DNA of 64,000 nt from Takakia lepidozioides (lineage: Eukaryota > Plantae > Bryophyta). The position numbers and the translations under genes were made by a program. The stretch is taken from positions 1,550,001-1,614,000 of the forward strand of contig CM060733.1 of the NCBI GenBank assembly GCA_030704615.1, in the 5' to 3' direction. The notes beneath the pieces were generated by a model. It worked only from the letters and a program-made list of their open reading frames with translations, was not told the DNA's origin and did no database searches. Shown one piece after another: positions 1 through 64,000 of this stretch (positions within the stretch are counted from its first letter, which is position 1; the number at the start of each line of letters is the position of its first letter).

Positions 1-1370
1 AATTGCCAAAGAGAGGGATCGGATCCTACAACGAGCCAAGAGGTTCAAGTGGGAGGGGACACACCTACTCCGAGTGTAGGAGGATGGTCGAGTGAGGATT
101 GTGCCTCACCCAACACAGCGAGCACGGTTAGTGCGGCATGCCCATAAGGAGGTGGAGCATTTGGGGGTGCGACGCACTCATAGTCTACTGCAGGAGCAAT
201 ATTGGTGACGTGATATGCACACAGAGGTGCAACAATTTGTGGCTAGGTGCATGGTGTGTGACAGGGTGCGTGCTTCATTTAACGCCCCTACACCACAATT
301 GCACCCTCTTCCGATCATGGGATTGGGCTACAGGTGGAGTCTTAACTTCGCAAGGCCATTGCCACTTACGATGCGCCACAACAAGTACGTGTTGGTGATG
401 GTGGAGCACCTCTCCAAGTGGATCGAGTTGGTTCCATTGCCTAATAAGGCTAGTGAGGGAGCTGCGTATGCATTCTTGGATCGTGTACTTAGCCGAATCG
501 GTGCTCCAGCTGAGGTACTCACGGATCAAGGGAGAGAGTTCTTGGGGGAGTTTCAGGCGTTGTGTGACAAGGCCTTGATAGACCACCGCACCACTTCTCG
601 GGATCATCCTGAGGCTGATGGCTTGGCACAGAGGGTTGTGCAAACGGTTAAGAGGGGTTTGCGCAAGTATGGCTTGCAGAAGGGACACCTTGGAGATTGG
701 GACCTTCAGCTATCCTGGTTAGTCATGGGCTACATGTTCAGCAAGCAAACATCACTTGCCTCGTTCTCGCCTTATTTCCTTCTCTTTGGCCGAGAGCCAG
801 ATTTGCCTACATCTATTCGCAGAGAGGCTACAGTAGTCCTCAATCTTGACGATCCGGATGTGTGGGCATGTGCATGTGGTCAGCGCGTGGAGTTGTTCAA
901 GAAAGTCATGCCCATGGCTTTCGAGAACCTTGCCATTGCACAACATCGTGATACGTTGAGGTATGCTACCACTATCGTCCTAGGGTTCGTAGATTTCACC
1001 CTGGTGACTATGTTTATCTGCAGCAGACTGCTCCAACGACCCTGGATATGACTGCAAGACGTGTTATTTTGAGGGTTCAAGAGGTATTGCCCTCAGGCGT
1101 CCTGATCTTGGAGGGTCGGGATGGCATGACTTGGAAGGACCATGCGCATAATTATGCGCCATGTCACCTTCCGAATGTCGATGGCAATATTGACCCAAAC
1201 CTGGCAGTGGTACCTGCAAGTTTGAGGTGCATATTGTGTGGGTCTGCTAGAGGGGCAACCACAATGCTGGTGTGTGATCGATGCTCTAGAGGTTGACATA
1301 TGGGATGTTTGACTCCACCTCTTGAGATGGTTCCTGATGGGGATTGGTTATGTCCGCATTGCATTGTATA
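1..1370 (+). pseudogene. Ty3/Gypsy pol 3' part (integrase plus C-terminal PHD finger), degenerate, cut by window start
   Basis: ORF 215-1051 has the integrase zinc-binding region (CMVC) and core (TDQGREF). Frameshifted continuation gives C4HC3 PHD CILC..CDRC..H..C..CPHC (1228-1362) with a TGA stop at 1294. Collinear with 38878-40250. Confidence 0.93.
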
Positions 1371-1615
1371 GTGGGAGTGGATACAACCATGGAAGGCTAA
1401 CAAAAAATGCAAGGCCAAGCTACTAGGAGACCAACACGCGAGATCCTGGCTCAAGTTCACAGATTGTGAGACGACGACTAATGATGAGGCTACTTTTGTA
1501 CCCGGTCTCTTGGTCTATAGAGTTTGAGTACAATAGGGACAGTAATAGAGAACTTAGTATGGCTGTGGCTATTACATCTTGTAACTATCTGGAGTTAGAG
1601 GGACCTAACCACCAG

Positions 1616-1680
1616 TTAGGGGGGCGATTGTGGTAGACTACTTTATTGTGCATATATATGTGGTGTGATTTGGACCTTGT
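1616..1680 (+). mobile_element. Polypurine tract and truncated start of 3' LTR of the first Gypsy copy
   Basis: TAGGGGGGCGAT followed by TG at 1629. The same PPT precedes the LTR at 38617-38630 on the minus strand. Confidence 0.75.
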
Positions 1681-1689
1681 AAGAGTTCT

Positions 1690-2380
1690 AACGGAAACCT
1701 ACTGAGAACTTGAGGGAGGCTTTTACTCGAGGCGCTTGATAAATATAACCCAAGGGGTTACGGAAGCTCAGGCAATCCAATTCTGGTATGGGATATTGGA
1801 CAAGGAGCTGAGGAGAAGGGTGCGGGACGCAACTCTCCTACAAGCGGCCCAACCCACCTTAGCAAATGTGTTTTTGCTGGCAGAGCGGATAGAGCTCAAC
1901 ATGGTGGAGGAACGAGTGGTCATAGTCGGATTTGCTAAGGAGACATCACGGGGTAGTGGTGCTCCTAGCCAGCCACTGCCCCAACGTGCTCAAGGCAACA
2001 AGGGGGTTCAGGTGAAGCCCAGGGAATGACAAAGATGATCTCAGATGCATGGGTCTTTCCCTTCATTTGCAGGCCAACAACGGGCGGATGTGGTGTGCTG
2101 GATATGTGGAGGATCCCATGTCAAGAAGGATTGCCTTGAGGGAGGCAACGGTTTGGCACAGGCACAGCCTGCACAGTTGTAGTGTGGGCATTGTGGCAAG
2201 CACGGACATGGAGGCCCAGTATTATGGTTTGCATCCTGAGTTGCCAAGGGAACAATGGTGGCCGGAGGCGAGGTGGAGCACCCCAGAGAGGACGAGGTGG
2301 CCAGGCACGAGGTGCAGGCCAAGGGCAAGCTCAACATGGCCAGGGACGTGGAGGTCAGGGCTTCCAACTAAACCCTAACG
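1690..2380 (+). pseudogene. Gypsy gag fragment with zinc knuckle(s)
   Basis: ORF 1736-2029 is capsid-like (AQAIQFWYGILDKELRRRVRD..LAERIE). It is followed by CWICGGSHVKKDC (about 2096-2134), CGHCGKHGH, and a Gly/Gln/Arg-rich tail, with stops and frameshifts. Confidence 0.7.
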
Positions 2381-2489
2381 TCTTGCGTACAGAAGTTGTG
2401 TGGATAAGAAGTGAGGGAGAATGACCTTCCATTGGCTTATATGGCCCGTCCCCCTCATTCCTCGGACCATGCGCATGACATATTCTAGA

Positions 2490-3770
2490 AGCGACCGCCG
2501 CCATGGCGGTCGCTGCATTAAAAAAAAAAAAAAAACGACCACCAGTAATGGCGGTCGCTCTATTTAAAAAATTAGACAATAAAAACAACCGCTAGTAACG
2601 GCGGTTGACTATTTTATTATATATATATATATATAAAAACCGACCGCCATAACAACCGGTCGTAGCATTTTCAAAAATTAAAAATATACAAGTGACCGCC
2701 AGTAATGGCGGTCGTTCTATTTAAAAAAATAAAAAACTAAAACGACGCCAATAATGGTAGTCGCTATATTTTAAAATAATAATAATAATAAAATGACCCC
2801 CATTATTCCCGTTCGCAGCATTTTCAGAAATTTAAAATACACAAGCAACCGCCAATAATGGCGGTCGCTCAATTTTTTAAAAACAAAATGCGACCGCCAT
2901 CACTAGCGGTCGCTGTATTTTTCAGAAATTAAAAATATACAACCGACCGCAAGTAGTGGCGATCGCTCAATTTGTTTTTAAAAACAAAACAAAAGCGACC
3001 GCCAATAATGGCAGTTGCTCCATTTTAAAAAATAAAAAATAAAAGCAAACGCCATTACTGGCGGTCGCTGCATTTTCAGAAATTAAAAATGTACAATGTA
3101 AATGTAAATTAAAAATTAAAAATTAAATGCGACCATTACTGGCGGTCGCTGGGTATATATGTATATATATAATAAAGCGACCGCCATAATATGGCGGTCG
3201 CTGCATTTTCCGAAATTAAAAATATTTTTGACATTTAAATATTTCTAATATTAACAAAATTAAAAAATTAAATATTTTTAAAATATTCATATATTTTTAA
3301 AATAAAATGACTGCCATATTATGGCGGTCGCTGGTTTTTATATATTTGTAAAATAAAGATGGCAGTCGCTAGTTTTTTATAACCTTTTAAAAAAATAGCG
3401 ACCGCCATATGGCGGTCGCTTTTTTTTTTTAATTTTCAAAATTAAGTGCCCGCTCGTTTGGCGGGAGCTTGCTTTTTATATATTATTGAGATTAAGGGAC
3501 CGCCAATTCTGGCGGTTCCTTGTTTTTTTTATATATTTTAAAAATTATGCGACCACCAATACGGAGGTCGTTGTTTTAAAAAAAAAATTAGGCGACCGCC
3601 AATGCGACCGCCAATCTTGTTTTTGTTTAATAAAAAATTTAAGCGAATGCCATGTTGGCGGTCGCTCTTATTTCTAAAATTCCAAAATATAAAGCGACCG
3701 CCTGAATTGGCGGTCGTTTTTATTTTATTATGTTTCAAAATGTATTTGTCACCTCCACCGTGTTGGCGAC
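2490..3770. repeat. AT-rich array of GCGACCGCC..GGCGGTCGC palindromic motifs, foldback-like or DNA-transposon subterminal region
   Basis: Many GCGACCGCC-N(4-7)-GGCGGTCGC units separated by A/T runs. Local inverted symmetry around about 3260 (3165-3225 versus the reverse complement of 3291-3345). Confidence 0.8.
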
Positions 3771-4269
3771 GTGACTGCTTAAGTGAAATATTTTACCTGA
3801 TACTTTTTTATTAGAATATTCTCGGAACCTGACGTGACGGAGGTCCCGCTGCCCATCAGTGTCAGGTCTGACGTGACGCTGATAACCGGGGCTCGTGACG
3901 TGGAATATTTTAATATATTTTAGCTCTTTGTGCGGCTCATAGACATTAGGATTTAGTCTCTCGTTGGTTGGCAAGTTATTTTAATCGTCGGATGTAAAAA
4001 GATCTAAGGGTTGAAGACTAAGTATGCCATTTGCCAAAATTCGTCTAAGTGCTGGAAGAGGGAGCGCTAAGGAAAGAGAGCGCTAGAGATGGAGGCTTTG
4101 GAGAGATATGAGCAAGTGCGGGAAGAATGAAGACTAAATCGTGGCCCATGTCATCTTGTTGCAAGCGTTTCTGGTGTCAGGGGTCCAAATACAGACGTAG
4201 AAGTCAGAAGCAAGACGAGACATTATGTACTCAAGCTGATAGAGATGCTGATAGACCGCATTCGCCACT

Positions 4270-4372
4270 GTGGCAAAAGAGAGTTTGATAACATGGCTGA
4301 ACGAGATGTTATCTCATGGAACACGCTGATCACAGAATATGACCAGCATGGGTGCGAGATGAAGGCATTGGA
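4270..4372 (+). pseudogene. PPR motif fragment (PLS class)
   Basis: Translation REFDNMAERDVISWNTLITEYDQHGCEMKAL resembles FD.M..RDVVSWN.MI..Y..HG...EAL. No continuing PPR array. Confidence 0.65.
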
Positions 4373-5116
4373 GACAAATGTTGAGCAAATGTTGCGGTTT
4401 AATTTACCTATGGAGATGACTTTGAAATTCTCTATGTTGCAAAATGCAGTCTCGAGACTAAGTATTGGTTCATCAACCTGCTTCAAAAGATACGAGAAAA
4501 TGCATGCTGGAGCTTGGTGTTCAGATCAGCCTCGTCATCATCAAGCCCCACATGAGGAACAACAAATCAAGCATGTCAGGAGCCCGGACCTCCCCCAAGG
4601 ATGTTATTGCAGAACGAGACGCTCTCACAGTCATCCCCAAAAATCTAAGTTGGGTCTGCTTGCAACATGACACCTTGGCTGCGATGAATCAACTATTTGG
4701 ACAAGGCAACATCACCCACACTTACTTCTGCAATGTTCTCATCGCTAAGAAGACTCGTCATGCAGGCATGGTCAAAATTACATGCAACCTACCGTCTATA
4801 CAAGGTGGTGCAAATATGGACACCCAATTTTAAATCTAAAAATATTGTAAATTTTATCTTCAAAGAATGTATGTTACCTTATATTTTTTTGCACGTCGTT
4901 TAAAAAAAAAATGGAAGTGACCTCCTCGGGTGGAGATTGTTATGATACACAGATGATCTATGGTTCAAATGTGTGTTGTAACGTATACACGTTTACATTG
5001 AATTTTCAAATTTTTTGAAAAAAACGCCACTTCATCGGGAGTTGATCCCGTGATGCCTCACGTGACAACGTCGGGCACTACCTCTACACTACCTTTTCAA
5101 ACAAGGTTGTTTATGA

Positions 5117-5119
<3 letters not shown>

Positions 5120-5150
<31 letters not shown>
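5120..5150 (+). repeat. (CT)n microsatellite
   Basis: Seen directly in sequence. Confidence 0.95.
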
Positions 5151-5155
<5 letters not shown>

Positions 5156-8100
5156 CTTTTTGTTCCTCTCAAACAAGGTTACGGGAGGCAGACAACGTCT
5201 CTCTTTCCTTCTATCCTGTTCCGCGCTCAAACAAGGTTACGTGCTTTCAAGAACTCTTGCAGTTTAAGAAGTTCAAGAAGTTTAAGAACCGAGCAGTCCG
5301 GGCAGACTCCGAAACAAGTGACGACGAAATGTGGCGCAGATGACGTGACACTATGACACCCTATTGATGCTCCACGCTAAACTAGTCTCTGACCTTTAGT
5401 CGTCGCTAGAATTTAAGGTCGTTTTAACTCCACCCTGTATGTATAATTTTGTACATGAGGGGTTAAAAATACCCCCTCAGGTGCACGCACGTGGCTGGTA
5501 CAGATTGGCTAGGGTGCATCCCCCCAGGGAGCATAGGCTATCCAGCGGTGCAGAGTTAGTTGGAAGATCAATGATCTAGTGACAATGTCAAAGTCCCACA
5601 GAGGCATCACTATGAAGATGTTTTCTAAGGAAACAACATACTTCATTTACGATGATTCAATGCAGAACGACGTTTGGAGATAATTTTTAGCTCCGATGGA
5701 CCTGTAAATTTGCAGGCTATTACAGAGTACCTAATGATAATTTATCACCAAGTTTGGTGAATTTTGGTTAAGGTTAGTAGCGGGGCACCGAATTTCAGGG
5801 TCAATGGCACTTACGACGATCGATTATTTGATTTTTTATTTTCCCTTTGGTCCAAAAATTACAGCTCGACTGTACCAATTGTCCGGATGAGAAGTATAGC
5901 TAGTCATCCAAAATTTAGATGAAAGAACATTATTAGTTCGCTTTAAGGATTTCCATCCATGGTCCATTATTATTATTATTATTTTCTCTTTAGTCAATAA
6001 AACCCCCAACAGATATGAATAGTTTTAACAATAAATTTTATTATTAAAGTGAGCCTCAAAGTAATATAATATATAGGAGGGCAAGGCTCTCTTGTTCTTC
6101 ATCTTATATTTCCATCTTGCTTTGTTACTTTTGCTTTAGTTTTAGTTTTGGCTAAATGGGACCTAGTTCCTAGTTAGGGAGTAGAGCTCGAGCTCTCTAG
6201 AATTAGGAGAACCCATCCACTTCTAATTTGTGAGCACCATCGAGTGATATTAACTTTGTTTTTTATTTTATTTCTGCATTAAGCCAAAGAGCTATTTGTT
6301 AGATAATTATATGCCATGAAGGTCATTCATGTCTTTTTAGGACAAGGAGAGAACAAGTGAAAGATAGTTACCCGAACTCGAAATATATATATATATAGTC
6401 TCCGTCGCCCAACGGTGGCCCTACTGTCGCCCGAATCCAAAATTCAATAAAATTTATTAACAAAAAAATGCATAATTATCGTTGCACGACGGTCGCTTAG
6501 CGGTCGTCATGCCGTCACCCAACTGTTGTCCGGCCGTCACCGTCACCCATTTTCAAAAGTAAAAAAAAACAACTTACAGCCACTATTACTTGACGGTCAT
6601 CCATCCGATCGCCCAATAGTTCATTTTTAAAAGTAAATAAAAATAAAAATAAAAATAAAAATCATAAGTGCAGTACACGTAGGCTGTCACCTCGACATTG
6701 ATAAATTAAGTCGAGTCAAAGAAAAAAAAACAAAAACAAAAAATATTAAGTCGGGTTTGGACTTGACTGGACGCACGTCATGACGTGTTGCGCCACGTCA
6801 TGCCATGATTGACAACTGGATATGACAGTTTTTTCTATTTTATTCTCCCAAGATAAAATCCTGCACATAATCCCAATGAATAACGACTATCTCAGCTTGT
6901 TTCTCCACGGGTTCTTGTATTAAAGTTTTAGGTTTCCATTGTAAGTTCTTCTAATTGAATGATCCTAACAGAGGAATCTGTAACATTTATCGCAGCTCTA
7001 CAATCAAATCGCTATGTAATGTATTTTAAATAGCACTGTAGAATGTACTCTATATGCATATTGTGTAGACAAAGCTAAGGTTGTTCGATGTTCTCACACT
7101 TTGAAGTACTCACGCTATGGTTTTCTGACAACTTAGAAATGGATATTCAGATTTGACATGCATATACGTGATATATATCTATGGTGGATGATACCAGTGT
7201 TGGATTAGTATATAAGGCGTGGCCGGGTATCAACCCAAGTATTAACCCTTCAACGCCCACCAGCCTTCGTTGACTTTTCAGAAGATCATAGCCCCTTAGA
7301 TGAAAAACGTCTGTAATTATCTGACAAAAAAATCTGGAAAATTTGACCAGTCAGTTGCTGTGTACCTACCGCTATAAGACACATGGAAATTTTCAGGGCA
7401 ATCAACCTAAAATCGGTGATTTGCCACCGTTGAGTGTAAACCTAATTTGTCAGCCTTTTTTTCAACATTTCGAAACTATTCAGGAAAATCATTTTTTGGT
7501 TGACAGGATGAAATCCGTTCGGCCTGATGCATCTCACAGGTGGTCCCTACAAAATTCTACATCCAATGAATTGTAGTGGACAGAAATTGGCCAACAGATG
7601 AATTCGGGGAAGTCACTCCCTATCTAGTTTCTTAGGCATCTGAGATAAATAAACATTTTGTATGGAGGTATTAATTGTTTTTTTGAATTTTTGGCCTATT
7701 ATTGCATAATTTTGTAATAGGACAGATTTTCTGGCGGCCTATATTTTTTTTATAGCAGATAACAAATATTGGAAGCCTTGTAGTAATCATAAAATTAAAA
7801 TAAAAACTTTTATATGGTGATGAGGTTCATTGTTTGCTGGAAACAAACTCATCCAAGGCATATGTATCAACATCAATTAAAATATAAACATTTTGAGCGA
7901 AATCAAAACTCATAGTAACTGAACTAATAATTGAATCTATGTCTATCCACTTGCTATCAGTTAATCATATTTGAACTTAAGGTGTCATCTAGTTTTTGAG
8001 AAGTAGTTAAGGAGCACCATAATTGTTGTGGTTAGCTCGTTAATGAGATCAGCGTTGTCGAGAGATCCCCCACATGCTCCCTACCTTTCTTCTCATTTTG

Positions 8101-11099
8101 TATATTCTGCCTATCTACCATGTCCCTTCATCGACACCAGAGTGATACTTGTTGGAACAGTCTTTTGTCCCTCCTTAGCTAATTTATTTATCTAAAGTGT
8201 AGCTTTGACAGATGATGACTGTGTAGTAAACACCCTCTGGACGAAATAGACTCCTACATCGGGGTGTTGTGGCAAGGCTCCATATAGTGACCATACAATG
8301 AACGACATGTGTCCCTCGAGTCTATCTCGACCCTATCAGTAGTTCTTAGAAAAAAAAAAAAAAAAAATCTTTATTATAGACCCTACTTGAATTTAAATGC
8401 GGTGCCACCAATATGCTAGCACCCAATGATATTTCTAAATGTTTTTCTAAATTTCAGTATATTTGGTACCCTACATTTTTTTGCATGTTGTCAGGTGAAA
8501 ATATTTGGAAGTGACTTCTCCGAGAGGATGAGCTATTGGCAATTGGTTAAAGAGGGGGGGTCGAATTCATATTTTACATGTGTCTATTTTGGCTAAGTCC
8601 TCTTCAAGATTTTGGCTTTCCGCAAACATCTATATGCACAACGGCTTGTTATCAACTCCTAACCAGTGCAATTGGCTCAGATTTGCTGAGTTGGCACTTG
8701 GTCAAATAAAAAAGGATCCAAAAATGCAATTTGAAGCCTGTGGTTTTCCATGCTTGTTCTTTATAACAATTGATATCTATAGCATTTCTTCAAGTCAATA
8801 ACCTGATCCCCGAAGTAACATGAGTACATACTGAAGTCAAGGCCGTACACTGGCTTGCATAGGTGGGATTTGAACCCATATTGGACCTACCCCCTATTGA
8901 CAGCCCATGCATGACCACAAGGGACTACATTATTTTTTTCCCTTGTGCCTACCCCCACTTAGAAGGCTGAGACTAACTACATATACTACGTTAATGCAAA
9001 TGTATGAGCTAACATAAGCCTAAAAGTGCCACCACAACTTCAAAATCTAATATGATATGAGCCTACTATGAGCCTACAACTAATATTAGCCTTATCACCC
9101 TCAAATCCACCCTCAAACTCAAATGACAAGGGTTCCACAATTTCTTTACCATGTCTCATTGCCAATCGTTTTAGTCTCATACTGACTATTGGCAGAACAC
9201 TGAAAATTAGGCCACACTCGCACCTTTAGCATTTCAGGAGAGAAGCCAAATAGATGGCCCTCCTCCTTGTGTTCCACTTAGCCAAAGATATGTACGGTCT
9301 ATCACCGATACCGATAGCAAAAGTTACTGGGTTGTGGGAAAGCATGTATTGTGATTCGACTTTGGTGTTTCATCCCCAACAACTAGTCTTCATTGAGAGC
9401 ACCACACAGTTTACTTAGGAGAGGCGCCCAACTCGAAATTACACCAGCCTTGGACGCAAGATGAGCAGCCCTAGCAGGGGGAGACATTTCTGATCAGAAT
9501 CGTATAGCTATGAATTGAATGGTGATGAGAGACCAATTCTGATACCCACCGCAAGAACTTGCGAAAACATACATGCCCAACAATAATAATATAAGGTTTT
9601 AATATAGATCTTTTACATAATAATACCGTAACAACAAATCAATTGCAAAAATTCATGTCTTCTTTTCACATGCAACTCCAATTCACAATGTAAGAGTCTT
9701 TTGCCTTTGGTAGTGTGAAACGGGTGAGAGAAACGTACCCATAATGAGAGCTACATTTCCTTTATTGTGTTTCTCTTGGTAAACCTGCAACTCCCAAAAA
9801 CGATGCATGTGGGTTGTCACAACACCACGATTTTAGATAACTGCAAATGTGCCAATGCTCAGCTACCTTGGCTCTGAAAACATACAGGCTATTGCGTAGC
9901 CAGAAGGAGTGCTAGCCAAAGCCCACACCGAGTCAGTATGCACGCAGTATGTAAATGCAGCGCTGCTGCCCCAGATCCCAGAGCCTGCCAAGTCTCCAGC
10001 AAACATCATTCAAATGATATACATATAACTTGATGAGTGAATATCTCGAGAAAGGCAGTAACGCAATAGCAATAGTGCTTAGGGTAATTTACACAGATAG
10101 CATGGTTATGTTTGTCAAATAAGTTTTCATCCACAAAAATATATTTGAGACTATACTTTATTAACCTTGACAACCCATCAGATTATTTAGAGTACAACCT
10201 TTGTGATGATACCTCACATGATAAGAAGTAAACAAGACAAACACAGTTTGAAACATATAGGACCGGCGGACTTGGCCTGTATGCCGAAGCATGAAGTCCG
10301 ATGATTATGAGAAACACAACCCCTCACAACATCCACATATCTCCACATTATAACAACTGAAAGTGGACTGACATTAGCTATGAAGGGAATATAACTCACA
10401 AAAAGTTTTCCAACTTTTTTCTAAATATATTGTTGACTTCCAGCTCTACCGCTTTGCGCAGAGGCAGACAAGCTCAGCAGCAGATGGACAAACTGTAAAG
10501 CACTTAAAGTGGCCCTGCAATCTTTCATCTTCACTCAGCTCACTCCGGTCACCTCGTACCTTTCAGAAGATAGAGTCGAGAATGATGACTTGCCATAAGT
10601 GTCATCTTGGTGCTTATGTAGCTGTGCGTGTTCTTGTTCTGAATAGGTTAGGTCTTCATGATAGAGGTAGCTAATAACTACATAAAGTAACAATGTCGTT
10701 GCACTTTAAGGATGATTGGAGGAAAATAGAATTTGCACCCAAAACTTCGGAAAACCTTTGGAACCACACAACCTCCGCATTATTTGTAACCTACGAAATG
10801 GAAGCCATAGAGACTAGGAGTATAGTTAAAATGCTCAATCCACAGATAGAAAAACCACAGAAAATGTATAATCTACTAAAATTGCGAAGAAAAATAGATC
10901 TAATAATTTACTATCAAAATTATTAAATGATAATACGGAATTTTCAATTTCATAAATATTTTACTGAGGGAGTGCAGGACCCGGGTGTAATATGAGGAGA
11001 GGTTCATTTAGGGCAGGTGTTATCTGGGGAAGGTATAACATGAAGTTAATATTTTTTTGACACTGATGGGTAGTCTCATCTTTAGGAAAAAGCCAATAA

Positions 11100-11520
11100 A
11101 TAGAATGTGTTGCCGAGTGCGAGAGGGAGACAGATGCCCTGATTGTTGATGACTGTGACATTTGCTTCTTTCGTACTTCCAACCCAACAAAATTAAAAAA
11201 TGGAAAAAATAAATAAATGAATGTGTTGCCGAGGTGGGAGAGAGAGGCAAACTTCTCTCGCACTTCCCAAAATCCACAAAAAAAAGAAAAAAAGAAAAAG
11301 AAATCGTTGCGGAGTTGCAAGAGAGAGGTCAATGTGACAATCATTGACGATCCTAACATTTGTCTCTCGCATTTTCCAAAAATATTAAAATAAAAAATAG
11401 AAAAAATGAGAAAAAAAATAAAATGTCAACGAGGTGCAAGAGAGAGACGGATGTCGCGATCGTGATCGGTGACGATTGTGGCATTTGCCTCTTTCGCTCT
11501 TTGAACCAAAAACTGAAAAA
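11100..11520. repeat. Degenerate tandem repeat, about 4 units of 80-120 bp
   Basis: Recurrent AATGTGTTGCCGAG..GAGAGAG..GA(T/C)GA..CATTTG units near 11104, 11220, 11301 and 11421, separated by A-rich tracts. Confidence 0.65.
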
Positions 11521-12360
11521 ATGGAATGCAACTTCTTTGGTAAAGCCTTTATCAGATTCTTTCAATCATTTATATCAGTTTTATTATATGTATGTGTGTG
11601 TGGGTATGTGTGTTTGTTTTTCCAAAGAAACACGCACCCCAACAACTGGGCCTTGAGGAGGAAAATAAATCCCCTCATGAATTACAAGGGCGGAGCCCTA
11701 TGAAGGTAGAGAGACCGATTAGAGAGGTTTGAACCCCAGACCCACAGGCCAGTACACTAGTGACTTACCACCGGACAACAACCTTGTTCTGAGTTGTATT
11801 CAATTTTAAGCTTAAATTTGATTTTTTTCTTTTCTTTTTTTCTTGTGTTGGTTATCCGTAGTATTTTTGGTTGAAAGATAATTTGTTTGTTGTTTTTTGG
11901 GGGGAGTCGATCCCAATTCTGGTGCACTACTATGGTTTGGTACAATATTAGTATCCACATTTTTCCTACTTTCCACAATCACAATCAATTTCCTTTCAGA
12001 TTCCTTTAGATCCATCAAGTTACATACCATTTTTTATTGTTTTATATCCACTAGGGACCCCAAAAATTATATTTTTCTATATTTTGTAATTGACCGGATA
12101 TTATTGAAGTTTCTATAGAGTTGATATAATATCAGTTATTTTCTTATATATCTAGATATCAAATTTCAGAAGAAAAAAAAAGCATTTTCGGTGCTCGTTT
12201 GTGGTGTGCATGATATGGCCCTACATTAAAACCAGTATATCCACCCAACAGTTGTATTGAGTTGTATTGTTCTTTATAGTACGTATTTTGACCTTCTGTA
12301 TCATTTTGTTATGGTCCTTGTTCCAGTTTATGTTTTTATAGTGGGGCTTGAGCCCACGAA

Positions 12361-12830
12361 AGTAGTTAGTAGTAACTACTAGGCAAGAGAGGGCACATAG
12401 CAAAGCCATCCCCTCGTTTAAATCTGTTGGGCGTTGATTTGATTTCTTTCATATCCTCCGGTTCCGGTTTTTACAAAATCTTAGAATCATGGAACCAGAG
12501 TAGTTAGAGAGAGAAGATGTCGGCCAGGGCCGGCGTAACTAAGAGCCACTTCGCCTTGCGGCTACTGCCTCCTTTCGGAGGTGGGCCCTATGCGACCTGG
12601 TTCCTTTGTGACCCCTCTAACCTTTCATTACTTTTCAGAATTGAAGTTTGCCTGCGTGTGATCCCTATCAAACCCCAAACATGTCTGATCAAACCAGAGT
12701 TGTTAGTAGTAACTACTAGGCAAGAGAGGGCACATAGCAAAGCCATCCCCTCGTTTATATGTGTTGGGCGGTTATTTGATTTCTCTCATATCCTTCGGTT
12801 GCGGTTTTTACAAAATCTTAGAATCAAAGA
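12361..12830 (+). repeat. About 130-bp direct duplication (12361-12492 and 12698-12830) flanking a retroelement tail
   Basis: TAGTAGTAACTACTAGGCAAGAGAGGGCACATAGCAAAGCCATCCCCTCGTTTA...AAATCTTAGAATCA is present twice. Confidence 0.9.
12506..12691 (-). mobile_element. Short 5'-truncated copy (3' end) of the RLE LINE seen at 44927-45758
   Basis: GGCCGGCGTAACTAAGAGCCACTTC.CCTTGCGGCTACTGCC is shared with 44962-45003, next to a GA run. Candidate TSD AACCAGAGT(A/T)GTTAG at 12493-12507 and 12692-12706. Confidence 0.75.
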
Positions 12831-13361
12831 ACCTTTGGTTCCGTTTTTTCCAGATATTTTTTATGGAACGAACCACCGGTTCCGGTTAATTGTAAGAACC
12901 TCAAGGAACCAGTGGTTTTCATCGAATAACAGGCGGGTCTTTCGCGGATCTTTGACGATTTTCAGGCTGGTTATTTCAAAACTACGTAACAGACAATTAT
13001 GAGCCTTAGCCAGTTCTTTGTTTTTTTTGAGAACTGTGGTTATACATACATATAACCTTCATAACCTCTGGGGGTTTGTAGCTGAATCAAAGAACCTCCC
13101 AACACTGGTTTGTATATGAGAGGTGGGCCAACCCTATGAAGCGGCCGTGGAGCTTTCCAGAAGGCTGGTCCGTACTGCATTTCCATAGTGCACCGTTTCT
13201 CCAACCCTGGACACAGGTCTTCATCCTATTGCTGCACCCTGTTCCTGCCTCCCTATTGGCCGCTCCCACCGTGTTTCATTAACCTTCAATTTTCTATTGG
13301 TTACTCACTCCACCCAACACGACTAAACCCCAAATTCGAAAGCAACGAAACCAACTGGAAT

Positions 13362-13434
13362 GAAGGATTGAACCCCATAAGCACAAGCCAATAGACTAGA
13401 TGGCCAACCGAAACCACTAGGCCATAGCCCCCCT
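13362..13434 (-). mobile_element. tRNA-derived (SINE-like) Pol III promoter remnant
   Basis: Minus strand reads TGGCCTAGTGG (A box), then about 35 nt later GGTTCAATCC (B-box-like). No complete cloverleaf. Confidence 0.4.
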
Positions 13435-13509
13435 CCCCTTCATTACAATGCGAGGTTTAGGGCCACCCCTTGGAACATCCACCTCTCCCCTTCACTATAT
13501 AATGACAGA

Positions 13510-13575
13510 AATAGGCCCCACCCTCGAAAGGAGGCGGCCGAAAGGTAAAGTGACTCTTAGTTACCTCGACCAAGG
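13510..13575 (+). mobile_element. Diverged copy of the RLE LINE 3' end
   Basis: AGGCCCCACCCTCGAAAGGAGGCGGCCGAAAGGTAAAGTGACTCTTAGTTAC aligns with the reverse complement of 12530-12590 and 44965-45025. Confidence 0.7.
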
Positions 13576-14984
13576 CATCTTCTTTGTAAGCTCTAGTAAC
13601 CTCGCCACAAATCTCATGGGACACCATCCAAGGGAAAGGGAAGAAGATCACACCACAGCAACAAAGTAGCAGGATTTGAACCCACAATTACCTGGGTGGG
13701 ACTATTCAACTGATGGTGGTGTATTAATTGATTTCATTTAAAAAAAAGTAAAGGCAGATGCCATTAATTTTACTGCTAGAATATAAAAATAGTAAGCATG
13801 ATACTTATGAGATGAGGATAAGTGAGACGGTGACTGGATAATTAGCAGGTCACCACGTCACCACAGTGTATTGTTTAGACGTTTAGACCCACTGGAATGA
13901 TTTGTAGTACTAAAACGAGATTTGAAATATGTATAAAAAAAAAAAAGTTTAGGGCACAGTTTGAGTATTACATGACTGATGCTTAGGAATATTCTTGAGG
14001 AGATGACAGGAAAACCCCAGAGGGAAACTCCAAATGGGACTGAAGAATGGTGAAGAGGATAGCTCATAAACAAGCGGATTGTGGAACCCACATTTCGCAT
14101 TAGTGGGGGCGATCCGAGAAAGAGAGAGATCAAGAAATTGGAGTCTAATAAGTGTGGTGGCGGTGGATAGCTTTCCAGGTCCCCATTCCATTGGTCGATT
14201 TTGTGTTATCTCTTGGTATTGGGGATGGGGGGTGGAGCTGGAGGGTGTACCAGCAGGTCAAAGTTGAGGAAGTTGCAGCAGCACTTGCAAATATATACTG
14301 CGAATGTTGAGGAAAGCAACAAGGATACCCTGAATATTCCCATCGCTGACAAGATTTTGGTCCTTGGATGGTGGTTTTGAATCATTGTATTGAATGCAGA
14401 GATGGGTGCAGGGTTCTCGTGGTAAAAGTTTTTCTCTGTCGGTAGCCTAGCTGAAAACTATCTTTCCGACAGCTACAATTTGGGATCCTTGTCTGTGCTC
14501 TGGGGATTCCACGCACTTGCAGGGCAATCGTTTGAGTACATGGTGTCTGGGTTGGGTTGTGAGTGTTGCGAGCTGGATGTGCGCATGTCTTGTTTGGATT
14601 TGCAGAGGAGACGATTTCAGGCAAAGACTTGCAGGATAGGATAGCACAGCAGAGGGATCCTGAGCCACAAGCCCGCTCTGCCAAGCGGTTGTCGTGTCGA
14701 AGGTTGTGTCATGGTTGACCGAATCTGCTAAAGCACGTACATACATACAGAGAGGCAAAAAGAAAGACAATTGAGATAGAATACAAGTGTAAACAGCAAA
14801 GTTGGTTGGCGACATAGACAAGGTACTTTGCAGGGTACTTTAAAGGAAGAAGCTCTGCCCTCGAGCTAAATTTATCCTTCGCGATTTCGTGGGATGCATG
14901 AGATTGTTGCAAAAGTGACCGAGGATTTGAAAATCCTGGGGTGTCGATCATGAAACGCCTTGGTGAAAGGGACGGAGGCAGACA

Positions 14985-17900
14985 ATGGCGGGAGCCATGA
15001 GGATGAGAGATGTGACTATTGCGGTGGTTGCCGTGGTATCCGAAGCCTCTATACATACATGGGCCGTCGTCGTGGCCGGCATCTTTGTGCTCTTTGCACT
15101 TTCCCTCTCCACGTTCCTCCTTCTTGATCATCTCTCGACCTACAACGACCCTGAGGTTTGTGAAATCTCTTCATTTCATTTCATTTCTCTCTGAGAGGGT
15201 GGGTTCATAGCAAATTTTCACCGTATTGGTCTAGGAGTTCGCCTTTCTTTCTTTCTTTCTTTTTCCATTTAGGTCTGGCAGCAACTGCATTCATGTTTTT
15301 CATGTCTGCAAGCCGCAGGGATAGATGGTTAGTCCTGGAATCACCCTCTTGTTATGTTAATGTCCGCCCCTGAAACCGCAGCGTAGTCGGCTTTAGCATT
15401 GTACCATTCACGGCTGTCAGTCTCAACCCTTGTGAGCTCAAGTCTCCCAGGCCCTTCCCGTAGGGTTTGTGTCCAGTGGGGGATATGCCTTAAGGGTTCG
15501 GTGCGCCCATTCACAGAGCGCTCGATTACGTGTTCCGTATATATCTCTGTTATTATTACGTGTAAGGATTGGCAAATTATGTCATCAGGAAGGTGGATTA
15601 ATGTTTGGGGGCAAAATGTCTAATTGTTTGCAGGTCGGAGAAACCTTGATGTCTTTCTCGTCTCTTTCTTTGGCAGTTCATTCCATACTCACGTGACGGC
15701 ATAATATTGTGGTTTTTGTCTGGCCTGGCAGGAGCAAAAATGGCTCATCGGTATCATTTTTATGGTTCCAGTTTATGGAGTGACCTCGGTAATCCCACCT
15801 TTGTGAAATCCTTGAATGCATGGCATACATATGTAGAGAGTGAGTATGGAAGAGATGGGAAATGCCAGTTTTGCCAGATATTTTGGCAATTTTGCTGCAT
15901 TCTTGCATTCAATGAGACAGAGGGATTTAGAATTAGAAGGTTGCTATTTATTCATTGCTTTTGCAAATAATGCCCATAGCATGTCACTTGCAGCGTACTT
16001 CAATGCGAAACCAGTAACCTTCTTGAAGGGGCTGTGGTGGTCTTGGAGGGATGTAGATTGCATATGTTTGCGTCTAGCTGCAAGTCCCCTGTTTGTACCA
16101 GCAGAAAAGGGGATGTGGAAGGAGAGAGAGAGAGAGACTGCAGTTTAATCACTTGAAATGGAATTCACTGCTTGGAGGAATTGATTGAAGATGGGGAGCT
16201 CAATTTCTTCAGTATCATGTGTCACTGATGAGGTCAAATTGTTTGGCAGTTCCTTTCCTTATGGAAGCCGGAGTACTCATTAGAGTGCAATATACTGGGC
16301 AATTGCTACGAGGCGTATGCACTCTATTCGTTTGGTTGCTACCTCATAGCCTGCTTAGGTGCGCTTTTTCAAAATGAAGCTTTGGTTGTTGAGGGAGTTG
16401 TGGATGTGTTTTGTCCGTTAATGGTAAGGGGGTCTTCTGTCTCTAGTCCAGAGAGTACCTATTACTGTGGTGTAGGTGTGTCCTGTGCATAGGCTTTTGA
16501 GTGGCAAATAGGGGAATATCTTCAGTCTTTTCATACACAGACTTCTGACAAAGAGCGGGAGAGAAGCAGATGTGTTCGAAGTATGACCAATTCTGTTGCC
16601 TTATGGCCATAGCTTTGGTTCACACAGAACCTCCAATTGTGACTATCTTAGTCTGAATGTTTCTGAGCTCCCCCAAATTGGCCAGATTTGAGTTTCACTG
16701 GGTCTGGTCCTGAAAGCAATGCAACATTGAGTTGTACATATGCACTGCATCCTAGCTGACTGCTACAGATAGAGATACACAGATTCAGATTGTCACCATA
16801 GCCTCAAATATCAGTCATAATGTTATGAAGTTTTGTGACTGGGTTTGATCCCAGGGGGAGATGAAATGGCGATAGAAAAGTTGGATAGGCAAGGATTGGC
16901 GGGGCCTGGTACACCACTCCTGGAGCAAAGTACAGGAATCAGAGCTATGGTGCAGCATCCAGTCCCTCTTAACTGGTGTATAGAACCCTGGGAGCTGGGG
17001 CGCCCTTTCTATGATGCAGCCAAATTCGGCATTGTGCAGTATGTAAGTCTTTCTCTCTCCTCTCTCTTTATTTTCTTTATGCTCATGCTGATATGCTTCC
17101 TTGCATGCAGCTCCTACAGTAGTACAGTTTGCAGCTGAAACTTGAAAGTGTCTTCACATGCAAGATAACCGGCCGTGCACGTCCATAGTTAGACATGCAG
17201 AAAATTCCACCTTGATTTCTGAAGTCCGTTATCATTTGAGCACTATAATGTGCAGTTAGCCGTTCACAATTTAGTTTCATCTCATCGTGTTGCATTCGCT
17301 CAGACGCAGACCAAGATCTACGACTAGCAATGTCTTTCCCTTGGCCCTTACCTGTGCATGCTTTCAAGTACGTCTTAATTCTTACTTTATGCTCTTCGCT
17401 AACTATATACTCTACCGTCCTTCCTTACCTTGGTGGCCATTTCCAGCTGTCAGGCCATCCAAGCAGTTCCTTGCACTCCCTCTCCTTATCCCCCTGCCAC
17501 GAAGGAGTCTGGACAAACCCCACCCTGCACCTTCCTCTTTCTCTGAGCCCCCCCCCACACACACACAACATGCATCCATAAGGGTTGAAATGTTGCAGAT
17601 GATATTGAAGACGGCATGCGCCTTGCTGGCACTGTTGTTGGAGCATTATAATGCATATGGAGATGGAGAATTTGAATGGGACTATGGGTAAGTTTGCTCC
17701 ATACTCCTGGCAATGTCTGTCTCGTTATCAAGTTTAGGTTGTTGGGTTATTCCATAACAGGTGGTCCACTAGATAGGGATGCTGGGCACATCGAAATCTA
17801 TTTGTGTGAGAAAAGTGACAAGAAAGTTGGCTCTGCTGCAGGTATCCGTACATAACAGTGGTCCTCAATTTCAGCCAAACATGGGCAATTTACTGCCTTC

Positions 17901-19464
17901 TGCAATTCTATTTTGTGACACATGACGAACTGCAATCAATCAACCCATTGGGGAAGTTTGTGTGCTTCAAGTCCATTGTATTTGCCACGTGGTGGCAGGG
18001 GGTGATCATTGCGTCTATTTTTTCATCAGGCTTTGCTACACACTGGTTCCCTGCTGATGTGACCAATGGTGGAAAGCTCCAGACCAGCCTGCAGGACTTC
18101 CTCATCTGTATCGAAGTAGGTCAAATCTCCTCTCTAGACTCGGTCATTTCTTTCCCATGGATGTAGCTGATTGAGAGGGGAAAGGCTCTGCTCTCCTTCT
18201 CCATTATGGACTGAGCATGGTTTTTAATTACCAGGTTTCCCCTCTTGTGTATCAAATCCTGCTTGATAATTGTATCAAACTAGTTCGTTGGCTTTTGTGG
18301 TTTGTGCTTCCCTGGGGATGTTTGAATCATGCAAAATAGGATTGACTGCAGCTGAATGATTCCTCCCTGCATGCACACAATCCGCAGCAGTGGAGTTTTC
18401 TGTCCTGGGGAAAAGTAATGGAGAGTTATTGAATGTTTGGGGAACCCGGGAAGGGCGGTGTGTAAGATTCCCTCATATGCTCCCAGAATTTCTTAGATAG
18501 GTGTAGTCGGGAAAAACAAATTGTATGGCTGCTGCACTTGTGCTATCAATCTTGGCCTGTTTGGATCTTTGTGCACACTTAGACTGCTGGCTGCAATTAG
18601 CTTGGATGTTGAGATGTGGGATGCTTCCAGAGTTCTGTCAAAATTTGGTTCATATCGGGGACTGACTTGGTCACATTCACAATAGATGCCATTTGAAACT
18701 CTAATTTGCTGTTGTTGGTGTGGTCCTGCTTCCTATAGATGGCATTCGCAGCTGTAGCTCATATTTATGTATTCCCTGCCACGCCTTACCAGTTGATTGA
18801 TGGAAAAGTGCGGAGAAGCGGAGGTGTAAAAGTCCTTACTGACTATGCCTCAATGGATTCCTCTCCTGATCCGGAAGAAGTTCGAGAGAGTGAGCGGCCC
18901 TCAATTGTGAAATTATTTGGGATAGGTGTTGAAAAATCTGCCACCAGTGTGAAAGAAAGTGTCCATGACGTGCTCATTGGTGGTGGGGGACATGTACGTA
19001 CTCCATTCCTTTTCTATTATATTTGTCCACTTTGTATGATGTGCTTGCCGGGTTAGCCAAATGTATTTCACCTGTCTCCTGCTCGGCTCCCAGTCTGTCT
19101 TTCTCACGTTTTCATATATTTGCAGGTGGTCCATGATATGAAGATCACCATGTCTCAGGCTGTTGAACCAATGGAAAAGGGGATTACAAGGATCAATGAG
19201 ACCATTCAATTGTGGGGTGGAAAGCACAAGGAAAGGAAGAGGCAAGTGAGCAAGGATGACAGCTGGCTTCTTTCAGGGGACAGTGGCCAACAGGTACGGG
19301 GAATTGATGATCCCCTCTTGTCTGGAAGTGTCAGTGACAGTGGGGTGTGGAAGACAAAGAAAGCGGGCATCTCACATGCTAGCGCAGAGAGTAGTGGGGA
19401 AAGCAGTGACCAAGGCCCGGAAGGGTTTAAAACAAGTGGCAAAAGATGGACGATCAAGAGGTGA
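14985..19464 (+). CDS. LAZ1/TMEM184-family (Ost-alpha/DUF300) membrane protein, 8 exons, about 493 aa
   Basis: Exons 14985-15155, 15732-15788, 16250-16358, 16855-17042, 17599-17687, 17842-18115, 18739-18993, 19126-19464. All introns are GT-AG with consistent phases (1482 nt CDS). Motifs HLSTYNDPEEQKWLIGIIFMVPVY, CYEAYALY, FGIVQYMILK, KFVCFKSIVFATWWQG, LQDFLICIEMA. Confidence 0.95.
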
Positions 19465-21574
19465 TGTCACCTGAGGTTCATATGGGCATCCTTTTTGGTT
19501 GATTTGGCACTGCCGAGCCTGTTAGCTCAACAGGGCCTTACAATGAGTGAAGTCTCCACCATAGCAAATGTGCAACCCCGACCCTATACTCATGCTTTGC
19601 TGGATCCTCGCCACCCTTCTGTACACTATCAATAATGTCAGTCCAACACTCACTAGTTTGAGGCTGGTCTTTGGATTTGATCCTGATCTTCTAGCTTGTC
19701 CTTAAATATCGCCCATCAATTTGTTGAGAAGGTATGCAAATGTAGGCCAATTGCCATGAGCTATTTAACATCACCCAACAGCTTGCTGAATTTGTGGTGT
19801 AGAGCACAGGTAGAGGTGTTCGTCACTTGGATGGCCTGATGCTGTAGCTGACTCACGGCCTCTAGCAAAGACCTCTAGTCACCCAGTTAAATTTTTTTGG
19901 GGGAGTTGATTGTTGGTGTAATTGATGGTCATGGTCTCCACTCACTGTTTGCTTCGATGCTGTGTTATCCACTGCATCGAATAAGCATTGATGGTATGTG
20001 TAGAGTAAGAGGCATACAAGTTCTTGAAACTTAAAACTACTTTCGTTCTTTGGGTACTTAAAATGTACACAAGTAGATTCCTATATACAGACATGTATGG
20101 TTGTTGCAATCTTGAGTTCGCTTGTGCTGCTGTCTACCAAAGATAAGCCATGGCCCTTTGGTTAATTTACCTGTCACATTAGTGGTGCTTCAACCAAACA
20201 AAATAGAACTGGTCCAGAGTCCAGACCAGGTCCAGACACCTCTAACAACAACACTCTAGTGATTGTGATCTAGGGAAGAAATTACAAAAGCAGAGATCAG
20301 TGCCAAGCAAACACTGCAACAGCCTTGGGGTGTGCAAGAAGGAAAATTATTATATCAGATTTAGACATAACTGCTTGAGCATTGCACTCGTATGAGAACT
20401 CCAGCTATGAGATGCTGGTCCTTGATGTAGCCTTGTTGTCATGGCCATACAACACAACCTGTAAAGGCACTGTCAATCCTGGCCTGAAATGCAACTCCCC
20501 TCAAAGGCCTGCAGCTTTTTCCACCCTTTACTGCAAAATCTGCACTCCTGGCCACCTTTTTATTCATTACTAAAACTGTGCTAAGATCTATAGAACTTGA
20601 CCATTCAATCATGTTCTTAACTATATCCCTTACCTCCACCTCAAATTTCATGATTTTTTCAGTAAGAATTGGAATCTTATAACCATCTTGTGAGCATGAA
20701 AATAGTCTGCAACCTTTGTAAAATAGGAAAAATAATCACAAATCTGATCGAAACTCCTAAATGGAGAATCCAATTGAGTCCAACTCCAACAAGAGTAGGT
20801 ATACCTCATGATGTTGGCCAGCTTCTCCTAAGTTTTCAGAGTTTTTAGACAAGTTTTGGGGATACCTCCTTTGTAGTGATTGGGAACTCGGAAAGGAGTC
20901 CACACATTGCATTTTCAGCACTTTGCCATCTTTTTTATCGGCTCCTCCCTATAAGGGAGAGACCACGAAAAATGAGTAAAGATCCTGATATACCTCCACT
21001 AGATAATACCTACATGAAGCACATAATCTTCCCCGCTCAAATGCTAACTTGAATGTACCTGATTGGATAAGACCCATAAGTGAATCTTACACATGTAAAA
21101 TATGAATGGATGGATGAATGAATGTTTAGGATGAACTAGGATGGATGAATGAATGTGCTTGAGTTTAGGGTTGTTAGGTCGCAGTGTTGCAGGGGCTGAG
21201 ACTTGGTGTTTTTGGGGGTCTGCGTCTTCTTAGTGCCAAAGCACGGTAGATGTCTTGTTGATCTGCAGGATATGCATAGCTTGGGTGGACAACCGCAATT
21301 GCAAGGTGTGGCTTTTCGTCAGTACAATGTGAAGAAGTTTGTCCATCCTGCAAAGGTGGGCTCTTGGCTCCTGTTAGTACCATGATTTGGCATTTTTCCT
21401 GATGTTTACAAGGTTCTTGGGAGAGTCGGCTTTCAATCTCTACCCGCTCAGCTACACCGTGGTGGTTCTCACAGACCAATCCGACATTATCTGACTACAG
21501 ACACAAGCAGCACACACAAGAGGTGGTCAGTCAAATCCTCGATGGTGACACAAGGTCGAAGGACAATGTGGTGA

Positions 21575-22590
21575 GGGCACCTTCTTCTTTGACCTATTTC
21601 AGCCTGTTTTGCCCTCTCATCAGACTCAGCCCTGAATTTGCAGCACGTAGCAGAGCTGACATGAGTTTTTTAAAGATCCTTCACGATGGTGTGACAACTG
21701 CGATCGCAAGGTGAGACTTTTTCTTAATGTACGATTGGGCCGTTTGCTAGAACACGGTTGGGGTGTTTGCTAGAACTAATGTAGGCTGTCATTGTCAGTT
21801 GCTAGCAGCAAGGCAAGGATGTATGCATGATTTGTGCAAAGCATGGATAGCTGTATAAGGAGCAGGGTAGAGTTTGGGTCCAGATTCATCCAAGAGGGCC
21901 GGATTTCAAGCTCAATATTACCTATGATACCATGTGGATCCATTGCTGCAAAAAACCTGCATGGGTAGATGGTCAACTGGAAGCCATAGCAGCGGCGGCA
22001 CAATTTGATAAAATCAGGCACTGCTAATGAAGGTACCTTCTTCAACACATTTCACCCTGTTTTTCCCTCTTATCAGAATCGGCCCTAAAATTCCATGTTG
22101 AGTTCTGCAAGTTAGCTGGTTGAGTGAATCTTTGATAGTTTGGAGTGACTTTGACATAATACTGCCAACGTGACAACAGGAAAGTATCCAAAAACATGTA
22201 ACAGAGATGAGGAGTAGCTGTGGAACGAATACTTTTCTGATCCCAGTCAATGGTGGGACAACCAAGGCAAAAAGGTGAAAGCCTGTTAGATTACAGAGAG
22301 TAGCAGACGCAATTCAGCATAAGAACTAGTGTGATAAGCTGAGTTGGGTGTTTCCTAGAACAAATATAGGCTGTCATTATCAGCTGCAAGGCAAGGATGT
22401 ATGCATGATTTGTGCAGAGGCAGTGATAGCTGAAGGGGCAGGGATAGAGTGTGGCTCCCGATTCATCCAAGAGGGCCAGATTTCAAGCACAAGATTACCT
22501 ATGATTCCCTGTGGATCAATAGCTACAGGAAACCTGCATGGATAGATGGTCAACTAAAGGCAGGTGCTGCAGCTGATAAAATCAGGCACC
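21575..22590. repeat. Diverged direct duplications of unknown origin
   Basis: 21780-22025 resembles 22365-22590 (AGGCAAGGATGTATGCATGATTTGTGCA; GATTCATCCAAGAGGGCC; AACCTGCATGG.TAGATGGTCAACT). 21577-21645 resembles 22032-22097. Confidence 0.8.
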
Positions 22591-22639
22591 TCAACCATGA
22601 CCACAGCTTCTGAAAGAGGATCGAGTCCACAATGCCTCT

Positions 22640-22950
22640 TCTGGCACTTCTGGGCATGTGAAGATGCTGCGTGAGGCAGACAGACTGAAAGAGGCTCTAC
22701 AGACTTTAAACCAAGGAGGCATTTCAACAGATTCAGATACGTATGTCTCTCTCTTGCTTAAGTGCATCAAGATGAAAGGTCTGAGATCAAAGGGGTGAAG
22801 CCCAACCACATCACGTTTTTGTGCATGTGCAATACATGTGCAAGCCTGGCAGCCCTGGAAAAGGCAAAGAGGTGCATGGTTGCATCGCGAAAGCTGGAAT
22901 TGTACCAGATGTCATTCTGAACAATACCCTCGTCGACATGTATGCCAGTA
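22640..22950 (+). pseudogene. PLS-class PPR gene fragment
   Basis: RLKEALQTLNQGGISTDSDTYVSLLLKC / GVKPNHITFL / GKEVHGCIAKAGIVPDVILNNTLVDMYA, spread across frameshifts. Confidence 0.8.
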
Positions 22951-24854
22951 ATTGTTGGATAATTAGTATTGTTTTTCTGATTGGTTCCTGTAGCAAGAAA
23001 TATATATAGTCTTCACTTGGCACCAGCTTCATGAGGTGGGCTTACTGGAAGATGAATCAAGCTTGGAATTGTCAATATGGATGGTCCATTGTTTTGTATT
23101 CTCTGCCTATGTCTTCTCCTTAAACCCTATGGTTAGGGGCACCAGTGTGGGCTGCTGTGTCTAAGAAGTTTGGACCAGCTTTGCTTGCTGGTCCAAATGG
23201 AATTAAGCCTTGTAGGCTTATATTGTTTCTTTCATGAAGCTGTGCAAGTCATGCTAATTGCAATTAAAACGATTCTGCTATGGGGTTTTGTTGCAGTACT
23301 GAGATTGGTTTTTTTTTTTCTCTCAGGGTTTGTAGAAATATTGGAGCAAAAGGCATCAGGGCACCCCTTTGAGAATGTCCCTGTGCTCTTGTCCCCCCGA
23401 CTCATGGCTCAGCCCTTTCCCACCTCCCTGTGAGTTCCAGTATCCACAGTTATCAATGCTAATTTGAAAGCAGTGCGCTTGGTATGCTCTGTTTGTCATT
23501 GGCAGTTTTTTAAATAATTCCAGTAGTGATCTTTTGTGTGGCCAGATCATTCTCATATCCTGCCAAAGAACTCGCATATTAATCATGTAATAGATCTTAG
23601 AATGGTCTTTTACTGCTTTTGAGAGGGGGGCAGCCCACAAGAGAGACACCAAACGGGCCGAGTATGATAGCTGACGCAGGTCCTCATTCGATATGTGGCT
23701 TGTTGCTGGATGGGTATCTTTGAGGCACACACATACATTGTTTCTAACATGATGTATCTGCTGTAACTAGGTTGGCTACTATCTCAAAGACTGATGCCAT
23801 GGAGATGACAGCAAAAGTTATGTGGGCTGAGGTATGGAAGTTGACTGGCCACTGAGAAAGGGCCATCTTCTCCTTCACCATGGGTGGAGACCCGGTGAGG
23901 TCCTTGAGGGGAGTATGTCAACAAGATACATAGTGATCGAGGAGTCTCTGTCCTGTACTAACATGTTTGGTCCCTTTGGGCTTCCTACCTATTTATCAAG
24001 TTTTTCATTAATCTCTTGCTGATGGTTGGCACCCCCACTTACCTGCCTTGTTTTTCATCCTTAAGTGCTTTGACCTTCCAGTGACAATATAGAATCGTTG
24101 TTCCTATTCTTCCTTTCTTTCTCTCAGTTTAATTTAATTTAATTTCTCTTTGTTTAATGAAGTTGTTTTTCTTTTTTTCTTATTCCTGCCCATTCTTCCC
24201 TGTTCCTGTTTCCCCCTGTCTGTACATCAGTATTTCAGTATTTCAATCAAGATTTTCAGCATTTTAATATCTCAGATAGTTCTTCGCCGAGTGTTTCAAT
24301 AGTATTTCAACAAGCATTTTAATATTTTAATAATTAGTAAATTCGAAGATCAGTTTTGTAATATCATACATCAATATTTAATTCATACATCAAGAAGTTC
24401 TACCAGGGCCTCTATCCCCAGCTTTACGAAGAAATAAATAAATAAATTTTTTCTTATGCAAAACATGTTTAAAATATAATTTAAATGTGTGATTATTTCA
24501 TTTTAATATAATATTTTAAGGAAATTGTTTAAGTGTTTTAGGGTGGAGCCATTACGCGACTAGTCGCTTGTTTTAATAAACAATAGGTTTTGTTATTTAA
24601 ATGACGGAACGTTCCCAATGTTCTCCAGGGCCATTGTCCCATGTTATGTACAAAAAGAAAACAAAAGAAAAAAAGCCGGGAAGTTCCTCATAGATATTTT
24701 ATTAAATCCATCCATGTAACTCCCCGGATGAGGTTCACCTCTAAGTAATATGCACTGAGCCATTGGGTCTCAAGGCTTATCCAATGGGCCATCCCATTCC
24801 ATGCTAGAAACCCTAGTCCACTTTGCCCAAGTTCTCACTTTCACAAGAGAGGCA

Positions 24855-24959
24855 GTTGAGACGTTGAGACACTAACCGATGAGGCGTTGTGTGATATTGG
24901 ATCTCTGTTGAGACGTTGAGACACTAACCGATGAGGCGTTGTGTGATATTGGATCTCTG
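24855..24959 (+). repeat. Perfect 52-bp tandem duplication
   Basis: GTTGAGACGTTGAGACACTAACCGATGAGGCGTTGTGTGATATTGGATCTCT occurs twice in tandem. Confidence 0.95.
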
Positions 24960-24979
24960 CCGAGCAATGTAGGAATGCA

Positions 24980-26702
24980 AATTTCCTGCTTCGATGCAGG
25001 AGGATGGATAGTTGTAAGGATCTTCGGACATGCAGTGTAATTCTTCTACCGGTCTTTGCTGGAGGGGGTTGGCCAGCTCCGAATTCGGTGACTGATGCAA
25101 GGTTCTGGCAAGCTTATGGTCCCTCATTTAAGTAGTCTTCTTTTGGATCTTTGATAGATACAATGGTGATCGGTCTCTGTTGAACTTTCTCTCCAGGTTT
25201 ACTATTGTGTGTTGACCTGTGATGTTGATGCTAGCGTGTTATTGATACCAATGCGGAGAAGCTTCTGATCCGTTTGTGAATTTACTTCCGTTTTGTGCCG
25301 AGCAGGTCAGAAAAATTGGCATGAAAGCCAACCAAGTTCAGTTTCGAGTGGTGTAGATGGAAGGTTATCTGACAAGGTATTTGTGCACTGTCGACTCTCA
25401 TGAAGGACTGTGCTACAGTCTAATATGCAGTTGTATGCATGCCTACTTGCCTGCATTGTTTGTAGTAAGTTTATAGTCCTCCCTTTTTGCTTGAATTCTG
25501 TATACATCGTTCTGGAAAGCCTTCCTATGATACATGTATTGCCTGCATTTAAACCTGATAGCGACATTTAGCCCTAGGTCGAGAATTGTCACCTGTCCGT
25601 GCAGAAATTGTATTGCGTGTTGAAGTGCATATGGCGTGAAGAGAAACGTGTCTTACTAAGTCTGCCGCATTCTTGAGGTTTGGTGAATTCTCCATTTAGG
25701 GGCCTGGGAGAGCGAGTAAACTAACTTAGTCCACTTATTTTCTTGCAGAGTACCTGACGATGGCAGGATCAGCAGCTTGTTCGTCGTTTGATGGTGGTTG
25801 GTGTACTCGTGGGCACTTTTGGACTGACGCTGAGGACAAAAGTGAATTTCCTGCTTCGATGCAGGACGATGGATAGTTGTAAGGATCTTCGGACATGCAG
25901 TGTAATTCTTCTACCGGTCTTTGCTGGAGGGGGTGGCCAGCTCCGAATTCGGTGACTGATGCAAGGTTCTGGCAAGCTTATGGTCCCTCATTCATGTAGT
26001 CTTCTTTTGGATCTTTGATAGATACAATGGTGATCGGTCTCTGTTGAACTTTCTCTCCAGGTTTACTATTGTGTGTTGACCTGTGATGTTGATGCTAGCG
26101 TGTTATTGATACCAATGTGGAGAAGCTTCTGATCCGTTTGTGAACTTCCGTTTTGTGCCGAGCAGGTCAGAAAAATTGGCATGAAAGCCAACCAAGTTCA
26201 GTTTCGAGTGGTGTAGATGGAAGGTTATCCATGTGACAAGGTATTTGTGCACTGTCGACTCTCATGAAGGACTGTGCTACAGTCTAATATGCAGTTGTAT
26301 GCATGCCTACTTGCCTGCATTGTTTGTAGTAAGTTTATAGTCCTCCCTTTTTGCTTGAATTCTGTCTACATCGTTCTGGAAAGCCTTCCTATGATACATG
26401 TATTGCCTGCATTTAAACCTGATAGCGACATTTAGCCCTAGGTCGAGAATTGTCACCTGTCCGTGCAGAAAATTGTATTGCGTGTGCATATGGCGTGAAG
26501 AGAAGTGTGTCTTACTAAGTCTGCCGCATTCTTGATGTTTGGTGAATTCTCCATTTAGGGGCCTGGGAGAGCTAGTAAACTAACTTAGTCCACATATTTT
26601 CTTGCAGAGTACCTGACGATGGCAGGATCAGCAGCTTGTTCGTCGTTTGATGGTGGTTGGTGTACTCGTGGGCACTTTTGGACTGACGCTGAGGACAAAA
26701 GT
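24980..26702 (+). repeat. About 860-bp near-identical tandem duplication of the ABCG 5' UTR/intron and first 28 codons
   Basis: 24980-25843 matches 25845-26702 with a few SNPs and indels. Both copies contain CTTGCAG|AGTACCTGACG-ATG (ATG at 25760 and 26619). Confidence 0.95.
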
Positions 26703-29700
26703 CCCGACGCCGAAAAATGGGCTGCCCTTGGGAAGCTCCTTGAAGAACAAGGAGATCGTCGACAGGTTCTGGAGAATGCTATGGCTAGCAGTGAGCAAGA
26801 CAACGAGCGTCTCCTGATTAAAATCAAAGAACGCCTAGAACGTGTGGGCATAGAGTTGCCCAAAGTTGAGGTGCGATTTGAGAGACTGTCTGTGAATGCG
26901 GATGTCCATGTTGGAAGTCGAGGTCTTCCAACTCTTGTAAACTTTACCCGCAACTTATTTGATGGTTTCTTGGCATTGTGCCGGATCTTGCCATCAAGCA
27001 AGCGCGATTTTGGTATTTTGCATGATATCAGCGGTGTTGTCAAGCCTGGAAGGATGACATTGTTGCTCGGACCACCAGGTGGAGGCAAATCAACTCTCTT
27101 GCTGGCACTGGCTGGAAAGCTACATGGAAGCCTGAGGAAGAAAGGGTTAGTCACCTATAATGGCCACAACTTGACAGAATTTTTCCCCCAAAGAACAGCT
27201 GCCTACATCAGTCAAAGTGATAATCACATTGGGGAACTAACAGTGCGGGAGACTTTAGACTTTGCTGCAAGGTGTCAAGGTGTTGGGTACAAGTTCGATA
27301 TGATGGAAGAGCTTACACGAAGGGAGATGGAGAACAACATTTGTCCTGATCCTCATATTGATGCATTTATGAAGGCCACTGCATTAGGAGGGAAGAAACA
27401 CAGTCTGTCGACGGACTACATTATGAAGGTGCTTGGGCTTGAATTCTGTGCAGATGTTGTTGTTGGCAGTGATATGCTTCGCGGTATTTCGGGAGGTCAA
27501 AAGAAAAGAGTCACCACCGGTGAGATGGTGGTGGGACCAAAGAAGACTCTGTTTATGGACGAGATATCAACAGGTTTGGACAGTTCTACAACATTCCAAA
27601 TTGTAAAGTCCACCCGTGACTTCGTGCATCTTTTACAGGGAACTGTGTTGATGGCTCTCCTTCAGCCTGCCCCAGAGACATTTGAGCTTTTTGATGACAT
27701 TATACTCCTGGCAGAGGGCCACATTGTTTACATGGGTCCAAGGGAAAGGAGCTTGGAGTTCTTTGAGAGATTGGGCTTTAAACTTCCCGATCGAAAAGGA
27801 GCCGCCGATTTTCTCCAAGAGGTGACGTCCAAGAAGGATCAGGGACAATACTGGGCAGACACAAGCAAGGCCTACAAGTTTATACCTGTGGCCGAGATAG
27901 CATCTTCTTTCAAGGACTTTGAAGTTGGGAGGGATATCACCGCATATCTTGCCGCACCTTACAACAAGGCCGACAGCCATCCGGCTGCCCTTGTCAAAGC
28001 CAAATATGCCCTGTCAAGGTGGGACCTGTTCAAAGCTTGTATAGGAAGGGAGTGGTTACTGATCAAGCGGAATAGTTTCCTGTACATCTTTCGCACATGT
28101 CAGGTCGCACTTCTATCATTTATCTGTGGTACATTGTTTATTCGGACAAGGATACATCCGGTTGACGAGCAAAATGGTTATCTGTACTTGAGTACACTTT
28201 TCTTTGCATTGGTTCACATGATGTTCAATGCATTCACAGAAATGACACTCACTGTGTGGCGACTTCCAGTATTTTATAAGCAACGTGATAATTTGTTCTA
28301 TCCTGCTTGGGCTTTCTGTGTACCCGGCTGGATAATGAGGATACCATACTCAGCCATTGAAGCTGTTATTTGGTCATGCATTGTCTACTTTGTGGTTGGC
28401 CTTGCTCCGGAGGTTGGCAGATTCTTCCGCTACATGCTGTTGCTCTTTCTTATGCACCAGATGTCTATTGGATTATTTCGGACGATCGGTGCTGTTGGAA
28501 GGACTATGGTTATTTCCAACACATTTGGTTCTTTTGCTCTTCTGATTTTATTCGTACTTGGTGGTTTCATTTTATCAAAAAGCGACATACCAAAGTGGTG
28601 GATGTGGGGATTTTGGCTGTCACCACTTTCGTATGCGCAGAATGCCATTGCAGTAAATGAATTCCTTGCCCATCGATGGAAGATCCTCAGTCCAAATACT
28701 CACGCACCGTTATACTTGAGCATCCTCCAGAGTAGAGGACTGTTCACTGAGGCGCGCTGGTACTGGATTGGTGTTGCTGTTCTTATTGGCTACACTTTTT
28801 TTTGGAACTTCACTCTTGCATGTGCTCTGAAATATCTAGGACCTCTGGGTGAGGCTCAAGCAGTGATGGCAGAAGACCTTTTCAATGAGATGTCGAAGAC
28901 ACAAACTGGTACTAGGTTTCAATCTGGCACGGCGAATGCTGACATTGAACAACAGCAAGAGTCGGTCCGTGGCCAAGCAGGGAAGGGCATGATCTTGCCC
29001 TTTCAACCCTTGGCTTTGACATTTGACAATATGTCCTACTTTGTTAATATGCCCTCTAAAATGAAAAGCAAGGCCGAGGGATCAGACAGGTTCCAACTTT
29101 TGCGAAGCATATGTGGTGCGTTCAGGCCAGGTGTGTTGACAGCACTGATGGGGGTCAGTGGGGCAGGCAAAACCACCCTCATGGATGTGCTTGCTGGAAG
29201 AAAAACGGGCGGGTATATTGAGGGAGAAATCAAGGTAGCAGGATTCATCAAGGTGCAAAAAACTTTTGCTCGCATTTCAGGGTATGTAGAGCAGACTGAT
29301 ATTCATTCTCCGCAGGTTACTGTCCAGGAGTCTTTATTGTATTCTTCATGGTTACGTCTTCCTCGGGAGGTGAGCGATGCAAAACGAACTGCCTTTGTGG
29401 AAGAGGTGATGGAGTTGGTGGAGCTGAATGTCTTGAGAAACGCTATAGTGGGGCTTCCAGGAGCCACGGGCCTCTCTACGGAGCAGAGGAAGCGCCTTAC
29501 TATTGCTGTGGAGCTGGTGGCCAACCCCTCCATCATTTTCATGGATGAGCCTACATCCGGTCTTGATGCTCGGGCAGCAGCCATTGTCTTGCGCACAGTG
29601 AGGAATACGGTGAACACAGGGAGAACTGTTGTCTGCACTATACATCAGCCAAGTATTGATATATTTGAGTCCTTTGATGAGCTTCTACTGGTAAAACAGG

Positions 29701-30827
29701 GCGGGCAAGTGATTTATGCTGGTCACCTTGGGAAGTATTCGCAGGAGTTGATTGACTATTTTCAGGCAGTTAATGGAGTCCCACCGATAGCAATGGGCTA
29801 TAATCCAGCAACGTGGATGCTAGAAATCAGCAGCCCTGCTGCAGAATTGCGGCTTGGCGTAGATTTTGCAGAATTCTTCAGGAGTTCAGATCTTTACAGG
29901 AGGAATAAAGTTTTGATTGATGAGTTAAGTGTACCAAAACCTGGTGCAACAGATTTGAAGTTCCCAACCATATTTTCCCAACCTGCAGTGGTCCAATTTC
30001 TGGCATGTTTGTGGAAGCAAAACCTCACATACTGGCGAAGCCCTTATTACAATGTCGTGCGCTTTTTCTTCACAGTCATCTGTGCAGTCATCTTTGGGTC
30101 AATATTTTGGCAACTAGGCAATAAAAGGGGAACACAGCAAGATGTGACCAATGTGATGGGGGTATTGTATGCATCGGTGTTGTTTCTGGGAGTCAATAAC
30201 TCTTCGAGTGTGCAACCGGTAGTGTCTGTAGAGAGGACAGTTTTCAATAGGGAGCGAGCAGCTGGCATGTATGCACCTGTTCCTTACGCACTTGCTCAAG
30301 CTCTTATAGAAGTTCCCTACATCCTCATCCAAACCCTTGTCTATGCAGTGATCACATACTCAATGATCCATTTCGAAAGAACTGTAGCTAAGTTCTTTTG
30401 GTATGTTTTGTTCATGTTTTTGACCTTCACATACTTCACTTTTTACGGGATGATGGCTGTGGGGCTTACTCCTTCCCAGCAGTTGGCAGCAGTGACCTCA
30501 TCTGGCTTCTACTCTCTTTGGAACCTCTTTTCAGGCTTTTTAATCTCCAAGGCTAAAATGCCCGACTGGTGGGTTTGGTACTATTGGATTTGTCCTGTGG
30601 CATGGACATTGTATGGCCTCATTGCATCGCAACTGGGTAGTGTGGAAACACCATTTTATGCTGCAGGATACGGGACCCAAATTTCTGTCAAGGACTTCGT
30701 CTTCAGCTACCTTGGCTACAAGTACGACTGGTTGGGCTTGGTTGTGGCAGTCTGTATTGGCTTTGTGGCTCTCTTCTGGGTTGTGTTTGCATTTGCGATC
30801 AAGATCCTTAACTTTCAAAACCGTTAG
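26619..30827 (+). CDS. Full-size ABCG (PDR) transporter, 1402 aa, intronless CDS
   Basis: NBD-TMD-NBD-TMD order. Walker [13 protein letters not shown] and GVSGAGKTT; signatures GISGGQKKR and GLSTEQRKR; PDR motif [12 protein letters not shown]; C-terminus LNFQNR. Confidence 0.97.
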
Positions 30828-32132
30828 TACTTTCTTTAATGGTTGTGGTCGAAGTTTATTGGCCCATGGAGAGTTGCATACTGGAACTAGCCCATGTTCC
30901 AGAGCTTCTGGGGTACCCTGAGACATAATGCACTCTGACAAGATACCACATGATGTTAAGTCCTTTTGCTTACAAAGCATTATTGTCCAGGGGATGCGAT
31001 GGCGGCCCTTCAAAGTACGAAGGTGCAAGACACTGTTCAAGAATCCAAGCTTGTACTGAAAGAGCTCAAAGGGAAGCTTTCCCTGAACGGACCCTTGGGC
31101 CCACAGCCTGGACCGTTTGCTTGCCCTTGGATAAGTTGGTACAAATTGCCTCAGACATTCTGTAGATGTCATTCTGGAAAAGCATGAGAAGTTGAAGCCC
31201 ATGATACTGAATTTACTGAAGAATACACCCAAGCCTGGGAGTACAAGGTGGAGAATTTTTTGAGGAATTGGAGCTCAAATATTTGGTGAGGTAAATTCCC
31301 TTGACTTTCTTCTCTCATTCCTCTCATTTTGTTGGAGGCAAGGTCATCCTTCTTCACTTACATGTTTCTGACTCGTGCTTACACATCATCTTTTCCCACA
31401 CGTTTTTGGATCCCTTTTCTAAAGTGCTTCGGTCCAGACTTCTAAGATGAAGTTTCTCGTCTTGAGCACTCATTTCCTCATGGATGCTATTTGGTGAAAT
31501 ATGATGGCTTTCTTGATGGATTGGCTGTACAAAACTATGTACGGATTGATAGACCCCACTCCCGAAAGGTACCCGCAAGGGGAAGAGGCTCCTATTTAGG
31601 CTGACTCCGGTGCACAGAATTACAAACTGGTAGTTCATTAGATTGTTGCTTACCAGTGCGTAAGAATATACATATCGATTCGTACATTGTTCACGATCAA
31701 CTGCTTGGATTTTGTCTTCCACAATGTAAGTTTGAAAAATCTACAAATTATCACTATAAATGTCTGGTGATTACGTGTGACCTTGGAAACAATATTCAAC
31801 CTCAGGAACATTGTATGTTGAAAATAACAACTTTGAATGTATTATCAGGTTCTTCTGATACTCTACCATCTACAATGTGCCGTTGGACTCGTAGTCGTGC
31901 CTTCTTTGTGTACAGTTTATGTGGACCGGCTGTTTCACATTCTCCGGGCTAGTGTTGTGGATTTCAGCTGTGTCAAGCACAACGTCTGGATGTGGCTGTA
32001 TTGTTGCATTGATAAATGGAGCTTCACTAGAAGAATCTGCCCTGAATAATGCCAACTGCAACCTCACTGGAGGAGAGTTGATCATGGGAGCTTCCAATGT
32101 TAATGACAGGACACTTGGGTTGACACAGGTTG

Positions 32133-33070
32133 TCAGATTGCAAAGCGGGGCCCGGTGTAGTCCGCAGGAGGATGAAGAAGGTAGAACTCTTTGTCCAGCA
32201 CTATCCCTTTGTACAGGCTTTGCATGCGCTCTTGTAGTGCATACTGTCGATAAACCCTAGGATGATTTTCGTCAACAAGTTCGGGTGCTGGAAAGATGCG
32301 AGTGGTGTCTTTATCCACCATGACACGATGAATGCCACTCAAATACTTGCCATTGGAGAGAACCTGATCCCAACATGTAAGTGATATAATCTATATGAGT
32401 GAGCAAAGCTGGATTAGATTGCTCCTAGTACTAGCTAGTAACCTGGACTCATCTTGATGATTAGCTTATTAGTCGTCATTTTCCATGTGATCTGACATTG
32501 ATATGCAGCAATCGGAACCAATACAGACCTAAGTGAGCGCTCTGCGCACAGTCAGTCATGCATGGGTTTGTGGGCGTTAGTACTAGGAACAGCACATATG
32601 GAGCATACTTTGTACATTGTACGTGTACGTTGAAACAATATTATCACTGATCGGTCGACATGTTAAGAACTGTAGTTCAAATGTACATGACAAATGGCGC
32701 CCACCTCCAGTTGGTCGCCTGTGAGGACAGAAAAAAAGCCAAGTACAGGTTTGTAGTTCACCCATTCGCCCTTGACCAGGAACTGCAATGCTGGATGTGG
32801 CAAATCTTCTTGAGCTATCAGCGTTATCATGGAGGGGTCAGAGTGGGCCGCTGTTCACACTGGAGTCGGATTTTCAGCTAGCTGGCACCAGTCGCGAGGT
32901 AAGTAACTGGTTGCCATCATGACAAGATGGGGGTCTGTAATCGAAGCGTTGATGTAATTATAAGAAGGCTTGAGACCGAGACTTTGAGAAACCACATCCA
33001 AGAGTGTTTGAGTGAATGTAGCACACTTCATTCCATACTCCTGCACTGTCTGCCTGTAATTCCACCACTA
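32133..33070 (-). pseudogene. 2OG-Fe(II) dioxygenase (plant DOXC-like) pseudogene
   Basis: YRQTVQEY..LLDVVSQSLGL..(stop at 32855)..AAHSDPSMITLIAQ..LQFLVKGEWV..GDQLE, intron 32704-32364, then VLSNGKYLSGIHRVMV..PAPELVDENHPRVYR. The RxS segment appears deleted. Confidence 0.85.
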
Positions 33071-33589
33071 CAGATCATGCACGATCAGTGGATTCACTCC
33101 GTTTTTGGGCGGGACCTCCTGTCGGCCCCTCCTCACTTGTCGAGAGATTCACAATGTGAACATTGAAAAAGATACACGTCGTAAGCTGCGGATTCCCAGG
33201 ATCAGGGTGTGCATGTGCTTGGCTACAATATACATACTTGTCCTGAGCCATGAATTCTTGTTACCTCTAGTCATGATATCTTCAGGAAGTGTGATCTCTC
33301 TTGCTTCCATTTTCAATAGTATGGATGTTACTTCGAACGAATTTTAGTCCACCTATCTGATTTCTGTAGTGACCTTCTGGACATCCTTTTAATTTCCATC
33401 TCGAGCTGTGCGTTATCTTTCGGAGTGGCCAGCAAGTTCATTCATGAATCTTGACCCTTTTACATCTGAACCTATTCACATGTAGCTAGCTACTGCAGGC
33501 TTAGAGATGCCTAGTATCATTACAATTTAAAGAAAACAAGTGGAAGTATATATGTGCGCCTCTCATTTTTGAATAATTTGGAGTTTATG

Positions 33590-33960
33590 TCGCGCGCGTG
33601 TGGGACAGGGTGCGCACGCCCGTACAGACGCGGGGTCGCCCTCCCCCACCCCGCCCACCCCCACATGCCAGCCGCGCACCGCGGTCGGCAGCCCCGCGGC
33701 CCTGCCCGCACTCCGCCCAGCCCGCCCCCGGACCGCGGCCCCCGCCCGCCCGCCCTCACCGCTGGGTCCGCCCGCCATCGGGTCCCCAGGGGATCTGCCC
33801 GGGCTGGGGTCTGCCCAAGCTCGGTCTGCCCGCTGGTGGCGCATGTCGTCCGGCAGACCACCCCAGACCGGCACAGCAGACCCAGACCTACGTGGCGCGC
33901 ATCTGCCCGTCCAGATCCGGTTTTATCCAGACCGTCCGGGCATGCCATGGCACTCGCCGA
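33590..33960. other. Very GC/CpG-rich island at the edge of the TE cluster, possibly a terminal or promoter region of the Ulp1-carrying element
   Basis: Abrupt C/G-rich stretch (CCCGCCC repeats). The overlapping ORFs are low-complexity Pro/Arg/Ala frames. Confidence 0.5.
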
Positions 33961-35519
33961 TCTCCTCAGACCCCCTATGCTCTTTTTTCTTTTTTCTTTG
34001 TTGTCGGTGTTGTTTGCTGCTGTTTGTTGTTTGACTGTTTAGAATCAACAGACTCGCCGGTTGTGAAGAATCCCTTTGCATGACTCTATGGACTCCATCA
34101 TTTCAAGCCACAGCCTCTTTTGTTCACATGCTTCTACTATTTTTGCTTTGTTGTTCGCCTATTCGTGGGACTGTTTGAGCGCAGGGAAGACGTCTTTGTT
34201 TACATTGAGTTTATAGTGCAGACTTGAATGGAAGTATTTAGGTCTTTGCTAACAAGTACGACTCATTTTAGCGGACAACAATTGAGAATCGGACTTTCTC
34301 TTGTGACAATGTCTTGTTCGAGGCTTGTCCTCCATATAACATGTGTGGAATGGCATTGCAAAAATAGCGGAAGCATATGTGCATGGTTGGCTGTATAAAA
34401 TTCCGATTTCCTCCCGAGTTCCGTCTCTTGGATGTTGTTTGCAGATGGACCCATCGATGCAGGACGAAATGGGCATGTGTGGCGGAATTTTTTGTGCAAT
34501 GAACCAGTGGACCTTCCAAGTGTTACCATGACAGTGCGGGGATGCAGAGACCCAAGCCGGGGGACCATTGAAATGGTGAAACGGGTGGCAGACCCTTTTG
34601 GCGGACGGACTTAGGGCAGACCATGGAAGTCCTTGGCGGCGGCCATTATTGTGCCGCCGGGACGTTTGATGTTTCGACGGCAGTCCAATGGCCGACGTGC
34701 ATGGCCTCAGCGGTCGCACGCGTGTTCCTGTCATGCTTAGCAGTGAGCCGTTACGTTGGGGTCCTCGCCTCTTCCTCCTCTTGCGTCTTTCGCGTCTCTC
34801 CACTTTGCTCCTGCACGCTGTGTTGCGCTTCGCGTAGACCCGACTCAGTGGACCTTTCTTTCGTGACCCGTCCTCCAGCGGACCTTCATACATCTTTAGC
34901 AGACCCGCAGCAAATCACATTGCATGGTCGATCGGCATCTGGACTTGTACACTGAGCTTCACCGCATTGTCGGGGTCGAGTCACCCGTTAAATGCAGGCT
35001 CATTGGAGTTCATACAACAGCAGACACACAGAACCCAACTCCCATGGAGACCCAGGAGGACCGCAGCGAGCAGACCCTTCCCAGTAAAATCCCAAGCACC
35101 GACATGCGAACCAGTAGACCTTGATTACGGAGAACAAGGAATAGCAGACCCCCGACTGGATTGCCAGTACTCCCAAGCCAGACAATGTGGTGGGACACCC
35201 TAAGTCTGAGGCTCGTTTGGGTGACAAAAACTTGTCCTTGCCAAAACAGACTTTTGTGGAGGCATTGCACACCTTACCCGAAATTACCGGGGAGACCTTG
35301 GTTATGCAAACCTTTCCAGATAACAACTTCCACAACACCGGACATGAGCATACTTTTCCAGATCAGCGGGCACCCATCATCTTCCCAGAGTAGACCGCTG
35401 TGGTGGAAAGCAGACCTGGGCAGACCAGTGCAGGCTAGAGCACACCACAGCACGCTGGAGCAAAGGAGAGAAGATCAGACCTTGCCGGAGGACACCCTGC
35501 CTGGTACAAATGCACCGCA

Positions 35520-36372
35520 GAAGTGCATCGCGACAGAAGGATCTTGATGTCAAGACATATAATGATGTTGCTATTTTGCCGACGTGGGTTTGGAGTTTCA
35601 CTGGAGTGCAGGCCAGGAACGGGTTCGCTCGCAGGTGGAGCACGGATTGACAATGCATCGTATGGGGAAGGACCTGAAGACCTGCAAGTACATACTGGTA
35701 CCAATAATTGATGGGTAAGTGTCCTGCGTACCACTGTTTTCCTGCCCTTTATCATTGGTCCACCATCACCGGTCTGCAACATTGGTCTGCCCAGGTCTAC
35801 CAGTGTGCTCAATGGGTCTGCCATTTTGATTTGCAGCTGTTCCCTTGTGCTGATGCGCCCTGCGTTGTGGCAGGTCTCATTGGAGTTTGATGATTATTGA
35901 CCGGGTGCTCCACGTATTCACTCATCTGAACTCAATCAAGGAGATACACAAACTCGTGGAGATATTGCCATGGGTTCGAAATGTGTATGGAGCATGTCTC
36001 GGCTTGGAGCCGCACACGACGTCGTGGGACGAGGCCACTGCATTCAATTTTCATGTCCCTGAAGTGCCACAACAACCCTTCTCATGGGAATGTGGCTTTT
36101 ACGTCATGTCCTTTATCGAGGGGTTCTATGATTGGTTGAAGAGCGATCGTGGCAAAGGACTAAGAGAGAGAGAAAAGTCGTTTACCTCAAAGTGGTTTAC
36201 ATTCCGCTATGCTTGCAGCTGGCAACGCTTAAAGTGTGTTGAGTACATTTTAAAAGCACTCAGTACTATGAAGAATGTAGTTGTAGAAAGGCAGTTGTCA
36301 TCTAGGAAGATGTCGGACGTGTCAGACTCTTCCGATGTTCGGGTTATTTCATCTAGGCCTGTCAATAAATGA
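35520..36372 (+). pseudogene. Ulp1-like (peptidase C48) domain gene, TE-associated
   Basis: KYILVPIIDG, intron 35715-35873, then SHWSLMIID..HLNS..VPQQPFSWECGFYV. Catalytic His, Gln and Cys are present; the Asp position reads Asn. Confidence 0.8.
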
Positions 36373-37254
36373 AAATTTACTCATCGGGTCTGTGGTGCAG
36401 GTCTGTTCATTTTTATATATGATCTACACTTTCGTGGAACATTTCATTAGTCTGCTGTCGTGGTCTACTGCTTAACATTCCTGGTCGATGTTATGTATTG
36501 AGTAGTGCTCCACGTGGTCTGCTGGTGAACCGATGTTATTGATCTCCCGATGTATGGAGTACTGCTCGTCGTGGTCTGTCAGATGGCCTAGCATGCGTGC
36601 CTGTGCAACGCAAGTAAAACAAATAATATTAGCATTCAAATAACAGCATGGATGTAGCCAACCTGTGATGGAGAACCAGAATAACAACAAGATCTTTCAC
36701 TAAGGTGTAGTGTGAAAAGAAGGAGGCATAAATCCCCCTTCGGTCTAATTATAATCTGAACTGATGTTATTGATCTGCTACCTCCGCGGAGTGGACTTAG
36801 TTTGGACCACGGTTATTGGTCTGCTCCATGAGATAGTGGTATACTAAATTCGGTGGTCGCCTAAATGTGGCACATGTCAGTCCCATCGTTAGTCGAGTGT
36901 ACTGTCTTGGTCTACCCCTGTATTGTATTGGTCTGCTTCATTGAACTATGCTTGTTTCATTACTCTACTACATTGGTTTATTGGTTCACTTTGGCTCATT
37001 TATTGACTTCATTGGTCTCCTTCATCAAACCTTTAAAAAGCACATTAAGGGAGTCCCAGATGCTCTGCCGCATTGGTCTACTACAAGTGAGTGTTCGTCT
37101 ACTGCAGGTGGTCTCCGATCATGGTCTGCCGCCTACTGCAGATGAGTATTGGTCTATCGCATTGGACAACTGCAGGTCATTTCCTTAGTTAGATTGATCT
37201 TTCTTTTTCAGTTCTAGACGATAAGACACCCGCCTCAGAGCCGAGTAAATATGG

Positions 37255-37909
37255 CTAACAGGGGGAAGGCCAGACACACGTTTCCCCCCATTTAGTTTCA
37301 TTTTCCGCCGAGCTTAAAAATGTTCCGCAAAATCCTTTTTCCTCTTCAATGATATGTTGTTGTTGTCTTTTACACGATTGAACGCTCGTGCTGCAGCCGG
37401 GTGTAGCATGCCATAAGTTTTTTTGACGAGGATGTCCTGCATCTGCCCTCGACAAATACGCACCGCAGACAAGCAATGGTGTATAAGATATGCGTCGTTG
37501 TGTACAAGGTCAAGTAGGTCGGTTTTCTCACGTTTCAAAATAGCTTCCAACAGGTTTGACGTGAGCAATGACTCTGCCGTGTTCGGGGTTGCGTTTGCAC
37601 GCACATTGTCGTTACCGCTTTCGAGGTCGCATGCTGTCATGTCGTCGTATTCGTCCAAATTCTCCAGCCCACCGTGAACAATACCGAGGTGGGAACCACA
37701 TGTCCGGACAATGAGACCGTCTTGTAGGTCTGGTTTTAGTAAATTTATGACCCAAACCTGGTGCTTGCACAGATTGCTTTTCAGCGCCCACGGGCAGGTG
37801 CAACAAAACCACTATGACTCTGGATTGAGCACGGTGTACGTTGTACTCGGATCGGAGGAGCTGATCACGTAAGCAGACTGCCCAGGCGCTGCAAGCAAAG
37901 TCACACGTG
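37255..37909 (-). pseudogene. SWIM zinc-finger C-terminal part of a MULE-type transposase, interrupted by the Gypsy LTR
   Basis: RVTLLAAPGQSAYV..YTVLNPES*WFCCTCPWALKSNLCKHQ fits CxC..CxH. Homologous to 48877-49134. Confidence 0.75.
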
Positions 37910-38617
37910 TGTCGTGCGCATACATATCGCTACACAACTACATCGCTGTCCAAAACCACACAACACATGTGCACGCGCCACACACTAGTATATCACTAGT
38001 CCACCACTGGTCCAGCCACTAGTCCAACCACTAGGCTACAACTAGTCAGTCACTAGGCTGCCACTATGTTGCCCACTATGGCAGTCACTAGTCCACACAA
38101 TGATAAAGAAGAAGAATACAAGTACAAGCTCATGCGAGCTCACAAAGCTGAAGCATAAACTCATGCATATATAAACTCATCACTCAAATACAAGTCAAGC
38201 CAAGTGTACCCCACGCCATGGGAAATCCACACTACGGTGCCATAGCTAGGCGCGGTGAGGCTCAACTCGACAAAGATGAGCCTCCCACGCTTGCCGTGAA
38301 GATAACCACTCCAGGGCCTAAATCTGCCTTGACCCCTGGATTGACACTTGGGCCAATCCCAAATGTCAATATGTAAAAGCTAGCTATTTCCTAGCTAGTT
38401 TCACACTAATGGTGAACTAACTTGACAGCTGTCGTGCGCATACATATCGCTACACAACTACATCACTGTCCAAAACCACACAACACATGTGCACGCCACA
38501 CACTAGTATATCACTAGTCCACCACTGGTCCAGCCACTAGTCCAACCACTAGGCTACAACTAGTCAGTCACTAGGCTGCCACTATGCTGCCCACTATGGC
38601 AGTCACTAGTCCACACA
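37910..38617 (-). repeat. 3' LTR region with A-x-A structure (190-bp and 188-bp direct repeats at 37910-38099 and 38430-38617)
   Basis: Starts TGT right after the PPT (38618-38630) and ends ACA at the junction with the interrupted SWIM ORF. The two terminal segments are nearly identical. Confidence 0.85.
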
Positions 38618-38877
38618 ATCGCCCCCCTAGCTGGTGCTTAGGTCCCTCTAAGTCCAGGTAGCCACAAGATGTGATAGTGACCATAGCCTCACTAAATCCT
38701 CCACCACTATCCCTACTACACTCGAACTCGATAGATCAAGAGGCCGGGTGCAAGAATTGCCCCATCGTTAGTCGCCGTCTTGCAACCTGTGAACTTGAGC
38801 TTGGGATCTCATGTATTGACTCCTATGAGCTTGGCCTCCCATGTCTTGTTAGCTGCCTCCAGTCATGTCCACTGCCA

Positions 38878-41800
38878 CTATCCCAAGCAGTGTGGACACA
38901 ACCAATCTCCATCAGGAACCTTCTCAAGAGGTGGTGTCAAGCATCCCATATGCCAACCCCTTGAGCATCGATCACACACCAGCATGGTGGCTGCCCCTTT
39001 GGCAGACCCACAGAGCATGCACCTCAAACCTGCAGGTACCACTGCCAAGTTTGGGTCAACTCTGTCATCGACATTGGGAAGGTGACATGGCGCACAATTA
39101 CGCACATGGTCCTTCCAAGTCATGCCATCCCGACCCTCCAAGATCAGGACCCCTGAGGGCAACACCTCTCGAACCCTCAGAATAACACGCCCTGCAGTAA
39201 CATCCAGAGTCGTAGGAGCAGTCTGCTGCAAATAAACATAGTCACCAGGGCTAAACCTCCGAACCCCAGGACGATATCCTCCACCACGTATAGTGGCATA
39301 CCTCAACGTATCACGGTGCTGTGCAATGGCAAGGTTCTCAAAAGCCATGGGCATGACTTTCTTGAACAACTCTGCACGCTGATCACATGCACGTACCCAC
39401 ACGTCCGGATCGTCAAGGTTAAGGACTTGAGCAGTGTCCCTACGAATGGCTGCAGGCAAATCCGGCTCTCGGCCAAAGAGAAGGAAATATGGTGAGAAGG
39501 AGGCAAGTGATGCTTGTTTGCTGAACCTGTAGCCCATGGCTAACCAAGGAACCTGAAGATCCCAATCTCCTAGGTGTCCCTTTGCAAGCCATACTTGCGC
39601 AAACCCCTCTTCACCGTCTGAACAACTCTCTCTGCCAAGCCATCGGCCTCAGGATGATCCCGAGAAGTGGTGCGGTGGTCTATCAAGGCTTTATCACACA
39701 AAGCCTGAAACTCCCCAAGAACTCTCTCCCTTGGTCCGTGAGTACCTCAGCTGGAGCACCAAATCGGCTAAGCACACGATCCAAGAATGCATACGCAGCC
39801 CCTCACTAGCCTTGTCAGGCAATGGAACCAACTCAATCCACTTGGAGAAGTGCTCCACCATCACCAACACATATCTGTGGTGGCGCATAGTCAGTGGCAA
39901 CGGTCCTGCGAAGTCAAGACTCCACCTGTAGCCCAATCCCATGATTGGTAAAGGATGCAACTGTGGTGTAGGGGTGTTGAATGAAGCACGCACCCTGTCA
40001 CACACCATGCACCTAGCCACGAACTGTTGCACCTCTGTATGCATACCACGCCACCAATACTGCCCCTGCAGTAAACTGTGAGTGCGTCGCACTCCAAAAT
40101 GCCCCAACTCCTCATGGGCATGCCGCACTAACCGTGCACGCTGTGTGGGGTGAGGCACAATCCTCACCCGACCATCCTCCCACACTCGAAGTAGGTGTAT
40201 CCCCTCCCACTTGAACCTCTTGGCTCGTTGCAGGATCCGATCCCTCTCCCTGGCAGTCACAGTGGCTGCCGTGTCTCCCGTGCGGAGGTAGTCCAACACA
40301 GCCGAATCCTCATGTATATCTCTGGCACCACCTGGCTCATCACTAGCCTCAGGGTCCTCAGACACTCCGTCTACAGTCATCCCTGTTGTAGGTCCAACCT
40401 GACCTCCCGATGCCAAGATACACAAAAATGCAGATGCGTGCCATCCCGGCACCATCTCCTCGTCCGTCTCACCATGCCACCGAGCTCCAGTGTCATCCTG
40501 CTGGCTCATGCATGGATTGCGACTCAATCCATCCGCATCCCGATTGACCAAACCCGGTCGATGCACAACCTGAAAGTCATACTCCTGGAGTATGAGTGCC
40601 CACCGTGCAAGCTTCCCCGTAAGCTTGTCTGACTCCATCAACCACTTGAGTGGCTGGTGATCCGTGACAAGGGTGAAAAGATTGCCGTATAGATAGCACC
40701 TGAAGTGTGCCACGGCCCACACTGCAGCTAAGCACTCTCCCTCATATGAGCTGTACTTAGCCTCTGCAGCGTTGTTCGAGCGGCTAGCATAAGCCACTAC
40801 GAACTCTCTTCCCTCATCATCCACCTGTGTGAGCACCGCTCCAAGCCCCAGCATGCTCCAATCCGTATGCAGCTGAAAGGGACGCCCCCTGATAGGTCGT
40901 CTCAGGATAGGCGCCGAGGTCAACCTCGCCTTGAGCTCTTGAAAAGCTCGTTCCTGCTCATCTTCCCACTGCCACTCCTGGTCCACCTTGGTCAGCTTGG
41001 TTAGAGCCTTTGCAATGGTACTAAATCCCTTGACAAACCGTCTATAATAGTTTGCCAACCCCATGAAAGCTCGAACTCGGCTCACATCCGTGGGGCGTGG
41101 AATTTGTGCAATGGCCTCTACCTTAGTCTGCTGTACCCCCAATCCTCCAGGATATATCATGTGACCCAGATACTCAATCTGGTTGTGGAAAAACTTGCAC
41201 TTCCCCGGATGCAACTTCAATCCGTGCGCTCTCAAGCGCTCCAATACCACCTGAAGGTGTCTCTCATGCTCCTCCATCGTAACACTAAAGATGATGATGT
41301 CATCTATGTAGCACCGAGCAAAGTCCACCCCTGCTAGAATCCTATCCATGACTCTCTGAAACTCTGCAGGAGCATTCTTAAGCCCAAATGGTAAGAACCG
41401 CCACTGATATAGGCAATCCTTGCCGTGCTCATTGATCCCCCAGAATGTCGTCTTCTGCTTGTCCGCCTCCTTGATTGGCAACTGGTGATATCCGGATCGT
41501 AAATCCAAAGTGCTAAAGACCTTAGCATGCCCGATGGCATCAAAGATCTCCTCTGGTGTTGGCATGGCATACTTATCGGACTTGGTCTGACGATTTACAG
41601 GCCGGTAATCACCGCACATACGTCTCTCCGTCCAATTGCCATAGACATCCTTCTTGGCTGGCATCACTGTGGCTGAAGCATACTCTCCACCAGAGAGCTC
41701 CACCAAACCTGCCTCCCAGAGATCTTGAGTCCTCATCTGAATCAAAGACCTCTCCATGTCACTGTATCTATAGGGTCTCCGAAAGATTGGCGTGTCAGTG

Positions 41801-41880
41801 GCCAACTCAATACGGATCTCTTGACCCTTCAGTGCTCCCAAGTCCTTCAAACTGAAGGCAAAGCAATTCCTGTAAGCCCT
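38878..41880 (-). pseudogene. Gypsy pol: RT, RNase H, integrase, PHD finger (frameshifts near 39700-39800)
   Basis: RT: RMCGDYR, LDLRSGYHQ, LPFGLKNAP, YIDD. RNase H: LHTDWS, YEGECLA, TDHQPL. Integrase: H..H..CMVC plus core. PHD: CMLC..CDRC..HMGC..WLCPHC (38887-39021). Confidence 0.95.
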
Positions 41881-42309
41881 CAGGAACCGCCGTATACGTC
41901 GTCTCTCTCCTCCGGTGACAATGGGTCCAATGTCAGGCTCCCAATTGTCCTCCGTAACTGCAACCTTAAGTCCAGTGGGCTTAGAGGTAGAGACGCGTCC
42001 AGTGGTTGCTATGTTGCAACCTCTTGAGCAGTACTCCCTACCTGCTCAGTCAGTGACAAGGCCTCATCCTGCCCCATCATCTCATCCTCAAGGACTTCCT
42101 CACCCGAGAAAAATCCCCAACCTCATCATCATCGCCACCTTGGCTGCCAACTCCCTCTGAACCTCGAGCACCTCCCACGTGTGCCATGGATGCCTGCACC
42201 CCGTGGTCCTCACATGCTCGCCCCCACTCACTGCCTGTACCGTCTCGGTAGGCAGAGAGACCATCGAGGGAAGTGTACTCCGCACTCTGCGTTGCTCAGC
42301 CATAGCCAA

Positions 42310-43155
42310 GCTGATAATCCAGGTCAAGCAATTGAGATCCATTGCTTGCCCCAACACTTGACGACGTGATGCCTCAGAAAGAGACGACATCGCCGTGGTA
42401 CCAGTGGTAAAACCCATTTCCCGCTCACGCTCGTCAGCATTAGGCTCCACTAACTACTGCAACTGAGCATCCCACAGGAGGCCAGGTCCACTATCTCGGA
42501 AAGCATGCGATCCTGGGAAGCTGAGCAGTGTAGGTAATGCTGCTCGTGGTTGACCCACCTTGTTGACCACTGCCAAAGGCGAACGGTCATCGTGTCTCAC
42601 ACGCTGAGATTGCCTCCCTGTGTCCAGAATGCTATCCACTGTGAGATGTGCTGGCCGCTGCACCCCATCAAATGCATGCTTGAGCAGTGCGGGTGGCATC
42701 AAGTTAGTCCACCATAGCCGTGGATGATGAGCCCCGTGACCCCACTGTAGCTGCATCTAGCAACACTGCTGACCCAAGCCACGACCGGACTTGATGCACA
42801 CTGGCCATCACCCTGGCCCGAGAATCGCCCATCAGTGGCACATTCTCCAAGATGTATGTTGGAGATACAGCTTGATGAAGCTGCAAGTGGCGCAAAACCC
42901 GCACCATCTCCCAAAACAGACCCGACCTCGAGTCTCGTAATCCATTGCCATGCCCGGCTGATGAATGCCATTGGCAGGGCAACCCTGCCACTACCAGATC
43001 AGTGGAGCCAATCCGCTCCAAATCCTGCGCCCCCAGCAACAAAATGTCTGCTGGCAAGGCCTGCTGATATCCACGAATTGTAGACACCTGCCTGTAACAC
43101 AGCAGCCAATCCGGTGCTGATCCCGCCAAACAAGTCCAGAAGACAAATGTCTTCA
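42310..43155 (-). pseudogene. C5 cytosine DNA methyltransferase domain within Gypsy pol
   Basis: Ordered motifs: I LLDLFGGI (about 43119-43142), IV DLVVAGLPCQ (about 42972), VI ILENV (42839-42853), VIII HHPRLWWTN (about 42703-42729), IX EREREMGF (about 42409-42432), X VLGQAMD (about 42337-42357). Two frameshifts and one stop. Confidence 0.9.
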
Positions 43156-43433
43156 TCCGGATACTGCCACACAATAGGTGTGGTGTCCAATGGAGACAAC
43201 TGAGGTGGTCCTGGTGCAATCCCTGCACTCTCCTCCTCTCTTGACGGTACAAAAACCTCTACCCAGGCTTGTTGCACCCGTCGATCAGCATCCCGCTGCA
43301 AATCCTTGCTCGTGCCCCACAATGGAGTCTGAGCAACCATGGTAGGCAACTCCGCCATACCATACATGTCCTCCTACTCTCCCAGAGGTGGCACATCCTC
43401 TGAATGAGCGTTGCCCTCAAGTAGCTCTCCAGG

Positions 43434-43839
43434 TCAATTCACTGCCGCTGTGAATGCTGCTAGTGTCGGCATCTTGCCTCGTTGGGCAACCGCAACTCCT
43501 CCTATGAATGTCACAGGGAGCTGCACACGCCGGCCCTCCCCTGACTGCCATCCAGGCCTATAAGAAGCTGACTCCTCCCAAAAATCTAGGGTGATGCCCA
43601 TGGGGTACAACACTGCCCCACCAACCAGGACATCGTACGAGACCGCGTCTGTCATAATGGCCTTGGTTTGCATTACTGAGCCATCTGTAGGGTGATCCGG
43701 CCGTAGTCTGATAGCCAACTCATGCCGTATCATGCCCCGAGCCTGCTCCGATCATCCCAGAGACGTCTGTATTTGGAAAAGACAAGGCTCCATATCCGCC
43801 TTCGTGAGGCCCAAGCCTGCAATAGCAGCTCTGCCCAAC
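43434..43839 (-). pseudogene. C-terminal half of retroviral-type aspartic protease
   Basis: LGRAAIAGLGL..FQIQTSLG*..SYDVLVGGAVLYPMGITLDF contains the D-hydrophobic-G motif. The D(S/T)G active site is lost at the 43839 breakpoint. Confidence 0.65.
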
Positions 43840-44927
43840 CTCAAACAGAAAATGTCATCCTGGTTGTCTAACATGACAACTCCAGGTGTAACATGGCGTG
43901 CTCAATGGCTGGCCTAGCTAGCAGTTCCATCAATCTGGCAGCTGCAGCTTGCCATGGCGCTACCGTGGCAGTCTTGACCCTCAAATCCGAGGATCCCTCT
44001 GGCACTACACCTCCCACTATCTCCTGACAGAGTAGGAAGTGGTCACTACTCAAGATGTTGCAGCATAACAAACACGGGATGCGTCTTCTACCTCTACGTC
44101 TGCTGAACTCAAGGTTGCAGTCACGGAGGACAACTGGGAGCCTGATGTTGGACCCATAGTCACCGGAGGAGAGAGACGACATATACGGCGGTTCTTGAGG
44201 GCTTACAAGAACTGCTTTGCCTTTAGTTTGAAGGACTTAGGAGCACTGAAGGGTCAAGAGATTCGCATTGAATTGGCCACTTACACGCCAATCTTTCGGA
44301 GACCCTATAGATACAGTGACATGGAGAGGTCCTTGATTCAGATGAGGACTCAAGACCTCTGGGAGGCTGGTTTGGTGGAGCTATCTGGTGGAGAGTATGC
44401 TTCAGCCACAGTGATGCCACCCAAGAAGGATGTCTAATATCTATGACAATTGGATGGAGAGACGTATGTGCGGTGATTACCGGCCTGTAAATCGTCAGAC
44501 CACGTCCGATAGGTATGCCATGCCAACACCAGAGGAGATCTTTGATGCCATTGGGCATGCCAAGGTCTTTAGCACTTTGGATTTACGATCCGGATATCAC
44601 CAGTTGCCGATCAAGGAGGCGGATAAATAGAAGACAACATTCTGGGGGATCAATGAGCATGGGAAGGATTGTCTATACCAGTGGCGGTTCTTACCATTTG
44701 GGCTTAAGAACGCTCCTGCAGATTTTCAGAGTGTCATGGACAGGATTCTAGCAGGGGTGGAGTTTGTTCGGTGCTACATAGATGACATCATCATCTTTAG
44801 TGCAACGGTGGAGGAGCATGAGAGACACCTTCAGGTGGTATTTGAGCGCGTGAGGGCGCACGGATTGAAGTTACATCCGGGGAAGTGCAAGTTTTTCCAC
44901 AACCAGATTGAGTATCCGGGTCACATG
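43840..44927 (+). pseudogene. Second, oppositely oriented RT fragment of the same Gypsy family
   Basis: About 44025-44927 is an inverted homolog of about 41158-42050 (KDLGALKGQEIRIELAT..YIDD..GHM), with stops and frameshifts. It is cut by the LINE tail. Confidence 0.93.
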
Positions 44928-45758
44928 AGAGAGAGAGAGAGAGAGAGAAGACTCCGGCCGAGGCCGGCGTAACTAAGAGCCACTTCACCTTGCGGCTACT
45001 GCCCCCTCTCAGGGGTAGGCCCTATAGCAAAAAAGTGTCCAGGGGGACACCAGATGACCGCTAAGAATAGAGGGGGTGAGGATACCCCTAGGTACCCAGG
45101 GGTATCCTGGGGGACCGATGTCGCGTTTGAAGTGCCGGATTCCAGTTGGTGTTTGTTGGTGATAATAGCTGTGAGTGAACGGAGTGCTGTGAGACGGATT
45201 TCTTTGAAACATTTGTAGATGGGAAGAATGGGAATTTGGAAGTTATCGTGTATGTCCGTGATACTGGTGTTATGAATGCCACCTCGAGTGTCGGCTGTGA
45301 TGAAAGTTAACGGGCCGGTTTTCCAGCCACGCCTTCGGAGTGCAAGGATAAGCGGGGCATATTTTTGACGTTTTTCTAAGATAGAATTGTTTGGATAACG
45401 ATCATGGCAAAATGTGAATTCAATGAAATGGATGGTGAGTTGTGGGGATGGTGAGGTGGGGGGTAAAGTGTTGATAGGTAGACCTTGGACGAGGAGTATG
45501 TCGGGCAAAGTCGACGGGGCATGAGCATGGTGATCGGGTACATATGCTGGTAGTAGTCATGGTGGTACTGTGCGGTCGGGTGGCCATCCCTGGTAGGTGC
45601 CTGCATTCATGAGCGAGAACCACCGGTTTTCAGCACGTTTTAGAAAGAACTTATAGAGGTGCCAGACCGCCTGGTTATGACGCGTGATATGCAAGCCATG
45701 TATAACTGGGTGTGTACATTGGCTGAGGAGATGTGGCCAAGTGTCACGAGCTTGGTGG
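44927..45758 (-). mobile_element. 3' part of a non-LTR retrotransposon with a restriction-like endonuclease and (TC)n tail
   Basis: HLLSQC..TRHNQAV (end of zinc knuckle plus RHN), PDILLV..IHFIEFTFCHD..EKRQKY (PD..E..K..KY pattern). Ends in (TC)n at 44927-44948. The 5' part runs into the gap. Confidence 0.85.
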
Positions 45759-46258
45759 NNNNNNNNNNNNNNNNNNNNNNNNNNNNNNNNNNNNNNNNNN
45801 NNNNNNNNNNNNNNNNNNNNNNNNNNNNNNNNNNNNNNNNNNNNNNNNNNNNNNNNNNNNNNNNNNNNNNNNNNNNNNNNNNNNNNNNNNNNNNNNNNNN
45901 NNNNNNNNNNNNNNNNNNNNNNNNNNNNNNNNNNNNNNNNNNNNNNNNNNNNNNNNNNNNNNNNNNNNNNNNNNNNNNNNNNNNNNNNNNNNNNNNNNNN
46001 NNNNNNNNNNNNNNNNNNNNNNNNNNNNNNNNNNNNNNNNNNNNNNNNNNNNNNNNNNNNNNNNNNNNNNNNNNNNNNNNNNNNNNNNNNNNNNNNNNNN
46101 NNNNNNNNNNNNNNNNNNNNNNNNNNNNNNNNNNNNNNNNNNNNNNNNNNNNNNNNNNNNNNNNNNNNNNNNNNNNNNNNNNNNNNNNNNNNNNNNNNNN
46201 NNNNNNNNNNNNNNNNNNNNNNNNNNNNNNNNNNNNNNNNNNNNNNNNNNNNNNNNNN
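45759..46258. other. Assembly gap (500 N)
   Basis: Run of n. Confidence 1.
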
Positions 46259-46264
46259 TTGCAG

Positions 46265-47630
46265 ATATTGGCCCAATGGTGCATGTCCAGCAGACTCCAC
46301 CGCATGGTAGGGATCCGTGAGAAAAGAACAAGGGGGTGTTGATCCCAAGGACCGTACCATGCAGTGGAACATCCGACGAGGGTCATTCGCCCTACCAGGT
46401 TGGAGATGGCCAACGTCGGATTCCTTCGCCATGATGGAGTCGAAGAAATCTGATTACAAGGGCGAGCCATCACCAGTGTGGGAGAGGATTGTACAGTTCC
46501 TCGGCACGGTGCGTGTTCTCTTTTTCATCTTCTCTGCAGTGGGCATGGATCGTTTCATCTCCTTGAGTATTCCATTGTAATTTTGTTTGCAGGCTAAAAT
46601 GACCAAATCCTGGTGAACGGGAGAAGCATATGCAGCCGAACTCATAATCTTGGACATCCCTGATGGGTTGGCAGTCCCGGATGTCCCTCCACGGGTGCTT
46701 TGTCGGGTTGAATGCTTTGATGAGCGCTACTGGCGGTGGGTTTTCTCCTTTTGCAATTTTTCCTGCGATGAGGTGTTTGGTGCTCATACAGTCCGCCGAC
46801 GTTCGCTGTCGCGTGCACTTGCCAGCTATTTGAAAGCCTCGGGCATGAGAGTCCTGAAGACATGGAATTGTGTGAACAGCATTACCTACGAAGGGGGATC
46901 GTCTGGGAGAGATGGTAAATTTACCTTCTTCTTCCTCTACTTGTGGTTCTCCGGTGGAGTTGTATAGGTCGCTCGATCTCATATGTAGGGGCCTGATTTT
47001 TTAGCTTCTTAGTTCCTTCTGAATGTGTTGTTCGCAGACTCGTTTGTTTGAAGCTGTTTGTCTCGTCCGAGTGCATCCACCAACGACTCCGGCCGGCATT
47101 TCGGAGTTCGCCATCACTCATGGGGGCAAGTTCATAGACGACAGGACAGATCCTCCAACGGATGACATGCACCACAACTACGTCGACAGCAACGTCTGCT
47201 TGCGAAGGGGGAATGGGGTTCCTTGGAGAGGGCGAGGGAGAGGAGCCCGGCTTTCATTCAAACGATTGTGGAGTGATGCACCTACACAGACGCCAGAGTT
47301 CTGGATTTGTCAATGGGCACAGGTTCGTCTCTTCAACATTCGGATTTCATGAGGTTGATTGAGCTTGCACTTTCAGTACTTCCCACCGTTCCATATGTGT
47401 CTTCAATGGTCTGCTTCCTTCATTCTATTCCACTGCAGGTGCTTCGTACCACGCTTGCAAGGCCAGTGCCCGACATCTCTTTGGATTGAAGGGGATGCTG
47501 AGATTTACAACAACCTCCTTATGGGTTTGGGTGGACACACTTCTCAAGTCCTTCCGAAGCCCCGTCCCGCTGATATTGATACAGAGGAGACTTCCGACAA
47601 GGAGCTGGACTCCGACTTTGACTGTGAGTA
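46265..47630 (+). pseudogene. Intron-containing beta-class amino-(N4C/N6A)-DNA-methyltransferase-like gene, degenerate
   Basis: Introns 46509-46592, about 46915-47037, and 47323-47438. YAAELIILDIPDG at the motif IV position (46653-46664), then PWRG/ARERSPAFIQTIVE*CTYTDARVLDLSMGT|GASYHACKASARHLFGLKGDAEIY, which fits the KP..li..t..gd.vlDpF.GsG..a...gR...G.E.d pattern. Confidence 0.72.
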
Positions 47631-48589
47631 AGTTCAACCTGTGCATGCTTGCATTGTTGTTTCAATATCGAGAATCACTCTTCTTGAGGCAAAGTTCACA
47701 TGGCAGACATCCTCTTCGTTGGACTTGTGTATTGCATATTGTGTTTCTGAATGGGTTTTTGGTCGACATGTGCAGGAGTCCGCGTGCTTCCACTTGCCCT
47801 CCAGGGCTATCACACCTGTTTGGACTTCTTTCCAGTCCTCCTTGGTCTTGCGTGCTACCTGTCTATGCGGAGGCACTCGCAACAAGCATGAACCGTTCAT
47901 GGCACTCGGAGTCCACCTATCCACGGCCGTGGTAGAAGACGTGGTTTGTTGGGGCCAGAATCTTTGTGGATGACATAGCACAGGAGGTCGAGACTGATTC
48001 TGATGACTGTGTGACACTTGATATGAAGTTTTCTTTTCGTTTTATTCGGGGCCAAATTTGAAATAGGATGGTTGTGTGTCCTTGTTGTCCTGTTTGCAAT
48101 GTGTGCGTGGAATGCACATTAATGGGAACAAACTATTGTTGGAGATGGGGGTTGCATGGACTGCCCGGATTGTTCCTTCAATCTATTTAGTGTTCTCTGG
48201 ACCTCACAGACTTGAGTGCATTGCAAATACAAACAAACGACTTTGGTTCGTGTAGAGCATTCTCGCATCAGTTGCTCGTTGGTCTCCAAACCATTCCTGC
48301 TAGAAGAATGGTTGGTGAATCCATCACGGTGAAGTCCACCTCATCAAAGAGCTGTGAGGCATTCTCAAATCTAATGAGCATCCATGATGCTCCCGCACAT
48401 ACCTGGCATGTCGCAAGGGGTGTGAGTAAGAAAAGATTTCGCAGGTTTCGCTTAGATCATGTCAGTGGCACCTCCTCACGACGTACCCACATAAACTTGT
48501 GAGGGCTTGGTATGTTGATAACGTCTGCATGGATGCAATGGATAACAATGGATGTAACATATCCACTCTGCATTCCCGGAAATGGCTGA

Positions 48590-48720
48590 TCAACCCGCGG
48601 AAATAGGTGACACCCGCGGAAATAGGCCCTGTATGTATGCTGACGTGCGGTGAGCCTGTGCTGGGCTCACGATTCCTGGCTCACAGGCTCACGCCTCCGG
48701 GCTCACAGAATAGCACCCCC
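48590..48720. repeat. Putative element-end sequence shared with 59545-59710
   Basis: CCGCGG.AA..GGTG.CA..CCGCGG.AATA followed by a GTGAGC/GCTCAC cluster occurs downstream of both MTase-family gene copies. Confidence 0.6.
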
Positions 48721-48839
48721 CGAGGACAGGCTCCGCTTCATAGGGGAAGTCATCTGTGGAAGGCCCTCTGTTGCATTTCCCAAACCCTCTTCGTTGCCGA
48801 CACTTGCATGAACCTAAACACATTATGCAATCCTCCATG

Positions 48840-49640
48840 AATGGTTCCCAGCGCTATGCCACAAGCGCGCAACTAACTAGACTCGGACTTGATGCTTGCA
48901 CAAATTGCCTTTCATTGCCCATGGGCAAGTGCAAGAAGCCCATTCGCATCCGGGGTGTAAACAATGTAAATGTGTTTGGGTGATTGGTGTTAGAACATAG
49001 GCTGGTTGACCAGGATGGAACGAACAAAGAGTGACATTGCAAGCTGGGATATCGCGTGCCGCAAAGCACAGAATGGACATGTACTTCTCCTGTTTGTCAT
49101 TCCTTATGAATCCGTGCGTATTCAGTGAATGCATACCGGTGTGTTAGCACACGGCCTGTGTTCCCATATGTGCCAATCCACTCTACGCCCAGTCATTTTG
49201 CCTTTCCCCCTCCTCAGTCTTGCCTTCAAGTTTCCATAGTATGCCTCAATGCTAGCATTGGTGTCTTGACTGGCATGCGGAACATGGCGAGTTGTTGTAC
49301 ACCACATTGCTATTTTAGGACGCATTCCTTATCGATTTAGTCCAGAAATTCATGCCCATTCGGATATTTCTTCTCATGCGTCGGAGCGTTGTTGCTACCC
49401 ATGCAAGACCTTCTTTGATTGTGTTGGTCCACCTCTACAGTACATGAGGTCTCCCATATCTTTCAGCAAGTTTCCGGGCAGTGAGAGGATCTTTGGTTTT
49501 CGCGCATGATTTGCTTCACCCAAGCCCGCCGGACATGCCAAAGGCACAGGAAAAGAGCACTCCTCGGAAAAAAGCCCTGCAAAGTTACACATGCCCACAT
49601 GAATAAACTCAAGAGGACTTCGCCGGGGACTTGGCACTAA
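48840..49640 (-). pseudogene. MULE-type transposase fragment with SWIM finger
   Basis: QDTNASIEAYYGNLK..RRVDW and CTCPWAMKGNLCKHQ. Confidence 0.75.
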
Positions 49641-50628
49641 CCCAGTAACTGTCTAGTTGACTGGTCTGCCCGTCGTTCCAAACGGATTCAGCAGCAGACT
49701 CGCCCACTCTGACCTGCCATGAGTGTTGCCCTCACGACACCGCCAGTAGACCTGACCACGCTGGCCATGCAGCGGACTACGTAAGTGAGTCTTGCAACGG
49801 ACTTGGCCATTCCGAGGCATCAGCGGACTGGGGCCAGCAGACTCCGAACAGTCCCCTCTGGCAACTCGCCTGCGCGAGCGACCAACGACGCAATGGCGTG
49901 AGCGTGCGTGAGCGCGCGAACGTACGCTCATGCAGAGTGACGTGGCGTGAGCCTGACACACGCTGACGGGCGTGAGCGTCATGTCAGCATGCTGATGTGG
50001 CGGTAAATGATGACATGGCACTGTCCGTCATCTGCCACGTCAGCATTAACATGCGCCGCCTATAAACCTGTGGGATGGTCCTAATACCGTGAATAACCTA
50101 CAATTGCAGCATCCAACATTGTGCAATTACAAATGCTTGTTTCACTTTTACAATTACGAGGACGACAAAATATCCTCACAAAGTGTGCGCCATAAAGGCT
50201 GCCACGGAAGACCTTCCTCCCTCCTCAAATAACAATGAGAGTTAGGATCATCTTCAAAAGATGATTGTAGTGCATAGCGACAGCAAGACATGTAGACTTC
50301 GAACGGTGCAATGACAAATGTGCACTACCTAAAAGTTGTCACTCAGAGCTCACTCCGTATAGTTGGAGGCCATATCATTGCACAGCCGACGAATTGATGT
50401 GAATTACACATTCAAATCATGGTCATCCACATACCACATTACATAGTTCATGCTACCCATGTGTTGTATCCCGCTGCAAAAGAGTATCGACCTCGTTGAA
50501 ACTCATAGTGGCCTGGTGAATGAAGTTGTCACGTTTGGGATCGCAAACCATCCTCCTCAAAAATATGAAATACAAATGTTTGCAGGGTATGAATTTACCT
50601 CTCTTGCCCAAACTGGTTGATAGCATAT

Positions 50629-53600
50629 TCACAAAATCAGGACATGTGCAATTGGGGAAATTGGAAACCGTGATGTCGTAGGTCCTGTCATGAACAGCAG
50701 ATGTGGAAGTGATGATTGTGAATACCCGACCATATCCTGGATCGGGTACTTCCGTGGTCTTCCAACACGAGCTTGGAGCATTCTTGCGGACTCCACTTTG
50801 CCAAAGTGTTCAGCGGTTGGAGGGAAACGCCGAACGAGCTTTCCATCTCGTTTTTGGCCACAAGTCAGGATTTGCCGGGGGACCCGGGAGGACGCAGAAG
50901 TAGTAGCACATGCATGGAGTTGGGGTTGTCTCGCAAGGGAAAAACCTACCTCCTCCAGCATTTCAATCTCCTGAAAGCTGAGATGTGTTCCCACCTTCAC
51001 GGGCCAAACGGTTGGAGGAGTTGGCTTCATCACTACGAAGGACGCACAGTTCCATGCACACATCTGGCACAATCATCTGCGCAGAACCAGAACTTGTGGT
51101 TCTTGGCTTCTGGTTGACCGTATGGCGCATCAAGCCGTGAAAGTTGGAGCAGGAGTTCGGGCACCACCTCTGGATATAGATGAAGTGCACTTCTCGAAAT
51201 TAGTTGCCCTGATATCGCTGTACATTTCACACGAGACCCTACACTTGTGCGTTCTATGTGCCAAACGTGGTCGGGGCATGCGGACTCAAGCACATCAAGG
51301 GTGTTTCTTCCTCCTGCACCATTTCAGTGGCACTGTTTGATGCTGGAGCTTGCCGTCGTGTTGGAGTTCCTCCACAATAGAGGTTCCGGACATGGAGCTG
51401 TCATGCAGGGGAACACGAGGCTTCGAGAAGTTATCACGGTCTGCCCTGTGGGAATCTGAATCCGAACCAGGGGAGTGTTCAATTTCCTCTTACAGGAGCC
51501 GAATCTCTCCTCCTCTTCAAGATGTGGAACTCTAGAAACAAGTGGCGTTCCCTGGGCATACATGCTCACCGCCCGTGCTATCTTGATTGGATCCCCAGAT
51601 CTGTTTGCAGCACGCAACATCAACTCCCATTTGTCCGGACCCTTGCCACCAACCCCACCTCGTAAGAAATCACGGTATCGGGTTTGTTGTTGCAAGGCAC
51701 GTATCAAATCATCTGTTGTTGCCACATACAAATCCCGACCTCGTTTCCCAGACTGCTGCAACCATGCGTTGTGCACAGTTTCTGCCAAATTGCAAGATGG
51801 CATGTCCGCCATTTCCTCAATGGACATGTTCTGCAAAGAGGATAACCACACTTCAGAACAGTGCACAGGAAACAACATAAAGAAAGCAATGAGTCAAAAA
51901 ATATGGAAGCAAATGTATGAATAAAGCATGAAATAGAAGCCTCGTACCATTGTCATGGCTGCTCCCCACTGTCTATACCGGAAGTGCCAAAACGCCAGCC
52001 AATCTTCAATGCTCTCATACTCTCAAGTGATGCAGCTCCAGAAGAGAACCACCATGCACGAATTGTCTGGAACAAAGTGTCCGCCTCCTTCATTGTTCTA
52101 GCATCTTTGTACTCTTTGCACAATTTACGGTGCTGAGTCTGCATCTCTGGTTTGATGTCCGACTTTGTATGTTTTTCCAGAGATTGTGTCCAATGGAATA
52201 GACATGTACGCTCTCTTCCTGGCATAGGCACTTTTGGGTCGCCCGATCCGAAGACAATACGAACAGCATTGAAATTTGCTTGAGCACTATCCGCCATGAA
52301 ACCTGCGAAATTTGGAGATGGCAGCCCATGGCAGCCCATGACACGTATCAGGGAATTCCACATGAGCTTCTGGGATTCCGTATCCTCGGATTGCATGTCA
52401 CAAACTGCAATTGTCATAACTCGTTGGTACACTGGATCGTAGACATGACAAGCCATTGTCGTCCAATCCTTCACTCGTTTCACATGATCAAACATAAGAA
52501 AACAGTTCTGCAAGTCCCCAGTCTTCTGCATCCGCTTCACGAGGCTAACCCACTGCCCTCCCAACAGTCGACATTTGAAAAGAAAAACTTTGATGGCACC
52601 TACCTGGGAATACATTGTCCTGGATGTAATCGTACTTGCTCACGTCGTTTCAATTCCAAAATATTGTCTATGTAGCCTCTGATCCCAGAGCCATTCTCAA
52701 TGCATTGACTGATGCCGAATGTTAGGTGAACTTAAAGTGGAGAAATGATCCATGACCAGGTCCAATGCTGCACCGTCAAGTTTAGTCCCCACAGAATCTC
52801 CTTCACTCAAAATATGCTTTCCAAGAAGGACTTGCTTGCGCCAAGAGCAATTGCAGATGTTGTTGCGGATGGGTTTCTCCGAACTCATGTTTGATCAACC
52901 TCGATACTGTCTCAACACTCTCCCTGTAACCCCCTTCGAGACAGGATGGTTATGGAATCCAAAATGCACACAAACTCTCGTCATTGTATTCAAACGGTGG
53001 ACAACATAGTACATTCTTGCTCCGCAGAGCGCCAAACAGGATGGCACAAGTTTTGCAGAATTTGCAGACGAAAGTGTTTGCCGGTGGAGGGGCCAGTCCC
53101 AGGCTGAAATGGATTTTCCGCCAGACCCTCCCATTCGCTTTGATTATGAACCCCAGACTGAAGAAAGTGGTCTGCCATTCAAATTATCACACCTAAGGTG
53201 TCCATTGCAAACTGTCATCCTGAAAACAAGCTTGTCATCATTCTGAATATTGGATGTTTTTGTTTCTGCACCACGGGCCCGTCGTGTTTCTTGTCCGTTC
53301 CATGCATCATGATTGTTACACCTCCAACTCGCGGAGGAGGAGGTAGCTCGAATAGGATATCGCCATCAAAAAGTCTCCGGCAAGAACTTCACAGGCACCT
53401 GCTTCAAAAGATTCCCAATCAATTCCCCGCAACTCACTTTTGAATCCAGCCATTCCTCCCATCGCCCGCAATTTTGGAATGACACTACAAATCTCTTCTT
53501 CATCAGCTTCTCCAACCACAGTATGGAAGGACTGGATTTGGAATTTCACTTATGTCATCATCAGAAGAATCCGAAAGCTCAACGATTGGAGTGGAGGACG

Positions 53601-53925
53601 TCTGTTCTTTTTTCACCACCACCTCCCTCTTGTCTTCAACGACCGAAGCAGCAGTCCCGGGCGTCACATATGACCCAAGGGACTTTCGTCGAGGCTCTCC
53701 AAGTACTCTGTATCGACCAGGACGCACTCTCCACTGGCTGATATGAGCCCGTCTCATCACGGTTTTGGAAAGAATATTTCACCAACTTTCCTTTAAGATC
53801 GTACACCTCTTTCTCCAAAAAGATGGAGCCATTCTGCAGCTGAAAACGGGTAGCCAAGACATGTCCAGAACAATTGCAAATCCATTGTCAAGGACTTCCT
53901 GGGAGAACGGCACTGGTTTTGTCGT
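50629..53925 (-). pseudogene. Mutator-like (MULE) transposase with WRKY/GCM1-like N-terminal zinc domain, degenerate
   Basis: CLALCGARMYY..VHFGFHNHPV; FLMFDHVKRV..FMADSAQANFNAVRIVFG..RTCLFHWTQSL (first two Asp and CxxH); intron about 51947-51834; NLAETVHN (catalytic Glu). Multiple frameshifts. Confidence 0.85.
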
Positions 53926-54814
53926 CAGAGAAGAACTCCGCTTCAGAGGAAGCCATCTTCCTTCCTCGCGTACGTTTGTACCTTGCTATCGGCAGATCTA
54001 GTGTAAATCGGTTTACTGCTGTCTCCAGAACACAGTTGAAGAAAGAGCAGAGAATATGGCGGAGGAAGCTCAGATAACGACTGTGCATATTTATGTTATT
54101 CTTTCCAGATATGCAGCCGTCCATTTTAATTACTTTTCTTGTGGGCCCAGTGGTCAGAGTATCCCTAGGTGCAGTGTCGGCAGCTGTAAAACCGTTAACC
54201 AGAACCTCATCAATAAACCCCAACAACAAAGCCGACTTCCTGGAAGCATGCCACAGGATCTGAGAATGGGATTGCAGATTAAGTAAATGTATCTTTATAC
54301 TACTACCAATGATCATGCGCACCTGGAAAGTTCAAAATGTGAAACGAACGTGGGGTTGGCTAACAAGGATGACCGTGATATAATATCCCAAAATTTGTCA
54401 TCAAACTCTCGTTCATTTACATATATTTGTCTAAGACTGTGCGCCAAGATTTCTTGGATTCGCTGTTATTTTTAATATATGAAACCGTTCTAATAAAGAA
54501 CACGCCGTTTTTTTGGGCGACACACGTCAGACATCCATAACTGAATACGAACAGCTGTACACCAATTGCTGGCATGTGCACTAATAAGGGAACGACTATG
54601 TGTAACGGTCACGCGGGAGGGAATCCGATGCTTCTAGAGACACGCAAGAACGCAGGCAATCCCGCAAGAAATCGGGAGTCACTGCGTTTTTCTACTTTTC
54701 GCGCTTAGAGGGAGAGTGGTAGTCAAGCTGGAGAGGGTTCCTTCTTGAATACGAAGAGAAGAAAAGTCTCTTTATTTTACTTCCCTTAGAGAGAGACGCA
54801 GAGCAAGAGAGAAA

Positions 54815-57800
54815 ATGACGAGGCGTCGTTTGTTGGAGAACACAGGGCCAAGGCAGCAGGTGAACGCGGAGACTGATTCACAAGAGCAGACGGAGACTGA
54901 GGCAGCGGCTGTGACACAGTCGGCGATAAGAGTGCGCCAGCCTGTGGAGGCAGAGATGATTCGCAGGGACACTGAAGAAGGTGGAAGCACGCGGAACGCC
55001 GAAACGGGAGAAGGTCAAGAAACCCTAGCGCAGACAGAAATTCCAGCAGATGTGAGAGGGAAGAGGAAAGCTGCAGAAGGGGATCAAATTTCAAAACCTA
55101 AGAAGGTGCCAGTAAGTTTTATCTAACTTACATTTCATTGTTGAAGATATGCGTAGAGATTGAGTGGAATGTCCCAGACATGGATTGTCGCTACGACAAT
55201 CACAAAGGTGATTTGCTTTCTACTCCTCGCGAAGGGTTTACAGCACAATGAGTTGGTGACTATCGGTACAGTCATTCACTGGTGTTCAGATCATACAGTC
55301 TGTCTGATTGCCTTCAAGGAGTCCTTCCTCTTCCCTTCTTTAGCAGGAACTACTGAATTGCGAGCGTCATTAACGCCATTCGATTCTCCTCATGAGATTT
55401 ATGTACCTATGTGTTTGAGAGAGAGTCGGCACTTACTATCCGCCCTAAACTACATTGAATGTCGTTGCCGCCAATCAGTTGCACATGTATGTCATTACAC
55501 AACACCGATCCGACAGGTCGTTATCTGTTGTGATTGTCGTAAACGCCGTTCGCTATCGCTCTCGCTTTTGTTTTGAATACGGCAGTCTCAGCTTTGCTTG
55601 TGTAGATTGTGCTGAATTCTGTCACACCATTCATGGTGAGTTTCTTTGAGACAGAGTGATGGTCGTTACCGCCATTCACTATTTGCAAATCACTCAGTCA
55701 GAACTGAATGGCATCGTGCAGAAAACTGTGAGGTCGAAGCCTACAGGATCAGAGGGAAAGGATCTGGAGATGGGGACGAGTCCGCAAAAAGCTCAGAGAA
55801 TACAGATGAAGCAGATGAATCCGAAGTGCACTACCTTGACAAGGTGAAAAGAACTCATGTCATTCCAGAAGGTAAACTCTCAGGAGGTTATAAGGGACAT
55901 GCTCGTATCTGGAGGGCGTCTGGACATACCTCTGTGCCGGATGATATCAATGCCTGTTGTGCGTCCACCTCTTTCCCATGACATAACAAAATTGGAGAGT
56001 GATTTTGTGCATGGATATAGACTTGGTGCACAAGTTTTTTATGTGTCACTGACGGATATAAATGGGAAAAGCACATTAGTGTCTCCAGAGGTCAGTGATA
56101 ACTGGGATGAGTGCTGGAAAGATGCCAATGAGGAGTTCGAGCTGGGCCTCATGATGGGAAAGAACACCCAGCAATTTTGCAACCACATGTTCTACGTCTG
56201 GGATGGCAACCATCGATTGCTGGCATGGATGGGATACATTCAGAAACACCATTCGAAAGACAAAGACAAGCATGTTGTGTGGAGGCAATGGTTTTGGATC
56301 CTGGAAACGACATCGCTAGGCTTCTTACAGCTATGCACGACGTGAACAAGTAAGTCATCCAGGAGATTTCATTCCCTCTGTAGTGTCTTATTAATTCTCA
56401 AAAAACAGTGTTAAGGAATGCAATGTTTCCAATGTTTTTGCAGATCGACAGAGAAATCGCATGTGACAACAAGCTTGGTTCACACACTATTCCGAATTCA
56501 GAGGATTGGTCTGATGAAGCTGGATGATTTTCGGACAGTACTACCACCCAATATCATCAAGAAGTGAGAAACAAAGAGCTGCAGGCACTTTATTCTTTTG
56601 ACACGAGAGGCGTTTCTGGAGTACATGTATGCGGTAGCCCGAGTCTGTACTCTGTTTTACTTTTCGAATACATGTTTGTAGTCCCTTCGGAGCTAATCAC
56701 TACTTGAATGAATGCAGCAAGAACTGGCAGAGGCAGCTGAGAAGGGAAATCCGAATATTACCGCACTACACCAGAAAACTAAGGACATCAAAGGGTGTGG
56801 AAGCTTGCAATAAAGAAGGAGTTTGAAATGCGAAGAACCAAATTGATGTCAGCCTTCGGAAAGCAGCTTAGAATAGTAGATCCTGGACTTGTTCTGAGTT
56901 CCTTCAGCAGATCAAAACACACTATGACAAGCATGTGCATCGAGATGCAGCAGGAGAAATTGCACCGGCTGGCCATATCGATGGTCGACCCACAAACAAA
57001 AATAAGGTGGCTGGAGATATGGAACTCAGATCAACAGTAAAGGACTTGAATCAGTTCCCAAAGAGCACCATACAGCCTGGCACAAAGGTGGAAGGAATCA
57101 GTGATTTGGTGTTTGATAACTGGCTCCACAAGGCTACATTTTGGAGTCAGGTGTGTATTCGAACATGTTGTTTTCTTCTCTTCAAGTATGTGATGACTAT
57201 CTCTTTTGCAATTCTAACAAATATACTATTTGCAGCTCGAAAAGCGCGCCGTCATTGTGCTGGATCAGACTTTGAAGGACCTGAACATTTCGATTGTTTC
57301 CCCTCCCCAAATGTCATTGGAGGCATACATAAGGAAGTGGAGAGGTCTCACCTGGAGATACTGTTTTTTCCGGGAGTTCTCCAAAGATGGTAACATTTTA
57401 CGGTCCAACGACTTTGACAGTCAGGTTGGAGGAGAGTGGGCCATGATGCGAGTTGTGTACAGGTGCAATGTCATACTTGAAACTCTACTGTTTTTTTTGG
57501 GAAAAAATGTGGCTTCATATGGATTGCAATCTTAGATCCAGATTGTATGTCGTTGACGACATTCACTTCTTTGTCTGAGTCATTCTTAAGCGAGTATATG
57601 AATTCACCTGGTTAGGATCTAAGGGTGCAATTATATTGTCCCTGATTAGAATTGATAATGTCCTTGAATGGCGTTGAATGGCATTCACCTACGGAGTTGT
57701 TGAGAGGTCCTCAGAGTTATGTAAATTTTTGTAATGTCCATAGAGGTTACAGTGAGGGTTCCTCACTTCATTTTGCTGAATGTCAATGCAGACATTCAGT

Positions 57801-59232
57801 TGTTCTGCATTGTTTTGCCTCTTGCGAGGAATCTGGAGGCTTGATAAGCTCTGTTATGAGAAATCCAAAGTGAATGTCGTTGACGACATTCACTGCTGTG
57901 TCTGTATTTCAACAGCGACAAATTGAATTTACATGGATTGGGAGCTAAGCAATTGGTTTCTTTTTGGTATTTTTGTGAATGGCGTTGACGCCATTCACAT
58001 ACAGTGATGTTGTGAGGTCCTCAGTGATATGTTCGTTATGAATGTGCATTGAGTTTTCCTGGTGGGTTCCTTACTCGATTTTTTGCTTTCCATCCTGTGA
58101 TTTTGCTTCATTTAAGTAATAATGGCTTCATTAGTGAATGTCGTTGACGACATTCACTTCTATGTCTGTGTCATTCCTAAACGATAATTTGCATTCACCT
58201 GGATTGGGGTGTATTTACAATATCATTGAATGGAATGTTCTGAATGACGTTGACGACATCATATCTGGAGCAGTAGTGTGGTCCTGAAAGGTCCTTGGAG
58301 CAGTTCTCAGAGCCATTTCAATCTATGTTTTTTTCATTTTGTTCTACTTGCATCTTACTCACTGAGCCCTTTTGTGGGTTGGGATTTATCTCCTTTTTTT
58401 CAGGTACAACGAAAATATGTGCTTATGGAAGGAAATCACCTGAGCGGAATTCCCGACTATCTTGACATGTGGTCGGACCTGCAACAATCCAACCATGTAT
58501 ACTGCAGGGATATTGAAGGACTGGAGTCCTTCTCACTTCAGAGACTGTGGCTGGTACCTTGACTGCCCACCGGAGCACACGACCTTTCAAGAACAGCATA
58601 TGAAATACTTGAACAATAACGCTGAGATGCTGGCGCCTTTGACTGACAAAGAGTATCAACGAAACAGCAACGTTGGCTGCCAAGGAGCCTGATGCTCAGG
58701 GAACGCCGCAAAAGGGAAAGAAAGCGGGCCGCAAACCAAAAGACAAGGCTGTTGATGTCATAGCCATCTCACCAGCAAAGCCAAAGGACAAAGACAAGTC
58801 CAAAGAGAAGGAAAAGGACAAGGGGAAGGAGAATGAAAAGGAGATGGAGAGTGGGCAGGACTTTACTGCTGGAAGATATACCCGCACTCTTCAGTGCGTG
58901 TTCGATGCCAAGCCACACCCTTCCCGTTCTGATTCCGCAGGAGAGATGAAAATTGTTAATGAGGGTTGGCTTTCGATGATGCAGAGTCGAAAGAGAGGAT
59001 ACACTGGGGTGCCATCCCCTACCTGGGACAATATAATCTCATTCCTCAATCTGGTGAGAATTCCAGTTTCTTTCCTTTTTCTCTGAAAGTTTCGTTGGCA
59101 GTATTTCAGTCTCGTTCTTTGAAAACAATCTTGCCATCGTTCTTATAAAAAACATGTCTGTTGCAGGTGAGCACAGGTCCCACCTTCGTGTGCGGTGTGC
59201 AGAAAACTTATGCGGCCGACATTGTGGCATTT
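54815..59232 (+). pseudogene. Multi-exon ParB/Srx-like-domain gene, homologous at its 3' end to the MTase-like gene at 46265, truncated at the start of the MTase domain
   Basis: GT-AG introns at 55112-, 56350-56443, 57151-57236, 57463-58403 and 59054-59166. VVRPP..DI.KL..DF..GY..FYVWDGNHRLLAW (DGNHR 56202-56216). MMQSRKRGYTGVPSPTWDNIISFL|..YAADIV matches MMESKKSDYKGEPSPVWERIVQFL|..YAAELI. Confidence 0.72.
57543..58262. repeat. Six 24-bp palindromes GTGAATG(T/G)CGT-TG-ACG(A/C)CATTCAC in three diverged tandem units within an intron
   Basis: Perfect copies at 57870-57893, 57975-57998 and 58134-58157. Degenerate copies at about 57543, 57664 and 58240. Confidence 0.9.
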
Positions 59233-59239
59233 TTTCCTG

Positions 59240-59525
59240 AATTCATGAATTTTTTCCTTTGTACAACATCCATTGTACATTCATCCTCTGTACTCTTTAA
59301 TCCACCCCACAAACCTTCCACACTCATTTCATATACGAGGTGCATTCGTCAAAAGATTTGGTCATGCATCTTCCTGTCATGAATTTTTGTCATTGCTCAA
59401 CATCCATTATACATTCATCCATTTTACTCTTATCCATCCCTCATTCATCCATCTACATTCATTTTTCACACTCATCCATCTGTTTATCATCCAACTGTAC
59501 ATTCATCCATCCTTTATTCAATGCC
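59240..59525 (+). repeat. Low-complexity (TCAT/CATC)-rich tract
   Basis: Repeated TTCATCC and CATTCAT units. Confidence 0.75.
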
Positions 59526-59715
59526 TTTTATTATGTCGTCCAGCTTGTTTCCGCGGTAAAGGGTGCCAATCCGCGGGAATACACTCCACTTCTTTCTGGG
59601 CGGTGGTGACGCGGCCTTCACGTGTGATGACGTGGAGTGAGCCCCGTGACGTGCATTTGCGCAAGGTGACGTGGCGTGAGCGCAGTTGCGCTCACGCGCT
59701 CACGCCGAGGCATCC

Positions 59716-60084
59716 CTGCGAGCGGACTTGCTTGACCAGACTGAGGTCGCAGCAGACTGGCGCACGTAAGTCTTGCATCGGGACTGCTTGCGAACAGTCC
59801 CTCCGGCGGACTCGCTTGCGAGTGGACTTGCTCGACCAGACTGAGGTCGCAGCAGACTGGCGCACGTGAGTCTTGCAGCGGACTGCTTGCGAACAGTCCC
59901 CTCCGGCGGACTCGCCTGCGAGTGGACTTGCTCGACCAGACTGAGGTCGCAGCAGACTGGCGCACGTGAGTCTTTGCAGCAGTCTGCTTGCAAACAGTCC
60001 CCTCCGGTGGACCTGCCTGCCAGCGGACTTGCTGGACCACACTGAGGTCGCAGCAGACTGGCGCACGTAACTCTTGCAGCGGAC
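59716..60084 (+). repeat. About 100-bp GC-rich tandem repeat, about 3.6 copies, cut by a CACTA insertion
   Basis: GACCA(G/C)ACTGAGGTCGCAGCAGACTGGCGCACGT at about 59734, 59834, 59934 and 60035. A related single unit lies at 49770-49875. Confidence 0.93.
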
Positions 60085-63000
60085 CACTACAACAAATTGC
60101 GGCTTTTACGTCTCTGTGTTATGACTGTCAAATGCAGTCATGGAAGCCATTTACGACTTCCTGACTCTGAAGACGTAAAGCCCTAGTCAGTTGTGACATG
60201 GCAGATATGACTCTCCAGGCTGGCTGTGATGTGGCGCCAGAGCAGCTATGGGGGTAGTCAAACACGCCGGCATTACTGAATGACTGAACGGACAGTGTAG
60301 TCCATGTCAGCCGCGGTGTAAGACAGACATGTGGTGGCTACAGAACATGCCACGTGTCAGACTGCGACGCTATCCCTGACTGCCAGCTATGACAGCGGAC
60401 GAGGGAATTAAACGACAGCACGTGTCGCGTCATAGAAGAAACGCGTGGTGCGACCTATCATTGCCACGTGTCACTGTGGGGGATGGGGCTTCGCAGTCAC
60501 ATGTATGTCTTGATGGGGGGAAATTTGGGGTCAACACGTGGCAGCATCTGGGGACACCACGTGCCACGTTCGTGTGTGCCCACGTGCTGGACTTTCGGGA
60601 GCTGCGGTGGATTCTTGCCAGTCATACCTACGACTGGCGCAGTACGGTATATTCCATTAACAGGGGATTCCATGAGGACGTTGTAGTCCCAGGTGGTGCC
60701 ACGTGCACGATCCTCTAAACCTCACATGCTGCTTTGTAGACATACATTTAACTGGACGTTTTGCATATGGAGTCAAAGGACCAACTGCGCGGGGACCTTA
60801 GGGGGTCACATGTTGGAATGTAATATGCTCATACACGTATCATATTGGGTTCGGTACTCATGTATACAACAAGACTTTAGGCACAAAATGGCACAGAATG
60901 GCACAGACGTAATTCTGAAAGAGCACAAATAGCAGCAACATCACCATCCAGCATCACCATTATCAACCACATTCTCCCAGCCGCAACATAACCAACCATA
61001 GTGTGTGCAATGGGGACATACCACCTACCACCACATTGCTCATTAATGAGGCATAAGTTTGCAACAACATGCATGAGGAAATCCAACATGTGATTGCTAT
61101 CAAAATTGGACAGTCAATTCAGAGAATCTGTCACTACTATAAGTTACCGTAGTTGCCAAATCCGGATGAGGCAGAGGTGGAAATCCCCACGAAATCCACA
61201 ATGCTAGCCGACCTGCCTCATCTCTTTGTCTGCAAGGTCTTCACTAGTTTGTCACTCCACACAATAATGTAACCTACAGTGTCTCCCAACTCAGTGTGAT
61301 GAGGCTTCATGGATTTGTTGTGATATGGTAGAGGGGCATTGGGAATGCGGACATCATCAATGTGGATGGCCACATAGCCTTCTGGCACGACAGGGTACCC
61401 TTCACTCACCTCCATCCCTTGGAGACCAGCAATGCGGCCAGATCCGGCTGTTGATCGCGAAACAGTGTCTATGAGCTTGACATGGTCTCCCACCACGAAC
61501 TGCCATCCCACCCCAAACATGGCAGATTGCATGAGAATTATGGAACAGGGATCGTGGAACGTATTGTGTCTACAAGGTCTACAATGAGCTAATAACAATT
61601 TGTCTATCCAAGTAAGGGAAGGGGAGAATAGCAGATGCATAGACTCACCCCATTCTGCGAATCAGGGATCAGTGGTGTCGGCTTCCTGAAAGGGTGAAGG
61701 TGTGCTGCCCTTTGACTTGGGGGGCCTCGTTCATGGCCAAGCACCTACAACCAACCAACAAGCACCAAAAATGTATATTATCTACACTGCGAACTCAAAT
61801 TACACTAACACAATAAGATGCACCCAAACTATCAATGCCTACAGTTCACATTGCGACAGTAATTTGACAAACTCTATCACAACATTGATTACTGCCACAA
61901 CTTAAGCACAAATGAGGCTGGCAATGGCACAAGGGAGTCACACAAAAATGCCTCTAATGTCTGGCAGTGTGTACCACACTACAAAGTATGTTACCTGGCG
62001 AGGCTGAATGGCTCGAGGGCTGATAGCTTGTTGCCCAAATGTGGGTTTCCCTTTGAGATATTCTGGAATGCTCAGAGCCTTAGCTGCCCCCTCCAAGAAG
62101 GGCCATAAGCTGGTCAGAAGAAAATTATCATTGTGCGCCTCTACAGAACAACTTCTCCAAGGCAGTGGGAAAATTGCATTGTATGCTGGATTGTTCGACC
62201 CCTTGTGCGGTGTGTCGTCAACAAGAAGAGTGGTTTTAGGATTCCAGTCATAGTTGCCCCGCCACACTGTAGATAGGTTCTTCAAAAACCGTGGTTTCAT
62301 GGGCAGGCTCCCATCCATGTCAGAGGACTGCTCACAATATCCTCCATCCCACTTGAATGCAAGGTCACCGTGCCCATGGAAAAGCCAGTCCACTGTGGGT
62401 AGGAAGTTACGTGGTTGCATACAAGACCATGCTGCCACTTCAAAGTGTTCAAAACACTTGTCCAAAAAAGCTTTGCAACCAGGCCTTACAACGACCATCT
62501 TGCTACCACATAATTTGTGCTCAAGGCCATTTGGAACCACAAACGCATTACCGCTCCCGACATGGACGCACTCACACAGCAGGCCATTAATATCTAGGAT
62601 GAGCAAATGCTTGCCCTTCTCCACTGTTGTGTGCACGACATTCTTCTTCATGAATTGAAGGTTGGGAGTGGAAGTGACAACCGTGGGTTGTTGGGTAATA
62701 TCTGCCCGCGGGGAAACAAGGTCAATGTCCAGGGTTGTCTCAGATGTCCCCACCGCGATAGCAGCAGGCCGGAGTTCTGCAGGCGCCTCCACTACCGCAC
62801 AGTGTGACAGAACTGCACGAGGACGCGTAAGTTCCTTGGTAGGGGTGTCCTCCCCTCCACCTGGGCCAACATGCTCCACCTGCACATCATCCTCGAATGC
62901 ATCAACTGGAGTGACGTTACCTGGTGACATGCCAGGCAAGTCAAACCTGTCCTCCAGACGTCTTGAGGCTGAAGGGCCAGTGATGCATGAGCTATTTGCT

Positions 63001-64000
63001 ATGGACGAGCCCACTAAGGCAGGTGAGGAAATGTTGATCCCAAATTTCTCAGCCATGGCCTTCTGGTACATCATCACATGCGATATTGTAGCCTTCAAAT
63101 CCATTATATCTTTGTGTTGTGCACCGTGTGCTCTTTCCATATCCTCCACTTTGCGAGCAATTGCTGAATATCCAGAGGTCCCCTCCTGCCAGGTCCACGC
63201 AAGTCCATGAACAACATGAGAACATCATGTCGCTGGTAGGGAAAATGCCTAGAACAAAATAATCGACAAAAAATGGGAGAAAGAATGATCACGTGGATCT
63301 CACCATCCGCTCGCTGGTCGATGTTCTGCTTACTGAACCTTCCTGGATTTCATGCAACGATGGACTTTGGCCTCGCTCCTATGCCTGCATTTGTCATGTA
63401 CCAGCTCAATATGCTAGCATGGTCAGCCATGACGAGCGACATACCATTCTGGGACAACAGTGATTGAACAGAGGTTTGTCAGACATACTGTTGGGATGCA
63501 ACCAATATTGGTATCCCCGCGCCCACTAACGTAGTCACTATGTATGCAGTAGTACAGAGAGCTGAGTTATGCAGCTAATGCAGAAGAGTAATCACCAGCA
63601 CAGCACTACCCTATGTTAATGACCACAAAAAAGTCATGTTAACACTCACACTCACACTCACTATTGCAGTTTCAAATACTGCCCTGACATCATCATTGCA
63701 CGACAACTCTGATCAGACCCTCCTCTATCCACACTTACAGATTGGTATGTAAAATGAGGACCCCACCCACTACACACTAACAGGTCACAATTCCATCATT
63801 CCAAAAAACCCAACCTCACCTAGCTGATTACATACAAACAGTCCAAATTAAAGCCCACTTTGGATGTCAGACCCGATTGAAAATTCCCCAAGCATGAGTG
63901 CTGGCTAGTTTCCTCACCATCAAGTCATGGTTGAAACAATCAAGTGCAAATTAGCTCTTAATAATGAGTTTCATTCATTTGGGGAATGGCTTAATAGAGA
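60085..64000 (-). mobile_element. CACTA (En/Spm) transposon; one end visible, continues beyond the window
   Basis: CACTACAACAAA begins exactly where the tandem repeat is interrupted. Internal minus-strand gene ends with a TnpA/Tnp1-like domain. Confidence 0.75.
61218..63190 (-). CDS. CACTA TnpA-like protein (3' exons) containing an FCP1/NIF-type HAD phosphatase-like domain
   Basis: ORF 61938-63149: LLILDINGLL..VVRPGCKAFL..FEVAAWS..FLKNLSTVW..TLLVDDTPHK..NAIFP. Splice donor at 61994. Last exon: AGSGRI..PEGYVAIHIDDV..NAPLPY..LGDTVGYIIVW. Confidence 0.75.

Follow-up and report, generated by a model that had tools for sequence, protein, structure and literature searches.

The minus strand of the window (the whole stretch of DNA analyzed, 64,000 nucleotides) contains a dead, 5′-truncated member of a multicopy Gypsy-type retrotransposon family that encodes a DNMT3-type cytosine methyltransferase (DNMT) between protease and reverse transcriptase (RT) and a PHD finger at the C terminus of pol. 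The persistence of such a family in a land-plant lineage, suggested by an earlier note made from the sequence, is borne out by other family loci. The explanation that we favor as a whole, with a probability of roughly 0.6, is a dead moss copy whose relatives would make a Gag-protease-DNMT3 product, read through a stop, methylate their cDNA, read histone H3 with the PHD finger, and template their ends on a repeat junction. The host is likely a moss, as the neighboring ABCG31-like gene groups with mosses: its protein matches Sphagnum and Ceratodon proteins at 75% and is sister to that pair with an SH-aLRT of 100 in a quick tree without a hornwort.

Both domain assignments of the earlier note hold: the C5-methyltransferase motifs flanked by the protease remnant and RT, and the C4HC3 PHD finger with which pol ends. 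On the minus strand, PF00145 matches 42704-43258 (E 1.4e-11), with motifs I to X in canonical order, PF00628 matches the end of 38878-39648 (E 3.4e-11), and RT, RNase H, and integrase matches span 39694-42045. The closest named relatives are from liverworts, whose proteins match the RT-RNase H at 77 to 78%; the DNMT pieces are 67 to 69% identical to Marchantia MARPO_0091s0058, far above chance. The copy had also been called dead, and rightly so: its DNMT has lost ∼35 codons at 43084-43088 (relative to both Marchantia and a contig from another run), is frameshifted near 42732, has a stop at 42454-42456, and carries substitutions in motifs IV and VIII. The reading frame also shifts in the DNMT-RT linker and three times within the integrase, and the protease active-site stretch is gone near 43840. 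Of the span first proposed, 37910..43839, the lower end coincides with a repeat terminus, but homology runs on to ∼44023, where an inverted same-family fragment begins. In this fragment, too, the position of the window stop holds a stop codon with CAA after it. In the second copy, at 4..2146, the integrase-PHD-3′ UTR piece runs directly into a Gag remnant that also belongs to the family (1730-2146). An assembly gap lies near the element at 45759-46258. Contigs of run X12, which is RNA only by guess, leave 42395-42979 uncovered. In run X1, which may be the window's own sample, summed contig depth, a quantity distinct from copy number, was similar over DNMT and RT bins (31,387 contigs).

Table. 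Coordinates of the element, its domains and repeats, and neighboring features in the window.
Feature	Position	Strand	Basis
Second family copy (integrase, PHD, 3′ UTR), 86.7% identical	4..2146	+	
Host intronless ABCG31-like transporter, outside element	26619..30827	+	
Repeat B2, element 3′ terminus, end ...GACA at 37910	37910..38101	-	B1 identity; relatives' ends
Repeat A2, starts TGTC; 5′ partner A1 missing in this copy	38102..38427	-	A1/A2 pairs in relatives
Palindromic B1-A2 junction GACA-GC-TGTC, right and left ends abutted across 2 nt	38424..38433	.	
Repeat B1	38430..38618	-	
G-rich tract just before B1, polypurine-tract-like (putative role)	38619..38632	-	
C4HC3 PHD finger, C terminus of pol, without the cage tryptophan of H3K4me3 readers	38887..39021	-	Pfam, residue pattern
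DDE integrase with H2C2 zinc finger, three frameshifts	39150..40122	-	Pfam
RT (YIDD at 41310-41299) and RNase H, frame open	40450..41874	-	Pfam
TAG CAA CCA in RT frame, family-conserved stop, CARYYA readthrough-type context	42003..42011	-	
Non-permuted C5 cytosine methyltransferase domain of DNMT3 type, damaged in this copy	42295..43155	-	Pfam, motifs, profile, fold, tblastn to relatives
DNMT motif I	43136-43110	-	
DNMT motif IV (PCQ)	42982-42968	-	
DNMT motif VI (ENV)	42847-42839	-	
DNMT motif VIII	42729-42712	-	
DNMT motif IX	42432-42421	-	
DNMT motif X	42351-42337	-	
Aspartic protease remnant without active-site stretch, and Gag-protease linker remnant	43506..44023	-	tblastn to relatives
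Inverted piece of a different family copy, covering linker and RT, 91.5% identical	44024..44928	+	

The DNMT is a trait of the family and not a one-off capture. A scan with RT only returned 80 loci, 65 of them distinct, of which 39 have at least 1.5 kb upstream. A DNMT lies just upstream of RT in 35 of these 39, including all 26 that retain the protease (26 with protease and DNMT, 9 with DNMT only, 4 with neither, and none with protease but no DNMT); these counts are not independent, because a single subfamily supplies about two-thirds of the loci. The four loci without a DNMT, the kind of copy that the earlier note had associated with one-off capture, are missing the protease too. The DNMT-RT distance is nearly constant across most loci, and similar both in liverwort gene models and in a 2,754-nt contig from run X7 that spans RNase H, RT, and DNMT. 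The full Gypsy set of Gag, protease, RT, RNase H, and DDE integrase was found by Pfam across the window, L006, and L001. In chlorophyte relatives the DNMT follows RNase H and precedes the integrase, and IMG/VR yielded a single distant match, 31% identical and without a DNMT.

By profile and fold the family DNMT is DNMT3-type and non-permuted, the DNMT tree itself containing no cellular DNMT3. The family profile scored 50 to 65 bits against DNMT3A/B/C, 29 to 35 against DRM, ∼29 against M.HhaI, and ∼25 against DNMT2, with DNMT1 absent among the profile matches listed, and a Foldseek search with a predicted model of a natural unbroken domain returned DNMT3 for all matches listed. The DNMT is under purifying selection, with a dN/dS below 1, the test that the earlier note had proposed: the median over 17 between-subfamily pairs was 0.19 for DNMT and 0.11 for RT (0.12 and 0.04 for the L006-L007 pair), with dS saturated in 13 of 45 pairs and close pairs near 0.5. 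It also tracks the RT phylogeny, with the window element and Marchantia grouped in both RT and DNMT trees (support 98 and 99) and RT and DNMT distances correlated across 37 elements (Mantel rho 0.57, 0 of 5,000 permutations). Klebsormidium nitens proteins fall inside the window RT clade (65 rows, SH-aLRT 100), which lies outside the chromodomain-bearing rows, and a DNMT clade with support of 90 includes K. nitens P0051, a protein unmatched to the copies named in PMC5890265. The window element belongs with KnitGypsy-Dnmt3 of Klebsormidium.

The DNMT is in frame with both protease and RT, and a single polyprotein would result only if the intervening stop is read through. The earlier note had expected an unbroken protease-DNMT-RT frame, but in the bryophyte clade it is interrupted by a conserved stop, while in algal and several other relatives the DNMT-RT frame is continuous. 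By hand count, 32 of the 39 distinct loci have TAG or TAA followed by CAR at the corresponding position, amid linkers with little other similarity between loci, and CAR follows only 7 of 314 decay stops. Counted automatically under stricter rules, stop-CAR is present in 28 of 52 loci, with 2 of these at other positions. The seven exceptions in the hand count comprise two loci with TGA-CGG, one without any stop, and four in which the site is mutated or deleted. UAG-CARYYA is described as a plant-virus readthrough signal (PMC4132726), and from this context the stop is likely read through.

We propose that the first frame yields Gag-protease-DNMT3 and that RT-RNase H-integrase-PHD would follow the stop, likely via readthrough. 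Production of the methyltransferase would then match that of Gag, and the enzyme would enter the particle and be released by the protease to methylate new cDNA, so that fresh insertions would be pre-marked. Gag-level DNMT is not needed everywhere, because some relatives have a continuous frame and those in chlorophytes place the DNMT after RNase H. It is unlikely, though conceivable, that the selected enzyme leaves cDNA unmethylated. Its target would then be host chromatin or integrated copies of the element, or its role would be that of a nucleic-acid-binding or decoy domain. When the Klebsormidium enzyme was tested in yeast, de novo methylation was not observed, a result that its authors call inconclusive (PMC5890265), and synthesis at Gag levels would exceed the need of one cDNA per particle. 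CpG depletion in the element is also no greater than in the host gene (observed/expected 0.53 and 0.51, with relatives at 0.28 to 0.70); because the element equals the host gene and its relatives range widely, these values reveal no special methylation footprint, and we rejected CpG depletion as a mark of self-methylation. Against a role apart from cDNA, every one of the 4 stop-free domains retains the catalytic PCQ and ENV, as do most of the 17 full-frame domains, and related SymbioDIRS-Dnmt3 enzymes are reported to methylate CG (PMC5890265).

Expression of RT-RNase H-integrase-PHD by splicing or reinitiation, with the same anatomy, seems to us rather improbable. The largest subfamily reads TAG CAA CCC ATG, which fits reinitiation because an ATG stands in frame two codons past the stop and the sixth base deviates from CARYYA; Marchantia gene models skip the stop region as if it were spliced, and a Coleochaete transcriptome protein covers RT to PHD only. 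However, the window copy and L001, L005, L006, L007, and L009 have TAG-CAR-YYA in frame and no such ATG, and the TGA-CGG of two distant relatives is another known readthrough context; both points favor readthrough. An origin by acquisition of a host DNMT gene in this copy alone, by nested insertion, or by chimeric assembly could appeal to the heavy damage of the window copy near the assembly gap and to the 4 of 39 loci without a DNMT, but it is refuted by the loss of protease from those same loci, by the spacing, liverwort models, and bridging contig described above, and by the agreement of the DNMT and RT trees.

The ends of the element are not those of an ordinary LTR pair: position 37910 is the terminus of a split direct repeat, and full copies likewise show split direct repeats where the earlier note had expected paired LTRs. 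The family layout is A-body-B-A-B with an internal CA-NN-TG junction. It is complete (A1-body-B1-A2-B2) in L016, L031, L034, and L050; the window retains B1-A2-B2, with no second A repeat found there. B2 and B1 are identical at 188 of 190 aligned bases, and ends of relatives homologous to B2 adjoin the target duplication. The same junction form with other spacers occurs in L006, L010, L016, L034, L050, L074, and L076, and in two run X12 contigs the match ends at 38427, with unrelated flanks beyond. The best-conserved noncoding stretch in relatives is the 50 nt preceding B1. Of 9 testable loci, 7 have an exact 4-bp target duplication and the other 2 have one with a single mismatch; in L068, TACA/TACA flanks the homologous end. 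We suggest that the internal B-NN-A junction is likely the template for both ends and that the DDE integrase would insert TG...CA ends, producing the 4-bp duplication. Inspection by eye downstream of A1 in three loci revealed no tRNA primer site. Self-priming was considered and rejected, because only L016 shows a clear 23-nt complementarity linking the interior of A to the sequence that follows A1; the match is weak in L031 and absent from L034 and L050. Because the repeats are split and combined with integrase ends, detectors of paired LTRs would likely miss or misfile this family.

The nearest solved structures to the window PHD finger are CHD4, KDM5A/B, PHF12, and ATXR5. Among 81 family PHDs, the cage position is Gly in 75 and Trp in none, and Asp follows the third Cys in 77, a residue pattern from which the family PHD is predicted to read unmodified H3 tails. 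The finger would remain on the integrase and keep insertion off active promoters. A broader reading, which we hold only tentatively and think doubtful, is that a green-lineage-wide superclade of split-repeat, integrase-bearing elements has kept one DNMT3 and one unmodified-H3-reading PHD since before land plants, and that in bryophytes readthrough loads active DNMT3 at Gag levels, the integrase opens the CA-NN-TG end-to-end junction, and the enzyme adds to the bryophyte methylome.

According to one review, transposons that encode DNA methylases are missing from land plants such as tracheophytes, and the review goes on to argue from their loss (PMC6338049). The family occurs in liverworts (gene models of Marchantia polymorpha among them) and in a genome that is likely from a moss; the tracheophyte absence still stands, and any loss dates after the bryophyte split. 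In a literature search of openly readable text, which excludes Repbase and subscription journals as well as the main supplement of the 2018 paper and the supplements of the preprint, no paper was found that puts this family in land plants, and DNMT cargo has so far been reported in print for algae only. Why a transposon carries a silencing enzyme can now be asked in a plant model with good genetics, where the enzyme stoichiometry predicted from the position of the stop is open to test. Bryophyte DNMT3 counts may include transposon copies.

The PAT and Ngaro tyrosine-recombinase retrotransposons have A-body-B-A-B split direct repeats, a layout that the window family shares, and SymbioDIRS-Dnmt3 shares its DNMT3 cargo. 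Unlike DIRS, PAT, and Ngaro elements, the family has a DDE integrase (rve, H2C2), TG...CA ends, and 4-bp duplications, and Pfam searches of the window, L006, and L001 found no tyrosine recombinase. Troyka, with CG...CG termini, 3-bp duplications, and animal hosts as described in PMC12440569, was rejected as a match to the TG...CA ends and 4-bp duplications here. Plant chromoviruses and Phygy/Selgy have the Ty3/Gypsy RT-RNase H-integrase order in common with the family, and Tcn1 and Phygy are reported from bryophytes (Neumann et al. 2019, PMC6317226), but by Pfam the window family carries a PHD finger and no chromodomain after the integrase. The terms "methyltransferase" and "plant homeodomain" are absent from the main text of that paper, which gives no support for a PHD on Selgy. 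Chlamydomonas already provides examples of Gypsy elements with a PHD finger, Gypsy-7a_cRei and REM1, whose descriptions (PMC9940879, PMC6673714) mention no methyltransferase, unlike the family here. EpiLTRs (bioRxiv 10.64898/2026.05.21.726589) are likewise LTR retrotransposons combining a DNMT with a chromatin-reader domain, but as described there they differ in having a DNMT4-sister enzyme, DAM, and a chromodomain, with Cymbomonas and Euglena as hosts, and their authors set them apart from streptophyte Gypsy-DNMT3. With KnitGypsy-Dnmt3, as described in PMC5890265, the window family shares the Gypsy set, a non-permuted DNMT3-type domain, DIRS-like repeats, and purifying selection on the DNMT. 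That description, which the 2018 main supplement may extend, gives neither the CA-NN-TG junction nor the 4-bp duplications, and the window family differs further in its C-terminal PHD ("PHD" being absent from the main text), its land-plant host, its many copies, and the conserved stop between DNMT and RT.

The element on the minus strand matches Pfam families for a C5 DNA methyltransferase (PF00145, E 1.4e-11), RT, RNase H, integrase and a PHD finger (PF00628, E 3.4e-11), with DNMT motifs I, IV, VI, VIII, IX and X in canonical order. An earlier note had placed such motifs between a protease remnant and RT, and a PHD after the integrase; both placements held. It had also called the copy dead, and it is: roughly 35 codons are absent from the DNMT, frameshifts interrupt the DNMT, the linker and the integrase, a premature in-frame stop is present, and the protease lacks its active-site stretch. 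In the 86.7%-identical copy, repeat B breaks off soon after it begins and is followed at once by a family Gag remnant with zinc-knuckle-like motifs, the product of either a tandem-copy deletion or a nested insertion.

Positions of features in the window
Feature	Position	Strand	Remarks
Element, in domain order	44023 down to 37910	minus	Gag-protease linker and protease remnant, C5 methyltransferase, RT, RNase H, integrase, PHD finger, repeat block
DNMT motifs I to X	43136-42337	minus	
Missing DNMT codons	43084-43088		
Premature stop	42454-42456		
TAG CAA CCA	42011-42003		stop cassette
B1	38618-38430	minus	3' block
Spacer between B1 and A2			2 nt
A2	38427-38102	minus	3' block
B2	38101-37910	minus	3' block
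Inverted fragment of another family copy			905 nt, in place of 5' part; 91.5% identical
Third family copy	4-1640		86.7% identical
Gag remnant	1640-2400	plus	
ABCG31-like transporter gene	26619-30827	plus	intronless, 1402 codons
Tandem duplication	24980-26702		~865 nt, 97% identical
Repeat array	2490-3430		~50-nt unit with internal palindrome
Mutator-like remnants	35854-36372, 37314-37811, 51324-52639		Ulp1 protease and SWIM finger
(AG)n tract and 86-nt repeat	44929-45560		end of LINE-like fragment, ahead of gap 45759-46258
86-nt repeat, again	12506-12591		
NIF-like phosphatase domain frame	61938-63224	minus	428 codons, E 3.9e-16

A one-off capture of the methyltransferase would leave other copies without it, and this is not what we observed. 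The nearest named relatives of the window RT frame, among the matches listed, are liverworts (Calypogeia 77%, Riccia 77%, Marchantia Mp_2g26090 78%), and two Marchantia gene models carry PF00145 with a DNMT 65-69% identical to that of the window. A metagenome scan queried with the RT-RNase H alignment only gave 490 relatives, of which the best 80 (65 distinct) were kept; of the distinct loci, 39 reach 1.5 kb or more upstream, and 26 of these encode protease and DNMT, 9 DNMT only and 4 neither, so that the DNMT is present in 35 and none of the 39 has a protease without it. One contig of X7, a sequencing run labelled as another organism, spans window 40628-43240 and holds ~100 extra bases at the site of the window DNMT deletion. 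The arrangement is genuine and shared across the family, which represents a bryophyte branch within the Gypsy-DNMT3 lineage of streptophytes. Two family members carry bacterial labels (P0569, uncultured cyanobacterium; P0093, a Minisyncoccia MAG) and are likely eukaryotic contigs placed in bacterial bins.

All DNMT-bearing elements form a single RT clade (SH-aLRT 100), separate from chromodomain-bearing and animal Gypsy rows, in which the window groups with metagenome loci L001, L009 and L002, Calypogeia and Marchantia (98), near a Coleochaete protein (89). The main RT groups recur in the DNMT tree, where window and Marchantia again join (99), and pairwise DNMT and RT identities correlate across 37 elements (Mantel rho 0.57, related rows not being independent). 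We surveyed domain position in 240 proteins among the matches listed, drawn from 1621 and 1739 matches: the DNMT precedes RT in 25 (Klebsormidium, Closterium and Marchantia are the named sources) and follows RNase H, ahead of the integrase, in 51 (P0045, P0060, P0069, P0072, P0074 and others), whose named eukaryotes are the chlorophytes Haematococcus and Pleodorina and many of which have no precomputed PF00145 label. No vascular plant is named among family members within these 240. In both trees the elements with the DNMT after RT form a clade (99, 92), which suggests that the domain relocated once.

A family profile built from six natural domains and the window fragment scored DNMT3A/B/C at 50-65 bits, DRM at 29-35, M.HhaI at ~29 and DNMT2 at ~25. 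The window fragment by itself puts M.HhaI slightly above DNMT3B (24 versus 21.5 bits), and it is therefore the family as a whole that supports the DNMT3 assignment. A model of the DNMT domain of metagenome locus L006 (pLDDT 68, pTM 0.75) retrieved solely DNMT3 structures among the Foldseek matches listed. For 10 loci in which DNMT and RT are both full-frame, median dN/dS over 17 between-subfamily pairs was 0.19 for DNMT and 0.11 for RT, with 13 saturated pairs in the analysis; in close pairs (n = 15) DNMT values were 0.51-0.56, a range that decaying copies would be expected to give.

Among solved PHD structures, those of CHD4, KDM5A/B, PHF12, ATXR5, DPF, BAZ2 and UHRF1 come nearest. Across 81 family PHDs matched within the 240 proteins, Asp directly follows the third cysteine in 77, and Gly occupies the position two residues ahead of the zinc histidine in 75, with Trp there in none. 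PHDs with this pattern are predicted readers of unmodified H3, not H3K4me3, a state also read by the ADD domain of animal DNMT3. The functions of the family DNMT and PHD are predicted.

In L006, a 1369-codon Gag-PR-DNMT frame ends in a single TAG, followed in the same phase by a 1047-codon RT-RNase H-integrase-PHD frame. By hand count, 32 of 39 distinct loci holding both sides have TAG or TAA followed by CAA or CAG at the homologous site, and CAR follows only 7 of 314 decay stops. The window cassette, L001, L005, L006, L007 and L009 fit CARYYA, a plant-virus readthrough signal in the available text of PMC4132726. That text also lists TGA CGG, which occurs soon after the DNMT in two distant relatives (L069 and L072); another, L065, has no stop after the DNMT, and the recoding signal may accordingly have more than one origin. 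Against readthrough, however, the largest subfamily, about two thirds of loci, reads CAA CCC ATG after the stop, and many unnamed or algal relatives lack the stop. With readthrough, DNMT output would match that of Gag, and RT and integrase would reach only part of that level.

The complete A1-body-B1-A2-B2 layout occurs in relatives L016, L031, L034 and L050. Termini have a TG-like start and a CA end, and among nine loci with both ends placeable (L040 and L049, with A1 and B matches, lie outside this count) the 4-bp target duplication is exact in seven and has one mismatch in two. The B1|A2 junction, GACA-NN-TGTC, palindromic in the window, abuts right end to left end; it would template both element ends, which a DDE integrase would use from a circular or linear intermediate. 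Five of the nine loci have A-body-B only. This short integrated form, with a 4-bp target duplication and no repeat pair, was seen in L012, L017, L026, L035/L036 and L068; either B1 x B2 recombination or monomer-circle insertion could produce this form. An insert common to A1 and A2 of L016 is absent from L034 and L050, as expected if both repeats were copied from one template. The insert (1835-1860 and its A2 counterpart) is the reverse complement of sequence just after A1.

Elsewhere in the window, the ABCG31-like protein shares 75% identity with Sphagnum and Ceratodon proteins, 66-68% with those of lycophytes, ferns and liverworts and 61% with those of Mesotaenium. Its gene falls within a moss-linked paralogue clade, and in a 22-row quick tree with no hornwort row the Sphagnum-Ceratodon pair is its sister (SH-aLRT 100), pointing to a moss as the probable host. 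The tandem duplication directly upstream is a recent event or an assembly artefact. A SWIM remnant adjoins the element 3' end, and the ~50-nt array resembles DNA-transposon subterminal repeats.

In the text available to it, a literature search found no published report of the Gypsy-DNMT3 family in land plants, and the available portions of PMC6453930, PMC11244446, PMC11982613, PMC6317226 and PMC2754532 hold nothing on it. The accessible text of a 2019 review (PMC6338049) describes land plants such as tracheophytes as without methylase-encoding transposons, and streptophyte elements are mentioned, land plants not being named in the portions available, in a 2025 paper (PMC12344493) and a 2026 preprint. 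As far as its available text goes, that preprint also describes EpiLTRs, and a writer and reader on one element is therefore not new; PHD-bearing Gypsy elements are already known from Chlamydomonas in the partial source available. According to the available parts of de Mendoza et al. 2018 (PMC5890265), KnitGypsy-Dnmt3 has DIRS-like repeats and Ka/Ks <0.2 but was inactive in yeast; cDNA methylation was proposed there for the DIRS elements. In the portions of the literature available, we found no mention of a land-plant host range for the family, of its conserved stop, of an end-to-end junction combined with 4-bp target duplications, or of the DNMT relocation in chlorophyte relatives.
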